Origin: Oceanispirochaeta sp.
GTDB taxonomy: Bacteria > Spirochaetota > Spirochaetia > DSM-2461
Length of the DNA: 64,000 nucleotides
NCBI GenBank assembly: GCA_963663385.2
Contig: CAXXXD010000001.1
Span: forward strand, 128,001-192,000
Direction: 5' to 3'
Shown here: positions 1 through 64,000 of the stretch, piece after piece
Numbering within the stretch: position 1 is the stretch's first letter
Layout: each line of letters starts with the position of its first letter
The notes under the pieces: model-generated
Told to the model about the DNA's origin: nothing
Database searches by the model: none
What the model saw: the letters and a program-made list of their open reading frames with translations, nothing else
Program-made: the position numbers and the translations under genes

Positions 1-2
1 GA

Positions 3-257
3 CGTGTAGCCCTGCTGGGGATCCCCCCGGGGGAATCACCGGTTGACTGGAACCAGATTATCTTCAAGGGGCTCCAGCTGAAAGGGATCTACGGCCGGGA
101 GATGTTTGAAACCTGGTACAAGATGGCCGCCATGATCCGCTCGGGTCTGGATATCAGCCGGATTATTACCCACCGCATGTCTGTGGATGAATTCAAGAAA
201 GGATTCGACATTATGCGTTCAGGTCAGTCCGGAAAGGTCCTGTTGTACTGGGAGTAA
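3..257 (+). CDS. tdh: L-threonine 3-dehydrogenase, 3' end only (5' part lies outside the window)
   Basis: Manual translation of frame 3 gives [51 protein letters not shown], the characteristic Tdh C-terminus. Stop TAA at 255-257. Confidence 0.9.
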
Positions 258-354
258 AGGGTTCACAGGAAAAGAGGAGCCTTATCCATCAGAAGAATTC
301 CTTACACCGCGGGGGGTGCTGGAAAGCACTACCTGCGGCGCCCCCTAGTATCCA

Positions 355-1389
355 TCAGGAATTAAAAGCGGCAGATAACCGTGTCCTGTATGTATCCAGA
401 ATCACGGCCAAAATAATAATCACCCCTGTTACGATCTGCCTTGCGAAATCACCCATTCCAATCAGAAGCAGTCCGTTATTCAGAACCCCCATTATGGAAG
501 CGCCCAGAAAGGTTCCTACAAGAGATCCCTTTCCCCCGCTCATACTTGTGCCGCCGATAACAACAGCGGCAATGGCATTCAGCTCAAAACCGACTCCCAG
601 AATGGGACTGGCTATGCTCATACGCAGCATATACATTATCGTCGCAACCCCGACGGTTCCGCCGCAGATGGTATAAGCCATGACTTTATAGAGTTTTACA
701 TTATGGCCGGACAGACGGACAGACTCTTCATTGTTTCCGATGGCAAAGATCATTCGGCCGAAAACTGTCCGTTTAAGAATAACCGACCCCAATACCACCA
801 GAATCAGCGCAATCAGAAAGATGGCCGGAAGAACCCCGAAATAGGTGGTAGTTCCGAAATCATTAAACATTTTCGGAAAATTGAAAATGGTTTTGGAGTG
901 GCTGATCTGAAGGGCCAGACCTCTGGCAATATTCAGCATCCCCAGGGTCACGATAAAAGAGTGGATTTTCCAGGTCTCTGATATAATTCCATTTAAAAAA
1001 CCGATTATCATACCCGAGAGGATACTCAGCATTACGGCCAGAACAATGGCAGCCCCGAATGACAGGGAAGGTGATATCAGGATCTTGCCTGCAATAATGG
1101 AACAGAGAGCCAGTACGGATCCTACAGACAGATCGATTCCTCCCAGCAGTATAACAAATGTCATTCCTACTGCTATAACAGTATTGATACTGATCTGGGT
1201 GAATATATTTGCAACATTTATCAGAGAAAAAAAGCGGGGAGCTCCGATGCTGAATGCGACAACAAGCCCCAGCAGAATAATTCCGATTCCGACTTCCTTC
1301 AGAAAAATATTCAGAAGCGATCGCATGGGGGAATTGTTTTTTCTCCCGGGATCCACGCTGATTTCATTACCTACATTTCCATTACTCAT
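355..1389 (-). CDS. Ribose-type (CUT2) ABC transporter permease, RbsC-like
   Basis: Hydrophobic; motifs GMTFVILLGGIDLSVGS, FGRMIFAIGNNEESVRLSG and ELNAIAAVVIGGTSMSGG. Confidence 0.92.
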   Translation of the reverse strand: MSNGNVGNEISVDPGRKNNSPMRSLLNIFLKEVGIGIILLGLVVAFSIGAPRFFSLINVANIFTQISINTVIAVGMTFVILLGGIDLSVGSVLALCSIIAGKILISPSLSFGAAIVLAVMLSILSGMIIGFLNGIISETWKIHSFIVTLGMLNIARGLALQISHSKTIFNFPKMFNDFGTTTYFGVLPAIFLIALILVVLGSVILKRTVFGRMIFAIGNNEESVRLSGHNVKLYKVMAYTICGGTVGVATIMYMLRMSIASPILGVGFELNAIAAVVIGGTSMSGGKGSLVGTFLGASIMGVLNNGLLLIGMGDFARQIVTGVIIILAVILDTYRTRLSAAFNS

Positions 1390-2890
1390 TCAGATATTCC
1401 TTATAGGAAAGATTCAGTATTGTTTCCGGATCAAACTGATCCCGTTTTACTTCTCCTGTTATTTTGCCGTCTGAAAAAACAAGGATTCTGTGACAGATCC
1501 CCATAAGCTCCGGCAGATCGGAGGAAACCATAATGATGCCTCGCCCCATGGCAGCCAGCTTCCATAACAGCAGGTATATTTCGTATTTCGCCCCCACATC
1601 TATACCACGTGTGGGTTCATCAAAAATAAAAACATCAGAATTCCTGTAAAGCCACTTCCCGATGAGGATCTTCTGCTGATTCCCGCCGGACAGGTAAAGA
1701 GTTTTCTGATCGATACCGGGAGTTTTTATATTCATCTCCCGAATCTGTTTTTCTGTAACTTCTTCCTCCATAGACCGGTTAAGAAAACCTTTGCAGGAGA
1801 CATCTTTCAGATTCGTGATCGTTGTATTATCCACGCAGCTCATTTCAAGAATGAGCCCTTGTGTTTTCCGGTCTTCCGTCAGCAGACACAGCCCGCTGTC
1901 AACGGCATCCTTCGGGCATCTGATATTCAGCTTTTTCCCATCCAGGAAAATCTCGCCGGCTTCTTTTGCATCCGCCCCGAACAGGGCTCTCACTGTTTCC
2001 GTCCGGCCCGACCCCACCAGCCCGGCAATCCCCAGTATTTCGCTTTTTTTAAGCTCAAAGGATTTTGGATGGGGAGAGCCCTTGTAAACAAGGTCCCTTA
2101 CTGTTAGAAGAGGGGCTGAAGGAACTACGGAATCATCAAACGGATACTCCGACTCCATAGTCCTCCCTACCATCATTTTTACAATGGAAGGGATATCGAG
2201 TTCGGAAGCCTCATCGGTGCCTACCACCTGGCCATTCCTGAGAACCGTAACCCTGTCGCCAATCTGAAAAATTTCATTTAAACGATGAGAGATATAGATA
2301 ATTGTCACTCCATCGGCTTTAAGTTTTCTCAGCAGTCCGAACAGGTTATCAATCTCATCGGGCATCAAGGTTGCCGTTGGTTCATCCAGGATAAGGATCC
2401 GGCTTTCTCCCGACAGGGCTTTGGCAATTTCAACAAGCTGCATCTGTGCAACCCCGAGATTCTCAACCAATGTTCCGGGAGACAGTTTTTCCAGACCGAC
2501 CCTTTTCATAATGGCTTCGGCATCTCTATATAAACGGTTGAAATCCACAAGACCGCCTTTTCCCGGCAGTTTTTCAAAAAAGATGTTTTCTGCTACCGAC
2601 AGATAGGGCAGCAGATTAAACTCCTGATATACAACCCGTATACCCTGATTGATTGCTGCAAGCGGATTTTGCGGACAATACGGCTGTCCGGCAAAAATCA
2701 TGTTCCCTCCTGTGGGTGAATAAACACCGCACAGGGTCTTTACCAGTGAGGACTTCCCCGCCCCGTTTTCACCTAAAAGAATATGTACCTCTCCTTCCTT
2801 AACGGCAAGATTTACTTCATCAAGGGCTTTTACACCGGGAAAAGAGAGGGTGATATTATTAAATTCAATTATATTTCCAATGGATCCCAT
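1382..2890 (-). CDS. CUT2 sugar ABC transporter ATP-binding protein with two NBDs, RbsA-like
   Basis: GENGAGKSS Walker A and LILDEPT; second half has GLVGSGRTE, LSGGNQQK and DEPTRGIDVGAK. Confidence 0.95.
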   Translation of the reverse strand: MGSIGNIIEFNNITLSFPGVKALDEVNLAVKEGEVHILLGENGAGKSSLVKTLCGVYSPTGGNMIFAGQPYCPQNPLAAINQGIRVVYQEFNLLPYLSVAENIFFEKLPGKGGLVDFNRLYRDAEAIMKRVGLEKLSPGTLVENLGVAQMQLVEIAKALSGESRILILDEPTATLMPDEIDNLFGLLRKLKADGVTIIYISHRLNEIFQIGDRVTVLRNGQVVGTDEASELDIPSIVKMMVGRTMESEYPFDDSVVPSAPLLTVRDLVYKGSPHPKSFELKKSEILGIAGLVGSGRTETVRALFGADAKEAGEIFLDGKKLNIRCPKDAVDSGLCLLTEDRKTQGLILEMSCVDNTTITNLKDVSCKGFLNRSMEEEVTEKQIREMNIKTPGIDQKTLYLSGGNQQKILIGKWLYRNSDVFIFDEPTRGIDVGAKYEIYLLLWKLAAMGRGIIMVSSDLPELMGICHRILVFSDGKITGEVKRDQFDPETILNLSYKEYLNE

Positions 2891-2910
2891 TAGAACTCCT
2901 TAGAAAGAAC

Positions 2911-2933
2911 GGGAGGAAGCATACCTTCCTCCC
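2911..2933 (-). terminator. Intercistronic stem-loop after the binding-protein gene (terminator or mRNA-stabilising hairpin)
   Basis: GGGAGGAAG-catac-CTTCCTCCC inverted repeat between the SBP and ATPase genes. Confidence 0.55.
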
Positions 2934-2952
2934 TCTTCTGATACTGTTCGAT

Positions 2953-3906
2953 TTATTTAAAGAAATCCTTATCCGCAAGGATGAGAGGAGACTGAACCCA
3001 GCCGAGGTTCTCCCTTTCTCCGGCAATGATTTCAAATCCTGCATTAAAAGCAAGGACTGCCATTTCGGTGCCATCCATATGAACGGTAGCCAGCATTTTG
3101 TCATTAAGAATTAGATCCTTAACAGCCGGGATATTATCAAACCCTACAACCTGAACATCGCTGCGCCCTGCAGCTTCAAGAGCACGGACAACACCGAGAG
3201 CCATTGAGTCGTTGGCACACATAACCCCCTGAACATCCGGGTGTTTGGTCAGCAGATTTGTCATCAGGGTATTGGCTTCTTCCGCTTCCCAGTGTGCTGT
3301 ATTGGAGGCCAGGAGTTCCAGGCCGTGGGTTTCGATGGATTTCATAAATCCGTTTTTTCTCTGTTTGGCATTATCCGCCCCGGGATTCCCTTCGAGAATG
3401 AATACCTTACCGCCTTCTCCGATTGTTTCGCCCAGATAATTACCGACCATTTCGGCTCCGTCTGTATTATCGGGTCCGACGAACAGAAACTCTTCAGGAA
3501 GGCCGGCCGCCTTCAGTGCATCCTTGTCCAGGGTTACATCAAAATTGATAACCGTAACGCCTGCATCGATAGCCCTTTTAACAGGAGCGACCATACCGGC
3601 TGAGTCGGCAGGAGCCAGAACGATCAGATCAACACCCTGAGTAATCAGACTGTCTACAGCATTTACCTGTGTATCAAAGTCCGTTTCGGAATTCATCCCC
3701 ATTGTTATCAGTTTGAAAGAACCGTCCTCTTCAGCATAAGCTTTTGCGCCTTCATCCATAGCCATAAAAAATTCATTAGCCAGTGATTTCATAATCAGAC
3801 CGACGACCGGTCTGTCATCCTCCTTTTCCTGTTCTCCATTGGCAAAAACAGAAACGGGCATCAGAATTGCGAGTCCCACCAGAACAGCCAAAATTTGTTT
3901 CTTCAT
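2953..3906 (-). CDS. Ribose-type sugar ABC substrate-binding protein (RbsB family)
   Basis: Start chosen at MKKQILAV (ATG 3906, AAGGAG upstream). Signal peptide ending VFANG; motifs KSLANEFF, CANDSMALG and VVGFD. Confidence 0.9.
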   Translation of the reverse strand: MKKQILAVLVGLAILMPVSVFANGEQEKEDDRPVVGLIMKSLANEFFMAMDEGAKAYAEEDGSFKLITMGMNSETDFDTQVNAVDSLITQGVDLIVLAPADSAGMVAPVKRAIDAGVTVINFDVTLDKDALKAAGLPEEFLFVGPDNTDGAEMVGNYLGETIGEGGKVFILEGNPGADNAKQRKNGFMKSIETHGLELLASNTAHWEAEEANTLMTNLLTKHPDVQGVMCANDSMALGVVRALEAAGRSDVQVVGFDNIPAVKDLILNDKMLATVHMDGTEMAVLAFNAGFEIIAGERENLGWVQSPLILADKDFFK

Positions 3907-3952
3907 TAGATACTCCTTAATTTTCTCATACAGAGATGTATACCCGCTATAT

Positions 3953-3968
3953 TGCAAACCTTATGCCA
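3953..3968 (-). promoter_or_regulatory. Sigma54 (-24/-12) promoter for the ribose-type ABC operon
   Basis: Minus strand reads TGGCATAAGGTTTGCA, i.e. GG-N10-GC exactly, about 45 nt upstream of the SBP start and next to a sigma54 activator gene. Confidence 0.85.
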
Positions 3969-4041
3969 ATACAGAAATATAAGTTCAAAACAGCCTATAA
4001 CAGGGAAAGAGCATAAACCGGAAAAAGATACCGGTCCGCCA

Positions 4042-4091
4042 GATCTGCAATATGGACAAACTGTTCAAAACAGATGTCCAGAATATGAACA
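4042..4091. promoter_or_regulatory. Putative upstream activator sequences for the sigma54 activator
   Basis: TGTCCAGAATATGAACA (4075-4091, TGT-N11-ACA) plus a repeated half-site TGT(T/C)CATATT on the minus strand, about 75-125 bp upstream of the -24 element. Confidence 0.55.
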
Positions 4092-4096
4092 CACTT

Positions 4097-5944
4097 TCAG
4101 GCTACGGGAATCTTCAGCTCGAAGCGGCAACCGTCCTCAAACTGATTATCCAGGGAAATACTGCCGCCGTAACGATTCAGGATATTATAACAGAGAGACA
4201 GTCCCAACCCGTAATTCTGGTTTGTATTTTTTGAAGATTTGAAAGGAAGAAAAACATCCGTCGAATCGTCAAAGGGGACACCGGGTCCGTTGTCTTCAAA
4301 AAGGATAGAGGCATACTCCCGCCCCTCTTCCCGGCTGATGGAAATAGCGATGACACCGCCTTCCGACAGGACTTCAAAAGAGTTTTTAAACAGATTCAGA
4401 ATAACCTGCTTGAATTCGTTTCTGTTAAAAAGGACCTGAACAGGAACCTCCGAATCCTCCCGGATATGGATTTCAATGTGCTTCTGCTTTCCATTGAACC
4501 GGATCAGGTTCATAAGCTCACGGATTTCATCACTTAAAATAATCAGCTCTTTATTCTCTTTCTGGTTATTGGAAAAGGTGATCAGATTCCCTATGACCTG
4601 TGAGATATAATTGATCTGTTCAAAGAGATAATCAAACACCGCCTCCCGTTCATCCGGCTTTACCTTATTCATCCGGAAGCTCTCAAGATAATTGGAAATC
4701 ACTCCCAGGGGATTATTAATCTCATGAGCCACTCCCGCAGACAGGAGTCCCAGGGACGCCAGTTTCTCCGACAGAATGACCTGATCCCGTAACCGCTCCC
4801 GCTCGGTGATATCTTCAATAATAAAGAGGTTTCCAATCAGTAATGCCCCCTCGTAAATGGGGTATAGAACAATATTGGCCATATACATCCCCTTTCCTGT
4901 CTGAAGGGGAATATTGAACATGGAACGGATTTCGCCGGATGCAGCGGTTTCCTCCAGCAGTTCCGCCGGAACAGGGCTTCCCCCGAAAAGACTTTCGACT
5001 GTCAATTCGGTAAGACTGGTATTATCATCCAGGCAGAAGAACTCCCTGGCGCTGGCATTAACCGTTTTAATCCTGTGATCCGTTCCCAGTACAATCAGGC
5101 TGATGGGAAGCTGTTTAAGGATCACTTCGTTGTACTTGAAGAGATTGCCGAATTCGAGGGTGTGATCCTGTTGATCCTCCAGAGAGGAAAACTGTGTATA
5201 GGCCATTTTGATTAGGCTTATTTTATCCAGATCCTTTACATTTTCGGATAAAAGCAGCTTCCCCTTCCGGATAATGCTTACCCGATCGGCAATCATATAG
5301 AGATCGTCAATCCTGTGGGTAATAAAAAGGATGGCACACCCGGATTTTTTCAGGGCATTAAGGGCTTTGATTACCTTTTCCAGACCGTCGGCAGAAAGCT
5401 TTTCCAGGGCTTCATCCAGGATCAGAACCCTGGGAGGAGTGTACAGATTTTTTACAATACTGAGAAAGGCTTTTTCCGACAGGGGCAGATTCGAGACAGA
5501 ATCCCGGGGATTCAGATCAAACCCGTTCTCTTTTAGAAACATCGCGGTGAGGACGTCGACTTTTTTCTGACTGAATCCCCCGAAGCGGGATTGGAACCTT
5601 TTTTTATTGGCAATGAAGAGGTTTTCAGAAACCGTAAGGGCATCATTCAGCCGGATTTTCTGAAAAACCATTCTGATACCGGCATCTATTGTCTCCTTAT
5701 AAGACATTCTGGCATAAGGTTTATTCTGATAAAATACCGCTCCTTCATCGGGAGAGATCAGGTTGGCGACCATTTTGGCCAGGGAGGATTTTCCTGCACC
5801 GTGTTCCCCGACAATGGCATGGATCTCCCCCTCATGAATAGAAAGGTTAATACCGTCCAGAGCCTTGATACTCCCGTAACAGAGGGATACGTCACGCATT
5901 TCAAGGATACACTTCATATCAGTCGCCAAGTCCGGCAATATCAT
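4097..5944 (-). CDS. Fusion protein: ABC ATPase (CUT2 N-half-like) - PAS - HisKA - HATPase histidine kinase, with no TM segment
   Basis: GEHGAGKSS, VFQ (Q-loop), LILDE, ITHR; PAS-like segment (IKTVNASAREFF..IEDITER); H-box GVAHEINNPL, N-box NLFKNS, DNGPG and GLGLS. Alternative start ATG 5917. Confidence 0.9.
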   Translation of the reverse strand: MILPDLATDMKCILEMRDVSLCYGSIKALDGINLSIHEGEIHAIVGEHGAGKSSLAKMVANLISPDEGAVFYQNKPYARMSYKETIDAGIRMVFQKIRLNDALTVSENLFIANKKRFQSRFGGFSQKKVDVLTAMFLKENGFDLNPRDSVSNLPLSEKAFLSIVKNLYTPPRVLILDEALEKLSADGLEKVIKALNALKKSGCAILFITHRIDDLYMIADRVSIIRKGKLLLSENVKDLDKISLIKMAYTQFSSLEDQQDHTLEFGNLFKYNEVILKQLPISLIVLGTDHRIKTVNASAREFFCLDDNTSLTELTVESLFGGSPVPAELLEETAASGEIRSMFNIPLQTGKGMYMANIVLYPIYEGALLIGNLFIIEDITERERLRDQVILSEKLASLGLLSAGVAHEINNPLGVISNYLESFRMNKVKPDEREAVFDYLFEQINYISQVIGNLITFSNNQKENKELIILSDEIRELMNLIRFNGKQKHIEIHIREDSEVPVQVLFNRNEFKQVILNLFKNSFEVLSEGGVIAISISREEGREYASILFEDNGPGVPFDDSTDVFLPFKSSKNTNQNYGLGLSLCYNILNRYGGSISLDNQFEDGCRFELKIPVA

Positions 5945-7235
5945 ACTTTTTCATCCTGCTGTACAGGGTCGTTCGGCTGATATTCAGGGATTCGGCAACC
6001 TTCTTCTTGTTGAAATTTGCCTTTAAGAGCTCCCGCAGGATTGTCTCCTTCTCTGAGCGTTCCAGGGGTGTTTCATCCCGCCCCTCTTCTTCAATCACTT
6101 TTTGAAACTTCGTGGGAAGGCATTCTATTCCGATCGTGCCGTTTGACGATATGGCTGAGGCATAGTTCATTGTGTTCTTCAACTCCCTGATATTGCCGGG
6201 CCAGGAATACCGTAAAAAGAGTTCAAGCACCTCATCCTTCAATACACAGGACGCCGTTCCATTCTCCATGGCGTACTCGTCCATAAAATGTTCAGCCAGA
6301 AGCGGGATATCGGTAATCCTTTTCTTGAGAGGAGGGACTGTCAGGATGGCCGCATTCAAGCGGTAGTAAAGGTCCTCCCGGAATCGCCCGAGAGCAATAA
6401 GATCTTCCAGTTTTTTATTTGTAGCTGAAATGAGTTTCACATCGACCTTGATCAGGTCCTTACCGCCCAGGCGATACAGCTCCCTGTTCTGAAGAACCCG
6501 GAGAACTTTGGCCTGCACTTCCATGGACATATCCCCGATTTCATCCAGAAAGAGGGTCCCGCCGCTGGCTCTTTCAAAAACACCTTTATAACTTGCATGG
6601 GCTCCCGTATAAGCGCCCTTTTCATGGCCGAACAGTTCATTATCCAGAAGGTTGTCGGGAAACGCCGCACAATTCACTTTTATAAAAGGCTTATCGGCCC
6701 GGTTCCCGCTGGAAAAAATGAAATCCGCAAACAGCTCCTTTCCTGTTCCGTTTTCACCATACAGCAGAATGGGAAGATTCCCCGAAGCCAGTTTGAGTAT
6801 TGTTGCCTTCAACTCCTCAACACCCGTATCCCGGCTTACAATCCGGGAATCCGGAAAACAGTCAGGCTGTCCGGCACTGTCGATGACGTTGGCAATTTTC
6901 TCATAGAGGATTTTGTATTTCACAGGCTTAAGAAGATAATCGACCGCTCCATACTTCATGGATTCAACTGCGGTTTCTATAGTGCCGAACCCGGTCAGCA
7001 TAATAACCGGTACGGCAGGATACTCCTTTTTCAGCATTTTCAATACTGACAGACCGGATTCTGATCCCAGTTTCATATCCAGCAGAATCACAGAGATTCC
7101 TCCCTGACTCAGTACGGGAAGAGCATCCGCACTGCTCAGGGCATAGAGGATTTCAAGAGTCTCATCCCCCAGCATACGGGAAAGGCTCATACAGAATTGT
7201 TCATTATCATCAATTATCAGAATACTGTGTTGCAT
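5919..7235 (-). CDS. NtrC/AtoC-family sigma54-dependent response regulator (REC-AAA+-Fis HTH)
   Basis: ILIIDD, LLDMKL, LLKP; GENGTGKE, GAYTGA, FLDEIGDM, FREDLYYRL, WPGNIRELKN; ISRTTLYSRMKKY. Confidence 0.95.
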   Translation of the reverse strand: MQHSILIIDDNEQFCMSLSRMLGDETLEILYALSSADALPVLSQGGISVILLDMKLGSESGLSVLKMLKKEYPAVPVIMLTGFGTIETAVESMKYGAVDYLLKPVKYKILYEKIANVIDSAGQPDCFPDSRIVSRDTGVEELKATILKLASGNLPILLYGENGTGKELFADFIFSSGNRADKPFIKVNCAAFPDNLLDNELFGHEKGAYTGAHASYKGVFERASGGTLFLDEIGDMSMEVQAKVLRVLQNRELYRLGGKDLIKVDVKLISATNKKLEDLIALGRFREDLYYRLNAAILTVPPLKKRITDIPLLAEHFMDEYAMENGTASCVLKDEVLELFLRYSWPGNIRELKNTMNYASAISSNGTIGIECLPTKFQKVIEEEGRDETPLERSEKETILRELLKANFNKKKVAESLNISRTTLYSRMKKYDIAGLGD

Positions 7236-7309
7236 CGAAACCTCTTGCAGTATTTCAAAGGGTGCAGGGCGGCTGTTTGAATTGTGAAGGACGCAGACCT
7301 GCGCCCACT

Positions 7310-8185
7310 CTATTTCAGTTCGGAAATAAAAGGGATGGAATCCATTGCCCCCGGCCTGGATACGGTAATGGAAGAGGCCAGAGTCGCCCTCTCCATAGCC
7401 TCCCGCACGGCCATTCCCTCCAACCGGGACGCCAGAAAGTAACCGAAAAACGTATCTCCGGCTGCCGTTGTATCCACAACAGGAGAGTCTACAATGGGAA
7501 CAAATTCCCGCTGTCCGTCCCTGCCGAACCAGGCACCGGCCTTACCGGCGGTCAGAAGGATGCTGAGTCCGGGGAACATCCCTACCAGACGATCCAGAGT
7601 CTCTTCATAGCTGCCCTCTTGTCCGGCCAGATCCGCCCCTTCAATCTCGTTGACCACAAGGAGGTCCAGTTTATCCAGGGGCCAGGTTTTCACATCTTTC
7701 GTATAGGGAGCCGGATTCAGGCAGACTTTCATCCCCTTTCCGTGAGCTTTTTCAATAATGTAGGAGGTTAAATTCACTTCATTCTGAAGAACCAGATAGT
7801 CTCCCTCTTCAAAATACCCGAGAACTTTATCTATATGAGTCTTGTCGTTATTCCGGTTCCCGCCGCCGAACAGAACGATGGAATTCTGCCCTTCATCGGA
7901 TACCTGAATAATGGCCTGTCCGGTCATCCCGTCATACTGCCTTATCAGATCGGTTCTCACATTGTACTTTTTCAGGAGGTCCAGCAGCCATAAACCGTCG
8001 TGTCCGATTGTACCGGCATGCCAGATTTCTGCTCCCGCTTTTGCCAGAGCCACCGACTGGTTGGCCCCTTTGCCTCCGGCATTGGTACTCACGTCCGAGG
8101 CGGAAATTGTTTCACCGGGCTGTACAATATGGGCGACCTTGTAAACAATATCGATATTCAAGGATCCATAATTTAAGATTTTCAT
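7310..8185 (-). CDS. rbsK: Ribokinase (PfkB family)
   Basis: GSLNID, GGKGANQSVA, LQNE, NPAP, NEIE and DTTAAGDTF. Confidence 0.88.
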   Translation of the reverse strand: MKILNYGSLNIDIVYKVAHIVQPGETISASDVSTNAGGKGANQSVALAKAGAEIWHAGTIGHDGLWLLDLLKKYNVRTDLIRQYDGMTGQAIIQVSDEGQNSIVLFGGGNRNNDKTHIDKVLGYFEEGDYLVLQNEVNLTSYIIEKAHGKGMKVCLNPAPYTKDVKTWPLDKLDLLVVNEIEGADLAGQEGSYEETLDRLVGMFPGLSILLTAGKAGAWFGRDGQREFVPIVDSPVVDTTAAGDTFFGYFLASRLEGMAVREAMERATLASSITVSRPGAMDSIPFISELK

Positions 8186-8223
8186 ATTCTCTCCTGCTTA
8201 AAGGGCCAAGTGGAAAAAGTTCA

Positions 8224-9249
8224 TCAATAAGTGAATTTCCCCAGACTTTCCCTGATTATCAATTCGCTGCCTATAAAGACCTTTTCATAGGGCAGTTTCC
8301 CTTCGGCTGTCATGCGTCTGTTCAGGAGCTGAAAAGCTCTTCTCCCGATCCGGACTTTTGATACTTTAATGGACGCCAGAGGCGGATCGGACATACGGCT
8401 GGAGGGCAGATCGTCAAACCCCACAATGGCCATATCATCAGGCAGAACATATCCTTTTTTTTTCAATGCCTTCATACAGCCGAAGGCGATAATATCGCAC
8501 ACACAGAAAAAGGCCGTCGGCATATCCCGTCCCTCATCCAGACACCTCTCCATATCAAAGGACGCCTTCTCATAGGTGGAATCCACAGAGTAGATCCATT
8601 CATCACGGCAGGACAGGCTGTAATACTTAATCGCTTCCAGAAAACTTTTCTCCCTTAACTTGAAGTTCCGTGTTTCCGCCGAGGATTTCACCAATCCTAT
8701 CTTACGGTGTCCCCTCTTTTTCAGTTCAGCGATAATGGAGTAGACAGCGCCATCATTATCCATATCGACAAAATCAAATGGAAAAACCGGATGACTGGCA
8801 TCGATAAAAACAAGGGGGATTGCCAAAGATTCAAACAGAGGGATATCCGTATCATCCAGTTCTGTAGCCAGTATAACCGCACCTTTGGGACGGGACTCCT
8901 CCAGATCCTTTACTATCTGCACCGGATCAAATCCTGAATAATTCTGGACCTCCAGACTGAACCCGTAATCCCTGGCTTCCTTTTCAAGGCCGTCAATATA
9001 ATCGGAGATAAAGACATTATGATTCCGATTAATGATATGCCCGTGCTTGGCAATCTTTAAAAAACGGATTACACCGCCCGTTTTCCTGCTATTTTCGGAT
9101 ACGGGAATCCGATACCCCATGGCATCTGCTGTTTCAAGCACCAGCTGCCGGGTTTCTTCTCCTATTCCCGGTCTGTTATTGAGTACCAGTGATACGGTTG
9201 AAGGGGAGACTCCTGCCTGTCCGGCCACGTCTCTGATTGTGACACCCAT
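8224..9249 (-). CDS. LacI-family transcriptional regulator
   Basis: HTH VTIRDVAGQAGVSPSTVSLVLN; C-terminal DMAIVGFDD..LIIRES. Start set at ATG 9249 rather than the ORF-track 9303. Confidence 0.92.
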   Translation of the reverse strand: MGVTIRDVAGQAGVSPSTVSLVLNNRPGIGEETRQLVLETADAMGYRIPVSENSRKTGGVIRFLKIAKHGHIINRNHNVFISDYIDGLEKEARDYGFSLEVQNYSGFDPVQIVKDLEESRPKGAVILATELDDTDIPLFESLAIPLVFIDASHPVFPFDFVDMDNDGAVYSIIAELKKRGHRKIGLVKSSAETRNFKLREKSFLEAIKYYSLSCRDEWIYSVDSTYEKASFDMERCLDEGRDMPTAFFCVCDIIAFGCMKALKKKGYVLPDDMAIVGFDDLPSSRMSDPPLASIKVSKVRIGRRAFQLLNRRMTAEGKLPYEKVFIGSELIIRESLGKFTY

Positions 9250-9255
9250 AGAGAG

Positions 9256-9284
9256 ATAGTACCGCCCCAAATAGGATCTGTCAA
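9256..9284 (-). promoter_or_regulatory. Sigma70 promoter of the lacI-rbsK-RR-HK gene run (probably leaderless)
   Basis: Minus strand TTGACA-17 nt-TACTAT, followed 6 nt later by the ATG at 9249. Confidence 0.75.
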
Positions 9285-9303
9285 ATTGTTTTCTAAATTC
9301 CAA

Positions 9304-9325
9304 CTAAACAAACCACTTTGTTTAG
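9304..9325. promoter_or_regulatory. Inverted repeat, candidate operator between the divergent lacI and MFS genes
   Basis: CTAAACAAA-ccac-TTTGTTTAG, perfect 9-bp arms. Confidence 0.4.
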
Positions 9326-9495
9326 AATATATTTAATAAAATAACGGCATGATTCGAAGATCCCTGTTTAAGGTAAAATCTCTGACCATCCGGCCTATGA
9401 TTTTAATGACGACACCCTGGAATATGGTTATAAATATTGGCTCGAACTGGTGAAAGACTGTTTATCATAGTCCGGATTAATCCTAAAATGCAGGC

Positions 9496-10668
9496 ATGAC
9501 AGAAAATCGGGCGCATATTGCAGCCTATACAGTTACCTATCTGTTCCTCTTCTCCACACTGGCGGTTGTCTCCCCATTTTACCCGCTGATTCTGCAGCAC
9601 AAGGGCCTGACCCCTTCCCGGATCGGATACGTGATGGGAAGTTACGAGATGTTCAGCATTGCAGGGTTAATGATTTTAGGGCGGTTATTCGACAGATGGC
9701 AGTCCCCCCGGCGAACCATTACCTTAATAGGCCTGGCCTGTATTACGTTCATCTTTCTGGTTACCCGCACGGGCTCCATCCCTCTTGTAATAATTCTGAC
9801 CCTGGGACTTGGATTCCATGTCAAATCACCCACAGCCCTTATGGATGCGCTGTACGGCCAGACCATGAACGATCCGACCAGATCCTACGGCTGGGTGCGC
9901 AGCTTCGGCAGCCTGGGCTTTATTATCACAGCCCTGACCATCCATTTCACAGGAGCGGTACGGGGCAGCCGGCCGGAATCGGTTTTTCTGGTTTACACTC
10001 TGCTGATAGGGATTGCTTTGATAAGCATGAAATGGCTTCCTGTAAACCAGCTTCATAAAACAAGAGAGGACAAACACCTTTCCTTTCTGGATACCATAGG
10101 GACCTTTCCCTCCATTTTCTGGATCGGCTTAAGCATAGCATTTATGAATTCCGTCGGTCAGTCGGGGCATTACACGTTTTTCTCCCTTCTTTTAAAGAAT
10201 AAATTCAATACACCCGGGGTTGGGGTCTACTGGGCTCTGGGCGCCGTTCTGGAAATTCCCCTCTTCCTGTATTCGGGATACCTGCTTAAAAAGCTGTCTT
10301 TAAAGAGGTTATGGCTGATCGGGCTGAGCGCCGGGATTATCAGAATGCAGGTGTACGCCCTGTCGGAGTCGCTGCTTCCCCTGTTTCTGATCCAGATGCT
10401 GCACAGTTTCTGTTTCGGTATCAACCATCTCTGTATGATGACTCTGATTACACAGACCACCTCCCCTTCCAGCAGAGGACTGGCCATGTCGATTTATACG
10501 GCGATCGGTATGGGATTTGCCCTGTTTACCGGAGGAGTTCTGGGTGGATTTATTCTGAACCACAGCGACTTCCGGCACCTTTTCCAGATCATCTCTCTCT
10601 TCCCTTTTATGGGGGTCTGTATCACTTTGTTTTTCCTGAAGGGGCACCGGGAGATTACTTCGGGGTAG
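9496..10668 (+). CDS. MFS transporter (MFS_1-like; nucleoside/oligosaccharide symporter-like)
   Basis: About 12 hydrophobic segments; YGWVRSFGSLGF, LEIPLF and QMLHSFCFG. Confidence 0.85.
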   Translation: MTENRAHIAAYTVTYLFLFSTLAVVSPFYPLILQHKGLTPSRIGYVMGSYEMFSIAGLMILGRLFDRWQSPRRTITLIGLACITFIFLVTRTGSIPLVIILTLGLGFHVKSPTALMDALYGQTMNDPTRSYGWVRSFGSLGFIITALTIHFTGAVRGSRPESVFLVYTLLIGIALISMKWLPVNQLHKTREDKHLSFLDTIGTFPSIFWIGLSIAFMNSVGQSGHYTFFSLLLKNKFNTPGVGVYWALGAVLEIPLFLYSGYLLKKLSLKRLWLIGLSAGIIRMQVYALSESLLPLFLIQMLHSFCFGINHLCMMTLITQTTSPSSRGLAMSIYTAIGMGFALFTGGVLGGFILNHSDFRHLFQIISLFPFMGVCITLFFLKGHREITSG

Positions 10669-10719
10669 AATGGGTGTAGCTATCTCAACAAGAAATCAAC
10701 TCCGAACAGGCAAATCCCC

Positions 10720-11625
10720 TTACTCAGTCTTACGACGCCCATATCCGCCGGCATTCCCGCTATACCTTTTTTTAAATTCACTGGGAGAGGTATTCAGATA
10801 TCTGCGGAACAATTTATTGAACTGGGAAAGATTCTCAATACCCACCAGACTTGCCGATTCGGTTACCCTGAGGTTCATCTTCAGATAGGTTCCGGCCAGG
10901 TGCATTTTCCGTTCGTTAACGTAGTCGTTTACCGACCGGTTCATGTTTTTATTGAAAAGACGGTACAGGTTGCGTTTCGATGTATTAATACTCTCTGAGA
11001 TCGAATCTGCGGAAATTTTACCTGCCAGATTCTTATCAATATAATCCAGGGCTTTTTCAAAAAGGTCCCCTGCCAGATATTCATGTTTATTACTAGTCTG
11101 TCCGCAAAATATTTCCAGACAGTGAAAAAGGAAATTTTCCACCGCTTTGATATACCAGAAACTGCTGCAATCCCCTTTATTCCCTGCGTATTCTTCAAAA
11201 AAAAGAAAATAGCCGAACAGCTGCCTCTGATCCGCCACCGTGTTTTTATGCTGCTCCAGAAACTGATCAAGGAGCCTCTCTTCATAGCTTACGGAAGTTC
11301 CATTCTTTTTCACACTGATTTCGAACAGGATATAAAAAAGAGTCATGGTATCATTCCTGCCGATATGGATTTCATGATCCTTTCCGGGTTCGGACAGAAA
11401 AAGATCTCCCCCTTTTAGCCGATGCTCCTCATCTTCGTACAGAAAAACACCTTTTCCGTCCAGAACAATGACCAGCTCAAAACAGTCATGATGGTGCATC
11501 TGATTGGAAATCTTCGAATAATCAAACTCATAATATTCGCCGACCCTCACAGAGACAGCGTATTTATTGAGATTTTTCTCCAGCCGGAGATTCGCAATGG
11601 GGCAGGTATCTGTACTGATATCCAT
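10720..11625 (-). CDS. AraC-family regulator with N-terminal cupin domain
   Basis: MHHHDCFELVIVLDGKG cupin; C-terminal GIENLSQFNKLFRRYLNTSPSEFKK. Confidence 0.9.
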   Translation of the reverse strand: MDISTDTCPIANLRLEKNLNKYAVSVRVGEYYEFDYSKISNQMHHHDCFELVIVLDGKGVFLYEDEEHRLKGGDLFLSEPGKDHEIHIGRNDTMTLFYILFEISVKKNGTSVSYEERLLDQFLEQHKNTVADQRQLFGYFLFFEEYAGNKGDCSSFWYIKAVENFLFHCLEIFCGQTSNKHEYLAGDLFEKALDYIDKNLAGKISADSISESINTSKRNLYRLFNKNMNRSVNDYVNERKMHLAGTYLKMNLRVTESASLVGIENLSQFNKLFRRYLNTSPSEFKKRYSGNAGGYGRRKTE

Positions 11626-11750
11626 CCTTCCAATTTATACCCATTTCCAACAATCTGTTCAATATTTATCAACTCTAACTCAATATTTGCAAACAACAAG
11701 GATCCGTTCCCCATCACAATTATAGCAGGTATGACAGAAGGAGAACGAAC

Positions 11751-12809
11751 ATGAATTCAAAAGAACGAGTCTTGAAAGTATTTAACCATGAAATTCCGGA
11801 TAGAGTCCCCGTCTGGTGCGGCATGTCTCCCGAATTTCTGAACAAAGCGAAAAAACACCTCCGTGTTACCGATGACGAAGATGTCTATATCAGATTCCGG
11901 GATGATTTCAGGCGGGTGTACCCGGTGTATATCGGTCCGGCTGAGAGATCCTGGACAGAAGGATTGAGCGCCGGTGCAACCATGAGAACGCCCTTTAATA
12001 TCGAACGGCACGGGTATGGTTACGGACAGCCCCTGTCCCATCCCCTGAAAGACGCAACCATGGAGGACATTGAGAATTACCCATGGCCGGATCCGGAGTG
12101 GTATTCTGCAAAGAACATCGGAAAAGAGGCGGAAAAATGGAACGGGGAATACGCCGTGCTGGGAGGGGACTGGAGCCCCTTCTGGCATGATGCGATGGAT
12201 CTGTTCGGCATGGAAGAGATGTTTGTAAAAATGTATACGGAACCGGAACTGGTCACGGCCGTATTTGACCATATAGTTGATTATTACCGGGGAGTGAATA
12301 AGATAATTTTCGAGGAAGCTTCCGAATATATTGATATACATTTTATGGGAAATGATCTTGGAAGCCAGAACGGCCCCCTGGTCGGGCTCGACCTCTTCTC
12401 CCGCTACATTGCCCCCAGCTTGAAAAGGCTGTCCGATTTGTCCCACAGTTACGGATTGAAAGTGATGATGCACTGCTGCGGCGGCTACGAACCCTTTATC
12501 CCGTCCATGATCGAACACGGACTGGATGCCCTGCAGGCTCTGCAGCCCGATGCGTCAGGGATGGATCCCGAAAATCTCAAGAAGAAGTACGGAAACAGGG
12601 TAATTCTGAACGGCGGCATTGATTCCCATTATGCCTTGATTGAGGGATCGACGGAATCTGTCTGCCGGGCGACAAAAAAGGCTTTGGAGATTTTCAAACC
12701 CGGGGGAAATTACATTTTATCCCCGAGTCATGACTATCTGCTGGAAGAAACGCCCATTGAAAACGTCCTGACCATGTACGATACCGCTTTTGAATTCGGG
12801 GAATACTGA
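11751..12809 (+). CDS. Uroporphyrinogen decarboxylase / MtaA-CmuA methyltransferase superfamily protein
   Basis: MNSKERV..PDRVPV, GNDLGSQ, MHCCG, GGID and YILSPSH..ETPIENV. Confidence 0.85.
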   Translation: MNSKERVLKVFNHEIPDRVPVWCGMSPEFLNKAKKHLRVTDDEDVYIRFRDDFRRVYPVYIGPAERSWTEGLSAGATMRTPFNIERHGYGYGQPLSHPLKDATMEDIENYPWPDPEWYSAKNIGKEAEKWNGEYAVLGGDWSPFWHDAMDLFGMEEMFVKMYTEPELVTAVFDHIVDYYRGVNKIIFEEASEYIDIHFMGNDLGSQNGPLVGLDLFSRYIAPSLKRLSDLSHSYGLKVMMHCCGGYEPFIPSMIEHGLDALQALQPDASGMDPENLKKKYGNRVILNGGIDSHYALIEGSTESVCRATKKALEIFKPGGNYILSPSHDYLLEETPIENVLTMYDTAFEFGEY

Positions 12810-12818
12810 TAATGGAAT

Positions 12819-12914
12819 AAATCCCTACTTAATCGACCCCGCAACCATCCCCTTGATAATATGCTTCTGCGCCGAAAGAAAGAAGATAATAATCGGGATC
12901 ATGGCCATCAGAAT
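12819..12914. repeat. Direct repeat copy 1 (96 bp): duplicate of the 3' end of the permease gene at 20930-21787
   Basis: Identical to 20924-21019 except G12885 versus A20990. Encodes ILMAMIPIIIFFLSAQKHIIKGMVAGSIK* on the minus strand. Confidence 0.95.
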
Positions 12915-13019
12915 AATAGTACGATCTCAAAAAATCTTTTTTTCCAACTGTAACTATAAATTTTGCAGCCTCTACCAGCTCATGAAACATGCTTTTTATA
13001 AATCCGTGTATAATAACAT

Positions 13020-14825
13020 ATGGTCCATCATAAAATGAGATTTCGTTTTTCTATCAAGAAGAAGCTGATTACCATCTACCTGCTAATCTCGATTCTACCT
13101 ATCGCCTTGATTATTTTTATTGAAACCAAGCTGTTTGTTTCTTCCATGGAAAGGAATATCGCCGATACGATTCGGCTGTCCCTGAATCAAAACAAGAAGA
13201 AGCTTGACGGGCAAATCGACAATATTAATAAGCTTATCTTCACCATGGCGACCGATAAGGAGATTCTGGAAATATCCAGAGAGTATAAGCATGATGGCTA
13301 TTCGGCCCTTCTGGGTAACAAAATGGTCAATATCTTTGTTGAATACGGCCATATCAATAAAAATATGATCAGGGCTATCTCTCTGCTGAATCCTTCGGAT
13401 GAAATAAAAGGGTATGATTTTTATTCGGACAGCTCCCTTTTTGACAGTTCTCTTCTCACAGATGAAACCTTGAGAGGGAAATTCAAGAGGCTGGAGGAGT
13501 GCAAATCAATATGTAATCACCCGGTCAGCTTTTTTATCAATTCCCGTCCAACCAATGTTAAATCCCAGGTCTGCGAGCTGGCCTTTCCTGTTCGAAACTT
13601 GCTTACGAAGGAAGTTCTTTCCATATTGTCCTTATACATTAAAATAGATTTCCTGTTCGATATAATCGCTCTGCCGGATAATACAGGCAATAGAATTAAA
13701 ATCAATGAATTTATTATTGACGGAAAAGGGAACCTGATTGCCGGACCGAATGGAGCCAGTGGGAAACTTGATGAATATTATACCTCTATTCGATTTACCA
13801 AGCTTGTGGAAAAAGGTTTGCATGATACAAATCATTATCTGTCAAGTGCGTTGCCTCTGGAATATTATGATTGGTACATTGTCTATATCGTGGACAGAAA
13901 CAGCTACCTCGCGGAAACTAAAGTGCATGTCTTCTGGAGCTTAGTCCTCTTTTTTATTATATCCGGAATTACTCTGCTGGTTATCTTTTCCTTTTCCAAC
14001 TCAATTGTCGGTTCTCTGAATAAAATTATCAAAGGCATGAAAACAGTCCGTGACGGACGCATCTCCACACTGGTCAATCTTCAATCCCGGGATGAGCTGG
14101 CTCTTGTAGAGGTTGCTTTTAATGAAATGACCAGTAATGTGAGTCAATTGATAAGCCAGATTCAACAACAGGGCGCGGATCTGTATGCCCTGTCCGAAAA
14201 GCAGAGGAAATTTGAATTGAGAGCTTTGGAGGCCCAAATTAATCCACACTTTATTTATAATACTCTTGACTGCATCAATTGGATGGCAATAGAGAATGAT
14301 GAGGATGAGATCAGTTTTATGTTGAAGACTCTGGCTGATATCATGCGGTACAGTACCAGTTCTATCGAAACGACCGTAAAGCTCCAAACGGAGATAGACT
14401 ATCTCCATCAATATCTGGCCCTGCAGAGAGTCCGGTTCAATAATAAATTTGATTATGTGATAAATATCGAGGATCAGTTAAAGGACTTTGATATTTATAA
14501 GCTGCTTCTGCAGCCATTTGTAGAAAACTCTGTTTTGCATGGTCTGAACGGACTGGATCGGACTGGCAAGATAGAGATAGGGATTGAGTTCTCCGAAGGG
14601 GATAGAGTGTATTTTTTTATCCGTGACAACGGAATCGGTATGGATTATTCTATACTTCAACCTATTCTGGATCACCTGGATGATGACAACTCGGAATCGG
14701 GAATCGGTGTCAGGAACGCCTATAATCGGTTAAGAATATATTTCGGAAACCGGTTTCATGATTTTCAGATTCAGTCTGAACCGGGTATCGGGACTTCCGT
14801 CTCATTTTGTATAAGTAAGGAATAG
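13020..14825 (+). CDS. YesM/LytS-type membrane sensor histidine kinase (HAMP + His_kinase)
   Basis: Two TM segments, HAMP, ALEAQINPHFIYNTL, LLQPFVENSVLHG, DNGIG and SGIGVRN. Confidence 0.92.
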   Translation: MVHHKMRFRFSIKKKLITIYLLISILPIALIIFIETKLFVSSMERNIADTIRLSLNQNKKKLDGQIDNINKLIFTMATDKEILEISREYKHDGYSALLGNKMVNIFVEYGHINKNMIRAISLLNPSDEIKGYDFYSDSSLFDSSLLTDETLRGKFKRLEECKSICNHPVSFFINSRPTNVKSQVCELAFPVRNLLTKEVLSILSLYIKIDFLFDIIALPDNTGNRIKINEFIIDGKGNLIAGPNGASGKLDEYYTSIRFTKLVEKGLHDTNHYLSSALPLEYYDWYIVYIVDRNSYLAETKVHVFWSLVLFFIISGITLLVIFSFSNSIVGSLNKIIKGMKTVRDGRISTLVNLQSRDELALVEVAFNEMTSNVSQLISQIQQQGADLYALSEKQRKFELRALEAQINPHFIYNTLDCINWMAIENDEDEISFMLKTLADIMRYSTSSIETTVKLQTEIDYLHQYLALQRVRFNNKFDYVINIEDQLKDFDIYKLLLQPFVENSVLHGLNGLDRTGKIEIGIEFSEGDRVYFFIRDNGIGMDYSILQPILDHLDDDNSESGIGVRNAYNRLRIYFGNRFHDFQIQSEPGIGTSVSFCISKE

Positions 14826-14828
14826 ACA

Positions 14829-15593
14829 GTGCGCATACTTATTGTTGAGGATGAAGACAGAACCCGTCTCGGATTGAAAAAACTGATTGGAAGCATCGAT
14901 GATTCCTTTCAGGTGATCGGAGCAGCCGGGGACGGTCGGGAAGGTAAGAAGCTGATTGAAGAGCTGAAACCCGATGTGGTTATTACAGATATTAAAATGC
15001 CCTATATGAATGGCATTGAAATGATAGAACATTTCAAAGAGGTCGGGTTTCCCTGCCTTTTCGTTCTTTTGACAGGGCATGCTGACTTTGAATATGCTCA
15101 AAGGGCCATTAAGCTCCATGTAGCGGACTACCTGCTCAAACCCCTGACGAAAAAGGATGTGAAGGATCTGTTGAATCGACTGAAGTTGCAGCTGCAACTG
15201 ACTCCTCAGAAGGATATTCCCCATAAGACTGATCATGCGGAAATTGATGAACATGAAGCATATGAAAGCGAATCCGCAGTCGTCCATTATGTTATAGATA
15301 AAATCAGGAATCAGTATCAGGATTACATCTGTCTGGAATCGTTGGCCTCGGATCTTCGTCTCACTCCGGAATATCTCAGCACGCTTCTCCACAAAGAGTT
15401 GGGACAGACATTCAGTTCCTATTTAAAACAGGTCAGGATAGAAAAAGCCAAAGAGCTGCTAAAGCACGGTTCCCTTCTGGTATCGGAAGTGGCGGAAGCT
15501 GTCGGTTATTCAAACAGTCGGTATTTTTGCCGTGTTTTCAAGAAGGAAACGGGGATGACCGCTTCGGAATTCCTGCATTCGCAGCAATCATAG
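14829..15593 (+). CDS. YesN-type response regulator (REC + AraC HTH)
   Basis: ILIVEDE, ITDIKMP, YLLKP and VGYSNSRYFCRVFKKETG. Confidence 0.93.
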   Translation: MRILIVEDEDRTRLGLKKLIGSIDDSFQVIGAAGDGREGKKLIEELKPDVVITDIKMPYMNGIEMIEHFKEVGFPCLFVLLTGHADFEYAQRAIKLHVADYLLKPLTKKDVKDLLNRLKLQLQLTPQKDIPHKTDHAEIDEHEAYESESAVVHYVIDKIRNQYQDYICLESLASDLRLTPEYLSTLLHKELGQTFSSYLKQVRIEKAKELLKHGSLLVSEVAEAVGYSNSRYFCRVFKKETGMTASEFLHSQQS

Positions 15594-15691
15594 AATTGTG
15601 TACATATCTTAAAAAGATGGAATATCCTGTTATGTAAAGCAATAGTAAGATAATTTCATATTCACGATTCAGTGACAAATGGAGGAACAAA

Positions 15692-16939
15692 ATGATTAGA
15701 AAAAAAGGAATTATCCTGCTTGCATTCGTGACATTTTTTACAGGATTCGGATTTGCAGCGGGAAATCAGGAAAACACGGAAGCCGGTACCGCTGCAGGAC
15801 CGGTGGAAATCTCTCTATGGCACTATTTTACAGGTCCCGATGGTACTGTCTTTGAAAAAGTTATGGATCAATACAACAGTTCTCAGGATTCAATCAAAAT
15901 TAACTATGAGATGATTCCCCGGGATGAACTGTTAAAGCAGTATACAATCGGAGTTGTGGGAGGAAATCTTCCGGATATCGGAATGGTTGACAATCCAGAT
16001 CAGGCTTCTTTTATTGAAATGGGCTTGTATAAAGATATAACGGACCTTGTTAATGAATGGGGTGAGAAAGATCAGTATTTTGACGGTCCCATGCTTTCTG
16101 CAATGCAAAACGACAAAGTATACGGTCTTCCCCATAACAGCAATTGCCTTTCTTTCTGGTATGATGTGGATATTCTTGAGGCAGCAGGTGTTCAGCCCCC
16201 TACGACATGGGACGAATTGGAAAAAGTCTGTGCCGCTGTCGCAACCGATGATATGTATGCTCTGGCGATCAGCGCCGTAAAAAACGAAGAAGGAACGTTT
16301 CAGTATCTTCCCTGGCTTCTTTCTGCAGGAGCCGACATCGAATATCTGGACAGCCCCGAATCAATTACGGCCCTAAGCTACCTGACCGGTCTGATTGAAA
16401 AAGGATATATGAGTCCCGAGGTCATCAACTGGACCCAGGCGGATGCGGAGAAGCAGTTTGCCACAGGCAAAGCCGCCATGATGGTAAACGGCCCCTGGAA
16501 TATCACCGCAGTGAAAACCGATGCCCCCGACAAGAACTGGTCCTGCGTGAAAATCCCCATGAAGGTGCAATACTCTTCCGTTCTGGGAGGAGAAAACTTC
16601 GGCATCATTTCAACGATCGACGATGCAAAACTGGATGCGGCCTGGGACGTATTAAAATACATCTGCGACGATACTTCCGAAGAGTTTAATGTCGCCGGCG
16701 GTAAGTTTTCTCCCCGTTCCGATGTTATGTCCGCAAGCGATCACTGGAAGTCTGATCCCATTCTTGCCGTTTTTGCCGAACAGATGCAATATGCCATGCC
16801 TCGGGGACCCCATCCCAAATGGCCCGAAATCTCCAATGCGATCAGCTTGTCCATGCACGAGGCCTTTACCGGAATGAAATCCCCGGAACAGGCTTGCCGG
16901 GATGCTGCCGAGACAGTAAGAAAAGCCCTCGGGAAATAA
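15692..16939 (+). CDS. CUT1 sugar ABC substrate-binding protein
   Basis: Signal peptide; YGLPHN, PTTWDEL and GKAAMMVNGPW. Confidence 0.92.
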   Translation: MIRKKGIILLAFVTFFTGFGFAAGNQENTEAGTAAGPVEISLWHYFTGPDGTVFEKVMDQYNSSQDSIKINYEMIPRDELLKQYTIGVVGGNLPDIGMVDNPDQASFIEMGLYKDITDLVNEWGEKDQYFDGPMLSAMQNDKVYGLPHNSNCLSFWYDVDILEAAGVQPPTTWDELEKVCAAVATDDMYALAISAVKNEEGTFQYLPWLLSAGADIEYLDSPESITALSYLTGLIEKGYMSPEVINWTQADAEKQFATGKAAMMVNGPWNITAVKTDAPDKNWSCVKIPMKVQYSSVLGGENFGIISTIDDAKLDAAWDVLKYICDDTSEEFNVAGGKFSPRSDVMSASDHWKSDPILAVFAEQMQYAMPRGPHPKWPEISNAISLSMHEAFTGMKSPEQACRDAAETVRKALGK

Positions 16940-16958
16940 AAAGATAATTTGACAATCC

Positions 16959-16983
16959 CTCTCCTTCTGTATCAGAGGGAGAG
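16959..16983 (+). terminator. Stem-loop downstream of the SBP gene
   Basis: CTCTCCTTCTG-tat-CAGAGGGAGAG near-perfect inverted repeat. Confidence 0.5.
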
Positions 16984-17039
16984 TCAGATTCCCATACTTT
17001 TTTTGGATCTAAAGATCCGTACAATCAAAATGAAACACT

Positions 17040-17933
17040 ATGAATAAAATAAAAATTGGCAATAAATACCACGGATATATATTTGTCCTGCCGGCGGCTC
17101 TCTATATGCTGATACTGATCGGGTATCCCATAATCTATAACATACTCCTCAGTTTTCAGGATGTCGATGTGATGACAATTAAAAACAAGACCAGGGAATG
17201 GGCCGGCCTGCTGAATTATAAGGATCTGATAGACAAGGGCATTATTGGCGTTACCATTTCCAATACATTCCGATACACTATCTGGTGTCTGGTTTTTCAG
17301 TTCTCTTTAGGATTCGCTCTGGCCCTGTTTTTTAATTTAAAGTTTAAAATTTCCGGGCCGGTGAAAGGACTTCTGCTGGTCAACTGGATGATGCCACTGA
17401 TCGTGACGGCTATGGTCTTCAAATTCATGCTAAGCCAGGGTAGCGGTGTTCTGAACGATATCCTCCTGTTTTTCGGGTTTATCCATGAACCCATGGGTTG
17501 GCTGGTTGATCAGAAGCTGGCTATGCACGGTCTTATCCTAGCTAACACATGGGTCGGGATTCCCTTTAATATGATTTTGTTAACCACAGGATTAAGCTCC
17601 ATCCCCGAAGAGATTTACGAGAGTGCATCAATTGACGGGGCGGGGTGGCTGAAAAAGTTCTTTCATATCACTCTGCCTCTGCTAAGACCGGCCATTATGT
17701 CGGTTCTCATACTGGGCTTCATCTACACGTTTAAAGTATTCGACCTGGTGTTTGTCATGACAAACGGCGGTCCGGTAAACGCAACGGAAGTACTGTCGAC
17801 ATACGCCTATAAATTATCTTTTAAGGAGTATAACTTCAGCGAAGGGGCTGCTACCGCCAATATACTGTTCCTGTTTCTTGCCGTAGTCGGTTCGTTTTAT
17901 ATGGGAATGATTAAACAGGATGAGGAACTCTGA
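17040..17933 (+). CDS. Carbohydrate ABC permease (MalF/UgpA-like)
   Basis: EAA loop IYESASIDGAG and MTNGGP. Confidence 0.93.
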   Translation: MNKIKIGNKYHGYIFVLPAALYMLILIGYPIIYNILLSFQDVDVMTIKNKTREWAGLLNYKDLIDKGIIGVTISNTFRYTIWCLVFQFSLGFALALFFNLKFKISGPVKGLLLVNWMMPLIVTAMVFKFMLSQGSGVLNDILLFFGFIHEPMGWLVDQKLAMHGLILANTWVGIPFNMILLTTGLSSIPEEIYESASIDGAGWLKKFFHITLPLLRPAIMSVLILGFIYTFKVFDLVFVMTNGGPVNATEVLSTYAYKLSFKEYNFSEGAATANILFLFLAVVGSFYMGMIKQDEEL

Positions 17934-17934
17934 A

Positions 17935-18774
17935 ATGAAGAAAACATACAAAGACTGTCTGCTTTCGACATTAGCCATACTGCTCTGTCTGGTATTTCTG
18001 TTTCCCATTTACTGGATTATTATCAGCTCACTCAAGACCAATGCGGAGATATTTCAAACGCCCCAGACATTCTGGCCCAGGGTTTTGACTTTCAAGAATT
18101 ATATTGACCAATTGCATTTGGGGGACAACTCCATACTATTCCCCCTCAGGAACAGTTTAATTATCAGCCTCGGCGGAATGGTAACTGCTTTGCTGCTTGG
18201 GATTCCCGCGGCATACGGTCTAGTACGCTTTAAAATGAATATCCATTTGAAAAAATCGATAATCTTCACTTTTCTTGTAACTCAGATGCTTCCCGTATCC
18301 CTTGTGTTGACCCCGTTGTTTCTGTTTTATGCAAAGCTGAAACTGTTAAATACCTTATGGGCACCTATGTTGTCCTGCGCAACCTTGGGCATACCCTTTA
18401 TCGTTCTGATTCTGAGACCCTATTTTCTGACCTTTCCCAAAAGTATTGAAGATTCGGCAAGAATCGACGGTTGTTCTCTGCTGGGCGCTTTTGTAAAGAT
18501 CGTTATCCCGGTTACCTCTCCGGGAATTATCACGGCCGCTTCTTTTTCGTTCATTTTTTCCTGGAATGATCTGATTTACTCCATGACTTTTAATTCGGAT
18601 GCTTCCATGAGGCCTCTGACAGCCGGGGTTTATCATTTCATGTCAAAATACGGGACAGAATGGAACAGAATAATGGCATACGGGATGATCCTGGTCTTCC
18701 CTGTACTGATACTGTTCATTCTCTTGCAGCGCTATGTTGTCAGCGGACTAACTGCCGGCGCTGTAAAGAGCTAA
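17935..18774 (+). CDS. Carbohydrate ABC permease (MalG/UgpE-like)
   Basis: SSLKT, IEDSARIDGCS, FSWND and GLTAGAVKS. Start ATG 17935. Confidence 0.93.
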   Translation: MKKTYKDCLLSTLAILLCLVFLFPIYWIIISSLKTNAEIFQTPQTFWPRVLTFKNYIDQLHLGDNSILFPLRNSLIISLGGMVTALLLGIPAAYGLVRFKMNIHLKKSIIFTFLVTQMLPVSLVLTPLFLFYAKLKLLNTLWAPMLSCATLGIPFIVLILRPYFLTFPKSIEDSARIDGCSLLGAFVKIVIPVTSPGIITAASFSFIFSWNDLIYSMTFNSDASMRPLTAGVYHFMSKYGTEWNRIMAYGMILVFPVLILFILLQRYVVSGLTAGAVKS

Positions 18775-18795
18775 TACAACTTAAGGAGACTTTCT

Positions 18796-20829
18796 ATGGC
18801 TGACATTTATGAAAAAAATAGCTGTTTGTATTTCAAGAGTAAAGGAGAAACCCTTTTTATCGAACCCTGGAACAATGATTCGTTCAGAATCCGTGCTGTC
18901 CTGGGAGATTCATTCAGGACAGATGAAAAGATCCCGCAGGCTCTATTGGAGAAGCAGGATGAAACGGCACCTGTAATAAGAGTGGAACAGGATTATGGAC
19001 TCATTTCCAATGGAAAGCTGGAAGCCAGGATCTTGCGGAATGTTGATAAGGATGAGAAGTCGGATGATCATAACGGACAGATCGTTTTCACAAACCTGCA
19101 AACCGGTAAGGTAATACTGAAAGAGTATCTCTTCCAGACAAAATTTCATGAGACCTCCCGAGAGCTGTTCCAAAGGGAAGAGGGGCTCTTTGAAATTTCC
19201 CAGAGCTTCAAATCAGACAGGACAGAAAAGTTATACGGCATGGGCCAACATCATAACGGGATGCTGAATCAGAAAGGCTGTATGGTGGAAATGAGACAGA
19301 GGAATCGGGATATCACCGTCCCCTTTGTCGTTTCCAGTTACGGCTATGGTATGCTTTGGAATGTACCCGGTACCGGTCGCTTTACATCGTCCATGGAACA
19401 GACCCGCTGGGAGGCTTATGGCGCCTACCAACTTGACTACTGGGTTACAACAGCGGAAACCCCTGCGGCCATACTAATGAATTATATGAAAGCCACGGGA
19501 ACGCCCGGGAAATTCCCCCATTGGGCAACCGGGTTCTGGCAGTGTAAACTCCGTTATCTTAATCAGGATGAGCTTCTTGACGTAGCCAGGGAGTATAAAA
19601 AGAGGGGCTTACCTATTTCTGTAATTGTCATCGACTATTTTCACTGGTCCGCCCAGGGAGATTGGGATTTTGACAAGGAAGCCTGGCCGGATCCCGATGC
19701 CATGATGAAAGAACTTGAGGAGATGGGGATCAAAGTTATGATTTCCGTATGGCCGACCGTATCCACCTATAGCCGGAATTACAATGAGCTAAATGAAAGA
19801 GGCCTTCTGGTTCGGGGGCGAAGCGGTAATCCGGCATTATTCCCCTTTTACGAAGTAGGAAAAGACGGAGACCAGTGGGTTCACTATTATGATGCCATGA
19901 ATAAGGCGGGTCGGGATTTCATTTGGAAGGAAGTGAAAGAAAATTACTACGACAGGGGCATTGATATTTACTGGCTCGATGCCTGCGAACCGGAGTCAAT
20001 ATATGGGAAAACCGAAGAATTCATGTTTGATAACGGACCGGGCATTGCAGTGGCAAACGTTTATCCCCTCCTGCATGAGCAGGGATTTTACGAGAATATG
20101 AAAGAAGCGGGAACAGAAGAAGTCGTCAATCTCTGCCGTTCTGCATGGGCGGGTAGCCAGCGATATGGCGCTGCAGTTTGGAGCGGGGATATTCCTTCGA
20201 CCTTTGGTTCCTTCCGCCGTCAAATACGTTCCGGCCTGAATATGGTTATGAGCGGTATTCCCTGGTGGACCACCGATATAGGGGGATTTACAGGCGGAGA
20301 GATAGATGATCCCGGTTTTCAGGAACTGATAGCCCGATGGTTTGCCTATGGAGCATTCTGTCCGATTTTCAGGCTCCATGGCGTTCGAAAGTCTGAAAAT
20401 AACGCAATGGGCCTGGGATCCGGAGCCGAAAACGAGGTGTGGAGTTTCGGAGAGGAAAACTATGAAATCCTAACTATGTATATGAAACTGAGAGAAGTGA
20501 TGCGTCCCTACATCCAAAAGCAGTTTGATAAGTGTACTCTCGACGGAACCCCGATTATGCGACCTCTGTTATATGACTTCCCCACTGATGAGAACTGTTG
20601 GGAGGTGGATGATCAGTTCATGTTCGGAGGCGATTATCTGATCGCGCCAATCGACAGGAAAGGAATCCGTGACCGGGAGGTTTACTTGCCTGCCGGTGAA
20701 GATTGGATTAATGCCTGGACCGGGGAGAATTTCAAGGGTGGTCGAAGTTATACTGTACCAGCTCCAATAGCAGAGATTCCCTTCTTTGTCAGAAAGGGAG
20801 CATCAAATCCATTGGAAAACCTGGATTAG
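18796..20829 (+). CDS. Glycoside hydrolase family 31 (alpha-xylosidase-like)
   Basis: GFWQCKLRY, VIVIDYFHW, WLDACEPE (nucleophile), WSGDI, WWTTDIGGF and PIFRLHG. Confidence 0.92.
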   Translation: MADIYEKNSCLYFKSKGETLFIEPWNNDSFRIRAVLGDSFRTDEKIPQALLEKQDETAPVIRVEQDYGLISNGKLEARILRNVDKDEKSDDHNGQIVFTNLQTGKVILKEYLFQTKFHETSRELFQREEGLFEISQSFKSDRTEKLYGMGQHHNGMLNQKGCMVEMRQRNRDITVPFVVSSYGYGMLWNVPGTGRFTSSMEQTRWEAYGAYQLDYWVTTAETPAAILMNYMKATGTPGKFPHWATGFWQCKLRYLNQDELLDVAREYKKRGLPISVIVIDYFHWSAQGDWDFDKEAWPDPDAMMKELEEMGIKVMISVWPTVSTYSRNYNELNERGLLVRGRSGNPALFPFYEVGKDGDQWVHYYDAMNKAGRDFIWKEVKENYYDRGIDIYWLDACEPESIYGKTEEFMFDNGPGIAVANVYPLLHEQGFYENMKEAGTEEVVNLCRSAWAGSQRYGAAVWSGDIPSTFGSFRRQIRSGLNMVMSGIPWWTTDIGGFTGGEIDDPGFQELIARWFAYGAFCPIFRLHGVRKSENNAMGLGSGAENEVWSFGEENYEILTMYMKLREVMRPYIQKQFDKCTLDGTPIMRPLLYDFPTDENCWEVDDQFMFGGDYLIAPIDRKGIRDREVYLPAGEDWINAWTGENFKGGRSYTVPAPIAEIPFFVRKGASNPLENLD

Positions 20830-20855
20830 GAGTAATAATTTAGATTCTTAAAATC

Positions 20856-20899
20856 TACCCCCTCGGTACTCATGGTACTTATGCTTACTGGGGGGGTAA
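20856..20899. terminator. Probable bidirectional terminator between the convergent GH31 and permease genes
   Basis: TACCCCCTCGGTA...TACTGGGGGGGTA imperfect inverted repeat with AT-rich flanks. Confidence 0.5.
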
Positions 20900-20923
20900 T
20901 TTATACCCTCTTACAGGTTAGAG

Positions 20924-21019
20924 AAATCCCTACTTAATCGACCCCGCAACCATCCCCTTGATAATATGCTTCTGCGCCGAAAGAAAGAAAATAATAATCG
21001 GGATCATGGCCATCAGAAT
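20924..21019. repeat. Direct repeat copy 2 (96 bp), the actual 3' end of the permease gene
   Basis: 95/96 identical to 12819-12914. Confidence 0.95.
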
Positions 21020-21787
21020 GGCTGTCAGGATCATATCCCACTGCTTGACGAAGGCTCCCGCAAAGTTGGCAACCGCCAGAGGAACGGTCTGTATCCTGTT
21101 CCCCTTTCCCAGAACCAGCAGAGGCAGGAGGTAGTCGTTCCAGATCCAGATCCCGTTTAAAACCAGCACGGTGGCATGAATCGGTTTCAGGATGGGAGAA
21201 ATGATCACATAGAAAGTTTTCATCCGGCTGCAGCCGTCTATCCTGGCCGCCTCTTCCAGCTCAAAAGGGATGCTCTTGATAAACCCGTGATACAGAAAAA
21301 CCGACAGGGACGATCCGAATCCCACATACGCCAGAATCATCCCGGGGTAGGTTCTCAGGAGCTTGATCCCCGTAACCTGATAGATTGTTTTAAACCAGGA
21401 CAGAAGAGGGAACATGACAATCTGAAAGGGGATAACCATGGCTGCCACAAAGATATAGAAAATAACCTGGGAGGTTTTCGTCTTTGTCCGGACCAGAACC
21501 CAGGCAGCCTGAGAGGAGAGCCCGATAATACACAACAGGGAGACCACGGTAATAATAATGGACGCCTTAAAGGAGCTGGGATACTGAATATTCGGATTAG
21601 TCCAGATGGAAACCATATTCTTTCCGATCATAGACCAGTTTTCCGGCAGACTCATGGGAGACTGGGTAATTTCGAAGGAACTCTTTGCCGCATTAATCAG
21701 CACAATCAGAAAAGGAAAGAGAAAGACCAGAAAAAGAAGAGCTGTCAGGATTTCCAGTCCAAGGGGGTGTCTTGCTTTATTCTTCAT
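20930..21787 (-). CDS. Carbohydrate ABC permease (MalG-like)
   Basis: ELEEAARIDGCS, WIWNDYLLP and IIKGMVAGSIK. Confidence 0.93.
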   Translation of the reverse strand: MKNKARHPLGLEILTALLFLVFLFPFLIVLINAAKSSFEITQSPMSLPENWSMIGKNMVSIWTNPNIQYPSSFKASIIITVVSLLCIIGLSSQAAWVLVRTKTKTSQVIFYIFVAAMVIPFQIVMFPLLSWFKTIYQVTGIKLLRTYPGMILAYVGFGSSLSVFLYHGFIKSIPFELEEAARIDGCSRMKTFYVIISPILKPIHATVLVLNGIWIWNDYLLPLLVLGKGNRIQTVPLAVANFAGAFVKQWDMILTAILMAMIPIIIFFLSAQKHIIKGMVAGSIK

Positions 21788-22707
21788 TACATTTCCACCT
21801 CTTTCTTTTTATTAATGGAGACCTGAATCAATGAGATGACAATCAGAACAAGAAAGAAAATCACAGCCTGGGCCTGGGCCATGGCCATCTTCAGCGATAC
21901 AAAAGCCGTGTTATAGATATTGAGGGCCAGCAGCTCCGTTCCAAAAAGGGGTTTGCCCATAAACATACTGGACGGCCCCCCCGCTGTAAGGGAGACATTC
22001 ACATCAAACTGCTTAAAGGACTGCACCAGAGTAAGGAACATGGTAATAGTAAAGGCCTGGGCAATCATGGGAATGGTAATATTCCTGATCCGCTCCCACA
22101 GATTGGCTCCGTCGATGCGGGCGGCTTCGTTCAGTTCGGCAGGAACACTTTCCAGAGCAGCCACATAGATCATCATGATATAACCGGCGTACTGCCAGGT
22201 TCCAACGACAATAAGGGCGATTATGGCGGAATTCCTGTTTCCCAGAATCAGGTTATCAGGCAGAGCCCAGGAAGCTAACGCCGGAATGGCCTGCCCCAGA
22301 GCCGGTATGGCGTTATTAAAAATGAACTGCCAGATATATCCCAGAATCAAACCGCCAATCAGATTGGGTATAAAAAAACCCACCCTGTAGAGATTCCGGT
22401 ATTTCAGCTTGCTCGTTACAAGAACAGCCAGGATAAAAGCGGTCATATTGATCGCTATCATATTCAATATGGTATAGATAATAGTCAGTATGAATGAATA
22501 GATGAAGGAGGGATCCTTCAGACTGTCTGAAAAATTCTGAAATCCCACGAACTGCAGGGTTGCGCCTGCCCTTGCGGAGGAACTCCAGTTGGTAAAGGAG
22601 TAGAAGGCACCTATAAAAAAAGGGATTACAATTACCATTAAAAAGGCAAAAAGGATCGGTGCGAGAAAGAGCCAGAAGACAAATTGATTTTCTCTTTTAT
22701 CTGTCAT
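21787..22707 (-). CDS. Carbohydrate ABC permease (MalF-like)
   Basis: ELNEAARIDGAN and LTAGGP. Confidence 0.93.
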   Translation of the reverse strand: MTDKRENQFVFWLFLAPILFAFLMVIVIPFFIGAFYSFTNWSSSARAGATLQFVGFQNFSDSLKDPSFIYSFILTIIYTILNMIAINMTAFILAVLVTSKLKYRNLYRVGFFIPNLIGGLILGYIWQFIFNNAIPALGQAIPALASWALPDNLILGNRNSAIIALIVVGTWQYAGYIMMIYVAALESVPAELNEAARIDGANLWERIRNITIPMIAQAFTITMFLTLVQSFKQFDVNVSLTAGGPSSMFMGKPLFGTELLALNIYNTAFVSLKMAMAQAQAVIFFLVLIVISLIQVSINKKKEVEM

Positions 22708-22802
22708 GTTTTTTTCCTGAATAAAAAATGGAAGAAAAGGGCGTGCTCCTGTCCCGGGAAGGAGAGAAGCCGCCCTGTCACATCAGGCAAGTCCCGCAGG
22801 GG

Positions 22803-24059
22803 TTACCTTTCCATAAAAGCTTTGGTCATCAGGTCGATATATTCGGCCTTTGAGATATTTCCATTGGCGAACTGATTATAGATAGGCGCCAGAGTCTTGT
22901 CCCTGAACTCTCCTGAGAAGTAGTACTGACTCCAGGAGTAAACCTTACCTGCCGCAGACCATTCCTGAACAGACTTGGAAAGCTGACCGGCAGGGCTCAG
23001 TTTAACATTGGCAAAAGCGGGAATCATTCCGGCTTCGTTAACCATAAAGTTCTGTCCCGCATCGGTAGATACCAGGTCGTTCAGAAACTGTTTGGCCGTT
23101 TCCACATTTTCAGATTCGCTGTTAATAACGTAGAATGAAGGGGCTGCTACAAAAATTCCGTCTGTTGCGGAATGCATGGAACCATGGGGAGCAAAACCCA
23201 TTTTAAAAGTAGCATTGGCCTGGGCCATATTGGGATCGGTCCAGTTACCCTGGTGGAGGAATACGGCTTTTCCTGCGGCAAAAGCGCCTACCTGGGCATC
23301 ATAGTTGCCGGTTGTCAGAACGGATTTGTCCGCATAGTTAAAAAGCAGCTCTACCCAGTCGGCATATTCAGAAAGCCGTTTGGCATCTACCTTTTTAGCC
23401 AGCAGATCATTAACAACAGACAGGTCTCCATAAGCCAGGCCGTTTGAAAGAAGAGAGTTAAAATTATGGTGTGCTGTAACCCAGCCCATCTCGGGTCCGG
23501 CAGCCATGGAAACAACAGAATTCACACCAAGCTCGGCTTTCATGGAATCCAGCTTTTCAAAAGCCGCTTTGTAGGCATTGTAGTTATTAAGGCTAGCGGG
23601 ATCAATTCCGGCCCTGGCCAGCATGTCCGCATTGTAAGCCATTCCCCAGCCTTCTACAGCCACAGGCTGTCCGTAAACTTTACCATCTACCTTAAACGCA
23701 ACAGAGGTTTCCTTAACCCAGGGTTCATCGGACAGATCCAGAATCAGCCCTTCCCATTCTTTATAGTCTTCCAGACCGGCAATAATAAAGATATCGGGCA
23801 TATCTCCTGCGGCATAATCCGCATTGAGCTGCTGTCCCAGGGTGATGGAACTGCTTCCGCCGACAGATTTAATTGTCACTTTATTCCCTGTTGCTTCCGA
23901 CCAGACGGCACCATATGCCTTCAGCTGGCCGTCGATTTCGGGTTTATTCTGCATAAGAGTTACAGAACCGGCTTTTCCTGCGGCTCCCTCCTGAGCACCG
24001 CCGGCAAACGCTGCACCGGCAACCAGAAGGGCAAGAAGAACTGCAATAATTCTTTTCAT
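22803..24059 (-). CDS. CUT1 sugar ABC substrate-binding protein (MsmE/raffinose-like)
   Basis: Signal ending AFAGG; QNKPE, PDIF, YGQPVAVEG and HQGNW. Confidence 0.9.
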   Translation of the reverse strand: MKRIIAVLLALLVAGAAFAGGAQEGAAGKAGSVTLMQNKPEIDGQLKAYGAVWSEATGNKVTIKSVGGSSSITLGQQLNADYAAGDMPDIFIIAGLEDYKEWEGLILDLSDEPWVKETSVAFKVDGKVYGQPVAVEGWGMAYNADMLARAGIDPASLNNYNAYKAAFEKLDSMKAELGVNSVVSMAAGPEMGWVTAHHNFNSLLSNGLAYGDLSVVNDLLAKKVDAKRLSEYADWVELLFNYADKSVLTTGNYDAQVGAFAAGKAVFLHQGNWTDPNMAQANATFKMGFAPHGSMHSATDGIFVAAPSFYVINSESENVETAKQFLNDLVSTDAGQNFMVNEAGMIPAFANVKLSPAGQLSKSVQEWSAAGKVYSWSQYYFSGEFRDKTLAPIYNQFANGNISKAEYIDLMTKAFMER

Positions 24060-24090
24060 TTATTTTCCTCCATAGAATCGATGGAAAACT

Positions 24091-24104
24091 TGGTAACGTT
24101 TCCA
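24091..24104. promoter_or_regulatory. LacI-type operator upstream of the SBP gene
   Basis: TGGTAACGTTTCCA, a near-palindrome with a central CG, just downstream of the predicted promoter. Confidence 0.7.
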
Positions 24105-24113
24105 TTTACTAGT

Positions 24114-24143
24114 ATTATTGAAGCTGAACCACAGAATTGTCAA
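24114..24143 (-). promoter_or_regulatory. Sigma70 promoter of the ABC operon
   Basis: Minus strand TTGACA-18 nt-AATAAT. Confidence 0.55.
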
Positions 24144-24265
24144 GCTGTTTTTTTGTTATTCCAACTCGCCTGATGGAATGATTCCAACTCACTCATGAAA
24201 TTTTAATGAATAAATGATTGCTTTTCCATCTTTTTTCCACAAACAGAATATTTGTGTCCGGCCGA

Positions 24266-25237
24266 TCAGCTGTTACGGTCGACAAGCTCGGGTTCAAGAG
24301 TTTTCTGAATAAGGTCTCCCTTCCCGGGCTGTTCTGTACGCTTTATCAATTCAATGATGACTTCTGCGGCTACAGTCCCAAGTACTTTTGAAGACTGACG
24401 AATTGTGCTCAGCTTCATATAGCGGGAGGGAAAGATATCGTCATACCCTATTATGGAGATATCCCGTCCGGATTCCATCCTTGCCTGAATACCGCCGTAT
24501 GCCATGGTATCGGAAAAATAGAAAATTCCGTCCAGCTCGGGATCATTGAGCAGAGTCCGGCTTATCTCATAGGAATCTTCTATGGAATTGATGCAGAGTT
24601 CAGACAGCTGAATCTCCCGGTCCTCTCCGATCCTTTCACGGAACCCCCTGAACCTGTCCAGCTGCTGCTGGGACCGATCGGTTATCCCCATCATCATTAT
24701 TTTCTTACATGAACGGGAAATAAGATAGTCCGCCGCCAGATAGCTGCCTGTTCTGCTGTTAAAGGTTACATAATTTGCCGTATCGTCATGATAGTCTACA
24801 TACAGAAAAGGAACGTGGTGGGCATTGAGAATATCCTGCTCCGCTTCTGTAAGCGGAGGGTCTCCCAGCGTCAGTACTCCGGCCAGTCTCTGTTCAATAA
24901 TATGGTGCATAACACTGTCCTGTCCGTAGTCGGTGTTGAAGATCATTATATTCACGTGATCCTCTTTCAGCCGGCTGTGGATAGACTTGATCAGTTCGAA
25001 GAAAAACTGGTTTTCTACAACAGGCAGAAGTAGACCGACCGTGGCGACTGAGCTGGACCGCCGCACCAGCATACGGGCAGCGCCGTTGGGAACATAGTTA
25101 AGTTCCCGTGCCGCTTCAAGAACTTTTTCACGGGTACTCTCTTTTACATTCACACTATTGTTCAGAACTCTTGAAACTGTTCCAAGACCGACACCAGCCC
25201 GCGCGGCCACTTCTTTTATAGTGACTTTTGTTTTCAT
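24266..25237 (-). CDS. LacI-family transcriptional regulator
   Basis: VTIKEVAARAGVGLGTVSRVLN; IIGYDD; LSTIRQ. Confidence 0.93.
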   Translation of the reverse strand: MKTKVTIKEVAARAGVGLGTVSRVLNNSVNVKESTREKVLEAARELNYVPNGAARMLVRRSSSVATVGLLLPVVENQFFFELIKSIHSRLKEDHVNIMIFNTDYGQDSVMHHIIEQRLAGVLTLGDPPLTEAEQDILNAHHVPFLYVDYHDDTANYVTFNSRTGSYLAADYLISRSCKKIMMMGITDRSQQQLDRFRGFRERIGEDREIQLSELCINSIEDSYEISRTLLNDPELDGIFYFSDTMAYGGIQARMESGRDISIIGYDDIFPSRYMKLSTIRQSSKVLGTVAAEVIIELIKRTEQPGKGDLIQKTLEPELVDRNS

Positions 25238-25292
25238 TACCGTTCCTGTTTTTCCCTATTCCTATATTATGTGCCTATTATAGCACACAAAT

Positions 25293-25306
25293 AGATAACG
25301 TTTCCA
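25293..25306. promoter_or_regulatory. Second copy of the LacI-type operator (autoregulation of the lacI gene)
   Basis: AGATAACGTTTCCA shares TAACGTTTCCATTT with the site at 24091. Confidence 0.6.
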
Positions 25307-25459
25307 TTTTTTATCTCAAATCGAGAAATCCATAGGATTTTCGTATCATGATACAGAAGTTTTTCTTTCTTGATAATCACAAAAGAAAATCCTTTTTTGG
25401 ACTTTTATCCAAGGTCATTGTAAAATTCTAACCAGAGGATTCTTATCCGGGAGGAAAAT

Positions 25460-25822
25460 ATGGACTTCAGAAGCATATGTAAAATTGTTTCAACAGATCA
25501 GATTCCAACGGTAACCCTTGAAGAGGGGGTCCGGGTCAAAGTCATTTCCGGTCATCTGGCCAATATCAGAGGCCCCATGGATGAGGACTCCACCCATACA
25601 GAATACCTCGAAGTCTCACTCCCCCCGGAAGCAGAGTGGCAACATCGGATCCCCGCGGACCATACGGCCTTTCTTCATGTTGTAGAGGGGACTGTCATTA
25701 CGGGAGGAGAAAAACTGATTGAGCAGCAGCTTGGTTTATACAGAGAGGGGGATCATGTGGAGTTTAAAAGCGGTTCAAAAGGAGCCCGCTTCCTTCTGAT
25801 CAGCAGCAGATCTACCAATTAA
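25460..25822 (+). CDS. Stand-alone pirin C-terminal-like cupin protein
   Basis: IPTV..VRVKVISG..GP..YLEVSL..HTAFLHVVEG..GARFLLIS resembles the second half of pirins; GGAGG RBS upstream. Confidence 0.65.
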   Translation: MDFRSICKIVSTDQIPTVTLEEGVRVKVISGHLANIRGPMDEDSTHTEYLEVSLPPEAEWQHRIPADHTAFLHVVEGTVITGGEKLIEQQLGLYREGDHVEFKSGSKGARFLLISSRSTN

Positions 25823-25848
25823 AGAGCATCTCAGGGTAAAATACATTA

Positions 25849-27609
25849 ATGAAATTCCGAAAACGCATCCTGTTAATCTACATCTCAATCATTACCGTTT
25901 TTCTTGTAAGCGCGATTTCCATCAGCGGGTCCTACCTGCTTAACATCAGAATAAGACAGATTGAAGCGGAACAGAAAAGAAGCATTCACCTCCTGGAAAA
26001 GACAATAACAGCCTTTCTTCAGGAAGTTGCATACGACCTACAGACAATCAGCCAGAATCCGGCAGTCCAATACCCGGACGCCTCCCGGTTCACCTCTTTT
26101 ATCGGTATCGATGAAGAATCGTTTCAATACAGCTACAGCCCGGAAGAGCTGACAATCATAGAGGTATTCAACCGGTACAGGGAAAACCACCCCCATGTCA
26201 ACTCTGTTTACATGGGTCGCTCGAACGGCTCCTTTGTCCGTTCTCACCCGAGAAGCCGCAATACCCCCTACGATCCGCGGGTACGGCCCTGGTACAAAGC
26301 CGGAGAGTCTGCCCCCGACAGGGTAGTGAGAACAGATGCCTACCCGTCTGTAACAAGCACCGATCTTAATATCGGAACCGTAAAAGGCATGGTGAAAAAT
26401 AATGAGGTCTATGGCGTTATCGGAATAGATGTGACTCTGCAGAACCTGAACGATTTTCTGGATGAGATCTATCTGGGCAATGAGTACGAATCGGAGATTA
26501 TTATATTTGATGGAAACAGCAACATCATAGCCTCAAAGGAGGACCGGTTTCTTAACAATGATTTTGGAAACATTTTCCCCGACATCTACAATTCGATTGA
26601 AGCAGGAAACACTGATGCGATATATACCAGTGAGACTGAGGAATCATCCTACTACTTTATCCGTTCGGAATTCCTGAACTGGTATATTGGTGTTATTACC
26701 CCCCTTAACGAAATCCGTAATCTTACCCGCACCGGAATTTTTAAAATTATGATATGGGAATTGCTGACCATTATGTTAATGGGGTTTATAATTGCTTTTC
26801 TCTCTGACACATATTTAATAAAACGGATTCAGAAACTCCATGACGATGTGATCGCCATGGGGAGTACAAGCCCGGTAATCAAAACAGGTTCAAAAAAGAA
26901 TGAAGATGAAATAACCCTGCTGAGAAACAGCTTTTATCTTTTATTCCGCAACTGGAAAGAATCGGTAAGAATCCTGAAGGAGAACCAGTCCGGAACCATC
27001 TACTGCCTCGGCAACCTTGCAGAGACAAGGGATCCCGAAACAAGCAGTCACATTCTGAGAACACAGCAGTATGTCCGACTGGTTGCCGAATACCTCAGTC
27101 ATAAACCGGAATACAGAAATGTCCTGGACAATGAAATGGTTGAAACCCTTTTTCTGGTCGCCCCTCTTCATGATATCGGCAAAGTCGGGATACAGGACAG
27201 AATACTTCTTAAGCCCGGGAAACTGACGGATGAGGAGTTTTCCGAGATGAAAAAACACACAGTCCTTGGGTATAACGCTCTATCCAACGTAGTTACCGAA
27301 AACAGAAAAAACAATTTCTTTTCAATTGCAGCCGAACTGGCTCTGACCCATCACGAAAGATGGGATGGGACCGGATATCCGTCGGGTCTTGCCGGAAAGG
27401 CGATCCCCCTCAGCGGAAGGATTATGGCCCTGGCCGATATCTATGATGCTCTGACATCCGACAGGGTATACAAAGAAGCTTTTACTCATGAAAAGACGAG
27501 ACAGATCATTCTGCAGGAAAAGGAGCGTCAACTGGACCCGGAAATAGTCGACGCCTTCCTCGCCCTGGAAGGAGAGTTTCAGAAAATTCATAAGACCTAT
27601 AAGGAATAA
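25849..27609 (+). CDS. Membrane Cache-domain HD-GYP phosphodiesterase (c-di-GMP turnover)
   Basis: Two TM segments; Cache motif YDPRVRPWY; ETRDPETSSH, LHDIGKVGI, HHERWDGTGYP and ADIYDALTSDRVYK. Confidence 0.9.
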   Translation: MKFRKRILLIYISIITVFLVSAISISGSYLLNIRIRQIEAEQKRSIHLLEKTITAFLQEVAYDLQTISQNPAVQYPDASRFTSFIGIDEESFQYSYSPEELTIIEVFNRYRENHPHVNSVYMGRSNGSFVRSHPRSRNTPYDPRVRPWYKAGESAPDRVVRTDAYPSVTSTDLNIGTVKGMVKNNEVYGVIGIDVTLQNLNDFLDEIYLGNEYESEIIIFDGNSNIIASKEDRFLNNDFGNIFPDIYNSIEAGNTDAIYTSETEESSYYFIRSEFLNWYIGVITPLNEIRNLTRTGIFKIMIWELLTIMLMGFIIAFLSDTYLIKRIQKLHDDVIAMGSTSPVIKTGSKKNEDEITLLRNSFYLLFRNWKESVRILKENQSGTIYCLGNLAETRDPETSSHILRTQQYVRLVAEYLSHKPEYRNVLDNEMVETLFLVAPLHDIGKVGIQDRILLKPGKLTDEEFSEMKKHTVLGYNALSNVVTENRKNNFFSIAAELALTHHERWDGTGYPSGLAGKAIPLSGRIMALADIYDALTSDRVYKEAFTHEKTRQIILQEKERQLDPEIVDAFLALEGEFQKIHKTYKE

Positions 27610-27656
27610 TCAGTTCTTTCCATCCATGAATGAATAACGTCCCTAAGGTGGTGCCA

Positions 27657-28535
27657 ATGTATCGAAAGAAAAACTATCCCCCCTTCCTTGCCTCAGAATT
27701 CCCTACAGGGAACGATCTGTCTCTTTTTCATATTATCCCCGTACCAGTAGGCGAAGGGACCTTCCGGACAGAGAGAGGTCCCTCCGCCATACTGAAGGAG
27801 AGTCAGAAACTGGAGGTTCTGGAGGGGAACAGAATCCCCGCTGAAGCAGGGATTCTGACACACCCTCCGGTCCTTCCGGGGGGACGGATAGAAGATATCC
27901 TGAACCGCGTAGCCGATCAGGTGGAGAACGTATTCAACGAGGAGCGGATCCCCGTACTGCTGGGAGGAGAACACACCGTCAGCACGGCTGCCTTTCTGGC
28001 CATTCTCAGACAGATAGAAAAGGGCTCCGTCAATGTCGGGATTGTCCATATGGGAGCCCATGCTGACCTGAAGGAAAATGAAAACGGGTCCATCTACAGC
28101 CCCGGCTCGGTTATGAAAAGAGCCCTTGACATGGGTTTTCCCGTCTATCAGATGGGAGTAAGAGCAATATCTCCCGGAGAGGCCGATCTGAGAAAGGAGA
28201 GGAATATTCCCTACAGGGATGCAAATGAACTCTGTTCCGGATCAGGTGTCAAAGAGATCACCCTTTCCCCGGATTTTCCCGAATATATCTACCTGGCCAT
28301 TGATGTAAGCGGATTGGATCCTTCGGTTATCCCCGGAGCAGCAAGACCGGAGCCGGGCGGTTTAAAGTGGTATCAGACTCTGAACCTGGTAGAATCTCTT
28401 GCCGAACGATACCGGATTATCGGATTTGATATAACGGGAACAGCCCCTGCCGGGAAAGACAGGATCAGCGCCTATACAGCGGCACGCCTGGCATACAGGA
28501 TTATGGGATCCATATACGCTCATATGACAGAATAG
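27657..28535 (+). CDS. Agmatinase/ureohydrolase-family protein with degenerate metal ligands
   Basis: GPSAIL, LGGEHTVS, HMGAHADL, AIDVSGLDPS and PEPGGL. Start ATG 27657 (ORF track 27630). Confidence 0.85.
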   Translation: MYRKKNYPPFLASEFPTGNDLSLFHIIPVPVGEGTFRTERGPSAILKESQKLEVLEGNRIPAEAGILTHPPVLPGGRIEDILNRVADQVENVFNEERIPVLLGGEHTVSTAAFLAILRQIEKGSVNVGIVHMGAHADLKENENGSIYSPGSVMKRALDMGFPVYQMGVRAISPGEADLRKERNIPYRDANELCSGSGVKEITLSPDFPEYIYLAIDVSGLDPSVIPGAARPEPGGLKWYQTLNLVESLAERYRIIGFDITGTAPAGKDRISAYTAARLAYRIMGSIYAHMTE

Positions 28536-28672
28536 ACAGAAATAAATACAACTGGATTCCCAAACGATTTGAGACAGAGGAGCCAATCATTGACTCGCAA
28601 TATAAAAGTTCATATGGTAATGACAGAAAAAGACCGGATAAGATCTGAAATGCAAAGGGAGTATTAAATCCT

Positions 28673-29272
28673 ATGGAAAGAGTTACCTGGAAACCGGGCA
28701 ATATGATATTCCCGGTACCGGCCGTCCTGGTAAGCAGTGGAGAAGAGGAGTCCGAGTACAATCTGATCACAGTGTCCTGGACAGGAACCATCTGCACCAA
28801 TCCTCCCCTCTGCTATATTTCTCTCCGGCCGGAGAGGCTCTCCCACGACATCATCAAAAGAACCGGCGAGTATGTTATTAACCTGACAACAGAAGAACTG
28901 GCGAAAGCCACAGACTGGTGCGGGGTCAAATCCGGCAGAGATTTTAACAAATTCAGGGAAATGCAGCTGACCCCGCTTCCGGCTACAGAGGTAAAAGCTC
29001 CCCTGATAAAGGAAAGTCCCATCAATATTGAATGCCGGGTTCGGGAGATAATGGAACTGGGAAGCCATGATATGTTTCTGTCGGAAGTTGTAGCGGTTAA
29101 CGCAGACAGCCGCTATATAGATCCGGAAACAGGAGCCTTCAATATGCAGAGAGCCGGGCTTATTGCCAGCGCTCATGGAAAATACTGTACACTGTCTCCG
29201 CCCATTGGCCATTTTGGCTACTCCATCAGAAAAAAGAAAAAAAAGACCCGGAGAAAACCGGAAAAGACCTGA
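28673..29272 (+). CDS. Flavin reductase-like (flavoredoxin) family protein
   Basis: PVPAVLVS, CGVKSGRD, APLIKESPINIEC and LGSHDMF. Confidence 0.9.
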   Translation: MERVTWKPGNMIFPVPAVLVSSGEEESEYNLITVSWTGTICTNPPLCYISLRPERLSHDIIKRTGEYVINLTTEELAKATDWCGVKSGRDFNKFREMQLTPLPATEVKAPLIKESPINIECRVREIMELGSHDMFLSEVVAVNADSRYIDPETGAFNMQRAGLIASAHGKYCTLSPPIGHFGYSIRKKKKKTRRKPEKT

Positions 29273-29299
29273 AGACTGTTTTTCTGATACAATACCTTT

Positions 29300-29929
29300 A
29301 TGATTTACAAAAAAGAACGTAAAGAGATAGCCTTTACCATGAGGCGCTTATACAGACAGAATCTGACAACCTGCTCAGGGGGAAATATCAGCCTGCGGGT
29401 AGGGAATAACCATATGCTCATAACCCCTTCCGGGCTGGATAAAGGAGAAATCAGTTTCAGACAGATTGCCCTGATGACTCTGGATGGAGAAAACCTGTCG
29501 ATTGGATTGAAACCCAGCATAGAGACGGATATGCACTTGAAGATTCTGCGATCCAGACCGGATGTAAACACAGTTGTTCATGCTCATCCCGTCCATGCCA
29601 GTTTTTTCAGCGCCACAGATTCAACGGTAAGAACAGATCTGCTTGCAGAAGCCCGGTACCTCCTGGAGGAACCGGCATTTGCCCCCTATGCTCTTATGGG
29701 AACAGAAGGACTGGGTGATCGGGTTTCCGCGGCCCTTGAAAAGGATAAGTCCGCTGTCTTTCTGGAGAACCATGGTGTATTAACCGTTGGAAGCAGCCTG
29801 CTCCAGGCATTTGACAGGATGGAAGTCCTCGAAGCCGCTGCTGTTATGACTTTAATGTCCCGGCAGGTTGAGGGAGTATCGGAACTGACAGGTGAACGAC
29901 TTAAGGAAATTGACCGTCTTCACAACTGA
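29300..29929 (+). CDS. Class II aldolase/adducin family protein (FucA-like)
   Basis: GGNISLR, ITPSG, PSIETDMH, VVHAHP and LENHGV. Confidence 0.9.
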   Translation: MIYKKERKEIAFTMRRLYRQNLTTCSGGNISLRVGNNHMLITPSGLDKGEISFRQIALMTLDGENLSIGLKPSIETDMHLKILRSRPDVNTVVHAHPVHASFFSATDSTVRTDLLAEARYLLEEPAFAPYALMGTEGLGDRVSAALEKDKSAVFLENHGVLTVGSSLLQAFDRMEVLEAAAVMTLMSRQVEGVSELTGERLKEIDRLHN

Positions 29930-29935
29930 TCAGAT

Positions 29936-30222
29936 CTACTCCAGGGCCGTACTCTCATCAGTCAGTCCGGAAAGGGACAGTTTCTGTTCCTCAATGACAT
30001 CTTCAGGATTTTCTCGCTCCACCAGGGTAAGGGAGTCATGTCTTAAAAGAACCGTCAAACCGTCAGAGTGGCTCCGGCTCATCCACTGATAGTCCGGACT
30101 TTCTGTCAGATTATCAAAAAAAAGAATCGATATTACCGTTTTCCCGGGAATATCCGGCCAGACAGATGAAATTCCAGGACCGGACAAAAGAAAAAAAAGA
30201 CCAGGAACCACGACTTGTCCAT
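29936..30222 (-). pseudogene. Truncated, frameshifted CsgG/FlgO-like exported protein remnant
   Basis: ISILFFDN..WMS..LVERENPEDVIEEQKLSLSGLTDESTA resembles CsgG/HfaB-like N-terminal domains. The RBS-preceded ATG at 30222 is out of frame across an 8-nt homopolymer (30191-30198), and the frame stops mid-domain. Confidence 0.55.
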
Positions 30223-30436
30223 ACTCTAACTCCCTTTCAAACAGCTCTTACTTCAGAATATGAAGATTTCTTCATAAATAGCAAGCCTAATCTTCACCAT
30301 CCTTTTGAAGCTTACCAAATCTCCAAAAAATCTCCATCATACCAAAGACGAAACAGTTGTATCTTATAAGAGGAACTGAGGAGAAAGAATAGGCAGACAG
30401 GGAGTGACCGCCCGAAGAAGCATACAAACGAGCTGG

Positions 30437-30453
30437 AATACGACCGGTCTATT
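30437..30453. promoter_or_regulatory. Candidate TetR (NemR/LmrA-type) operator upstream of lon
   Basis: AATACGACCGGTCTATT with a palindromic GACCGGTC core. Confidence 0.5.
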
Positions 30454-30482
30454 ATTACTTTAAAACCCAGAGAGGTGATTAC

Positions 30483-32879
30483 ATGAAAAAATACAGAGAA
30501 AATACAAACAGTATCCCCGGGGAGCTTCCTCTTGTCCCCCTTAAAGGCTCAATCCTCTTTCCCGGTGGAAGCAGCACGGTAAGGATCAGCGGGCTCAAAG
30601 AAGATGAGAGTGTTTTTACCAGTAATAGAAACCAGGTTTCAATGGCAGCCGCTATTTCATTAAAAAAGAATTTTGACCTGGCCGAACTGGAGCAGGAGGA
30701 CTTTTTCACAATAGGAACACTGGCTGCAATTGAGTCTACCGAACACAGAAATGGAGAACTCCAGCTGAATATGCGCGGACTGGAAAGGATCCGACTGCAC
30801 AATATATATAAAAAAGATCGTCTTCTTTTCGCCAGTATAGAAATCATGGAAACCATAAATGATCTGGATGAGGAAAGCAGCCGGGTGCTGGCTGATAATA
30901 TTAAGGGACTGGCTAAAGATATTGCCTCCTTTTTTGAGGGAACCAACGAAGCCATACATCAGCTTGAACTGCTTCAAAATCCGCTGTCCCTTATTTACAG
31001 CATTATACCCTACCTGAATATTACACGGTCGGAGAAACAGGAACTCCTGGAAGAAGCGTCCCTGAAAGAGCTGGGCATGAAAGTACTGGATCATATGATC
31101 CGTCAGAAGGAATCCATCAAGATACAGTCTGAAATGGCTAACAAGATGACTGAAAAAACCAGTCGGTCCTACAGGGAAAATGTCCTGAGAGAGCAATTGA
31201 AGGTTATCCAGAATGAACTGCATGAAAACAGCGAGGAAGACGGCCTGAGTCTGAGGGACAGGATTGAGCAGTCTGACATGCCTGAGGATATCCGGAAAAC
31301 CGCATTGAAAGAGCTTGAGAAACTGGAGGACCAGCCTCCGGGGAGTCCTGAGACCAGGATTATACGCAGCTACATTGATCTGCTTCTTGATCTTCCATGG
31401 AAAACCATTGATACGGGAGAAATAGATCTGAATCTCTCCCGCAAGATTCTGGACGATCACCATTACGGACTGGAAAAAGTCAAGAAAAGGATTATTCAAC
31501 ACCTGGCTGTCATGAAACTGAAAAACGAGAAAAAGGGATCCATCCTTCTCCTCGTAGGCCCTCCGGGCACCGGAAAAACCAGCCTGGGGAAAAGCATCGC
31601 AGAATCCCTGAACCGCCCGTATGTGAGGGCCAGCCTGGGAGGAATGCGGGATGAAGCGGAAATACGCGGTCACCGCCGCACCTATGTAGGGGCCCTGCCG
31701 GGCCGTATTATTCAGGGGATGAAGAAAGCGGGGGCCACCAATCCTGTATTTGTTCTGGATGAAATCGATAAACTGATGCAGTCCTACAGCGGAGATCCGG
31801 CGGGGGCGCTCCTGGAAGTACTGGATCCCGAACAGAATAACAGTTTTTCCGACCACTATCTGGAAGTACCCTACGACCTTTCAAATGTGTTTTTTATCGC
31901 GACTGCCAATTCCCTGGAAACCATTCCCGGTCCCCTCAGGGACAGGATGGAGATCATTACCCTGTCCGGCTATACCAATCCCGAAAAACTTCACATAGGG
32001 AAAAATCATCTGATCCCTTCGGTTCTGGAAGAACACGGACTGTCGGAGAAGCAGGTGCTGATCAGCGATGAAGCCCTGGAGGAAGTGGTGGAGAACTACA
32101 CCCGCGAAGCGGGAGTCCGGGAGCTGAAGAGAAAGATTGCCGCCCTGGCCAGAGCTGTTTCGGAAGAGGTTGTTTCGGCAGAAAAGGAACTGCCCATCAG
32201 GATTACCAGGGATGAAGTGGACGGTTATCTTGAAAGCCCGAAAGTCCGTCATGAAACCATAGGGAAAGTGAATCCTCCCGGAGTCGTCACCGGTATGGCC
32301 TGGACCCCGGTTGGAGGAGAGATCCTTTTTGTGGAGAGCACCTATATGCCCGGGTCAGGAGGACTGACCATTACAGGACAGCTGGGTGATGTTATGAAGG
32401 AGTCCGCCCGGATATCCCTCAGCCTGATCCGTTCGCGTCTGGCTATGTTCACATCGGGATTCTCCTTCCAGGAACATGATATCCATATCCATGTTCCCTC
32501 GGGAGCCGTCCCGAAAGACGGACCGTCGGCAGGAGTAACCCTGATGACATCCCTGGCTTCCCTTATCCTTGGAAAGCCTGTCCGTTCGGACCTTGCCATG
32601 ACGGGAGAAGTAACCCTGCGGGGAGCCGTAATGCCTGTAGGAGGTGTAAAAGAAAAAGTGATTGCCGCCCATAGAGCCGGCATCAGAACCATCCTTCTAC
32701 CCAGGGAAAACGAAAAAGATATCAGGGAGCTGCCTGAAGAGGTCCGAAACGATTTAACCATTAACCTGGCCGAGTCAATACAGGATGTTCTGAAAGCAGC
32801 CCTTGGTATTGATATCCCGGAAATCCCCGGGATAGAATCACAGCAGTACGGCAGCACCACTGCCGCCGGGGAGATGTAA
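30483..32879 (+). CDS. lon: ATP-dependent Lon protease
   Basis: DHHYGLEKVKKRI, GPPGTGKTS, RGHRRTYVGALPG, LDEIDK, PKDGPSAG (catalytic Ser) and VGGVKEK (Lys). Confidence 0.97.
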   Translation: MKKYRENTNSIPGELPLVPLKGSILFPGGSSTVRISGLKEDESVFTSNRNQVSMAAAISLKKNFDLAELEQEDFFTIGTLAAIESTEHRNGELQLNMRGLERIRLHNIYKKDRLLFASIEIMETINDLDEESSRVLADNIKGLAKDIASFFEGTNEAIHQLELLQNPLSLIYSIIPYLNITRSEKQELLEEASLKELGMKVLDHMIRQKESIKIQSEMANKMTEKTSRSYRENVLREQLKVIQNELHENSEEDGLSLRDRIEQSDMPEDIRKTALKELEKLEDQPPGSPETRIIRSYIDLLLDLPWKTIDTGEIDLNLSRKILDDHHYGLEKVKKRIIQHLAVMKLKNEKKGSILLLVGPPGTGKTSLGKSIAESLNRPYVRASLGGMRDEAEIRGHRRTYVGALPGRIIQGMKKAGATNPVFVLDEIDKLMQSYSGDPAGALLEVLDPEQNNSFSDHYLEVPYDLSNVFFIATANSLETIPGPLRDRMEIITLSGYTNPEKLHIGKNHLIPSVLEEHGLSEKQVLISDEALEEVVENYTREAGVRELKRKIAALARAVSEEVVSAEKELPIRITRDEVDGYLESPKVRHETIGKVNPPGVVTGMAWTPVGGEILFVESTYMPGSGGLTITGQLGDVMKESARISLSLIRSRLAMFTSGFSFQEHDIHIHVPSGAVPKDGPSAGVTLMTSLASLILGKPVRSDLAMTGEVTLRGAVMPVGGVKEKVIAAHRAGIRTILLPRENEKDIRELPEEVRNDLTINLAESIQDVLKAALGIDIPEIPGIESQQYGSTTAAGEM

Positions 32880-33449
32880 TTGGCAAGGGACACCAGGGAA
32901 CACATACTTAAAAAAGGCATAGAACTGATAACAGAGAAGGGTTTTCACAACACAGGTATCAGCGAAATCCTCCTTTCCGCATCTGTTCCAAAAGGGTCCT
33001 TCTATCATTACTTCGGGAGTAAGAATGAGTTCGGCCGGGAAATAGTAGAAACAGCTTCGGCCGAATTTCTGAATTGTCTGCAGGAGTACTGCAACAGGGA
33101 TTTGCCGCCTCTGGAAAGGCTTCGCCTCTATATGGAAGACAAGATTGAGCATATGACGCCCTGTCAGTGCAACTGTCTTTTTGGAAAGTTGTCGCAGGAA
33201 GTAGGTGAAGAAACGCCGGAGCTGGCGGACAGCCTGCAGGCTGTTTTCAATTCCTGGAACAGGATACTTGCGGATCTGCTGAGAGAAGCCCGGGAAAGGG
33301 GAGAACTGAAAAACAGTGAAGATCCTGAAATGCTGGCCCGCTTTATCCTGGCAGGCTGGGAAGGGGCGATATCTCAAAGCCGGGTGAGACGGGATACAAC
33401 GCCTCTGAGGGAATTCTCAACCCTCCTGTTTTCATTTCTGACAGGATAG
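32880..33449 (+). CDS. TetR-family regulator (NemR/LmrA-like)
   Basis: KGFHNTGISEIL..VPKGSFYHYFGSK and WEGAI. The TTG start directly follows the lon stop. Confidence 0.9.
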   Translation: MARDTREHILKKGIELITEKGFHNTGISEILLSASVPKGSFYHYFGSKNEFGREIVETASAEFLNCLQEYCNRDLPPLERLRLYMEDKIEHMTPCQCNCLFGKLSQEVGEETPELADSLQAVFNSWNRILADLLREARERGELKNSEDPEMLARFILAGWEGAISQSRVRRDTTPLREFSTLLFSFLTG

Positions 33450-33450
33450 A

Positions 33451-33813
33451 TCAGGATTTCTTTCTACCGGTGTCCTCATCCAGTCTGGGACATCCCGGAC
33501 GGGTGTGGCAACTATCTCTGCTGCAGAATTTCACGTTCCCGCCCTCTATCACCAGGGGCCTCGATTCAACCAGAGCTGTAGCTACTTTTTTATGGGCGGA
33601 ATCCAGTATGCGGGCAAAGGTTTGGCGGGAAGTACCCATGCTTTCGGCGGCTTTATCCTGATACAGTCCCAGCTTGTCCGCCAGGCGGATGGATTCAAAC
33701 TCTTCCAGAGTCAGAATGATATTTTCTCTGGCGGTGACGGGAATCCCGGCAGGCTTAAAAACGCAGGCTTCAGGCTTTCGACAGATTGTTTTCTGTGTTG
33801 ACGGTCGGGGCAT
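33451..33813 (-). CDS. DUF134-family predicted DNA-binding protein
   Basis: MPRP..FKPAG..EEFESIRLAD..QDKAAESMGTSRQTFARILDSAHKKVATAL..IEGG. Confidence 0.9.
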   Translation of the reverse strand: MPRPSTQKTICRKPEACVFKPAGIPVTARENIILTLEEFESIRLADKLGLYQDKAAESMGTSRQTFARILDSAHKKVATALVESRPLVIEGGNVKFCSRDSCHTRPGCPRLDEDTGRKKS

Positions 33814-33882
33814 AACTATCCTCTCTATTAACTATCCTGATGGTATTTTAAGAAAAAATCAACAACAGATGTGACCTTTATC

Positions 33883-33910
33883 TTGACAATTATGGGAATA
33901 TGCTCATAAT
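33883..33910 (+). promoter_or_regulatory. Sigma70 promoter overlapped by a 22-bp palindrome (candidate operator)
   Basis: TTGACA-16 nt-CATAAT; ATTATGGGAATATGCTCATAAT (33889-33910) is 18/22 self-complementary. Confidence 0.6.
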
Positions 33911-33938
33911 ATTTTCTTATACACTCCGGGAGGAACCC

Positions 33939-34304
33939 ATGAGAATTGCAGTTTCATGCACAGAGGAAAGTACTAAAAAAATGGCAAGTCCCAGTTTTGG
34001 CAGAGCTCCTTTTTTTTATCTGGCGGAATCAGAAGAATATACAGGGTATTTTGTACCGAATACGCAAAATAAACAAGCCGTTCAGGGTGCCGGAATCCAG
34101 TCTGCCCAGACCATCCTCAGAGAAGAAGCCGAGGTTCTGATTACAGGGCACTGCGGTCCCAAAGCGTTCCGTGTTTTAACGGAAGGGGGAGTCAGGATTT
34201 TCCAGGGGGAACCGAAACGAACCGTGGATGAAACCCTGAAAGATTTCTTTGACAATAAACTTGTGGAACTGAAATCTGCGGATGTTGAAGGACACTGGGT
34301 ATAA
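33939..34304 (+). CDS. NifB/NifX-family (orange protein-like) cofactor-binding protein
   Basis: MRIAV..FGRAPFF..GAGIQSAQ..ITGHCGPKAF..ADVEGHW; GGAGG RBS. Confidence 0.88.
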   Translation: MRIAVSCTEESTKKMASPSFGRAPFFYLAESEEYTGYFVPNTQNKQAVQGAGIQSAQTILREEAEVLITGHCGPKAFRVLTEGGVRIFQGEPKRTVDETLKDFFDNKLVELKSADVEGHWV

Positions 34305-34305
34305 A

Positions 34306-35154
34306 ATGAAAATAGCAATAGCATCAGGAAAAGGGGGAACGGGGAAATCCAGCATTTCCACATCCCTGGCCGCCTGCCTTGCAGAAAACGGAACCCCAGT
34401 AGCCCTTTTTGACTGTGATGTGGAAGAACCGAACTGCCATCTGCTCCTGAACCGAACAGAAACTGTCAACAGGGATATACCCGTACAGATACCAGCCCTA
34501 ACCGCTCCCGACAAGTGCACGCAATGCGGCATCTGCGCTACAGTCTGCCGGTTCAATGCCCTGGCTTCCTTTAAAACTAAGCCCCTTTTCTTTCCCGAAC
34601 TCTGCCACAGCTGCGGCGGTTGCCAGTTAGCCTGCCCTCAGAATGCCATTTCAATGGTTGAGCATATTCCGGCACAGAGCAGAGACAGCATTGAAAATGG
34701 TCTGCATCTGATAGAAGGAGTCATGAATATTGGAGAAGCCCAGGCAACCAGAGTGATCAGGGAACTGGTGAAAACACCTGTAAGCGAAGAGGTGCAGATA
34801 CTGGACTCACCTCCCGGCACATCCTGTTCCTTTATGGCCACTGTCAGCATCTGTGACTTCCTTATCCTTGTAACAGAGCCGACTCCTTTCGGCCTGCACG
34901 ACCTTAAACTCGCACTCGAAGCCATAGAAACCATGAATATCCCCTACGGAATCATTGAGAACAAGGCGGAAGAAGGTGTCACCCTGATTCAGGATTTCTG
35001 CAGAGACGATGGTCACCCCCTCCTGATGTCCATACCCTTTTCCAGGAACGTTGCAGAGAATTATTCCCATGGGAAACTGCCCTACTACAACCAGACAGAG
35101 GTTCAGAAGGGATTCGAACAGCTTTTGAATCAGATCAGGAGTGAGTGCGCATGA
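34306..35154 (+). CDS. MinD-superfamily P-loop ATPase with inserted 2x[4Fe-4S] ferredoxin domain
   Basis: SGKGGTGKS, DCDVEEPN, CTQCGICATVC, CHSCGGCQLACP, DSPPGTSC and VTEPTPFGLHDL. Confidence 0.92.
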   Translation: MKIAIASGKGGTGKSSISTSLAACLAENGTPVALFDCDVEEPNCHLLLNRTETVNRDIPVQIPALTAPDKCTQCGICATVCRFNALASFKTKPLFFPELCHSCGGCQLACPQNAISMVEHIPAQSRDSIENGLHLIEGVMNIGEAQATRVIRELVKTPVSEEVQILDSPPGTSCSFMATVSICDFLILVTEPTPFGLHDLKLALEAIETMNIPYGIIENKAEEGVTLIQDFCRDDGHPLLMSIPFSRNVAENYSHGKLPYYNQTEVQKGFEQLLNQIRSECA

Positions 35155-36017
35155 AAACTTGGACCATATTAAGCGGTAAGGGCGGCGCCGGTAAAACAAC
35201 CATAACAGCAACCTTTGCCCAGCTGATGAAAGACGGTGTAATGGCCGACTGCGATGTGGATGCGGCCGACCTTGCCCTGATACTCAAAGGGAAAAAGCAG
35301 TACGAGGAAAAGTTTTTCAGTGGGAAACTGGCCCGGATAAACCAGGATAAATGTACGTCCTGCGGCAAATGCATGGAACTGTGCCGTTTTGATGCTATCA
35401 GTAATGAAAACGGAAACTATACAGTAGCAGAGGACCGCTGTGAAGGTTGCGGAGTCTGCTTTGACCACTGCCCGGAAAAAGCCGTAGAATTTAACGACCA
35501 CGATTCTGGAATGTGCTATCACTCGGAAACCGAATCAGGCCCCCTGATTCATGCCAGACTTCATCCCGGCGGCGACAATTCCGGAAAACTGGTAACCCGC
35601 GTAAAGGAAATGGCCGAAGAAGTGGGAGAAAAACAGGGTCGGAACAGAATACTGATTGACGGACCTCCCGGAATAGGATGCCCCGTTCTGGCCTCTCTGA
35701 ACCTGTCGGAGCAGGTATTAATTGTAACAGAACCCACCCCATCCGGTCTTCATGACATGAAACGGCTCAGCCAGGTCTTGAAACATTTTAAAATTCCGGG
35801 TTCATTATGTGTTAACAAAGCAGATATCAACAGTGAGCTGACAAATGAGATTCGAAGCCTTGCAAATGAACTTGATCTGCGGTGGTTGGGAGAGATACCC
35901 TTTGATCCGGCCGTTCCGGCTGCTCTCAGAGAGGGGAAAACTCCTCTGGAAGCTCAAATTGAGCCGGTCCACAAAGCAATACAAAATATTTGGGAGAAAT
36001 GGAATGAGTACATGTGA
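35151..36017 (+). CDS. Second MinD-superfamily P-loop ATPase with ferredoxin domain
   Basis: SGKGGAGKTT, DCDVDAAD, CTSCGKCMELC, CEGCGVCFDHCP and DGPPGIGCP. ATGA overlap with the previous gene. Confidence 0.92.
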   Translation: MKTWTILSGKGGAGKTTITATFAQLMKDGVMADCDVDAADLALILKGKKQYEEKFFSGKLARINQDKCTSCGKCMELCRFDAISNENGNYTVAEDRCEGCGVCFDHCPEKAVEFNDHDSGMCYHSETESGPLIHARLHPGGDNSGKLVTRVKEMAEEVGEKQGRNRILIDGPPGIGCPVLASLNLSEQVLIVTEPTPSGLHDMKRLSQVLKHFKIPGSLCVNKADINSELTNEIRSLANELDLRWLGEIPFDPAVPAALREGKTPLEAQIEPVHKAIQNIWEKWNEYM

Positions 36018-36843
36018 CCACAACTGCGAAAGCTGTGAAAGCAAAGATAACTGCGATCATAAACTGATCGACAGAATGGATAAGATCAAGAACAAAATTA
36101 TGGTTCTGTCCGGAAAAGGAGGAGTCGGCAAGAGTTCCGTAGCGGCCTCTCTGGCCCTGAGCCTTGCTTCCCAGGGGAATAAAGTAGGTCTTCTTGACCT
36201 GGACTTCCACGGGCCCAGTATCCCCACCCTCTTCGGAGTTCAGGGGATGTCTCTGGTTTCGGACGGAGAGAATATGATTCCCCTGGAAGCAAAAGGAATC
36301 AAGCTTCTGTCCGTCGGTTTTCTGCTGGAAAACCAGGACAGTGCCGTTATATGGAGAGGCCCCATGAAAATGGGAGTAATCCAGCAGTTTCTCAGAGATG
36401 TGGAATGGGGAGAACTGGACTACCTGATTATGGACTTTCCTCCCGGAACTGGAGATGAAGCCCTTTCTGCCTGCCAGACCGTACCCAATGCAGCAGGGGG
36501 AATCATTGTTACAACCCCTCAGGAAGTCTCACTTTCCGACTGCCGGAAAAGCATCGACTTCTGCCGGAAGCTGAACCTTCCGATTCTGGGCGTTATAGAG
36601 AACATGAACGGATTTGTCTGTCCCAAGTGCGGCGAGGTAACTCCTATTTTCTCAACCGGCGGTGGAGAGAAAATGGCAAAATCCGATAATCTTCCCTTCC
36701 TGGGCAGCCTTCCCCTGGATCCGAACTTTACACGGAAATGTGATGAAGGAAACATAACTGTGGACCTTGATTCCCCTGTTGTTGAGGGAATCAAGGCAGC
36801 CGCAATGGAAATACAAAACCATCTATTAGGAGTTTTAAAATGA
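36004..36843 (+). CDS. Mrp/NBP35 (ApbC) Fe-S cluster carrier ATPase with Cys-rich N-terminus
   Basis: CDHNCESC..C, SGKGGVGKSS, VIWRGPMK, DFPPGTGD and ENMNGFVCPKC. Confidence 0.93.
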   Translation: MSTCDHNCESCESKDNCDHKLIDRMDKIKNKIMVLSGKGGVGKSSVAASLALSLASQGNKVGLLDLDFHGPSIPTLFGVQGMSLVSDGENMIPLEAKGIKLLSVGFLLENQDSAVIWRGPMKMGVIQQFLRDVEWGELDYLIMDFPPGTGDEALSACQTVPNAAGGIIVTTPQEVSLSDCRKSIDFCRKLNLPILGVIENMNGFVCPKCGEVTPIFSTGGGEKMAKSDNLPFLGSLPLDPNFTRKCDEGNITVDLDSPVVEGIKAAAMEIQNHLLGVLK

Positions 36844-37178
36844 AAATAGCAATCCCCTGCGCAGATAAAGTGCTTTGTGCCCATTTTGGCCATTGTGAAG
36901 CTTTTGCCATTCTTGATGTGGATATGGAATCCGGAAAAATGGGCGAGATCGAATATGTGACTCCTCCTCCCCACGAACCCGGGGTTCTTCCCAAGTGGCT
37001 GGGAGAAAAACAGGTAAATCTGATAATCGCCGGCGGTATGGGTCAGAGAGCCCAGCAGCTTTTCGGCAATCAGGGAATTCAGGTTGTTGTCGGAGCAGAA
37101 GCCGGTTCTCCCGAGAATGTGGTAACAAGCTACATGGACGGCACCCTGCAGACAGGGAGCAATCTCTGCGATCACTGA
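36840..37178 (+). CDS. NifB/NifX-family protein
   Basis: MKIAIP..CAHFGHCE..PPHEPG..IAGGMG..NLCDH. Confidence 0.9.
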   Translation: MKIAIPCADKVLCAHFGHCEAFAILDVDMESGKMGEIEYVTPPPHEPGVLPKWLGEKQVNLIIAGGMGQRAQQLFGNQGIQVVVGAEAGSPENVVTSYMDGTLQTGSNLCDH

Positions 37179-37196
37179 TTATTGTTTCAGGCTGAG

Positions 37197-37231
37197 AAAA
37201 AACGGATTCGTCTGGGCGGTCCGTTTTTTTT
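37197..37231 (+). terminator. Rho-independent terminator after the Orp-like operon
   Basis: AAAAAACGGA...TCCGTTTTTTT. Confidence 0.65.
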
Positions 37232-37261
37232 ACTCCCGGAGTTAATTTATACTTAAACATA

Positions 37262-37319
37262 TTGACTAATAGTTAAGCATGATTTATAAATACTTATATA
37301 TGTTTAGCGTGAATAAACA
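37262..37319 (+). promoter_or_regulatory. Sigma70 promoter plus downstream inverted repeat (possible XRE operator)
   Basis: TTGACT-17 nt-TATAAA (37262-37290); TGTTTA-N7-TAAACA (37301-37319). Confidence 0.5.
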
Positions 37320-37333
37320 GGATTGAGGGAGAA

Positions 37334-37921
37334 ATGGCAAAATCCAATAGAACAGAATACCGGTTCGGTGAAAAGATCAAGAAAGTCCGGGAGAGTCAGG
37401 GGATAACCCTGAAACAGCTGGCCCATCAGATGGATGTAAGTACCAGCCTCATCTCCCAGATTGAGAACAATAAGGTCTCCCCCTCCATCGACACCCTCTT
37501 AAATCTGGCGGATATCCTGGATATAGATCCGGAGTATCTGTTCAGGGATTTCCGCAAAAGACGGAAAGTCCGAATTGTCCATCAGGAAGACAGGAACAAC
37601 CTGGTTCTGGGAGACGTACAGTATGAACTGCTGACTCCGCCCATAGGCGAAGACGAAGAGTATGCCGTAGAAGCCCTGGAACTGGTTGTTCCTCCGGGGA
37701 GAAAAAAAGGGAGCGAACAGTTCGGCCATCCCGGAAGGGAGATGGGAGTCATACTGGAAGGAAAAGCGGAACTGCTGTACGGCACGGAAAGCTACCAGCT
37801 GACAAAAGGAGACAGCCTCTCTTTCTCCTCCTCGGTTCCCCATACCCTGATCAATACGGGAAAAAAAGACCTGAAAGCCATTTGGATTATTACCCCTCCC
37901 CGCCTGTTCTCGGCAGATTGA
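37334..37921 (+). CDS. XRE-family HTH + cupin transcriptional regulator
   Basis: TLKQLA..STSLISQIENNKVSPSIDTL; cupin HPGREMG..GDSLSFSSSVPH. Confidence 0.92.
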   Translation: MAKSNRTEYRFGEKIKKVRESQGITLKQLAHQMDVSTSLISQIENNKVSPSIDTLLNLADILDIDPEYLFRDFRKRRKVRIVHQEDRNNLVLGDVQYELLTPPIGEDEEYAVEALELVVPPGRKKGSEQFGHPGREMGVILEGKAELLYGTESYQLTKGDSLSFSSSVPHTLINTGKKDLKAIWIITPPRLFSAD

Positions 37922-37999
37922 AGGGGCAGGAATGGATAGGACAGCCCCCGATACAGGGAGGACTGCTTTTATATATCCCACTATACAGAAGGAGTTATT

Positions 38000-39286
38000 A
38001 TGGGAAAGACAATAGCTGAAAAGATTTTTGATGCCCATAGGGTGGACAGCCCCGAAGAGGGCGTACACGTACTGAAACTGGACAGGGTTTTCTGTCATGA
38101 AATTACAACCCCCATTGCCATCAACGATCTGGTAAGCAGAGGAATGGACAGGGTTTTCGATCCGGATAAAATCAAGGCCGTTATCGACCATGTAACCCCC
38201 GCCAAAGACTCCAAGACTGCGGAACAGGGGAAAATCATGAGAGAGTGGGCGGCCAGACAGGGGATCAGGGATTTTTTTGACATTGGTCGTAACGGTGTCT
38301 GCCATGCCATATTCCCGGAGAAAGGATTTGTTCACCCCGGTTTTACCGTCATTATGGGAGACTCCCACACCTGTACCCACGGGGCATTCGGCGCCTTTGC
38401 CGCTGGTGTTGGAACCACAGACCTTGAAGTAGGCATCCTCAAGGGAGTCTGCAGCTTCCTTACCCCCGAAACAATTAAAATCAATGTAAGCGGTAACTTG
38501 AAGGATGGAGTCTACGCCAAGGATGTTATCCTCTCCATCATTGCCAAGCTTGGTGTTAACGGCGCAACCAATAAGGTGATTGAATTTACCGGTCCTGTTA
38601 TTGATCAGTTTAATATGGACGAAAGAATGACAATCTGTAATATGGCCATTGAAGCGGGAGGAACCTGCGGGATCTGTTACCCCGATCAGACAACCGTCGA
38701 TTACCTGTGGGAGTTTATCAAAGACGATTACAGCTCCAGAGAAGAAGCTCTGAAAGAGTTTAAAAAATGGCAGTCCGATGGGGATGCGGAATACGCTCAG
38801 ATTGTTGAGCTTGACGTGAGCGAACTGGAACCTGTCGTAACTTTTGGTTACAAACCCGATCAGGTTAAAACAATTCGCGAGATGGAAGGAACTCCGGTTA
38901 ACCAGGTGTATATCGGCAGCTGTACCAACGGTCGCATCGAAGACCTCCGGGTAGCCGCAGAAGTCCTGAAAGGTAAAAAGGTATCCGATTCAGTCAGAGT
39001 CGTTCTCTCACCGGCGACACCTGATATCTACAAAGCAGCCCTGAAAGAGGGATTGATTGAAATTTTCATGGACGCCGGAGTCTGTTTGACCAACCCGACA
39101 TGCGGAGCCTGTCTGGGAATGAGTAACGGTGTACTGGCCGAAGGAGAAGCCTGTGCGTCCACTACCAACCGGAACTTTAACGGAAGAATGGGAAAAGGCG
39201 GAATGGTCCACCTTATGAGCCCGGCATCCGCCGCCGCAGCAGCTATTACCGGAACCATCACCAATTCATCACTGTACAAGGGGTAA
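38000..39286 (+). CDS. leuC: 3-isopropylmalate dehydratase large subunit (short LeuC/HacA type)
   Basis: DSHTCTHGAFG, IGSCTNGR, CGACLG and STTNRNFNGRMG. Confidence 0.9.
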   Translation: MGKTIAEKIFDAHRVDSPEEGVHVLKLDRVFCHEITTPIAINDLVSRGMDRVFDPDKIKAVIDHVTPAKDSKTAEQGKIMREWAARQGIRDFFDIGRNGVCHAIFPEKGFVHPGFTVIMGDSHTCTHGAFGAFAAGVGTTDLEVGILKGVCSFLTPETIKINVSGNLKDGVYAKDVILSIIAKLGVNGATNKVIEFTGPVIDQFNMDERMTICNMAIEAGGTCGICYPDQTTVDYLWEFIKDDYSSREEALKEFKKWQSDGDAEYAQIVELDVSELEPVVTFGYKPDQVKTIREMEGTPVNQVYIGSCTNGRIEDLRVAAEVLKGKKVSDSVRVVLSPATPDIYKAALKEGLIEIFMDAGVCLTNPTCGACLGMSNGVLAEGEACASTTNRNFNGRMGKGGMVHLMSPASAAAAAITGTITNSSLYKG

Positions 39287-39289
39287 AAC

Positions 39290-39826
39290 ATGAGTCAGAA
39301 AAAATCATTCAACGGAAAAGTCCTCTTTCTGGACCGATCCGACATTAATACGGACGAGATTATTCCGGCAAAATATCTGACGGAAATAACAAAAGAGGCT
39401 TTGAAACCCTATCTGCTGGAAGACCTGAAAATGGACGGATTCAATCCGGCTTCCGATCTGGAAGGCGTTAAGGTTATTATAACCAGGAGCAACTTCGGCT
39501 GCGGATCCTCACGTGAGCATGCCCCGTGGGCACTGGAAGTCAATGACATCAATCTGGTAATAGCTGAAAACTTCGCCCGGATTTTCCGCCAGAATATGTA
39601 TAACTGCGGAATGATGGCTGTGGAACTGCCCGCCGAAGAGATCGATTCCCTCTTCAGGGATTTTGCAGGAGAAGAGGTCGAGCTGACAACAGACCTCGAA
39701 GCAGGGAGCTTTTCCCTGAGCAGTAAAAACGGCAAGTCCCGCACCCTGCCTTTCAAGATATCGGGATTCGACAGAACCCTGGTAGACCACGGCGGCTGGG
39801 TCGGTTACGCAGACAGCAAATACTGA
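39290..39826 (+). CDS. leuD: 3-isopropylmalate dehydratase small subunit
   Basis: DINTDEIIPAKYL, NFGCGSSREHA and FARIFRQN. Confidence 0.9.
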   Translation: MSQKKSFNGKVLFLDRSDINTDEIIPAKYLTEITKEALKPYLLEDLKMDGFNPASDLEGVKVIITRSNFGCGSSREHAPWALEVNDINLVIAENFARIFRQNMYNCGMMAVELPAEEIDSLFRDFAGEEVELTTDLEAGSFSLSSKNGKSRTLPFKISGFDRTLVDHGGWVGYADSKY

Positions 39827-39849
39827 TAAGGAACAGATGAAATAGATGG

Positions 39850-39879
39850 CAGTGCTTCTTTCGGGAGCACTGTTTTTTT
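39850..39879 (+). terminator. Rho-independent terminator after leuD
   Basis: CAGTGCTTC-tttcg-GGAGCACTG followed by T7. Confidence 0.8.
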
Positions 39880-40078
39880 AACACCGGTTCAGGCTTTCCC
39901 CTCCGGAAACAGGACAGACACTCTTCCAGCAAAATCAATTTATAACATTTTTGTATGAAATAATTCAAAAAAACTACTAATTGACCAGTTAATCAAAAAA
40001 AATGAAGAAAAAGCTTTCAGGATGTCTAACATCTCCCTTACAATGGTTCTTATATTCACTATTCAAAAGGAGGCGTCC

Positions 40079-41476
40079 ATGAGTGATGCTCAACAGCTCA
40101 AAGCGGATCTGATTTTTTCACTGGAAGATAAACCCAGCACCGGAAAAGCATTTTTCGCAGCCCTGCAGCACATGATGGCAATTTTTATCGGGATTGTCAC
40201 ACCTGCTATTGTTATCAGCGGAGTCCTGGGATTCAGCACGGAACTATCTGCCTATCTTGTCAGTATGTCCCTGTTTGTTTCCGGTATAGCCACATTTATT
40301 CAGTGCCGGAAGATCGGACCTGTCGGTTCGGGACTGCTCAGTATCCAGGGAACCAGTTTCACCTTTCTATCCGTCTGTATCGGTATCGGTTTTGCTGTAA
40401 AAGGAGCCGGAGGATCTGAAAAACAGATGCTGGCGGCCATCTTCGGAACCTGTCTGTTGGCTTCACCGGTAGAAATGATCTTCAGCCGTTTCATCCCTCT
40501 TCTGAAAAAGATCATTACACCCCTTGTCAGCGGAATTGTTGTTACCCTGATTGGTATGTCACTGATTAAAGTCGGTATTACAGATATCGGTGGCGGAGCG
40601 TGGCTGATGGATAACAAACCTGAGTTCTTTGCCAGCCCGACAAATCTGATGCTTGCCGGACTTGTACTGGTTGTAATCATTATTTTTAACAGAAGCCGCA
40701 ACAAATGGCTCCGAATGGGCGCTATTGTATTTGGTCTGGTTGCCGGTTATATCGTTGCAGCCTTAATGGGGCTGGTAAATTTCGGGAAAATTGCCACCCT
40801 GGAACCGATTGCCCTTCCTATCCCCTTTAAATATGGATTCAGCATCAGCTGGCCCCATCTGATCCCCATGGCACTGCTGTTCCTGATAACTACAGTAGAA
40901 TCCATTGGAGACCTGACAGCCACCTCCATGATTTCCGGAGAACCTGTGGAAGGCGATATATATGTGGAAAGGATATCCGGCGGTGTACTGGGAGACGGTA
41001 TCAACTCTGCCCTGGCAGCCATATTCAACTCCTTCCCCAACACAACATTCAGTCAGAACAACGGTGTCATTCAAATGACCGGTGTTGCCAGCCGTTATGT
41101 TGGATTCTGGATTTCCGGACTTCTGGTCCTCTTCGGACTCTTCCCCGTCATCGGCGGTCTTTTCTCCATCATCCCCAATTCTGTTTTGGGAGGCGCGACC
41201 CTGATTATGTTCGGTACAGTAGCCGCTTCAGGAATACGAATCATTTCCTCCAGCATCATTGACCGCAGGGGAGTCATCATAATGGCGCTCTCTTTCGGGA
41301 TGGGTCTTGGAGTTGTCTTTGTTCCGGAAATCCTGAATCACTTTACCCCCTTCCTTAAGGGTGTATTCGGTTCTGCCATCACAACCGGCGGACTGACAGC
41401 AATCTTCCTGAATATTGCTCTTCCAAAAACCTTCAAGGAACAGAAAGTGGAAGAACCCATGAAGGACATGGTTTAA
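40079..41476 (+). CDS. Nucleobase:cation symporter-2 (xanthine permease, XanQ/XanP-like)
   Basis: ALQH, IQGTSF, ESIGD and the NAT signature FSQNNGVIQMTG. Start ATG 40079 with AAGGAGG RBS. Confidence 0.93.
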   Translation: MSDAQQLKADLIFSLEDKPSTGKAFFAALQHMMAIFIGIVTPAIVISGVLGFSTELSAYLVSMSLFVSGIATFIQCRKIGPVGSGLLSIQGTSFTFLSVCIGIGFAVKGAGGSEKQMLAAIFGTCLLASPVEMIFSRFIPLLKKIITPLVSGIVVTLIGMSLIKVGITDIGGGAWLMDNKPEFFASPTNLMLAGLVLVVIIIFNRSRNKWLRMGAIVFGLVAGYIVAALMGLVNFGKIATLEPIALPIPFKYGFSISWPHLIPMALLFLITTVESIGDLTATSMISGEPVEGDIYVERISGGVLGDGINSALAAIFNSFPNTTFSQNNGVIQMTGVASRYVGFWISGLLVLFGLFPVIGGLFSIIPNSVLGGATLIMFGTVAASGIRIISSSIIDRRGVIIMALSFGMGLGVVFVPEILNHFTPFLKGVFGSAITTGGLTAIFLNIALPKTFKEQKVEEPMKDMV

Positions 41477-41483
41477 TATTATA

Positions 41484-41578
41484 CTCCCTCTCCCGGCCTC
41501 CCTTAATCCCTCCAAAGGAGGGAAACCAGATTGACGTCTCCCCTTCGGGGAGATTGAAAGGGGCTGGAGAGGGGATTA
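41484..41578. repeat. Nested palindromic (REP-like) intergenic element between convergent genes
   Basis: Hairpins CCCTCC-aaa-GGAGGG and TCTCCCC-ttc-GGGGAGA enclosed by partly complementary C-rich and G-rich flanks. Confidence 0.55.
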
Positions 41579-41619
41579 AAAAGTGAGGGTTTAACCTGCC
41601 TACTCCCTCAGGGAGAAGC

Positions 41620-42108
41620 TTATTCCTGTATATACTGCCGGGAGACATCCACAAGGGCATTACCGGACAGAAGGTTCCTCCCAATAAGAACGGGATAGGT
41701 CATGCTCCGTCTGTCCGCCAGAGAGAATTCCCCTTTCAGTTCCAGCTCACCCAGCACTGTGTCCAGAAGGACGATGTAACGGTTCTGTATTTCTGATCTG
41801 TTTCCCTGCCGTACAGCGACAACACGCTCTACCGGGAGCTCCAGAATGATATCCTCTGTATCCAGAGCGTTAGCCATATTAAAACAGACCCAGAGGCTCC
41901 CGTCTTTTTCAACTTCTGTGATATCGTAGGCATTCAAAGATGACAGGGCAGCCCCTGTATCCATCCGTGCCCTCATCCAGCGGCCGGGAGGATCAATAAA
42001 AACCATTTCCACTTCGCCAAGGATAACTGAAATGCCCCCATCCTCATCAGTTTCAGAGAAGAGAGGCAGGCTGAAAAACAGCAATATACAGAACCACACA
42101 GTTTTCAT
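41620..42108 (-). CDS. Exported retropepsin-like protease (RimK/LysX-associated 'ATP-dependent Zn protease' family)
   Basis: Signal peptide MKTVWFCILLFFSLPLFS; ARMDTGA, FSLADR..MTYPVLIGRN. Confidence 0.82.
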   Translation of the reverse strand: MKTVWFCILLFFSLPLFSETDEDGGISVILGEVEMVFIDPPGRWMRARMDTGAALSSLNAYDITEVEKDGSLWVCFNMANALDTEDIILELPVERVVAVRQGNRSEIQNRYIVLLDTVLGELELKGEFSLADRRSMTYPVLIGRNLLSGNALVDVSRQYIQE

Positions 42109-42127
42109 ATACATATTATACACCCTG

Positions 42128-43870
42128 TCAGAATTCCGTAAACTCCTCATCATCCTCATCAGAGTGATAGGAAGGTTCAAGAACATCCCCTGACGTAAGA
42201 GCAGGTCCGGATCCCTTACGGCCGGTTCCGACAGGAGGTGTTTTCACCCGGACCGGAGATGGCCTGGAATGATCTTCCAGAGTTCTGACAGGCTTTACGA
42301 CTTTTTTCTGAGGTGCCGGTCTTTCCCCGATATGAAAGAAGCTCACAAGGTCGTCCAGCTCATCCGATTTATTCTTAAGCTCTTCGGACATGGCCGCTAT
42401 CTGTTCGCTGGAAGAAGCGTTTGCCTGGATAACCTGATCCATCTGCAGGAGAGCCATATTGATCTGCTCGGCCCCCTTTGCCTGTTCATTGCTGCCTTCC
42501 ATAATCTCTTCCGCGATTTCAGCCGATTTCTGAATGGCCGGAACCATATTTCGCATCAGCTCCCGGGTTTCGTCTGCTTTCCTGACGCTCTTGCCGGATA
42601 TCTGCGTAATATCGTTGGCGGCAATCTGACTGTTTTCCGCCAGCTTCCTTACTTCGGAGGCAACAACGGCAAACCCCTTGCCGGCGTCCCCGGCCCGGGC
42701 CGCTTCAATAGCCGCATTCAGGGCAAGCAGGTTTGTATTCCGGGCGATTTCCTCAATAATGCCGATCTTCTCGGAGATGGTTTTCATGGAATCAACTGTC
42801 TCTTCCACGGCCTGACCGCCCACGCCGGCATCCCTGGCCGCCTGGCTGACTATCGTATTGGACTGACGGGAGTTATCCGTATTCATCTGGATATTGGAGG
42901 AAAGCTCCTCCATGGAGGCGGATATTTCCTCCGCACTGGAGGCCTGTTCGCTGGCGCCTGAAGCTACCTGCTGGGATGCGCTGGCCACTTCATTGGCATT
43001 CTGTTTTATCAGCTGCGCCGCCTCAACGATTCCCTTGACGATGAATTTCAGCCGTTCTATCATATCGGAGAACGCCTCGGCCAGATCTCCCGTTTCATCA
43101 TGGGATAAAACCTGCAGTTCTACCGTAAGGTCGCCCTCTGCAATTTTCCGGGCTTCCCCGGCCAGATATTCCACAGGACGGGAAATCCTCTTACCCATAA
43201 ACCAGGAGAGGATCAGGGAAAGGAGGACCACAAAGATATCCAGACCGACTATAAACAGGACAGTATTGAAGATACGTTTATCCAGGATTATCTGCTCCCT
43301 GTTAATCAAAGCATCGATATCATCGATGTAATTCCCGGTCCCGACAATCCAGTCCCAGGAAGCGAAATACTGATTGTAGGATCGTTTGGGGGAGGCCTCC
43401 GTTTCTCCCGGCTTGGGATAATAGTAAGTTGTAAAACCAGTACCATCTTTAGCAGCCTTTACTAAATCCCTGATTATATAAGTTCCATAAGCATCCTGCA
43501 GATCCCAGCGGTTGGTTCCTTCCAAGTCATTACCCATCATTGCAATTGTTTCACCGTTAGAATCGTAAACAAAAATATAGCCGCTCTCCCCGTAACGCAT
43601 AGCCCGGATATATTCCCGAGCCTCTTCTTTAGCCGCCGCTTCTCCAATTACATCCTTTCTTACATAGGCATTCTCAATAATAGTAAGAGCCGACTCAACC
43701 TGACTTTTTGCCAGACGGTCAAAATCTTCCCGGAGTTTGGTATCCAGAGTATTGATATTTTCATCCCCAAGCTGTTTCAATGCCAGAACAGAAAAAATAC
43801 CCATGGCAGCTCCTAAAGTGATCAGACAGACAAGGATCATGCTCATAATCTTCAGATGGATCTTCTTCAT
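42128..43870 (-). CDS. Methyl-accepting chemotaxis protein (sCache_2-HAMP-MA) with C-terminal pentapeptide EFTEF
   Basis: [62 protein letters not shown]. Confidence 0.95.
42321..43276. repeat. About 956-bp near-identical repeat, copy 1 (MCP TM2-HAMP-signalling domain)
   Basis: Matches 44131-45086 (offset 1810) with about 3 mismatches by eye. Confidence 0.93.
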
Positions 43871-44048
43871 ACATCCCTCCATTATTAATTATTGTTCTTC
43901 AAAGAAAACAAAAAGCTCATATTGCCGAAGAACTTTCTACAACTTAACTAATAATTAGATTGTATTTACTTTTAGATCCAAATATCTAATTGTTTTGCAC
44001 GAACACATTAAAATCCTATAATTGAAACAAATAAGCATCACAAATTCA

Positions 44049-45680
44049 TCAGAATTCCGAAAAATCCTCATCATCAGAATGATCTTCCAAGGTTTTCACA
44101 GGCTTTACAGTTCTTTTCTGCAGCGCCGGACTTTCCCCGATATGAAAGAAGCTCACAAGGTCGTCCAGCTCATCCGATTTATTCTTAAGCTCTTCGGACA
44201 TGGCCGCTATCTGTTCGCTGGAAGAAGCGTTTGCCTGGATAACCTGATCCATCTGCAGGAGAGCCATATTGATCTGCTCGGCCCCCTTTGCCTGTTCATT
44301 GCTGCCTTCCATAATCTCTTCCGCGATTTCAGCCGATTTCTGAATGGCCGGAACCATATTTCGCATCAGCTCCCGGGTTTCGTCTGCTTTCCTGACGCTC
44401 TTGCCGGATATCTGCGTAATATCGTTGGCGGCAATCTGACTGTTTTCCGCCAGCTTCCTTACTTCGGAGGCAACAACGGCAAACCCCTTGCCGGCGTCCC
44501 CGGCCCGGGCCGCTTCAATAGCCGCATTCAGGGCAAGCAGGTTTGTATTCCGGGCGATTTCCTCAATAATGCCGATCTTCTCGGAGATGGTTTTCATGGA
44601 ATCAACTGTCTCTTCCACGGCCTGACCGCCCACGCCGGCATCCCTGGCCGCCTGGCTGACTATCGTATTGGACTGACGGGAGTTATCCGTATTCATCTGG
44701 ATATTGGCGGAAAGCTCCTCCATGGAGGCGGATATTTCCTCCGCACTGGAGGCCTGTTCGCTGGCGCCTGAAGCTACCTGCTGGGATGCGCTGGCCACTT
44801 CATTGGCATTCTGTTTTATCAGCTGCGCCGCCTCAACGATTCCCTTGACGATGAATTTCAGCCGTTCTATCATATCGGAGAACGCCTCGGCCAGATCTCC
44901 CGTTTCATCATGGGATAAAACCTGCAGTTCTACCGTAAGGTCGCCCTCTGCGATTTTCCGGGCCTCCCCGGCCAGATATTCCACAGGACGGGAAATCCTC
45001 TTACCCATAAACCAGGAGAGGATCAGGGAAAGGAGGACCACAAAGATATCCAGACCGACTATAAACAGGACAGTATTGAAGATACGGTTATTCAGGATTA
45101 TCTGCTCCCGGTTAATCAGAGCATCAATATCATCAATGTAATTCCCGGTCCCGACGATCCAGTCCCAGGGGGCAAAGTACCCATTATAGGCTCTTTTGGG
45201 AGAGGCGTCCTCTTCTCCCGGTTTGGGATAGTAGTAAGTGGTAAATCCTGTACCATCCTTTGCGGCTTTGATCAGATCCTGTATCAGATAGGTCCCATAG
45301 GTATCCTGCAGATCCCAGCGGTTGGTCCCTTCCGCCTCGCCGCCCAGCAAAACTAGAGTATCACCTTCAGAATCATAAACAAAAATATACCCGCTGTCCC
45401 CGTAGCGTATGGCACGTATATAATCCATGGCTTCTTCCATGGCTGCCGTTTCGCCAATTCCATCACTTCTGGCGTAAGCCATTTCTATTACGGTAAGAGC
45501 CGCCTCAACCTGACTCTGGGCCAAACGGTCAAAGTCCTCCCGGAGTTTGGTATCCAGGGTTTTGATATTCTCATCCCCAAGCTGCCCCAGTGCCAGGACA
45601 GAAAAAATCCCCATAATAACTCCTAACGAAATCAGACAGAGAAGTACCAGACCCATAATTCTCAAATGTATTTTTTTCAT
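44049..45680 (-). CDS. Methyl-accepting chemotaxis protein, tandem paralogue, C-terminal pentapeptide DFSEF
   Basis: Same architecture as 42128-43870; the cytoplasmic domain is nearly identical. Confidence 0.95.
44131..45086. repeat. About 956-bp near-identical repeat, copy 2
   Basis: Matches 42321-43276. Confidence 0.93.
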
Positions 45681-45994
45681 AGATCCTCCAGTTTTTTATC
45701 CGTCACGAGTTTAGAAGTAATAAATTCTCGGCTATCCTGTAAATAAAAGCAAGTTACAGTAATTCAGAGCTATATATAATCCGCTTTTAATTCCGGGATG
45801 CCCTGGAGTAAGACCGACAGAATTATTTCACTTGATTAGATAGGCTCTTATCTTAATAGTGATACCAGACCCCACCCGAAGCCTGCACTGACGAAAAAGG
45901 TCACTATATAGGGCTCCATATCGGCATCCTTCATGAGATAAAGTCTCTTACAGGTTATGATTTTACTTTCAGAAATTTTGAAATATATAAGGAA

Positions 45995-46330
45995 ATGCTC
46001 CATTCCCCCGGCTATGGAGTGGTAGCGGTTCAAACCGGAGAGGATGCCATTCGCAGGTACAGAGAATAATTGGATACAGGAACTCTGTTTGACCTGCTGA
46101 TTACGGATTTAACCATCCCGGGCGAAACGGGAGGAGCCGATGTGGCGAAAAAAATCCTGACGATCCATCCTGCTGCCAGGATTATCATCTCCAGCGGCTA
46201 TTCCTCCGATACCACAATGGCGGATTTCAGGGGGCATGGATTCAAAGGGATCATCGCCAAACCGTTCAATCTGAAAGATCTGGCTCATACCGTACAGGAA
46301 GCTCTGAAACATTCTGAAAATGCGGATTGA
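45995..46330 (+). pseudogene. Receiver (REC) domain remnant with an in-frame stop
   Basis: MLHSPGYGVVAVQTGEDAIRRYRE*LDTGTLFDLLITDLTIPG..SSGYS..IAKPF. TAA at 46067-46069; the first strand with the acidic pair is missing. Confidence 0.75.
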
Positions 46331-46362
46331 CAGCCTGGCCCCTGTCAAGGAAAATAGCAGAT

Positions 46363-46893
46363 ATGAAATATACCATTGAGAAATTAATTAACGAAGAACA
46401 ACTGGCTGAAAAAGTTGAAGAACTGGGAAAGACCATCGAGAAAGAGTATGCTCCGGAAGATGAAATTCTTCTGGTAGGCCTTTTGAGGGGGTCCACAGTG
46501 TTCCTCTCCGACCTGGCCCGCCATATAGATCTGGACGCCCGGTTTGATTTTATGGTTGTATCCAGCTATGGAAACTCAATGGACTCGACACGTGATGTTA
46601 AAATCAAAAAAGATCTGGAAGAAGAAATTCACGGACGCCATGTCATTATTGTGGAAGATATTATTGATACAGGGTATACCCTGCAGAAGGTAAAGGAAAT
46701 TCTGGAGCTCCGCAATCCGGCGTCCCTTAAAATATGCACCCTCCTGGACAAGCCGGACCGGCGGGAAGTGGAAGTTCATGTGGATTTTGTGGGATTTACC
46801 ATTCCCGATGTATTTGTTATCGGATACGGGATAGACTATGCCCAGAAACACCGGAACCTGCCCTATGTGGGAAAGGTTACCATAGAGGAATAA
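46363..46893 (+). CDS. hpt: Hypoxanthine phosphoribosyltransferase
   Basis: [29 protein letters not shown] and [15 protein letters not shown]. Confidence 0.95.
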
Positions 46894-46988
46894 GCTCTTC
46901 CTGTAACCGCCGTTTTTGAAATACCTTCCCATTTCCCTTATAATTCAATAGGAGGGAGGGGATATATATCCTCATAGGGAGGTGCAAA

Positions 46989-48551
46989 ATGGCAAAGATA
47001 AAAAATAAGATCGCACTCCTCGTTTCCGTATTCCTTATATTCCTTACATTAGTGATCACTGCCCTTTCCATTATGTCCATCAGTCGGATAGGGAATCAGA
47101 ATCTGACACAACTGGACACGGAGCTGCGAAAAGACTTTGATCGAATGGCCCGTTATCAGGTGGAACAGGCCGTTTCCATGCTGGAAGTGTTTTATAATCA
47201 GGCGGAAGGTGCTGATATAACTGCAGTCAAAGAGGAGGCCGCGAAATTTCTGCGGGAACTCAGGTACGGAGAGGATGGTTATTTCTGGGCGGATACCCTG
47301 GATGGAACAACCGTTGTATTCATGGGGAATGAACAGGAAGGACAAAACCGCTGGAATGCGGAAGACGCCCTCGGCAACAGGTATATCCAGGATTTCAATA
47401 AACTGGGTGCCAGGGGAGGATTCACAAATTACTGGTTTCCCCGGCCTGGAGAACAGGAGGCCTCTCCCAAAAGGTCCTATACGATTTTATACGAACCATT
47501 CGGCTGGGTTCTTGGTACAGGTAACTACACAGATGATATAGATAAAATGATACAGACAGAAAGCCTCGCCATCAGGAAAGGAATTCAGAACAGTATCATT
47601 ATCATGTTAACAGTGAGTACGACTGTTCTGATATTAGCCATTCTGATTGCCCTTTATATGGGACAGAAAATTGCGGTCCCCATAACCCGGATTACCAGGG
47701 ATGCCAAGAAGGTTGCCGAGGGGGATCTCGACATCAAACTGGTCAGGCAGACAGGCGACGAAACCGGCCTGCTGGCGGAATCCTTCAATCAAATGATTGA
47801 ACAGCTTCAGGAGGTTGTCCTGTCGGTTCAGCACTCTGCCGATCTGATTTCCAACAATTCCGGGGAAATTACAAAATCCTCCCAGGCCGTTGCGACAGGC
47901 GCCAATGCTCAGGCTTCGGGAGCCGAAGAGATATCTGCCTCGATGCAGCAGCTTGTATCCAATATACAGATGAACGCCGAGAATGCCCGGAAATCCAACA
48001 CTATGACAAAAGATGCGGCAGATAATGCGGTTATCGGAGGAAAATCGGTACAGGAAACCGTAACGGCCATGCAGTCGATAACAGAAAAAATATACATAAT
48101 CGAGGAGATTGCCCGGAACACAAATCTTCTGGCTCTGAATGCGGCGATAGAAGCGGCGCGGGCCGGAGAGACAGGGAAAGGGTTTGCTGTAGTTGCTTCG
48201 GAAGTAAGGAAACTGGCGGAAAGAAGCCAGGAAGCGGCCAGAGAGATAACGGAGATAGCCCGGAGCAGCCTTTCTACCGCCGAGGAATCCGGAGAATTGA
48301 TCAATACGATGGTACCGAAAATCCAGGGCAGCTCCGATATGATTGAAGAGATTTATTCTTCAAGCGAAGAGCAGTATAAAGGAGCGGAACAGGTAAATGC
48401 AGCCCTCCTGCAAATGGACTCCGTAATTCAGACCAACGCCTCTTCCAGCGATAAAATTGCAGAGATGTCCCGGGAGCTGCTTGAACAGTCCAAAGCCCTC
48501 TATGATGCCATCAACTACTTCCATATGGGAGAGACCGAGGAATCCGAATAA
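46989..48551 (+). CDS. Methyl-accepting chemotaxis protein (sCache_2-HAMP-MA), no pentapeptide
   Basis: [50 protein letters not shown]. Confidence 0.95.
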
Positions 48552-48756
48552 TCTCTTATACTCTTATATAAGAATCCCCGTCCCGGGGGAAGGAGTATTC
48601 CTGTTAGGCAGGGTCGTCGCTTTCAGCAATATTATAATTTAATTATAACAAAGCAGGCTCCGGGAGATATTCCCCTTTTTCCGAATAAAAAAGTAACAGA
48701 ATTCTTCCCCTCTTTTGTTCAAATAGTATAAATCGAGAACACATGAGGTGAAGCAA

Positions 48757-49371
48757 ATGGGAAAAAAACACCTGGTCCTGACCCTTTTAACTACAGCTCT
48801 GGCATTTAATCTGTCCGCCCATGTGGAAACACGTCTGGCGGGAGAACAGACATGGGAGTGGAATTCCGGAAAATCACATATCAGGGATATCGAAGAAGAG
48901 GATCTGAGCCTGGGAGGCATACAGTTAGAAATTTTAGGGCAGAATCTCGGCTATGGATTCGATGCGCTTGTGGATTTCCGGCAGGATCCGCTGGAACGAT
49001 GGTATTTTGACTGGCAGGGGCAGCTGTTTTTACGGTATCATCTATTCGGGACAGACGGGTTTCTGGACCCCTTTTTTGAAGCCGGTTACGGAAATGCCGG
49101 ATCAGTTCTTCTGGAAGAGGAAGAGGATAAAGAGTTGAAGCTTTCCCTCTACCCATCCTTCAGCGCCGGATTGAATCTGTTATTTCATGAAGGGTTGTTC
49201 GTCGGGAGCCGGTTGAGCTACCGCCCTATCAATAAAGGGATACCCGCAGCCGATATAGAAACTGTTGCCCTGCAAAGATACCAGGCCTCCCTCTATTTGG
49301 GGATATCCCTGGGAGATTGTCATAATAAGAGAAGAGATGATTATTTTGACCGGTACTTTGAGCGGTATTAG
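48757..49371 (+). CDS. Hypothetical exported protein, possibly a small outer-membrane beta-barrel
   Basis: Signal peptide (LVLTLLTTALAFNLSA); alternating aromatic/Gly strands (DPFFEAGYG, SFSAGLNL, ASLYLGISL). Confidence 0.6.
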   Translation: MGKKHLVLTLLTTALAFNLSAHVETRLAGEQTWEWNSGKSHIRDIEEEDLSLGGIQLEILGQNLGYGFDALVDFRQDPLERWYFDWQGQLFLRYHLFGTDGFLDPFFEAGYGNAGSVLLEEEEDKELKLSLYPSFSAGLNLLFHEGLFVGSRLSYRPINKGIPAADIETVALQRYQASLYLGISLGDCHNKRRDDYFDRYFERY

Positions 49372-49382
49372 GAGGCGGAAAA

Positions 49383-49862
49383 CTGGCTGTTGATATTGAA
49401 GATTTATATACGAAATACGGCCCGATGGTACTCAGGAGATGCAGACAACTCCTGAAGGATGAGGAGCGGTCTCTGGATGCCATGCAGGATGTATTTGTGA
49501 AGGTTCTGGATAAAAAACACAGTATAACCGCGGCCTACCCGTCCAGCCTTCTCTACACTATTGCGACTAACCACTGCCTGAATGTGATCAGGAAAGAGAA
49601 GAGGATAAACTCTGACAATGAAATTCTGGACAGAATAGTCAGTACGGAAGTTCTGGAAGACCAGGCTGTAAACCGCCTGTTTCTTGATCAGCTCTTCAGC
49701 GAACAGAAACCTTCCACCAGAACTATTGCGGTCCTTCACTATATGGACGGCCTGACCCTGGAAGAGACCGCTGAAATGAGCGGAATGTCCGTATCAGGGG
49801 TCAGAAGAAGACTGCGGAAGCTCCGGGAAGCCGGACTCTGCCTTGAAGGGAGTGCCCTATGA
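49383..49862 (+). CDS. ECF RNA polymerase sigma factor
   Basis: Region 2 LYTKYGPMVLRRC..DAMQDVFV..LYTIATNHCLN; region 4 DGLTLEETAEMSGMSVSGVRRRL. The frame extends upstream of ATG 49425 to a CTG at 49383 behind GGAGG. Confidence 0.9.
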   Translation: MAVDIEDLYTKYGPMVLRRCRQLLKDEERSLDAMQDVFVKVLDKKHSITAAYPSSLLYTIATNHCLNVIRKEKRINSDNEILDRIVSTEVLEDQAVNRLFLDQLFSEQKPSTRTIAVLHYMDGLTLEETAEMSGMSVSGVRRRLRKLREAGLCLEGSAL

Positions 49863-50671
49863 AAAAAAATAATACCATAAAAGCAGAACTATACCATCTG
49901 GGAGAACTGCCGCCCGCCTGGGAGAAAGATCTGGAACTGGAATCCCTGCAGGCAGATCTTGAAAAGCTGGACGATTCTGACAGGGCCATACTGGAAAAAT
50001 ACAAACCGGCGGATATGGCCCGACAGATCCGGAACAGGATGGAAAGCAATCCCCGAAAAGAGAGTCATGAAATTCCCTTCAGGAAACCAGCCGCCAGAAG
50101 CAGAATGACGATACTTATACCGGCGGCAGCCATGATCCTGTTCGGACTCCTCCTGCCGACCATGATTCTAAGAAACAACAGTGTGGGAGAGGGTCAGGAA
50201 ATCACAAGGGTAAAAGGAGTGGAGGATCCTCAGCTGAAAGTCTACAGAAAGCTTGAAACGGAATCGGAAAAGCTGACAGAAAACAGCGTTGCTTCCGAGT
50301 CGGATCTGATTCAATTGGGATACAGAGTCAGCAGCAGGCTTTACGGCATCATCATATCCATTGACGGAAAAGGTGTTGTTACCCGTCACTTTCCGGAAGA
50401 GGAGAATACGGCTGTACTGCTGAAGACAGGGGGAGAACAGCTGTTGCCCTTCTCCTACGAACTGGATGATGCACCCGGTTTTGAAACATTTTATCTGATA
50501 ACCTCGGAAGAACCCTTTTCTGCAGAGAGAATAGTCGATACTGTAGCAGGGGCTGCCCGGAGAAACGAAATACTCCTGAATATCCCCGAAATTCTTGAGA
50601 AGAATAATAGTACTGAAGAACTCGGCAGTAAAATTCTGCAAACGGCAGTACCTGTTAAAAAAGAGGATTAA
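49859..50671 (+). CDS. Putative single-pass anti-sigma factor with extracytoplasmic DUF4384-like domain
   Basis: ATGA overlap with the sigma gene; N-terminal ELYHLGELP; one TM (ILIPAAAMILFGLLL); TRVKG, DLIQLGY..ISIDGKGVVTRHFP..LPFSYELDDAPGFETF. Confidence 0.65.
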   Translation: MKKNNTIKAELYHLGELPPAWEKDLELESLQADLEKLDDSDRAILEKYKPADMARQIRNRMESNPRKESHEIPFRKPAARSRMTILIPAAAMILFGLLLPTMILRNNSVGEGQEITRVKGVEDPQLKVYRKLETESEKLTENSVASESDLIQLGYRVSSRLYGIIISIDGKGVVTRHFPEEENTAVLLKTGGEQLLPFSYELDDAPGFETFYLITSEEPFSAERIVDTVAGAARRNEILLNIPEILEKNNSTEELGSKILQTAVPVKKED

Positions 50672-50675
50672 AACT

Positions 50676-52814
50676 GTGAAAAAAGGAATCATTCTTCTGA
50701 TACTTCTATCCGCGGCCCTGAGCACTGTTAGTGCGGATGTTATGGAAGTTCGGCGGTTCGGCCTGTTTATTGGAGCAAATAACGGAGGAGATACCCGGCA
50801 GAAGCTGCTTTACGCGGGCGATGATGCCACAGCTATGTCCAACACAATGCGGGATATTGGTGGTATTGATCCTCCCGATAACATACTCCTTATTGATCCT
50901 GATTCAAATGAAATCCTTGAAAAGCTGCGGGAGATGAGCCGGGAAATAAACCGTGTAGAGACCCTGGTCCGGAGAACAGAGGTAATGTTTTACTACTCGG
51001 GGCATTCCGATGAAAACGGGATTCTCCTGTCTGACAATCAGATCCGGTACAAAACCATTCGGGATATGCTGGAAGCAAGCGGAGCAGATGTGGTAATTGC
51101 TGTTCTGGACTCCTGCTCATCCGGAGCCTTTACCAGAACCAAGGGCGGTCAGAGGCGATCCCCTTTTCTTATTGATGAATCCTCGACTATGGAGGGGCAT
51201 GCCTTTCTGACATCCAGCTCGGAAACGGAACTATCCCAGGAGTCGGACCGGATTGGCGCATCATTCTTTACCCATTACCTGATTACAGGGTTGAGGGGCG
51301 CCGCAGACAACACAAGGGATGGACGGGTTACACTGAATGAAGTGTATCAGCATACCTACCAGGAGACTCTTTCCAAAACAGAATCCACCATCGGCGGTCC
51401 CCAGCACCCGGCCTACGAAATCCAGCTGACCGGAACGGGAGACCTTGTTCTGACAGATTTGACTGTCCCCACATCCGCTCTTCAACTCTCGGGAGAACTG
51501 GCCGGACGATTCTCTGTCCGGAACAGACAGGATCGCCTTGTAGCTGAATTTACAAAACCCGAAGGAGATACACTTAAACTGGCCCTTCCCTCCGGCGCCT
51601 ATACAATCCGTCTGGATGACGACCTGGAAACCTATGGGAATTCGGATGATGTCAAAACAGCACGGATAGAATTGAGCCGTAATGCCCAGCTTTACCTGAC
51701 AAAAAGGGACTTCAGTTCCAACGGTCTGGAGTTTACCCGCTTCCGCGGTAATCTGAAACAGGGAGACAAAGATGAAAAATATGTTTTCGCCCTTTTACCG
51801 GGATTAAACTACCCGTCCCTCAATGCAGATGATCTGGTCCGGATTCAGGCGGGGCTGCTGGGTTCCATTGCTCCACAGCTATCGGGGATTCAGGCCTCCT
51901 GGATTTTTAATATAACGGGACAGGAAAGCGAAGGAATACAGGCCAGTGAAATATTCAATCTGGCAGAGGATGATTTTCAGGGCATACAGGCATCGGGAGT
52001 TTTCAATATAACGGAAGGTCAGATGGAGGGGCTCCAGGCTTCCGGAGTTTTCAATATATCAGACAGCAGTATGTCGGGGATTCAATCATCCGGGGTATTC
52101 AATATTGCGGGAGACTATTTCTCCGGCGTCCAGACAGCCGGGCTCTTCAATATCGTGGACAGACCGGCCACAGGGATACAGGCGGCCGGGTTATTCAATA
52201 TCGCAGGAGAATTGAAAGGGATTCAGGCAGCCAGCCTGTTCAACTATGGATCCTATATGCACGGATTACAGGCGTCACTGCTGAATGTCACAGGAACCAT
52301 GCGGGGGCTGCAGATAGGCTTGCTGAATATAAACCGGGAAGTATACGGACTGCCGATAGGATTTGTCAGCTTGTCCCGGAATGGGATTGTGGATACAGGC
52401 GTATGGTATGAGTACGAAGACGATCACAGGGTCTATACCTCCTTTCAGTCGGGAACCAATTATTTCTATACACTTTACTATTTCGGAAACAAACAAAAGG
52501 ACTATCTGGAAAGTCAGGAAGATATGGTCTGGGGATTCCACCTGGGGAGCCGGATCAGCTTCGGCCCTTTTGATATAGACCTGGACGGCGGAGCCAAACA
52601 GTGTTACAAGGATCTGAGTGAGGATCATAATTTTTCAGTCCCCTCGGCGAGGGTTATTATTGCTTTAAAAGGTTTTGGTCTTTTCTGGGGAGTGACTATG
52701 GATATTCAGTATCCCGGAGCAACATCCGCCCTCTACACGGGAGAAAAATTCAGTTTTCTGGGAAACAGGGATTACCCGGCTTACTACCGATATGTATTCG
52801 GCTTCAGGATTTAG
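50676..52814 (+). CDS. Exported caspase-family (peptidase C14) protein with C-terminal 16-aa surface repeats
   Basis: GTG start after GAGGA; signal peptide; FYYSGHSD (His) and VLDSCSSG (Cys) dyad; SQESD..SFFTHYLITGLRGAAD..DGRVTLNEVY; GIQxSGVFNI repeats. Confidence 0.88.
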   Translation: MKKGIILLILLSAALSTVSADVMEVRRFGLFIGANNGGDTRQKLLYAGDDATAMSNTMRDIGGIDPPDNILLIDPDSNEILEKLREMSREINRVETLVRRTEVMFYYSGHSDENGILLSDNQIRYKTIRDMLEASGADVVIAVLDSCSSGAFTRTKGGQRRSPFLIDESSTMEGHAFLTSSSETELSQESDRIGASFFTHYLITGLRGAADNTRDGRVTLNEVYQHTYQETLSKTESTIGGPQHPAYEIQLTGTGDLVLTDLTVPTSALQLSGELAGRFSVRNRQDRLVAEFTKPEGDTLKLALPSGAYTIRLDDDLETYGNSDDVKTARIELSRNAQLYLTKRDFSSNGLEFTRFRGNLKQGDKDEKYVFALLPGLNYPSLNADDLVRIQAGLLGSIAPQLSGIQASWIFNITGQESEGIQASEIFNLAEDDFQGIQASGVFNITEGQMEGLQASGVFNISDSSMSGIQSSGVFNIAGDYFSGVQTAGLFNIVDRPATGIQAAGLFNIAGELKGIQAASLFNYGSYMHGLQASLLNVTGTMRGLQIGLLNINREVYGLPIGFVSLSRNGIVDTGVWYEYEDDHRVYTSFQSGTNYFYTLYYFGNKQKDYLESQEDMVWGFHLGSRISFGPFDIDLDGGAKQCYKDLSEDHNFSVPSARVIIALKGFGLFWGVTMDIQYPGATSALYTGEKFSFLGNRDYPAYYRYVFGFRI
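51880..52370 (+). repeat. Intragenic tandem repeats (about 48 nt / 16 aa, shortening towards the end), LA_2272-like
   Basis: About 11 units: GIQASWIFNI, GIQASEIFNL, GIQASGVFNI, GLQASGVFNI, GIQSSGVFNI, GVQTAGLFNI, GIQAAGLFNI and others. Confidence 0.85.
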
Positions 52815-52955
52815 TCCTTCGACTACGCTCAGGACACTGAAGAAGTAATATTTAATTTCTTTTCTCCGGACCCTTCTCAGGAGGAGTATTATTTCCAGTT
52901 ACATCTCCCCTGAGGAGTGCCTGGAAATGAACATTTCAGAACAATCACAATAATA

Positions 52956-54776
52956 CTAATCAACAAGGGGAAACGCCATTTTCACAATACACCCCATTTT
53001 ATCTTTTCTGTTATTTATTGAAATTGTCCCCTGATACTTTTTGATAATCCCGTAAACAAGGGACAGACCTAATCCGGTATTTATGCCATTATAGGATTTT
53101 GTTGAGTAGAATGGGGTAAAATAGTCTTTACTGATGTCTATACCCGCTCCAGTATCTTCTATCTGTATTTCCAGAAAGTTCTCATTATTCACAGATATTC
53201 TCTCAATTGTAATGTCAATATCGCCATCTTTCTGAATTGACTCGAAACTGTTCTTGATTATATTCAGCAAAGCCTGCTTGAATTCGTTTTCATTAATATA
53301 AACGACATTGTTCTTATTAAGCTCAGTCAGATTGATGCTGATATTCTTCAGTTTCGCATTAACCCTCAGCAGATCTATCATTTCCTTTACCAGATCATTG
53401 ATGCTGGCATTTTCCGGAGCGACCTTTTCCAGATTGGAAAAATTCTGGAGATTACTTACTATTTTATTAATATATCTAACCTGCTTTGATAATTGATCAA
53501 CAATTTTTATGAGATCAGGTTCATTGTATCTGAATCTGATGTTTGTAAGGTAATTACTGATTATCTCAAGGGGATTATTTATCTCGTGAGCAACCCCGGC
53601 AGAGAGCAGGCCGACAGACGACAATTTCTCCGATAGATGATTGTTCTGCTGCAGGGAATCGTATTCTGTAATATCATAAAATATCAGCATTGATCCGATC
53701 TTGTTATTACCGTCATAAATCGGAGAGTAGTGTACGTTGTAAATGCCTTTCGTATCATTGATATTCAGTGATAAATGATAAATTGTATTTTCATCGTTTT
53801 CTGACAGCTGATCCAGTATTATGTTTTTTGTAGTAATAATTGTTTTGTCAAAGATACACTCTCCCGGTTTCTCAATGTAATCGCCTATATCGATATGAAA
53901 ACTATCAATGAAATATTTGTTAGCGAGCTTCAATATTCCATTATTGTTAAGAATGATTAAATTAACCGGAAGATTTTCGAGTATGGCTTCATTGTATTTT
54001 ATCAAATGATAGAAAGAGTCAGAGGAAGTCTGAATCACAGGCGTTTCCGATAACTGGGTATAAGCCATTCTGATTATCTGCATTCTGCCGATGCTTTGAA
54101 CTGACTCCGTAAGGATATTCGTCCCATATCGTATTATTGATACTCTATCAGATATATCGAATGCCCAGTCGATTTTATGAGTCATGAGAATGATACAGCA
54201 ACCGCCATCTCTTAATTTCCTTAGAATGCTTTTCAACTTGGAATAATACTCAACGGACAACTTATCCAGAGATTCATCCAGAATCAGGACCCTTGGATTA
54301 TTTTTAATTTTTGCCAGTATGGAAACAAGGGCCCGCTCGGATAAAGTCAGGTTTTTAGTCACTTTATCAACATCAAGATCGAAACCGAACCCCTTCAGAT
54401 ATGTATCTGCTGTTTCATGGAGTCTTCTTTTCAGGGAAAGAGAAAAAAACGGTGACGTGTTATCACAGAAAAAGAGATTTTCCGCAACCGTAAAATATGG
54501 ATTCAGCATTAATTGCTGATGAACAAATTGAATACCGGTCTGTTGTGCAACTTTCGTCTTAATAAAGCTATAATCCGTATTATCAACTGAGACGGTACCG
54601 GATTCCGGTCTTACCAATCCGCACAGAATCAGGCCGATACTGGATTTCCCGGCACCGTGTTCCCCGATCAGAGCATGTATGCTGCTGCTTGTAAAACTGA
54701 TATTTATATCATTTAGAGCTCTGACTTTATTAAAATTAAGCCGTACGTTTTTTATATCGACAATTTTATCAGACAT
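52956..54776 (-). CDS. Second ABC ATPase - PAS - HisKA - HATPase fusion histidine kinase, with no TM segment
   Basis: GEHGAGKSS, VHQQ, LILDES, MTHK; PAS-like segment (LKLANKYF..FYDITE); GVAHEINNPL, NIIKNS, DTGAG, PFYSTK and TGLGLS. Confidence 0.9.
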   Translation of the reverse strand: MSDKIVDIKNVRLNFNKVRALNDINISFTSSSIHALIGEHGAGKSSIGLILCGLVRPESGTVSVDNTDYSFIKTKVAQQTGIQFVHQQLMLNPYFTVAENLFFCDNTSPFFSLSLKRRLHETADTYLKGFGFDLDVDKVTKNLTLSERALVSILAKIKNNPRVLILDESLDKLSVEYYSKLKSILRKLRDGGCCIILMTHKIDWAFDISDRVSIIRYGTNILTESVQSIGRMQIIRMAYTQLSETPVIQTSSDSFYHLIKYNEAILENLPVNLIILNNNGILKLANKYFIDSFHIDIGDYIEKPGECIFDKTIITTKNIILDQLSENDENTIYHLSLNINDTKGIYNVHYSPIYDGNNKIGSMLIFYDITEYDSLQQNNHLSEKLSSVGLLSAGVAHEINNPLEIISNYLTNIRFRYNEPDLIKIVDQLSKQVRYINKIVSNLQNFSNLEKVAPENASINDLVKEMIDLLRVNAKLKNISINLTELNKNNVVYINENEFKQALLNIIKNSFESIQKDGDIDITIERISVNNENFLEIQIEDTGAGIDISKDYFTPFYSTKSYNGINTGLGLSLVYGIIKKYQGTISINNRKDKMGCIVKMAFPLVD

Positions 54777-54777
54777 C

Positions 54778-56130
54778 CTACAATATTCCGTATTTTTTCA
54801 ATTTGAGATAAAGAGTATTACGGCTCATCTGTAAATATTTGGCTGTTTCCGATTTGTTATTACCGGTTTTCAATAAAACTTTCCTGATCAGTTCTTTTTC
54901 TCTCTGCTGAACAATACTCAATGAATCATTATCATTTGATCCGCTTATTTCAAAACTCGGGGGCAGATCCTCCATTCTGATTTCATTGTTCTGGGAAATC
55001 GTTGCCGCATATAAAAGAGCATTCTTAAGCTCGCGTATGTTACCAGGCCAGTGATAGTTCATAAATACATGTTTGACCTGATCAGATAGAGATTTCCTGG
55101 GGTTTTTTGCATTGACGCTTATTTCATTTAGCAGAACATCTGTCAGTGCATCGAAATCTTCCCTGCGATTCCTTAAGGGCGGGATTTTCAGCAGACCGCC
55201 GTTCAACCGGTAAAACAGATCTTCCCGGAAAGAGCCTTCCTCAACCATATCCGACAGGTTTTTATTGGTAGATGCTATAAATCTGACATCAATTTTTCTG
55301 ACTTCCTTTCCGCCGATTCGTCTCACTTCCTGATTTTGAATCACTCTCAGGATCTTGGCCTGAAGAGTTGTGGGCATATCTCCAATCTCATCCAGAAGCA
55401 GCGTGCCATTGTTCGCCTGTTCAAACACACCGAGATACTCGGAGGAAGCCCCTGTATAGGCGCCTTTTTCATGCCCGAATAATTCATTGTCCAGAAGACT
55501 CTCCGGAAAGGCTGCACAATTAATTTTTATAAAATTTTCGGAAACCCTATTCGAATTCCTGTAAATGTAATCCGCCAGCAATTCTTTGCCGGTTCCATTT
55601 TCACCTATGATCAGGATTGAGATGTCTGATTCTGCCAGTTTTCTGGCCCGATTTAATAGACTGCTGAACTCTGCATTTTCGCTGCTTAATATATTGCATT
55701 CTTTTTTCAGCCTGTCTTTTAGTTTTTCATTTTCTTTTTTAACTCTTAAATTTTCAGTTGCCGTATCGATTCTTGTACACAGGGTATTGAAATCTATGGG
55801 TTTTTTTACAAAATCGAAAGCTCCCAGCTTCATTGCATTGACTGCCGCTTCAATCGTTGCATACCCGGTTATCATAATCACGGGAATAGGGGGATATTCC
55901 TTTTTTATTTTTTCAAGAGTTTCGACTCCGTTCTCGTTCCCTAATCGTACATCAAGCAAAATAATATTAATATCTTCTTTTTTCAGGACAGAAAAAGCAT
56001 CTTTTGTATTTTTGGCATAAAACAGATAATGCCCGACAAAAGAAAAGTTATCTTTCAGTACCTTATATAACTGTTGATTGTCATCTATGAATAAAATATC
56101 CAAATTCAAGTCTCCTGTAAGCCAAAGCAC
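54778..56130 (-). CDS. NtrC-family sigma54-dependent response regulator (true start uncertain, probably TTG near 56103-56109)
   Basis: FIDDN, LLDVRL, VKKP; GENGTGKE, GAYTGA, LLDEIGDM, FREDLFYRL, WPGNIRELKN; MSRNTLYLKLKKY. Confidence 0.95.
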   Translation of the reverse strand: MLWLTGDLNLDILFIDDNQQLYKVLKDNFSFVGHYLFYAKNTKDAFSVLKKEDINIILLDVRLGNENGVETLEKIKKEYPPIPVIMITGYATIEAAVNAMKLGAFDFVKKPIDFNTLCTRIDTATENLRVKKENEKLKDRLKKECNILSSENAEFSSLLNRARKLAESDISILIIGENGTGKELLADYIYRNSNRVSENFIKINCAAFPESLLDNELFGHEKGAYTGASSEYLGVFEQANNGTLLLDEIGDMPTTLQAKILRVIQNQEVRRIGGKEVRKIDVRFIASTNKNLSDMVEEGSFREDLFYRLNGGLLKIPPLRNRREDFDALTDVLLNEISVNAKNPRKSLSDQVKHVFMNYHWPGNIRELKNALLYAATISQNNEIRMEDLPPSFEISGSNDNDSLSIVQQREKELIRKVLLKTGNNKSETAKYLQMSRNTLYLKLKKYGIL

Positions 56131-56154
56131 AGTGTTATATGATTTAGTACAACC

Positions 56155-56182
56155 TGAACAGACACTGTCCTAATTTAGGACA
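56155..56182. promoter_or_regulatory. Putative upstream activator sequence
   Basis: Perfect palindrome TGTCCTAA-T-TTAGGACA (56166-56182) preceded by TGAACA, about 90-105 bp upstream of the -24 element. Confidence 0.65.
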
Positions 56183-56269
56183 ATGATAATACAACAATTA
56201 TAAACCCGCAACGATAAAAATCTGTTTAACTTACTGCTATATTAGCATTAATAAGAATCACCCTGATCC

Positions 56270-56285
56270 TGGTATGGTAATTGCA
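56270..56285 (+). promoter_or_regulatory. Sigma54 (-24/-12) promoter of the BMP-type ABC operon
   Basis: TGGTATGGTAATTGCA, i.e. GG-N10-GC, 43 nt upstream of ATG 56329. Confidence 0.8.
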
Positions 56286-56328
56286 TTGAATTATAACCAG
56301 AACGTATAATCATAACAAAGGAGAGAAA

Positions 56329-57342
56329 ATGAAAAAACTGTTATCCCTATTATTAATCAGCTGTCTGGGATTCGCTTCTGTTTTTGCCTCCGGGGCAAAT
56401 GATGCTCAGGCCGATTCCGGGGAAAAGAGTATCGGTGATCTGAAGATAGTACTGATTCTTCCGGGACCGATTAATGATCAGTCATGGAATGCGACAAACT
56501 ATGCCGGTCTTGTCGCATGTAATGAACAGCTTGGAACGAAAATGGAATATGTTGAGAATGTTCAGGCATCGGATTATGAATCGACATTCAGAAATTACAG
56601 CGAAAGAGGCTATAACCTGATTATGGCAGCGGGAACGCAATTTGATGATGCTGCCAATAAAGTAGCCGCTGACTATTCTGATACAACATTCTGCGTTGTT
56701 AATGGATTCAGAGCAGATTATCCCAATGTATCTCCTATTTTCCCCAAGGAATTCGAAGCGAGCTATATCGCCTCGTTAATTGCGGGAGAGGTGACAGAAA
56801 ACGGAAAGTTTGCCACTATCGGCGGTTTTCCGAATGAGGCGATGGAAAAGCTTCTGGATGTTTATGAAAAAGTTTCCGTCAGTATAGCAAAAGAAAGAGG
56901 GATCTCCGGTTCCAGTGCTAACAGATCGTATGCCAATAGCTGGGATGATATTGCCCTCGGAAAACAGATGGCTGAAACAATGATTGACAATGGTGCAGAT
57001 ACACTGTTTGTATACGCCAATCAGGTAGGGTTAGGAGCTATTCAGGCCGCAAAAGAGAAAGGCAAGAAATTTGTCGGATTTTCCAGTAATCAAAATGAAA
57101 TCGCCCCGGGAACAGTAGTTGCCTCGGTCATTTTTGATTTTCAGATTTTCTACACGTGGGCTGTCGAAAAATACTACAACGGAACTCTGACAGGCGGAAA
57201 AGTACATGAAGCCGGAATCAGGGAAGGGATCTTCAGACCCGTTTACCCGAGCGCATTTTCAGAGGATATAAAATCAAAAGTTGAAGCCGGTATGACAAAG
57301 GCAATCAACGGAGAAGTTGATTTCCAGTCAATGTTCAAGTAA
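56329..57342 (+). CDS. BMP/PnrA-family (nucleoside-type) ABC substrate-binding protein
   Basis: Signal ending VFASG; GPINDQSWN, GYNLI, SWDD..G..MIDNGAD and GLGAIQAA. Confidence 0.9.
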   Translation: MKKLLSLLLISCLGFASVFASGANDAQADSGEKSIGDLKIVLILPGPINDQSWNATNYAGLVACNEQLGTKMEYVENVQASDYESTFRNYSERGYNLIMAAGTQFDDAANKVAADYSDTTFCVVNGFRADYPNVSPIFPKEFEASYIASLIAGEVTENGKFATIGGFPNEAMEKLLDVYEKVSVSIAKERGISGSSANRSYANSWDDIALGKQMAETMIDNGADTLFVYANQVGLGAIQAAKEKGKKFVGFSSNQNEIAPGTVVASVIFDFQIFYTWAVEKYYNGTLTGGKVHEAGIREGIFRPVYPSAFSEDIKSKVEAGMTKAINGEVDFQSMFK

Positions 57343-57351
57343 TGGCAGATA

Positions 57352-57387
57352 ACACAATTCCCTGATATTGATCAGGGTATTGTGTCT
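57352..57387 (+). terminator. Long stem-loop after the BMP gene
   Basis: ACACAATtCCCTGAT-attg-ATCAGGGtATTGTGT followed by CTTTT. Confidence 0.65.
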
Positions 57388-57519
57388 TTTATCGGGTAGA
57401 CGCAAACCACAGGCAGCAGGATTACAAATAATTAATACATTTCATTCTATGTGGAAAAATCAGAGCATAAATTGAAGGATTTGCCGGAAATTATCAGTAA
57501 TTCCTCTAGGAACAGCATT

Positions 57520-59037
57520 ATGAATAAACCTTTTTTTGAACTGAAAAATATATCAAAATATTTTGCCAAAGTAATTGCAAACAAGGATGTTTCCTTATCC
57601 ATTAATCGAGGCGAAGTCCTGGCTCTCCTGGGAGAAAACGGGGCAGGAAAGAGTACATGCATGAAAATCCTTTACGGGCTTTATCAGGCTGACGAAGGAG
57701 AGATTTTCAAAGAAGGTGAAAGGATAATAATCAAATCACCCAAAGATGCAATGCAGCATAGGATTTCCATGATTCAGCAGCATTTCTCTCTCGTTTCAGC
57801 GCATACCGTTACGGAGAATATTATCCTCGGAAATGTAAAAGGGAAAATAAACTGGATTGAGGAAGAAAGAAAGATTCAGAAATTGGCTGATCAGTACGGA
57901 TTTGCTGTTGACTCCCGGAAAAAGATAAAAGATCTGACTGTAGGAGAGCAGCAGAAAGTTGAAATATTAAAGGCATTATACTTGGACGCGAATTTGCTGA
58001 TAATGGATGAGCCCACAGCAGTGTTAACTCCTCAGGAGATAGATATATTAATGGATTTCGTTAAGGGTTACTCCAAACGGGGCAATGCCGTTATTTTCAT
58101 AACCCATAAGCTTAAGGAAGTAATGAGTGTAGCAAACAGAATTATTGTAATGAGATCCGGAATGATACATGGGAATGTATTAAAAGAGCAGACAAATGAA
58201 ATTGAATTATCAAAAATGATGATTGAACATACAATTAAAGAATTAGAGAAAGTCAACGATGATAATGATGTGAAAGATGTCAGCCTTTCCGTCAGGAATT
58301 TAACCGTTAGGCAGAAGAACGAGATCCCCCTGTTAAATGATGTATCTTTTAATATTCACAGGGGTGAAATCTTCGGTATTGCCGGAGTTTCAGGCAATGG
58401 ACAACAGGAACTCTGCATGGCAATCTGCGGAGCCGTAAAACCGGTTGGTGGATCAATCATCCTTGAAAATGAGGACATAACCGACTTTTCGATCAGGAAG
58501 AGAATCTCTATGGGAATGGGATATGTCCCGTCGGACAGACATCGGTATGGAATGCTTATGGACATGAGCCTGTCCGAAAACATCCTGCTTAAAACCAGTT
58601 ATTCCAAAAAGTGGAAAAAGAATGGATTGATTGATAAAAAGAAACTGACCGATACTACAAATCAGATATTAGAGAAATTCAATGTGAAAGCTCCGGGACA
58701 TTACTCCCTGGCAAAAGAATTGTCCGGTGGAAATCAGCAGAAGGTCATTGTCGGCAGAGAAGTCGAATTCTGCGGAGATTTCATTATATTCGATCAGCCT
58801 ACCAGAGGTTTGGATTTAGGCGCAATCAACAATGTCCACTCGGCCATATTAAAAGAGAAGCAGAAAAACAAGGCTGTTATGCTGATCTCGACAGAGTTGT
58901 CTGAAATTTTTGCCTTATCCGACAGGGTTGCTGTTTTCTATAAGGGCGAAATACAGGGTATATATAAAACATCCGAACTCAGCAGTGAAAAAATCGGGTT
59001 GCTTATGGCTGGATATAAGCATCAGGAGGCAATCTAA
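57520..59037 (+). CDS. CUT2 nucleoside-type ABC transporter ATP-binding protein
   Basis: VIANKDV, GENGAGKST, LTVGEQQKVEILKAL, GVSGNGQQEL, LSGGNQQK and QPTRGLD. Confidence 0.93.
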   Translation: MNKPFFELKNISKYFAKVIANKDVSLSINRGEVLALLGENGAGKSTCMKILYGLYQADEGEIFKEGERIIIKSPKDAMQHRISMIQQHFSLVSAHTVTENIILGNVKGKINWIEEERKIQKLADQYGFAVDSRKKIKDLTVGEQQKVEILKALYLDANLLIMDEPTAVLTPQEIDILMDFVKGYSKRGNAVIFITHKLKEVMSVANRIIVMRSGMIHGNVLKEQTNEIELSKMMIEHTIKELEKVNDDNDVKDVSLSVRNLTVRQKNEIPLLNDVSFNIHRGEIFGIAGVSGNGQQELCMAICGAVKPVGGSIILENEDITDFSIRKRISMGMGYVPSDRHRYGMLMDMSLSENILLKTSYSKKWKKNGLIDKKKLTDTTNQILEKFNVKAPGHYSLAKELSGGNQQKVIVGREVEFCGDFIIFDQPTRGLDLGAINNVHSAILKEKQKNKAVMLISTELSEIFALSDRVAVFYKGEIQGIYKTSELSSEKIGLLMAGYKHQEAI

Positions 59038-60086
59038 TGGATAAAAAAAACCGGGATATTCTTATTACCAGCTTCCTGGCAATTCTGTTGGGACTGATTC
59101 TCAGCGGTATTATGGTTCTTTTTCTGAAAAAGAATCCCATATATGTTTTCAGCATTCTCTTCTCATCCATGTTTCGGGATGGCTATACAATCGGAGAAAT
59201 CTTTGTAAAGGCGACACCCCTGATTTTTACGGCGCTGGCTTTTGCTTTTACGTTTAAAGCGAATCTTTTCAATATTGGAGCCCAGGGGCAATTCTATATG
59301 GGATCGATAACGGCTGTGACTGTATCGTTATTTATACCGTCTCCCCTTGCCATTCCACTGGCTATTTTCTTCTCTTTTCTGATCAGCGGGATATGGGGAG
59401 GCTTTATTGGATTCTTTAAAGCCAGATTCAAAGCGAATGAATTTCTCATCAGTATGATGAGCACTTATGTCGCCCTGAATTTTATGAACTATTTACTGAG
59501 AACAGTCCTGATGGAAAGCAAAGGCGAATACCCTCAAACCGATTCGCTGGTAAAAAGTACCTGGCTATTTAAAATTGTTCCGCATACAAGACTTCACTTC
59601 GGTTTTGTTCTGGCGATTCTTGCTGCAGTAATTGTCTGGCTCATACTCTACAGAACGACTTTGGGATTCAGGATCAGAGCTGTGGGACAAAACCAGGAAG
59701 CTGCAAGGATGAGCGGCGTCAATCCTGAAAGGATTTATATTTTCACCTTTTTTGTCAGCGGAGGACTGGCGGGTCTTGCCGGAGTCACAGAGGTCAATGG
59801 GGTTCAGCATATGCTGCTTCAGGGTTTTAACCCTTCAATTGGAGCCCTTGGCATAGGAATCGCTATTTTAGCCAATGCCAATCCCATAGGGATCATCTTC
59901 GCTTCAATCCTGTTCGGAGCCTTGCATGTAGGAGGTACTATCATGGGCCAGCTGTCAGGAGTGCCTTCCAGTATTATAAATTTAATGGAAGGGTTTGTTA
60001 TGGTATTTGTCATCATCTCTTATTTTGTGCGGAAGAGATGGGAGTTGAACAGAGAAAAAAAACTTCTTAAGGAAGGGATCTACTGA
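59037..60086 (+). CDS. Nucleoside-type ABC permease 1
   Basis: ATPLIFTAL, FNIGAQGQ and GFRIRAVGQNQEAARMSG. Confidence 0.92.
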   Translation: MDKKNRDILITSFLAILLGLILSGIMVLFLKKNPIYVFSILFSSMFRDGYTIGEIFVKATPLIFTALAFAFTFKANLFNIGAQGQFYMGSITAVTVSLFIPSPLAIPLAIFFSFLISGIWGGFIGFFKARFKANEFLISMMSTYVALNFMNYLLRTVLMESKGEYPQTDSLVKSTWLFKIVPHTRLHFGFVLAILAAVIVWLILYRTTLGFRIRAVGQNQEAARMSGVNPERIYIFTFFVSGGLAGLAGVTEVNGVQHMLLQGFNPSIGALGIGIAILANANPIGIIFASILFGALHVGGTIMGQLSGVPSSIINLMEGFVMVFVIISYFVRKRWELNREKKLLKEGIY

Positions 60087-61000
60087 TGATTGTGAGTTTA
60101 TTATCCAGAGCAATGATGATGAGTACGCCGTTATTATTCGGATCCTTATCGGAAGTCTTTTCCGAAAGAACCGGCGTGATGGTTACTGCAATCGAGGGGA
60201 TCTTCCTGATGGGAGCCTGGGCGGGCTTTACTGCAACTTATTTAACCGGGAGTTTAGGCCTGGGAATACTTTTTTCAGCACTTTCCGGTTTATTAGTGGC
60301 CATCCTCTATGCCTTTATTGTTGTAACTTTGAAACAGCATCAAATCGTAACAGGAACAGCTATAAATATTCTGATCGTCGGTCTATGTTCATTTCTGCAG
60401 AGAGTGGTTTTCGGGGTTCCTCTATCGCCATTAACTGTCGAACCCTTAAAAAAACATGCAATCCCGCTGCTTTCAGAAATACCTCTATTAGGTCCGATAT
60501 TCTTCAATCAGAATATATTAACATATTCAATCTATGCACTTGTTCCCCTGGGATTTTTTATTCTCTATAAAACATCTCTCGGACTGGTAATCCGGTCTAC
60601 AGGTGAAAATCCGGAAGCCGTCGATGTATCGGGCATTAATGTATCAAAAGTCAGATTCTACACTGTTGCCGTTTCCGGCATAATGTGCGGTATTGCAGGA
60701 GCTTTCTACTCTATAGGCTATCTGGGAATGTTTACCACAAATATGATCGGCGGGAGAGGCTGGATCGCCTTTGCAATCTGCTTTCTGGGGAACTGGAATC
60801 CGGTAGGAGCCTTCATTGGAACGGTTATCTTTGGATTAGCCGAAGCATTTGCCATTTTAATGCAATCGAATTCAGCGACTATGCTGCCCAACGAACTGTT
60901 TATATCATTGCCGTATATACTGACGATAATACTGACAATAAGCAGGAAATCATTTAATGTTCCTTCCAGACTGGGAACGGCTTATATGAAAGAGAATTAA
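60086..61000 (+). CDS. Nucleoside-type ABC permease 2
   Basis: SERTGV..IEG, RSTGENPEAVDVSGINV, GGRGWIA and LPYILT. Confidence 0.92.
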   Translation: MIVSLLSRAMMMSTPLLFGSLSEVFSERTGVMVTAIEGIFLMGAWAGFTATYLTGSLGLGILFSALSGLLVAILYAFIVVTLKQHQIVTGTAINILIVGLCSFLQRVVFGVPLSPLTVEPLKKHAIPLLSEIPLLGPIFFNQNILTYSIYALVPLGFFILYKTSLGLVIRSTGENPEAVDVSGINVSKVRFYTVAVSGIMCGIAGAFYSIGYLGMFTTNMIGGRGWIAFAICFLGNWNPVGAFIGTVIFGLAEAFAILMQSNSATMLPNELFISLPYILTIILTISRKSFNVPSRLGTAYMKEN

Positions 61001-61010
61001 CAGGAAACAT

Positions 61011-61052
61011 CCCGGGCCTGGAATATTGTGATTTCACCAGACCCGGGTTTTT
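61011..61052. terminator. Probable bidirectional terminator between convergent genes
   Basis: CCCGGGcCTGG...CCAGaCCCGGG followed by a T run. Confidence 0.55.
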
Positions 61053-62298
61053 AACGCCGCAGGTTATTCAGCCTCTTCTGGGCTTCATCCAGGTAGGCAA
61101 GATCAACAGCTCCCTGTTTCAGGACAAGTTCCTGGAAAGCGTCGTCATAGACCTGTTTCACCTCACCCCAGGAAACATAGTCACTTCCGGGAACGCCGGA
61201 AACTATCCCGGTTTTCAGCACTTCGATTCCTTTGGCAATTATTTCGTCTTCTACAGAATCACCGAGTTTCTCCAGAGATTCGTTTATGGGAGGAATAAAC
61301 CCTCCCGTTCCTTTGGAAATGACAACGGCCCGTTCGGGCTGGGTCATGAATTCAATAAATTTAATTGCCAGGTCCTTATGGGGAGCGCCGTTCATAACAG
61401 CAAATCCACTGGCGCCGGCAATTGTCCCGATCCCTTTAGGACCTCTGGGAGCCGGAGCCAGAATAAAATCATCCGGAGCCTCCCGGTAAACCTCTCCCAC
61501 CCGGACCATATGGGCAACAGTCATCCAGATATCGCCGTTTCTCAGGGGGGGAGTCATATTGTCAAACTCATTGATTTTCGGGCTGTAGGCATCCCTCATC
61601 CGGACCATCTGCTCCCATCCCTTAACGGCTTCTGAAGAGTTTATGACTGGAAAATCCCCGCCATAGGACAGAAAAACGCCGCCGTACATATATATCAGGG
61701 ATTTCTGTGGAACGCCGGTTACACCGGCTTTGCCCTCCCCTTCTCCCCGGGAAACATTAATCGCCCACTGAACATAGTCCTCCCAGGAGAGATTCTGGGG
61801 ATCCGCACCCTCCGGTTTGTAAGGAAGGGCTTTTTTATTAATCAGCGTCAGATACACATCGCCCCCGATAGGAGCAAAATATGTTTTCCCTCCCGAAGAG
61901 ATCCTGAAACAGAACGCATTGGAAAAGGTACGGTCCGTCCACTCGTCAACCGGGAGAGGTATAACATACTCACTGCGGATCCAGTCAGACATGATCCCGT
62001 CGTGTACAATAACAACGTCTGTTGTCACCTTACCGGACTCCTTCTGGAACTGCGCTTTTTTCAAAAGGGAGTCATCATCCATAGTCTCGAACTTAACAAG
62101 ACAGTTATTGGCTTTCTCGAATTCCGGAAAAATCTCCTCCAGAAGGAATTTCTGTTCCTCGGGAGGACTGTAGAGTCTGGATTCCACAATCAGTTCGACA
62201 GGATCCGGTTTACCCTCGGTTTTTACTTTTTTCTGACAGGAGATCATAGCAATTACGGGTATTGATACCAGTGCAATTATTAAAAATCGATTCTTCAT
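61051..62298 (-). CDS. Orphan CUT1-type solute-binding lipoprotein
   Basis: Lipobox-like ..IAMISC; FEKANNCLV, SWEDYVQWA, PAPRGPKG and LAIKFIEFM. Confidence 0.82.
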   Translation of the reverse strand: MKNRFLIIALVSIPVIAMISCQKKVKTEGKPDPVELIVESRLYSPPEEQKFLLEEIFPEFEKANNCLVKFETMDDDSLLKKAQFQKESGKVTTDVVIVHDGIMSDWIRSEYVIPLPVDEWTDRTFSNAFCFRISSGGKTYFAPIGGDVYLTLINKKALPYKPEGADPQNLSWEDYVQWAINVSRGEGEGKAGVTGVPQKSLIYMYGGVFLSYGGDFPVINSSEAVKGWEQMVRMRDAYSPKINEFDNMTPPLRNGDIWMTVAHMVRVGEVYREAPDDFILAPAPRGPKGIGTIAGASGFAVMNGAPHKDLAIKFIEFMTQPERAVVISKGTGGFIPPINESLEKLGDSVEDEIIAKGIEVLKTGIVSGVPGSDYVSWGEVKQVYDDAFQELVLKQGAVDLAYLDEAQKRLNNLRR

Positions 62299-62433
62299 TT
62301 CTCAAGGGCTCCCTCTAATCAGTAAAGAGTAAACTGAGTCAGTATAACTCATATATTATATACATAGACTTTTCACGGTTAAATAGAAATTTTAATTCAA
62401 ATTGATCAGTTTTACCGCTTTATGAAGTTAAAT

Positions 62434-63321
62434 TCACAAGAATTCCATAATTCTTTTGACTAACCGGTCGGCTCCGTCAAAGGGTCCTGAGTAGTTTCGG
62501 TTTGTATCAAGACGCCATTTCTGATTCTCAGCAGCCCTCTTCTGAGGCAGGTAGATAGTCGGAAGATTATAAAACCGGGTTTCATAGAAGAAGTTGTAGC
62601 CGCAGGCTCCGATAGCCAGATCCACGCCGGAAAGGTAGTGGGACAAAGGGAATATGCGATCCGCCCGTTCATCCAGATTGCTCAATTGAACGAGGTGATA
62701 CTCATTTGAATCGATATCAGCATCTGCCATTATTGTTTCCAGCTCCCCGGGCATCCCGTTATGGGCGGCCAGGGCCAGTTTCTTCCCGGCAGGGACCTCC
62801 AATGCATCCCGGATTATACCGGGCGGTTGTATATCCTCTTTTGTAACACCGATTACCGGTGGAACAGAGAGGGCATCCTCCAACTCGAATCCAGGTTCCA
62901 TATTGAAGACAAGATCATATTCTTCAGGATCAAACTTCAGAACAGTGCCATCCTTCAACGGCGGGGTTTGAAGCCAGATCGGCTCTATCTGACGGAAGAA
63001 AATAGCTTTTTTAGCCTTAAAATCCTGCAGGATGGGAATAAGGGGCAGCCAGAGATGATCCGAGAGTATGACATCCGGCTCCAGCTGTTTCAGATACTGA
63101 TAGAGCATGGTTTGCCGGTCATGCCGAAAGTAGAGACGGGGTTCCAGATCCATCCGGATGATTTCGAGGGTCTCATCGTCCAGAGGGACGAAGAGATCCG
63201 AATCGGTTAGGAGAGAGAACTGCAGGTCATCGCCGCAGGCTCTTCTACACGCCTGCCAGAGAGCCAGGCCGCCGAAGAGGTGGCCAGCTCCTTTACCGAA
63301 GTGGAGGGAGATTATGTTCAA
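62434..63321 (-). CDS. Hypothetical protein, possibly GT-B fold (GT28-like)
   Basis: N-terminal GKGAGHL; C-terminal DLAIGACGYNFFYE..LPTIYLP..ENQKWR resembles the GT28 nucleotide-sugar-binding motif. Confidence 0.5.
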   Translation of the reverse strand: MNIISLHFGKGAGHLFGGLALWQACRRACGDDLQFSLLTDSDLFVPLDDETLEIIRMDLEPRLYFRHDRQTMLYQYLKQLEPDVILSDHLWLPLIPILQDFKAKKAIFFRQIEPIWLQTPPLKDGTVLKFDPEEYDLVFNMEPGFELEDALSVPPVIGVTKEDIQPPGIIRDALEVPAGKKLALAAHNGMPGELETIMADADIDSNEYHLVQLSNLDERADRIFPLSHYLSGVDLAIGACGYNFFYETRFYNLPTIYLPQKRAAENQKWRLDTNRNYSGPFDGADRLVKRIMEFL

Positions 63322-63327
63322 CCGAAA

Positions 63328-64000
63328 TCAGGCTCCCTCATTGTAAGAATAACGAAACATCTCCGAAGGACTGGAATTCGAATAGAAGCTGTATATATCA
63401 GCATTTGTATCTTCCGGACTATCCAGTCTGAACAGTCTCGTTTCAGTTAAATCCTCTACACAGTAAAAATAATATTTATTGTCAGGGAGCACTCCCATTG
63501 GATAAAAATAACGATATTTACCCTCTTCCGGTTCCTCAAAAGGAGATCCATAATGCTGCCAGGTACCATCTGACCGGGAAAAGTACCGGACACTACCATA
63601 CGCAGAAGTAGAATGATCTTCATAGACATTCAGACTAACATATATTGAATTCCATTTATGCATCCCCATAAGGTAATTATAATCAACATAGGAAGACAAG
63701 GAACCAGAAAGACCAATAAAATCATTAATATCTGAGGGTAATTCAGCAGAAAGAGACCATGAATTGTCTGAACTAAGATTCCATATTTTCTGTAGTACTT
63801 TATCAGCATCATCACCATTCCGACGATCCAGCCCCATAATAAACAAATCTCCATTAGCATCCTGAAAAGCACCATTTGTTACAAATGAATAAGTATCGGA
63901 GACTTCCCACTTATTAAGTACTAACTCGTTTGAAAAATCATATGTATAACATCCTCGCGATGTAGAGAGCAAAAGGGTTCCATCATTCAATAGGTCAATC
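63328..64000 (-). CDS. Hypothetical protein, 3' part only (AT-rich; start lies beyond the window)
   Basis: Open frame of more than 220 aa, rich in Tyr/Ser/Asp, beta-propeller-like by composition; no recognised motif. Confidence 0.55.
   Translation of the reverse strand, partial: IDLLNDGTLLLSTSRGCYTYDFSNELVLNKWEVSDTYSFVTNGAFQDANGDLFIMGLDRRNGDDADKVLQKIWNLSSDNSWSLSAELPSDINDFIGLSGSLSSYVDYNYLMGMHKWNSIYVSLNVYEDHSTSAYGSVRYFSRSDGTWQHYGSPFEEPEEGKYRYFYPMGVLPDNKYYFYCVEDLTETRLFRLDSPEDTNADIYSFYSNSSPSEMFRYSYNEGA

Follow-up and report, generated by a model that had tools for sequence, protein, structure and literature searches.

Directly beside a CUT2 importer, Oceanispirochaeta sp. encodes a soluble histidine kinase whose N-terminal module is an ABC nucleotide-binding domain (NBD). 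A soluble kinase that carries a transporter NBD where a sensor would usually stand, and that lies beside such an importer, probably senses the sugar via the permease; we give slightly better than even odds (roughly 0.55) to the reading that the locus is a sigma-54 two-component system in which the NBD-bearing kinase reads sugar in this way and switches on the adjacent importer. The stretch of DNA analysed (hereafter the window) spans 64,000 nucleotides. The features around the first kinase gene (copy 1) are as follows.

355..1389, minus strand: CUT2 permease (BPD_transp_2), 344 aa; its cytoplasmic loop 206–230 (G218, N220, G228) is the predicted NBD seat
1382..2890, minus strand: CUT2 tandem-NBD ATPase, RbsA/AraG/XylG-like, 502 aa
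2953..3906, minus strand: periplasmic sugar-binding protein (Peripla_BP_4), RbsB/AlsB-like, below equivalog cut-offs
3953..3968, minus strand: predicted sigma-54-type −24/−12 element TGGCATAAGGTTTGCA, 46 nt before the binding-protein ATG (3906)
3983..4080, minus strand: candidate enhancer sites, an exact 11-nt direct repeat (3983–3993 and 4063–4073) and a TGGACA..TGTCCA dyad (about 4049–4080)
4097..5944, minus strand: NBD-PAS-HisKA-HATPase_c histidine kinase, copy 1, 615 aa, soluble, stop-free reading frame
4106..4807, minus strand: kinase core, with DHp helices 380–459 (H407 in HEINNPL) and catalytic ATP-binding domain 466–613
4811..5128, minus strand: kinase PAS domain, residues 273–378, EDIT motif at its end
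5129..5197, minus strand: kinase linker, residues 250–272, after a conserved LIKMAYTQ motif, pLDDT <50
5198..5914, minus strand: kinase NBD, residues 11–249, of the CUT2 N-NBD type
5919..7235, minus strand: NtrC-type response regulator, 438 aa, REC, sigma-54 AAA+ and HTH_8, with GAYTGA
7310..8185, minus strand: ribokinase-family PfkB kinase, same gene run, below equivalog cut-off
8224..9303, minus strand: LacI-family regulator, same gene run

Domain architecture and ATP site of the kinase

The original prediction had likened the first ~245 residues of copy 1 to the first NBD of RbsA-type ATPases, and profile and pairwise searches bear this out: Pfam places ABC_tran at residues 29–180 (E 6.2e-23), NCBIfam models of CUT2 ATPases match residues 13–251 with their N-terminal half only (YtfR 1e-45, AlsA, AraG, RbsA 2e-41), and BLASTP aligns the kinase to 236 residues of the first NBD of the RbsA-like neighbour (1382–2890) at 33% identity (E 3e-42). 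There follow PAS_4 (residues 276–384, E 1.2e-4; at 22.7 bits just under the Pfam cut-off of 23.1) and, both above cut-off, HisKA (399–461, E 3.1e-10) and HATPase_c (509–614, E 6.8e-18), with residues 270–614 as a whole AtoS-like in NCBIfam. An AF2 model of copy 1 has a pLDDT of about 90 across NBD residues 11–249 and about 85 across the PAS fold; Foldseek matches the NBD to LptB (TMt 0.85–0.88), FtsE (0.82) and MetN (range for the three 0.6–0.88), and the PAS region to PAS kinases. Kyte–Doolittle hydropathy finds no transmembrane segment in any of the five paralogs of this genome, against 100 windows above 1.6 in the permease control. Pfam, the AF2 model and hydropathy thus agree with the proposed PAS-like domain and complete HisKA/HATPase in one frame without a transmembrane segment. 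The kinase and regulator (5919–7235) reading frames overlap by 26 nt, and the true kinase start may be M10, just beyond the regulator stop.

The motifs that had been quoted from the sequence (GEHGAGKSS, Q-loop Q95, LILDE, ITHR, LPLSEKAF, and DEALEKL versus DEPTATL) are all present as written. The NBD of copy 1 keeps the A-loop Y23 (aligned to F of CUT2 N-NBDs), Walker A GEHGAGKS (46–53), Q95, D177/E178 and H210. Across 53 family members G46, E47, H48, G49, G51, K52, Q95, D177 and E178 are invariant, as is GEHGAGKS, and H210 is conserved in at least 90%; by alignment, all ATP-site residues that act in cis are therefore kept. Kinase H48 stands where CUT2 N-NBDs have N48. The signature reads LPLSEK in copy 1 (153–158) and LxLS(D/E)R as the family consensus, matching neither canonical LSGGQ nor the LS.G.QQ of CUT2 N-NBDs, and Q159, the CUT2 signature glutamine, is missing from the kinase NBDs. 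In place of the CUT2 N-NBD DEPT and D-loop, the 53 members carry a family-specific DEALEKLS that does not conform to a D-loop. The C-terminal half is a HisKA-type kinase, with an H-box histidine in the DHp and N, G1 and G2 boxes in the catalytic domain; H407, N517, N521, D551, G553, G555 and G579–G581 are invariant in the same 53 members.

In phylogenies, the kinase NBDs group together as a single clade inside the CUT2 N-NBDs (FastTree 95; IQ-TREE SH-aLRT 95), so the fusion is old and arose once; on this sequence evidence, the input module goes back to a single, ancient derivation from a CUT2 ATPase's first NBD. We rejected the idea that each NBD is a recent copy of the ATPase next door: among the 38 CUT2 ATPases of this genome, the neighbour's first NBD ranks 1, 32, 22, 15 and 13 in likeness to the kinase NBD for the five paralogs, and both trees agree.

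Gene neighbourhood, paralogs and family

The kinase had been said to follow an NtrC-type activator directly and to lie just upstream of a ribose-type ABC operon driven by sigma-54, and this arrangement holds: the regulator gene is directly upstream, and the predicted promoter and operon directly downstream. The regulator matches Sigma54_activat (3e-64), Response_reg (6.6e-23) and HTH_8 (2.4e-10) in Pfam, combining a REC domain, an AAA+ domain with the GAYTGA variant of GAFTGA, and a Fis-type HTH. Over the whole window the −24/−12 pattern is no commoner than chance (18 found against 22.6 expected), so that it is the position of TGGCATAAGGTTTGCA that counts; AAGGAG precedes the binding-protein ATG at 3906. 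The ribokinase noted in the same gene run is there as a ribokinase-family gene (7310–8185), its match falling below the equivalog cut-off. NCBIfam gives no equivalog-level name for the binding protein, sugar kinase or importer, and "ribose-type" is a family label only.

The genome holds five kinases of this type, two of them within the window, and an rpoN gene (PF04552 match, 190 bits). Each of the five comes after an NtrC-type regulator gene and next to a CUT2 operon with an ATPase of its own; only five of the 38 CUT2 ATPases have such a kinase neighbour. The features of the second copy in the window are:

52956..54776, minus strand: NBD-PAS-HisKA-HATPase_c kinase, copy 2, 606 aa, 40% identical to copy 1 over its full length
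54778..56130, minus strand: NtrC-type response regulator of copy 2, GAYTGA present
56163..56185, plus strand: palindrome TGTCCTAA-T-TTAGGACA, before the operon divergent from copy 2
56270..56285, plus strand: predicted −24/−12 element TGGTATGGTAATTGCA, before the same operon
56329..61000, plus strand: divergent Bmp/PnrA-type ABC importer (binding protein, tandem-NBD ATPase, two BPD_transp_2 permeases)

A survey for the ABC_tran+PAS+HisKA+HATPase_c architecture, as originally suggested, uncovered a large conserved family. The best 120 of 674 matches (E ≤ 1e-30) all combine PF00005, PF00512 and PF02518 in 597–641 residues; the 150 best representatives at 50% identity all have E ≤ 6e-106, and 127 of these are 585–646 residues long, giving at least 127 full-length clusters in several phyla (Spirochaetota, KSB3/Moduliflexus-type bacteria, Planctomycetota and others, as named in the sequence records). 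Another 22 of the 150 are pieces of 333–520 residues, three of which (381, 411 and 520 aa) were scanned and miss part of the C-terminal kinase half, and there are two HisKA stretches in one variant of 851 aa. Neither the best 120 of 674 matches nor the 150 best representatives included a tandem-NBD kinase. Existing annotation of the family is generic only.

Gene linkage was assessed in 36 systems. A scan of genome contigs kept 80 loci, of which 14 full-length ones were used; the 66 that matched the kinase half only were dropped from the context counts, the HEINNPL pattern also picking up ordinary kinases. A sigma-54 regulator gene neighbours the kinase in 35 of the 35 systems that could be assessed, and a CUT2 importer does so in 33 of 34, so that the predicted constant company of an activator stands and that of an importer has one exception (L109, with none within 8 kb). 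Judging by this adjacency, a regulator of the 5919–7235 type is presumably the kinase's phosphotransfer partner. Every linked importer retains its own complete ATPase. Of 18 transporter operons, 16 have a −24/−12 element in front, where 0.018 would be expected per region. In one system (L111) the CUT2 ATPase, P0250, has a single NBD, which shows such a permease to be able to work with two separate chains that share one NBD type.

Predicted contact with the permease and competing readings

Complex prediction of the kinase with the permease, which the original proposal had called for, placed the NBD on the permease coupling loop: two permeases folded with NBD residues 8–255 scored 0.61, against 0.05 for the best of three controls. 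The modelled interface joins permease residues 206–230 and 286–287 to Q-loop/helical-subdomain residues 62–125 of the NBD, with at least 84% agreement of contacts between runs and a partner pLDDT of at least 80. Of 157 solved complexes 116 attain the docking mark, as do 2 of 215 mismatched pairs; these counts are only a rough guide here because the alignments were our own and three chains were folded. Against the model, likeness to solved ABC importers may lead a prediction to seat any ABC NBD on a coupling helix, although a sequence search for a solved relative of this permease found none.

Co-variation across systems points to the same contact. Given the kinase core, the NBD co-varies with the permease (r = 0.32 in 25 systems, reached by 0 of 1000–2000 permutations, Mantel-type tests on related sequences overstating significance), whereas the PAS domain (−0.05) and the regulator (0.01) do not in the same 25 systems. 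The NBD–permease value is 0.26 after thinning to 20 systems, 0.24 with a cubic fit and 0.26–0.39 on jackknifing. Against the binding protein (23 systems) the NBD gives 0.38 and the PAS domain 0.07; against the transporter ATPase the NBD gives 0.31–0.36, as strong as against the permease, and the PAS domain −0.02. Predicted-interface positions co-vary with the coupling loop at r = 0.39; of 500 subsets drawn from other NBD positions with matched variability, 1 did as well. Sliding windows, however, put the peak at residues 12–51 rather than in the Q-loop windows. The positive control gave a weak signal (homologous positions of the true ATPase scored 0.23 against the coupling loop, where matched subsets gave 0.15 ± 0.09 and 65 of 300 reached 0.23), and the sensitivity of the interface test is therefore not established. 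Also counting against docking, one system (L005) combines a coupling loop like that of c5 with an NBD interface like that of L004, L109 has no nearby importer, and in this genome the kinase NBDs show no particular likeness to the first NBD of the ATPase next door. The complex prediction, the NBD-only co-variation and the interface co-variation favour, at the level of models, docking on the permease. The claim that the NBD docks there in place of RbsA survives in that the contact is modelled and co-varying, but all the importers keep their own ATPase, so that "in place of RbsA" would mean competition for the permease or a separate permease pool.

Were the NBD instead to act off the transporter, binding ATP or ADP and dimerising with ATP to gate a costly importer, the kinase would be an energy or nucleotide sensor, and sugar specificity would lie elsewhere, for example in the LacI-type repressor. 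The invariant or nearly invariant cis-acting ATP-site residues, the soluble kinase, an ATPase in each importer, a LacI-type regulator within the same gene run and the system without an adjacent importer would all suit such a sensor, which we nevertheless consider unlikely: five paralogs, each beside a different importer, would not be needed for it, the changed motifs are the trans-acting dimer ones, co-variation with permease and binding protein would not be expected of its NBD when PAS domain and regulator show none, and nor would a co-variation peak at the predicted coupling-loop interface.

The lack of any such tracking by the PAS domain, whether of permease, ATPase or binding protein, bears on a second alternative, in which it is the PAS domain that senses an intracellular sugar or metabolite and the NBD is a structural or dimerising relic that modulates output only. 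PAS domains of cytoplasmic kinases commonly bind small ligands, the one here is well folded in the AF2 model, and the kinase half is AtoS-like. The conserved PAS residues, though, lie chiefly in the N-cap and the EDIT output motif, and the NBD is the best-conserved part of the kinase and retains its catalytic residues, unlike a relic; we hold this reading to be distinctly improbable.

Comparably slim prospects attach to a pairing of the kinase NBD with the transporter ATPase and not the permease, for instance NBD to NBD in a direct reading of turnover (flux); pairing with RbsA, like nucleotide sensing, had been named as an alternative in the original prediction. The equal co-variation with the ATPase would fit, as would the N type of the kinase NBD, which in CUT2 ATPases pairs with a C-type NBD bearing the canonical LSGGNQQK, and a mixed dimer would be possible with the single-NBD ATPase of L111; yet the NBDs of a tandem ATPase are one chain and already paired, the kinase NBD has no special likeness to its neighbour's, and co-variation peaks against the permease loop. 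That the gene is an assembly artefact or a decaying, functionless fusion, as two broken copies in one related genome (L117, L118) might suggest, is refuted by its open frame, the five paralogs, the size and phyletic spread of the family and strong purifying selection on both kinase halves.

Returning to sensing through the permease, a kinase dimer would bring two NBDs to the permease dimer and set them on its cytoplasmic coupling loops, the place otherwise occupied by the transporter's own ATPase. Engagement of the permease by sugar-loaded binding protein would change the closure of the ATP-loaded NBDs, and their movement would be relayed by the LIKMAYTQ linker and then the PAS domain as far as the DHp helices, altering autophosphorylation at H407; the phosphorylated NtrC-type regulator would then activate the sigma-54 promoter before the transporter operon. 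We infer the NBD–permease contact, the direction of the signal and the use of ATP (hydrolysis versus binding only). Closing the NBD sandwich in trans is the task of the signature and D-loop; as both are altered, it is doubtful on sequence grounds that two kinase NBDs undergo canonical ATP-driven closure, and transport powered by the kinase is not expected. More tentatively, and at somewhat less than even odds, the kinase dimer in the ATPase's seat would make up, together with permease and binding protein, a receptor complex devoted to sensing and not to transport, with ATP-loaded NBDs as mechanical transducer (a "transceptor" built from ABC-importer parts) and with paralogs matched to their importers by the variable coupling-loop interface.

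Such a design would let a soluble kinase gain a periplasmic signal through permease coupling helices. It would also offer natural experiments on the mechanical transmission of NBD closure and on how NBD–permease specificity is coded with 38 similar importers in one cell, and the family would be a ready-made sugar-responsive sigma-54 switch for synthetic biology.

Comparison with known systems

The closest sequence relatives of residues 13–251 are the first NBDs of CUT2 ATPases (RbsA, AraG, XylG, MglA, AlsA, YtfR; E 1e-41 to 1e-45), which share with the kinase the A-loop aromatic, Walker A GE(N/H)GAGKS, the Q-loop, Walker B D-E, the H-loop and a non-canonical signature; unlike them, the kinase has a single NBD, with PAS and kinase domains instead of a C-terminal NBD. 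MalK and MetN also carry a C-terminal domain after the NBD; it hangs under the dimer and links the opening and closing of the NBDs to regulation. MetN chains, among the Foldseek matches, align over ~400 columns of the kinase model; these are, however, true transporter subunits that regulate transport or a separate activator and not a fused kinase.

In the Bce modules of Firmicutes (BceAB with BceS/BceR), as set out in 10.1101/2020.02.28.969956 and PMC10314905, a sensor-less histidine kinase reads an ABC transporter within one sensory complex and controls that transporter's expression. The likeness, kinase–transporter sensing, is one of functional analogy only: BceS lies in the membrane and touches the permease, BceB, by transmembrane helices, and the system comprises an FtsX-type peptide-resistance pump and an OmpR-type regulator, with no transporter domain known to be fused to the kinase, whereas here a kinase without a membrane segment carries the NBD itself, beside a BPD_transp_2 permease with a binding protein (a binding-protein-dependent sugar importer) and a sigma-54 regulator. 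Similarly, PstSCAB-PhoU-PhoR and DctA-DcuS are systems in which the kinase needs the transporter to perceive its substrate (PMC9239213; PMC8307970); their kinases are membrane proteins contacted through PhoU and PAS or through a DctA helix, and are not known to bear an ATPase domain.

CbrA and CrbS are PAS-DHp-CA kinases with a covalently attached, transporter-derived input module, in systems that control use of the transported substrate class. There a whole membrane transporter is fused; here it is the soluble ABC motor domain only, so that docking on a permease encoded by a separate gene would be required. Copy 1 has no Pfam match to the SLC5 membrane domain or the STAC domain, its N-terminus being ABC_tran.

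A literature search, with subscription journals outside its scope, found no paper on an ABC_tran and HisKA fusion, in keeping with the original remark that no characterised example was known; PMC2788356 and PMC2853384 contain all three Pfam names, but only as domain counts. Transporter sensing and whole-transporter fusions are already known, and the design described here is a kinase with the ABC-importer motor domain only, on which we found no published study. If the proposed mechanism is true, it would be a third solution, besides transporter co-sensing (Bce, Pst/PhoU/PhoR, DctA/DcuS) and fused secondary transporters (CbrA, CrbS).

Architecture of the kinase and its gene neighborhood

The open frame of copy 1 encodes a kinase in which an N-terminal ABC nucleotide-binding domain (NBD) is followed by PAS, HisKA and HATPase_c regions. 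Pfam assigns ABC_tran to residues 29–180 (E = 6.2e-23), HisKA to 399–461 and HATPase_c to 509–614, with PAS_4 at 276–384 falling slightly below the cut-off. The NCBIfam matches of residues 13–251 are confined to the N-terminal half of the tandem-type CUT2 sugar-importer ATPases (YtfR 1e-45, AlsA, AraG, MglA, XylG, RbsA 2e-41), residues 270–614 are AtoS-like, and the N-terminal domain is 33% identical to the neighboring RbsA-like ATPase (236 residues, E = 3e-42). These matches bear out the original prediction of a CUT2-type N-terminal NBD; every motif it had quoted was found as written in the translated frame, and hydropathy analysis agrees with it that there is no transmembrane segment, in this kinase or its four paralogs. 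The genes of copy 1 run in the following order, all on the minus strand; copy 2 is given last.

8224-9303, minus strand: LacI-type regulator
7310-8185, minus strand: ribokinase-family kinase (under the equivalog cut-off)
5919-7235, minus strand: NtrC-type response regulator (REC, sigma-54 AAA+ with GAYTGA, HTH_8)
4097-5944, minus strand: NBD-PAS-kinase gene, open frame of 615 codons
140-nt spacer between the kinase and binding-protein genes
3953-3968, minus strand: -24/-12 element TGGCATAAGGTTTGCA, in the spacer, 46 nt 5' of the binding-protein ATG
ATG at 3906, minus strand: Peripla_BP_4 binding protein
1382-2890, minus strand: RbsA-like tandem-NBD ATPase, 502 aa
355-1389, minus strand: BPD_transp_2 permease, last of the copy 1 importer genes
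52956-54776, minus strand: copy 2 kinase, full length, 40% identical to copy 1

An AlphaFold2 model (alignment of 53 relatives, mean pLDDT 80) comprises a confident NBD (residues 11–249, pLDDT about 90), a disordered linker (250–272), a PAS fold (273–378) and then a DHp-CA kinase core. Its Foldseek matches fall into two classes, PAS-kinases (YF1-type chimeras, ThkA) and NBDs (LptB at TMt 0.85–0.88, FtsE, MetN), and no solved chain in that search spans both halves.

Within the NBD, residues invariant across 53 members include those of Walker A (G46, E47, H48, G49, G51 and K52), the Q-loop Q95, Walker B (I175, L176, D177) and the catalytic E178; conservation of the H-loop H210 is 90% or more. 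When 46 kinase NBDs are set beside 51 CUT2 first NBDs (the N-terminal halves of the tandem ATPases), the cis-acting ATP site, A-loop aromatic residue included, proves common to both sets, whereas the elements acting across an NBD dimer are swapped for family-specific motifs. As first noticed from the copy 1 sequence, both signature and D-loop are altered: the signature reads LxLS(D/E)R, without the glutamine of the CUT2 type, DEPT and the D-loop become DEALEKLS, and H48 stands where CUT2 first NBDs have N48. Because the cis site is kept, the kinase NBD very probably still binds ATP-Mg. A retained site would also suit a rival explanation in which the NBD is a nucleotide or energy sensor; against this stands the co-variation of the NBD with the permease, described below.

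TGGCATAAGGTTTGCA is preceded by a TGGACA..TGTCCA dyad and by an 11-nt direct repeat whose copies match exactly, and the genome encodes sigma-54. Copy 2 has its own NtrC-type regulator and lies opposite a Bmp/PnrA-type importer preceded by a TGGTATGGTAATTGCA element and a TGTCC/GGACA palindrome. The TGTCC/GGACA dyads of the two copies (4049-4080 and 56163-56185, about 85–110 nt upstream of the -24/-12 elements) may be the sites bound by the two paralogous activators. The gene at 50595-52814 (plus strand), just downstream of copy 2, codes for a 739-aa protein that begins with a caspase (Peptidase_C14) domain.

Distribution, linkage and ancestry of the family

Screening 5.8 billion proteins gave 7999 scored candidates, 674 of them at E≤1e-30; the top 120 of these 674 all carry the three Pfam domains (ABC_tran, HisKA, HATPase_c) over 597–641 residues, so the architecture first read from copy 1 recurs. 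The records name these proteins in generic terms ("ATP-binding cassette domain-containing protein", "histidine kinase"), and the sources include Oceanispirochaeta, Spirochaetia MAGs, candidate division KSB3 (Moduliflexus, Vecturithrix) and Desulfomarina, among others. Among 1.84 billion representatives clustered at 50% identity, a profile search listed at least 150 proteins, all at E≤6e-106: 127 of 585–646 aa, 22 fragments of 333–520 aa and one of 851 aa (P0349), which has an NBD, two HisKA-matching stretches and one HATPase_c and may represent an internal duplication or insertion. Within the window's phylum the family is patchy (13/401 genomes and 10/153 genera at E≤1e-60); three candidates were scored per genome, making copy numbers lower bounds.

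The genome of the window (5.31 Mb, 98% complete) encodes 38 CUT2 tandem ATPases and five kinases of this type; all five kinases lie directly behind an NtrC-type regulator, and all five adjoin a CUT2 operon with a full ATPase of its own. A scan of contigs gave 80 loci, from which 66 were dropped because they matched the kinase half only; the 14 with a full-length relative (L001–L013, L068) hold 15 regulator–kinase systems, with a sigma-54 regulator directly upstream in 14/14 with upstream DNA and a CUT2 importer alongside in 13/13 with at least 5 kb of flank. A phylum survey added 16 loci (L103–L118), with the regulator adjacent in 16/16 and the importer in 15/16. The original prediction that these kinases always lie beside a CUT2 importer and a sigma-54 activator, true of all five paralogs here, therefore stands for the activator (35 of 35 assessable systems overall) and gives way for the importer (33 of 34) at one locus, L109. 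Elements of the -24/-12 type (at most two mismatches, GG and GC fixed; 0.018 expected per region) precede the binding-protein gene or first transporter gene in 16 of the 18 systems examined; the scan found none before the importer of the genome's fifth copy or at L008. Every linked importer has an ATPase of its own.

Individual loci vary in content. At L109 (G143:C31, 7662-16130), the single relative without an adjacent importer, genes for a LacI-type protein, an FGGY sugar kinase, a class II aldolase-family protein and L-arabinose isomerase come after the regulator–kinase pair, which may control catabolism and have its importer encoded at another locus. L068 (2950-9800) has two systems back to back, a CUT2 importer on the outer side of each. 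At L111 (G113:C34, 5703-6500) the importer ATPase (P0250, 265 aa) departs from the usual tandem type in having one NBD, whose Walker A and LSGGQ are canonical. Two of three copies in one related genome look broken (L117, G281:C14; L118, G281:C3): one kinase is without its first ~87 residues, and the other is interrupted by TGA, its adjoining ATPase split into two frames. In the window's genome, the third paralog (L081, G000:C2, 5012-7733 and 14669-15877) is adjoined by a KDPG/KHG aldolase, a PfkB kinase and an IclR regulator, with a YhfX-like PLP-fold protein gene between permease and ATPase genes, a hint that the substrate is a sugar acid or amino sugar. In the importer operon of the fourth paralog (L082, G000:C4), a 398-aa ORF (3975-5171) with no match in Pfam or NCBIfam separates the binding-protein and ATPase genes, and the fifth paralog's importer (L083, G000:C4, 1376-3823) is flanked by two URO-D-family paralogs.

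With CUT2 second NBDs as the root, two trees place the kinase NBDs in a single clade inside the CUT2 first NBDs (FastTree, 46 rows, support 95; IQ-TREE quick, 29 rows, SH-aLRT 95), and the first NBDs of adjacent importers are spread across several clades. By similarity to the kinase NBD, the neighbor's first NBD ranks 1, 32, 22, 15 and 13 of 38 for the five copies. Trees and ranks together rule out the kinase NBD as a recent copy of its neighbor; by this pattern the fusion is old and arose once, and the kinase–regulator module re-associated with different importer subtypes.

Computational evidence on a proposed NBD–permease contact

The original prediction envisaged docking of the NBD on the permease coupling helices. 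Complex predictions for two permease copies with NBD residues 8–255, an alignment being supplied for each, place the NBD on the coupling loop with scores of 0.60, 0.61 and 0.61 (three controls, 0.01, 0.05 and 0.00). The score mark is reached by 116/157 solved complexes and 2/215 mismatched pairs, counts that are only rough here because of the custom alignments and three chains. The runs share at least 84% of contacts, with partner pLDDT of at least 80. The predicted interface joins a conserved cytoplasmic permease loop (206–230, with invariant G218, N220 and G228) to NBD residues 62, 82–86, 92–94 and 98–125, the Q-loop region and first helical-subdomain helices; in the model this contact site is the canonical coupling-helix groove. 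General likeness to solved ABC importers may account for the score; a sequence search found no solved relative of the copy 1 permease.

Co-variation was assessed in 25 systems with complete parts, leaving out L001 (split regulator), L002, L009 and L113 (short), L011 (two importers), the first L068 system (permease off contig), L109, L111, L115 (near-duplicate of L114), and L117 and L118 (broken). Correlations between distance matrices are 0.71–0.81 within the set of NBD, PAS, kinase core and regulator, and 0.57–0.71 for ATPase and permease; against transporter parts, PAS, kinase core and regulator give -0.14 to 0.11 and the NBD 0.09 to 0.29. With the kinase core controlled for, the NBD still tracks the permease (r = 0.32) and the ATPase (0.31–0.36), values reached by 0 of 1000–2000 permutations, while PAS (-0.05) and regulator (0.01) show no such relation to the permease in these 25 systems. 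The permease signal persists with BLOSUM distances, a cubic fit (0.24), thinning to 20 systems (0.26) and jackknifing (0.26–0.39).

Permutation tests on related sequences overstate significance, and internal contrasts are therefore the fairer evidence. Variability is higher at the 23 positions of the predicted interface than elsewhere in the NBD (mean pairwise identity 0.23 vs 0.36), and against the permease coupling loop these positions give the strongest partial correlation (0.39). Of 500 subsets drawn from other NBD positions with matched variability, 1 attained this value (mean 0.18, sd 0.08); no PAS subset did (maximum 0.27). On the other side, the sliding-window signal peaks at NBD 12–51, not around the Q-loop, the true-ATPase positive control is poor (0.23 vs 0.15 ± 0.09) and L005 is a mismatch in the interface comparison.

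Readings of the circuit and known systems

There is good support for a circuit that links the kinase through an NtrC-type regulator and a sigma-54 promoter to the adjacent CUT2 importer. The mechanism with the best support makes the NBD the input module of this circuit, docked on the permease, which we infer with a probability only a little better than even (about 0.55); retention of an ATPase by all the importers and the altered dimer-closing motifs weigh against docking. In a rival explanation the kinase NBD pairs with the importer's ATPase, consistent with the correlation between the two; against it, the two NBDs of a tandem ATPase are already paired, and co-variation peaks against the permease loop. 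Co-variation also speaks against another rival, ligand sensing by the PAS domain: in 23 systems the NBD follows the binding protein too (0.38) and the PAS does not (0.07).

A full-text literature search, with subscription journals outside its coverage, found no description of an ABC-NBD kinase. The docking mechanism would resemble the Bce modules, whose kinase senses via its ABC transporter (10.1101/2020.02.28.969956, PMC10314905); both defining Bce features, a BceAB-type transporter and an intramembrane-sensing kinase, are unlike what is found here. CbrA and CrbS (PMC5715377) carry an entire SLC5 transporter fused to the kinase, whereas here it is an ABC NBD; common to both designs is a transporter-derived module fused to a kinase.

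Follow-up and report, generated by a model that had tools for sequence, protein, structure and literature searches.

A six-gene cassette in which a soluble histidine kinase with an ABC ATPase domain and a sigma-54 regulator likely activate a divergent Bmp-type importer

The window is the whole 64,000-nucleotide stretch of DNA that was analysed, and the open reading frames of its part 52956-61000 were found at the coordinates in Table 1, with the kinase and regulator pair on the minus strand and the importer genes on the plus strand. A single nucleotide lies between the end of the regulator frame and the start of the kinase, and the start codon of the regulator is uncertain (GTG at 56130 or some codons further downstream). 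By Pfam the importer is of the CUT2/Bmp (PnrA-like) type, with a Bmp binding protein, one tandem ATPase and two BPD_transp_2 permeases. The Bmp protein shares 83-84% identity with those of orthologous cassettes, and both the N-half and the C-half of the ATPase branch with the genome's second Bmp-type ATPase in the tree. The closest NCBIfam models belong to a putative B6 importer set, with scores below their cut-offs; judged only by its PnrA-like family name, the importer probably takes up a nucleoside or something related to one. The hairpin directly 3' of permease B is likely to be the terminator that closes the importer operon, and was missed by the terminator scan because its loop is longer than the scan permits.

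Table 1. Coordinates of the features of the cassette (copy 2) and of its paralogue in the same window (copy 1).
Feature	Position	Strand	Basis
Soluble histidine kinase, 606 aa	52956..54776	-	Pfam, translation, AF2 model
Kinase Pfam matches: ABC_tran 21-169, PAS_4 266-371, HisKA 390-450, HATPase_c 496-604	52956..54776	-	
Kinase ABC ATPase domain, aa 1-239	54060..54776	-	
Kinase flexible linker, aa 240-261		-	
Kinase PAS, aa 262-368; DHp/HisKA, aa 370-445 with H397; catalytic domain, aa 455-604		-	
NtrC/AtoC-type response regulator: receiver, sigma-54 AAA+, Fis-type HTH	54778..56130	-	Pfam Response_reg, Sigma54_activat, HTH_8
Likely enhancer (regulator-binding) block	56146..56183	+	Inverted repeat and conservation
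Sigma-54-type -24/-12 promoter element (predicted) TGGTATGGTAATTGCA	56270..56285	+	43 nt before Bmp ATG
Bmp/PnrA-like substrate-binding protein, 337 aa	56329..57342	+	Pfam PF02608, E 4.5e-48
Importer tandem (two-domain) ABC ATPase, 528 aa	57451..59037	+	Pfam ABC_tran, 2 stretches
Permease A, BPD_transp_2, 349 aa, coupling loop GQNQEAARMSGVN	59037..60086	+	Pfam, alignment
Permease B, BPD_transp_2, 304 aa, coupling loop GENPEAVDVSGIN	60086..61000	+	Pfam, alignment
GC-rich hairpin (CCCGGG...CCCGGG) then TTTTT, directly 3' of permease B	61011..61052	+	Read by eye
Stretch without DNA counterpart in congeners: six-gene cassette and short edges	52703..61066	.	blastn, GC
Copy-1 kinase, 615 aa	4097..5944	-	Pfam, translation
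Copy-1 sigma-54 response regulator	5919..7235	-	Pfam, translation
Copy-1 -24/-12 element TGGCATAAGGTTTGCA, before ribose-type binding-protein gene	3953..3968	-	
Copy-1 importer: Peripla_BP_4 binding protein 2953-3957, tandem ATPase 1382-2890, single permease 355-1389	355..3957	-	Pfam

In the kinase a single ATPase domain, of the CUT2 N-half type, precedes PAS, HisKA and HATPase_c. This order, read in the initial annotation as a second ABC-PAS-HK and sigma54 activator module beside a BMP/nucleoside-type CUT2 importer, was confirmed by Pfam. The motifs quoted there for kinase and activator are all in the copy-2 translations, with matching variants in copy 1; in the copy-2 kinase they are GEHGAGKSS (38-46), LTLSERAL (143-150), DESLDKL (167-173), the junction IRMAYTQ (235-241) and KYNEAIL (260-266), and the H-box LLSAGVAHEINNPL (390-403). 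The kinase has no transmembrane segment (KD maximum 1.14). In its AF2 model (pTM 0.44) the ATPase domain has a pLDDT of about 88-92 and the linker less than 50, and the contact between the ATPase domain and the PAS domain is not fixed. Foldseek matched the model to LptB (TMt 0.85) and the LOV kinase 4gcz, and the PAS fold is regular by Pfam, AF2 and Foldseek. HisKA together with HATPase_c (Pfam) places the protein among class I (HisKA) kinases, and across 115 sequences its core residues H397, N505/N509, D541-G543-G545, F553/F556 and G568/G570 are invariant; we take these to be the H, N, G1, F and G2 boxes.

The copy-1 and copy-2 kinases share 40% identity across 612 columns (E 1e-130) and the regulators 45%, a likeness which, on these alignments, is far beyond chance. 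The description of the permeases as homodimeric in copy 1 and heterodimeric in copy 2 is right as gene content, there being one permease gene in the former and two in the latter. Since the TTG start listed at 3957 lies inside the copy-1 -24/-12 element, the true start of that binding protein is further downstream.

Copy 2 is a mobile, low-GC cassette of six genes that is missing from congeners. Alignment by blastn to the congener G303 stops at 52702 and resumes at 61067, and to G307 it stops at 52715 and resumes at 61124; the flanking genes are about 1.4 kb apart in both, against 8.2 kb here. No counterpart above 42% identity was found in any of 10 same-genus genomes, and of the 400 other genomes of the class only 3 gave high-stringency orthologues. 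These three loci (L138, L162 and L163) have all six genes in the same order at 72-88% identity and keep the enhancer and promoter footprint. The region had been described as more AT-rich than its flanks, and it is: the GC content of the cassette is 0.397, compared with 0.481 to the left, 0.459 to the right and 0.465 for the genome (copy-1 genes, 0.456-0.478), and around the boundaries it is 0.33-0.45 inside and 0.49-0.52 outside.

With a receiver, an AAA+ domain bearing Walker A (GENGTGKE) and a GAFTGA-like loop, and a Fis-type HTH, the regulator has the make-up of an NtrC-type enhancer-binding protein. Its loop, GAYTGA, is a Phe-to-Tyr variant of GAFTGA in both copies. The enhancer block contains a perfect palindrome, TGTCCTAA-T-TTAGGACA, at 56166-56182, about 100 nt upstream of the -24/-12 element. 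In all four orthologous copy-2 intergenic regions the block shows no or almost no variation amid diverged DNA, and the palindrome and the TGG and TGC cores of the -24/-12 element are invariant. By these sequence criteria the element before the Bmp gene is a predicted sigma-54-dependent promoter, and rpoN is encoded in the genome. A scan of 310 nt upstream of each gene (at least 9/11 to consensus; background 118 of 3000 random 310-nt windows) gave matches for 16 of 26 module binding-protein genes, including 5/5 in this genome, and no good match in the 310 nt scanned for the remaining 10. Each of the genome's five modules has its own inverted repeat, in four of them a short-spacer palindrome, roughly 100-150 nt upstream. 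The regulator-kinase pair is therefore likely, as far as this layout can tell, to switch on the divergent Bmp-type importer.

Members of the kinase family carry no NCBI label other than 'ATP-binding cassette domain-containing protein', and come from several phyla. We gathered 112 full-length relatives, and the conservation alignment has 115 full-length members. Copy 2 has the family-specific GEHGAGKS Walker A, the I(K/R)MAYTQ ... KYNEAIL junction and the AHEINNPL H-box; over the 115 sequences H40 never varies, and conservation reaches 90% or more at Y239, Q241 and Y261-L266. A search with the junction only returned 149 hits, of which the 105 that are 585-650 aa long are full-length representatives at 50% clustering; in this wider set the His-containing Walker A occurs in 62/105 and the H-box in 83/105. 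The nearest kinases without the ATPase domain have a membrane sensor and HAMP in its place.

The first 240 residues of the kinase align end to end with CUT2 N-halves (RbsA, YtfR, AraG, XylG, MglA), with 149 bits to YtfR and about 200 bits to the N-half profile compared with about 80 for C-halves. A tree of the kinase NBDs with CUT2 N-halves had been proposed beforehand as a check, and in it the kinase domains form one clade (UFBoot 99 / SH-aLRT 94), recovered in 100% of 200 bootstrap trees and with a support of 86 in a FastTree of 133 rows. The clade is nested among the N-terminal halves of CUT2 ATPases, apart from the neighbouring ATPases. Derivation of the copy-2 domain from the adjoining Bmp-type ATPase was rejected (AU test, p 0.0025). 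As the kinase domains are a single clade and copy 2 does not stem from the local ATPase, the same kinase lineage has been wired to two CUT2 subfamilies. The proposal of a selected, modular family rather than a chance fusion is borne out by this clade, by the more than 100 full-length relatives and by the two subfamilies.

All catalytic residues of the ATPase domain are present in the copy-2 kinase (K44, Q87, D167-E168, H200). Among the 115 members the Walker A Lys, Q-loop Gln and Walker B Asp-Glu are each 100% conserved and the H-loop His 92%, whereas the same residues have decayed in the degenerate C-halves of importers, with Walker A Lys changed to Arg in 72% and the H-loop His found in 11%. 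Retention in the kinases alongside decay in the C-halves argues that the domain is no relic but a module under selection to handle nucleotides. A reading in which it is an inert remnant, on an ordinary AtoS/AtoC-like pair that lies near ABC importers by accident, could appeal to the degenerate signature and to the best NCBIfam matches, AtoS for the kinase core (191 against a cut-off of 646) and AtoC for the regulator (400 bits against 714). It is already disfavoured by the conservation of catalytic residues across several phyla and of the junction motifs, and with a monophyletic clade of uniform length in a near-invariant context we consider it extremely improbable.

The LSGGQ signature and SALD-type D-loop of a head-to-tail ATP sandwich are absent from the kinase, where LTLSER takes the place of the signature and ESLDKLS follows Walker B. 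At these two sites the family has the consensus L-n-L-S-D/E-R and A/S-L-E/D-K-L-S, the latter as against P-T-S-A-L in transporters. With the signature lost and these residues altered, it is doubtful that two kinase domains could close into a canonical ATP sandwich. The degenerate signature had been presented as specific to the family, which is true only in part: the kinases are eroded further, but CUT2 N-terminal halves already have a weakened form (L-S-V-A/G-x-Q-Q). Compared with transporter N-halves the kinase domains are altered in this dimer-interface signature and in the residues after Walker B. Along the domain the conservation profile parallels that of genuine transporter N-halves (r 0.63), and constraint on the Q-loop/groove segment is equal in the two (z 0.18 and 0.18). 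In ABC importers this segment meets the coupling helix.

The neighbourhood of the family is near uniform. For each of the five paralogues in this genome the regulator gene lies directly upstream and a CUT2 importer is next to the pair. Across 24 loci the regulator is directly upstream on the same strand for 24 of 25 kinases, the 25th being cut by a contig end, and CUT2 importer genes lie within 10 kb at 23 of the 24; no other transporter class was seen as partner in the loci examined. At one locus (L130) the pair neighbours LacI and araBDA genes, and an importer is missing from the 9 kb around it. Ribose-type permeases and both Bmp-type permeases alike retain the coupling loop G-x-N-x-E-A-x-R-x-S-G-I/V-N.

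Our main reading, which we put at a little under even odds (about 0.45), is that the cassette pair activates the divergent Bmp-type importer and that the ATPase domain is the input of the kinase, predicted to dock on the importer's membrane subunits. The two ATPase domains of a kinase dimer, each on a flexible tether of roughly 20 residues, would bind ATP and settle on the permease pair at its generic coupling loops. When the loaded binding protein docks, or as transport cycles proceed, the placement of the two domains relative to each other would change, and this changed arrangement may set kinase activity through the junction IRMAYTQ ... KYNEAIL into PAS and DHp. The phosphorylated regulator would then bind the palindrome and activate the importer genes (Bmp, ATPase and permeases) through sigma-54. 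Docking on the permeases, which we infer, appears feasible given the conserved loop. Since no importer was seen without a complete ATPase of its own, the kinase would be competing for its place on the permeases.

Specificity is a further difficulty for this reading: with a generic coupling loop and 43 tandem CUT2 ATPases in the genome, docking leaves the pairing of the five kinases with their own importers unexplained. Also counting against it are the doubtful ATP sandwich, the L130 pair, the 10 binding-protein genes lacking a good -24/-12 match and the loose ATPase-PAS arrangement in the AF2 model.

Distances across 22 modules bear on how the kinase is coupled. Those of the kinase ATPase domain correlate with the regulator at r 0.91, with the kinase core at 0.85 and with the permease at 0.39, whereas the importers' own ATPase halves correlate with permease distances at r 0.73 and 0.90. 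The partial correlation between kinase ATPase domain and permease is 0.21 (p 0.025, with kin not independent). Convergence of the copy-2 domain on Bmp-type ATPase residues was not seen in the 37 differing columns, about 3 of which moved toward and about 6 away. The suggestion that each NBD co-evolved with its own permease thus fared badly, the domain tracking the regulator instead, and such co-evolution is at best faintly suggested by these distances.

This pattern would suit sensing in the cytoplasm, in which the kinase never touches the importer, PAS binds the substrate once imported, or a metabolite of it, and the ATPase domain acts as a gate through ATP-dependent dimerisation or energy status. 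A costly ABC importer would then be induced only with substrate inside and ATP available. The soluble kinase, the regular PAS fold and the conserved nucleotide-handling residues are also in keeping with it, as are the ATPase kept by all importers and the L130 pair, which sits beside catabolic genes without an importer. We nevertheless regard it as rather unlikely: it leaves unexplained why the input is always of CUT2 N-half type with a CUT2 partner at nearly every locus, and why the Q-loop/groove segment is constrained as in real transporter subunits. Moreover, signature-less domains make a poor pair for an ATP sandwich, and PAS shows the weakest tracking of the permease (r 0.21; partial -0.17), so that nothing ties PAS to substrate class.

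The kinase domain could instead pair with the importer ATPase, for example its C-half, or compete for the N-half seat, and so read the ATPase cycle (flux) and not the membrane subunits. It offers a catalytic side (Walker A/B, Q-loop, H-loop) without a signature, CUT2 C-halves have the only canonical LSGGNQQK signature and a decayed catalytic side, and the correlation with the importer ATPase C-half (r 0.41) at least matches that with the permease. However, tandem ATPases have each C-half covalently joined to an N-half of its own, none of 75 single-domain ORFs in the genome is a free C-half-like protein, and the partner importers at L131 and L136 have canonical single-domain ATPases; we think this arrangement improbable.

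We found no published study of a soluble kinase with a transporter ATPase domain predicted to plug into its own importer, and docking, our preferred reading, has only partial parallels. In Bce modules BceS is a membrane kinase, an intramembrane sensor with TM helices, and meets the permease inside the membrane; it works with an exporter-like pump, whose FtsX-type permease bears a large extracellular domain, and with an OmpR-type regulator. In the Firmicutes BceAB-BceS/BceR modules, as reported, the kinase is signalled through the adjacent ABC transporter and controls that transporter's expression, which is the likeness to our cassette (10.1101/2020.02.28.969956; PMC9169098). The cassette is not such a flux-sensing module: its kinase is soluble, without TM segments and with a fused ATPase domain, its importer is a binding protein-dependent CUT2 system with BPD_transp_2 permeases, and its regulator is of the sigma-54 type.

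The Pst relay uses a separate adaptor, PhoU, with the transporter ATPase PstB, and PhoR is membrane-anchored. The resemblance of reported PstSCAB-PhoU-PhoR signalling is a cytoplasmic-side relay of ABC importer state to a histidine kinase with a PAS domain, which in turn governs uptake genes (PMC12976172). The cassette differs in having no adaptor gene (none of its six genes is PhoU-like by Pfam), a soluble kinase and the ATPase domain inside the kinase polypeptide. MalK of E. coli, an importer ATPase subunit, doubles as regulator of its own regulon's transcription factor; it is a working ATPase that sequesters MalT through a C-terminal regulatory domain, with no phosphorelay and no fusion. 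Transport activity is linked to gene expression there too, but the cassette uses a phosphorelay and a fused kinase.

With AtoS/AtoC and NtrB/NtrC the cassette shares the PAS-HisKA-HATPase_c core, the receiver-AAA+-HTH_8 regulator and the layout of enhancer and -24/-12 element. It differs from AtoS/AtoC in scoring far below the cut-offs, in having an ABC ATPase domain in place of a membrane sensor or other N-terminal sensor and in its CUT2 importer targets. Unlike the CUT2 tandem ATPases, the kinase carries only one such domain, with no C-half, its Walker A is GEHGAGKSS in place of GENGAGKST, the post-Walker B P-T is lost together with the signature, and a new conserved C-terminal helix (MAYTQ) leads into PAS.

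Copy 2, the cassette at 52703-61066, comprises a regulator-kinase pair and the genes of a Bmp-type importer. Its open reading frames and domains agree with the initial annotation, and every motif quoted there was found in the translations of both copies, copy 1 being the paralogous kinase at 4097-5944 (-) with its regulator, beside a ribose-type importer. The two kinases are 40% identical from end to end (E 1e-130), and the two regulators 45%. No hydrophobic segment of transmembrane grade is present in the copy-2 kinase, which was modelled with AlphaFold2 from a 115-sequence alignment (mean pLDDT 78). By Foldseek, LptB-like ATPase domains match its N-terminal part (TMt 0.85), and PAS/LOV kinases, e.g. 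4gcz, the remainder. Between the Bmp gene and the ATPase gene lies a perfect 7-bp hairpin, CCCTGAT ATTG ATCAGGG (57360-57377), possibly an attenuator or a site of processing that leads to surplus binding protein.

Features of the copy-2 cassette and of its kinase (nucleotide positions in the window; aa, residues of the kinase)
Feature	Position	Strand	Remarks
Kinase, 606 aa	52956-54776	(-)	ABC_tran, PAS, HisKA, HATPase_c
Regulator	54778-56130	(-)	receiver / sigma-54 AAA+ / HTH_8; ends 1 nt short of the kinase start
-24/-12-type element TGGTATGGTAATTGCA	56270-56285		43 nt ahead of the Bmp start
Bmp/PnrA-like binding protein	56329-57342		divergent from the kinase-regulator pair
Tandem ATPase	57451-59037		divergent from the kinase-regulator pair
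BPD_transp_2 permease	59037-60086		divergent from the kinase-regulator pair
BPD_transp_2 permease	60086-61000		divergent from the kinase-regulator pair
Kinase ATPase domain	aa 1-239		confident in the AlphaFold2 model
Kinase linker	aa 240-261		low confidence in the AlphaFold2 model
Kinase PAS domain	aa 262-368		AlphaFold2 model
Kinase DHp, long hairpin	aa 370-445		then the catalytic domain; AlphaFold2 model

A protein search found over 100 full-length relatives sharing an identical Pfam set, and 112 relatives of 590-640 aa were gathered. Sources of the family include Sphaerochaetaceae, Pleomorphochaeta, Marispirochaeta, Desulfomarina and KSB3/Vecturithrix, and the only NCBI label for its members is 'ATP-binding cassette domain-containing protein'. 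No NCBIfam model reached its cut-off (AtoS 191 vs 646; YtfR 149 vs 850). A query with the junction only (aa 195-300) against 1.84 billion cluster representatives gave 149 matches, of which 90 had an E value no worse than 1e-10. Because 105 of these matches fall in the length range 585-650 aa, the family architecture is uniform. Full-length members were recovered at only 6 of 80 loci in a scan of genome contigs, in which the H-box pattern dominated; a metagenome scan gave one locus. With four candidates scored per genome, full-length matches occurred in at least about 12 of 300 sampled Spirochaetota genomes. The source genome has five full-length paralogues, amid 43 tandem ATPases of the CUT2 importer class.

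The origin of the kinase ATPase domain was examined against the two domains (N-half and C-half) of these tandem ATPases. In a FastTree phylogeny of 133 domains (33 kinase, 43 N-half, 43 C-half and 14 single-domain ATPases) one branch separates all kinase domains, with support of 86. The IQ-TREE analysis used 54 rows, comprising kinase domains from the source genome (5) and from 14 of 28 sampled family members, 5 cognate and 14 random N-halves, 10 C-halves and 6 single-domain ATPases; six long-branch tandem ATPases were left out. Here the kinase domains form a single clade (UFBoot 99 / SH-aLRT 94, and 100% of 200 bootstrap trees) which nests amid the N-halves, with the C-halves apart at 100/99, and this supports the earlier proposal of a selected, modular family. 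In no case did a kinase domain group with the N-half of its own adjacent ATPase. Constraining the copy-2 clade with Bmp-type N-halves, a group chosen post hoc, cost 74.5 log-likelihood units (p-AU 0.0025), and convergence of the copy-2 domain on the residues of the Bmp-type ATPase was not seen. The best reading is that a ribose-type N-half became joined to an AtoS-like PAS kinase in a single fusion, which then spread and became associated anew with different CUT2 subfamilies. Among kinases that lack an ATPase domain, the nearest have a membrane sensor and HAMP at the corresponding place, and the ATPase domain thus occupies the input position. In the closest of these (L107 1495-3621 and L111 391-3916, two fetched loci) the match begins at residue 236; at L111 the kinase precedes the regulator, the opposite of the order in the ATPase-domain family.

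CUT2 ATPases are asymmetric, as seen in a comparison of 115 kinases, 43 N-halves and 43 C-halves. In N-halves the catalytic side (GENGAGKST, Q, DE, H) is paired with a weak signature, L-S-V-A/G-x-Q-Q; in C-halves the signature is the canonical LSGGNQQK, and the catalytic side has decayed (Lys replaced by Arg in 72%, Gln by Glu in 74%, His present in 11%). Catalytic-side residues are conserved at 92-100% in the kinase domains (GEHGAGKSS, Q87, D167-E168, H200), which have wholly lost the signature (L-n-L-S-D/E-R) and have A/S-L-E/D-K-L-S in place of P-T-S-A-L after Walker B. Per-column conservation in the kinase domains correlates with that in true N-halves at r 0.63, and the two are equally constrained over the Q-loop/groove segment. 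Newly conserved positions in the kinases lie in the C-terminal helix (M237, A238, Y239, Q241), toward a conserved PAS cap (Y261-L266). We read these patterns as those of a domain that has retained nucleotide handling and a transporter-facing surface, lost the canonical dimer interface and gained an output junction.

The genomic context was compared across 24 loci with 25 kinases, of which 5 came from the source genome, 6 from named MAGs, a KSB3 bacterium among them, and 13 from Spirochaetota genomes. For 24 of the 25 kinases the gene immediately upstream, in the same orientation, encodes the regulator, the remaining kinase being truncated by a contig end, and CUT2 importer genes fall within the fetched flanks at 23 of the 24 loci; all five source-genome paralogues have both the regulator directly upstream and an adjoining CUT2 importer. 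The exception (L130 7662-16130, G143) is a regulator-kinase pair with genes for a LacI-type regulator and araB/araD/araA-like genes after it, and no importer nearby. Across the 24 loci there was none at which an importer lacked its ATPase. At L131 and L136 canonical single-domain ATPases of 262-281 aa, whose signature reads LSGGQ or SGGE, replace the usual tandem ATPase (L131 5703-6500; L136 2623-3411 and 5908-6753). Two family kinase-regulator pairs stand side by side in some genomes: in L138 the Bmp operon is adjoined at its other end by a second, distant pair (24% identity; 40-2701 and 7674-10833), and L036 has two back-to-back modules that each face an importer of their own (4956-11806). 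In the 5.3 Mb source genome only five of the importers with tandem ATPases carry the module, and a further Bmp-type importer, with its ATPase at C1:237195-238742, is without it.

Most likely the module is a sigma-54 two-component switch of the adjacent importer, with the fused ATPase domain as its input. In both copies a -24/-12-type element lies ahead of the binding-protein gene, that of copy 1 (TGGCATAAGGTTTGCA) immediately so. Across the whole window such sites number 18 vs 22.6 expected, no excess over chance, and only their positions and conservation carry weight. Their placement does exceed chance: a match of at least 9/11 precedes 16 of 26 module binding-protein genes, including all five in the source genome, vs 118 of 3000 random 310-nt windows. 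The source genome has rpoN. Divergence of the intergenic DNA among four orthologous loci of copy 2 has spared the TGG/TGC cores, the ribosome-binding site and a 38-nt block that lies about 100 nt upstream and contains the perfect palindrome TGTCCTAA-T-TTAGGACA. The five source-genome modules have five different inverted repeats about 100-150 nt upstream, four of them short-spacer palindromes and that of copy 1 TGGACA-N16-TGTCCA, as expected for separate enhancer-binding regulators. Rfam gave no match in 52000-62000 at E up to 0.1, so a riboswitch does not explain the regulation. Sigma-70-like and terminator-like counts in the cassette show no excess over chance; one such sigma-70-like match, TTGTTA-17-TATAAT at 56290-56318(-), lies in the shared intergenic region toward the regulator-kinase genes and could possibly be a constitutive promoter of that pair.

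That the ATPase domain docks onto the permeases has, in our estimate, a little under an even chance. The permease coupling loop, G-x-N-x-E-A-x-R-x-S-G-I/V-N, is common to ribose-type and both Bmp-type permeases, so one kinase-domain lineage could seat on either; because the loop is generic, docking does not account for specificity among the 43 importers. Sensing in the cytoplasm by the kinase itself is the rather unlikely alternative. That the kinase domain pairs with the importer ATPase is improbable, as the genome has no free C-half-type partner. Completion of such a free ATPase by the kinase domain was ruled out for the source genome, with none of 75 single-domain open reading frames C-half-like. 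The single-domain ATPases at L131 and L136 are canonical.

Co-evolution of the kinase ATPase domain with cognate permeases, suggested in the initial annotation, found no support beyond a weak signal. The mirror-tree comparison covered 22 modules, leaving out L015 (two candidate importers), L130 (no importer), L159 (short contig), L135 and L136 (kinases shorter than 590 aa), L131 (tandem ATPase absent) and L026 (permease absent). The ATPase domain correlates at r 0.91 with the regulator, 0.85 with the kinase core and 0.39 with the permease; for the importer's own ATPase the correlations with the permease are 0.73 (N-half) and 0.90 (C-half). Given the core, the partial correlation with the permease is 0.21 for the ATPase domain (p 0.025, which overstates the case because related loci are not independent) and -0.17 for PAS. 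These figures show modular re-association of the regulatory pair; any domain-specific link with the permease is faint at most.

On the usual view, two-component kinases sense via membrane, periplasmic or cytoplasmic ligand-binding domains. The most novel interpretation, at a probability of about 0.4, is that the kinase is a detachable extra CUT2 subunit with the importer membrane domain as its receptor, and that kinase and regulator form a plug-and-play pair, horizontally mobile with the importer. A kinase dimer would occupy the ATPase's seat on a fraction of the permease dimers, docking of the loaded binding protein would lead to phosphorylation, and the importer membrane domain would be the transmembrane receptor for an otherwise soluble two-component kinase. 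The pair would be plug-and-play because the coupling loop is generic; it would have been re-wired to different CUT2 subfamilies (ribose-type, Bmp-type), moving between genomes with them in a self-contained sense-and-import cassette. Input through an ABC-transporter motor domain would be a different principle, a kinase reading the transporter from inside. How transport activity leads to gene control is still being worked out for Bce, Pst/PhoU/PhoR and MalK/MalT, and docking, if true, would offer a compact, covalently linked model. The six genes, with their located enhancer-like site and promoter, make a good test object, and given four further paralogues and 43 CUT2 importers in the genome, specificity and cross-talk are directly addressable. 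In the portions of the literature reached by full-text searches, no paper was found to describe a histidine kinase whose input domain is an ABC ATPase. New here are the single-origin test, the asymmetric-motif logic, the conserved enhancer/promoter footprint and the negative co-evolution result.

Also new is that copy 2 is an acquired, self-contained six-gene cassette wired to a Bmp-type importer, with no counterpart above 42% identity in any of the 10 same-genus genomes searched. GC dips to 0.33-0.45 exactly across 52700-61100, and averages 0.397 in the cassette vs 0.465 in the genome and 0.456-0.478 in the copy-1 genes. Of 400 other genomes in the class, each scored for three candidates, only 3 have a copy-2 counterpart at E 1e-170 or better: G325 (87%; same family, different genus; local GC 0.35), and G616 (74%) and G648 (72%), both from outside the family. 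None was found among 17 genomes of family f16. At the orthologous loci L138, L162 and L163 all six genes are present in unchanged order, with identities of 85-88% for the permeases, 83-84% for Bmp, 77-80% for the ATPase and 72-74% for regulator and kinase. The cassette suggests that joint acquisition of sensing, regulation and uptake by one transfer is possible. Neither terminal repeats nor notable flanking repeats, direct or inverted, were found around it, and no integrase or transposase domain in its genes or in three scanned ORFs on each side.

The flanking genes, encoding a caspase-domain protein and an SBP_bac_8 protein, are 66-70% identical to their counterparts in the congeners G303 and G307, where they are about 1.4 kb apart vs 8.2 kb in the source genome. 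At this place both congeners have two small paralogous ORFs of 224 and 214 aa with signal-peptide-like N-termini (L157 2666-3981 in G303), which were either replaced by the cassette or else inserted in the congeners. To the left of the cassette (49859-52814) lie genes for a DUF4384 protein (270 aa) and the caspase-domain (Peptidase_C14) protein (739 aa); the latter gene is conserved in the congeners, with one internal stop in each (TAG in G303, TAA in G307).
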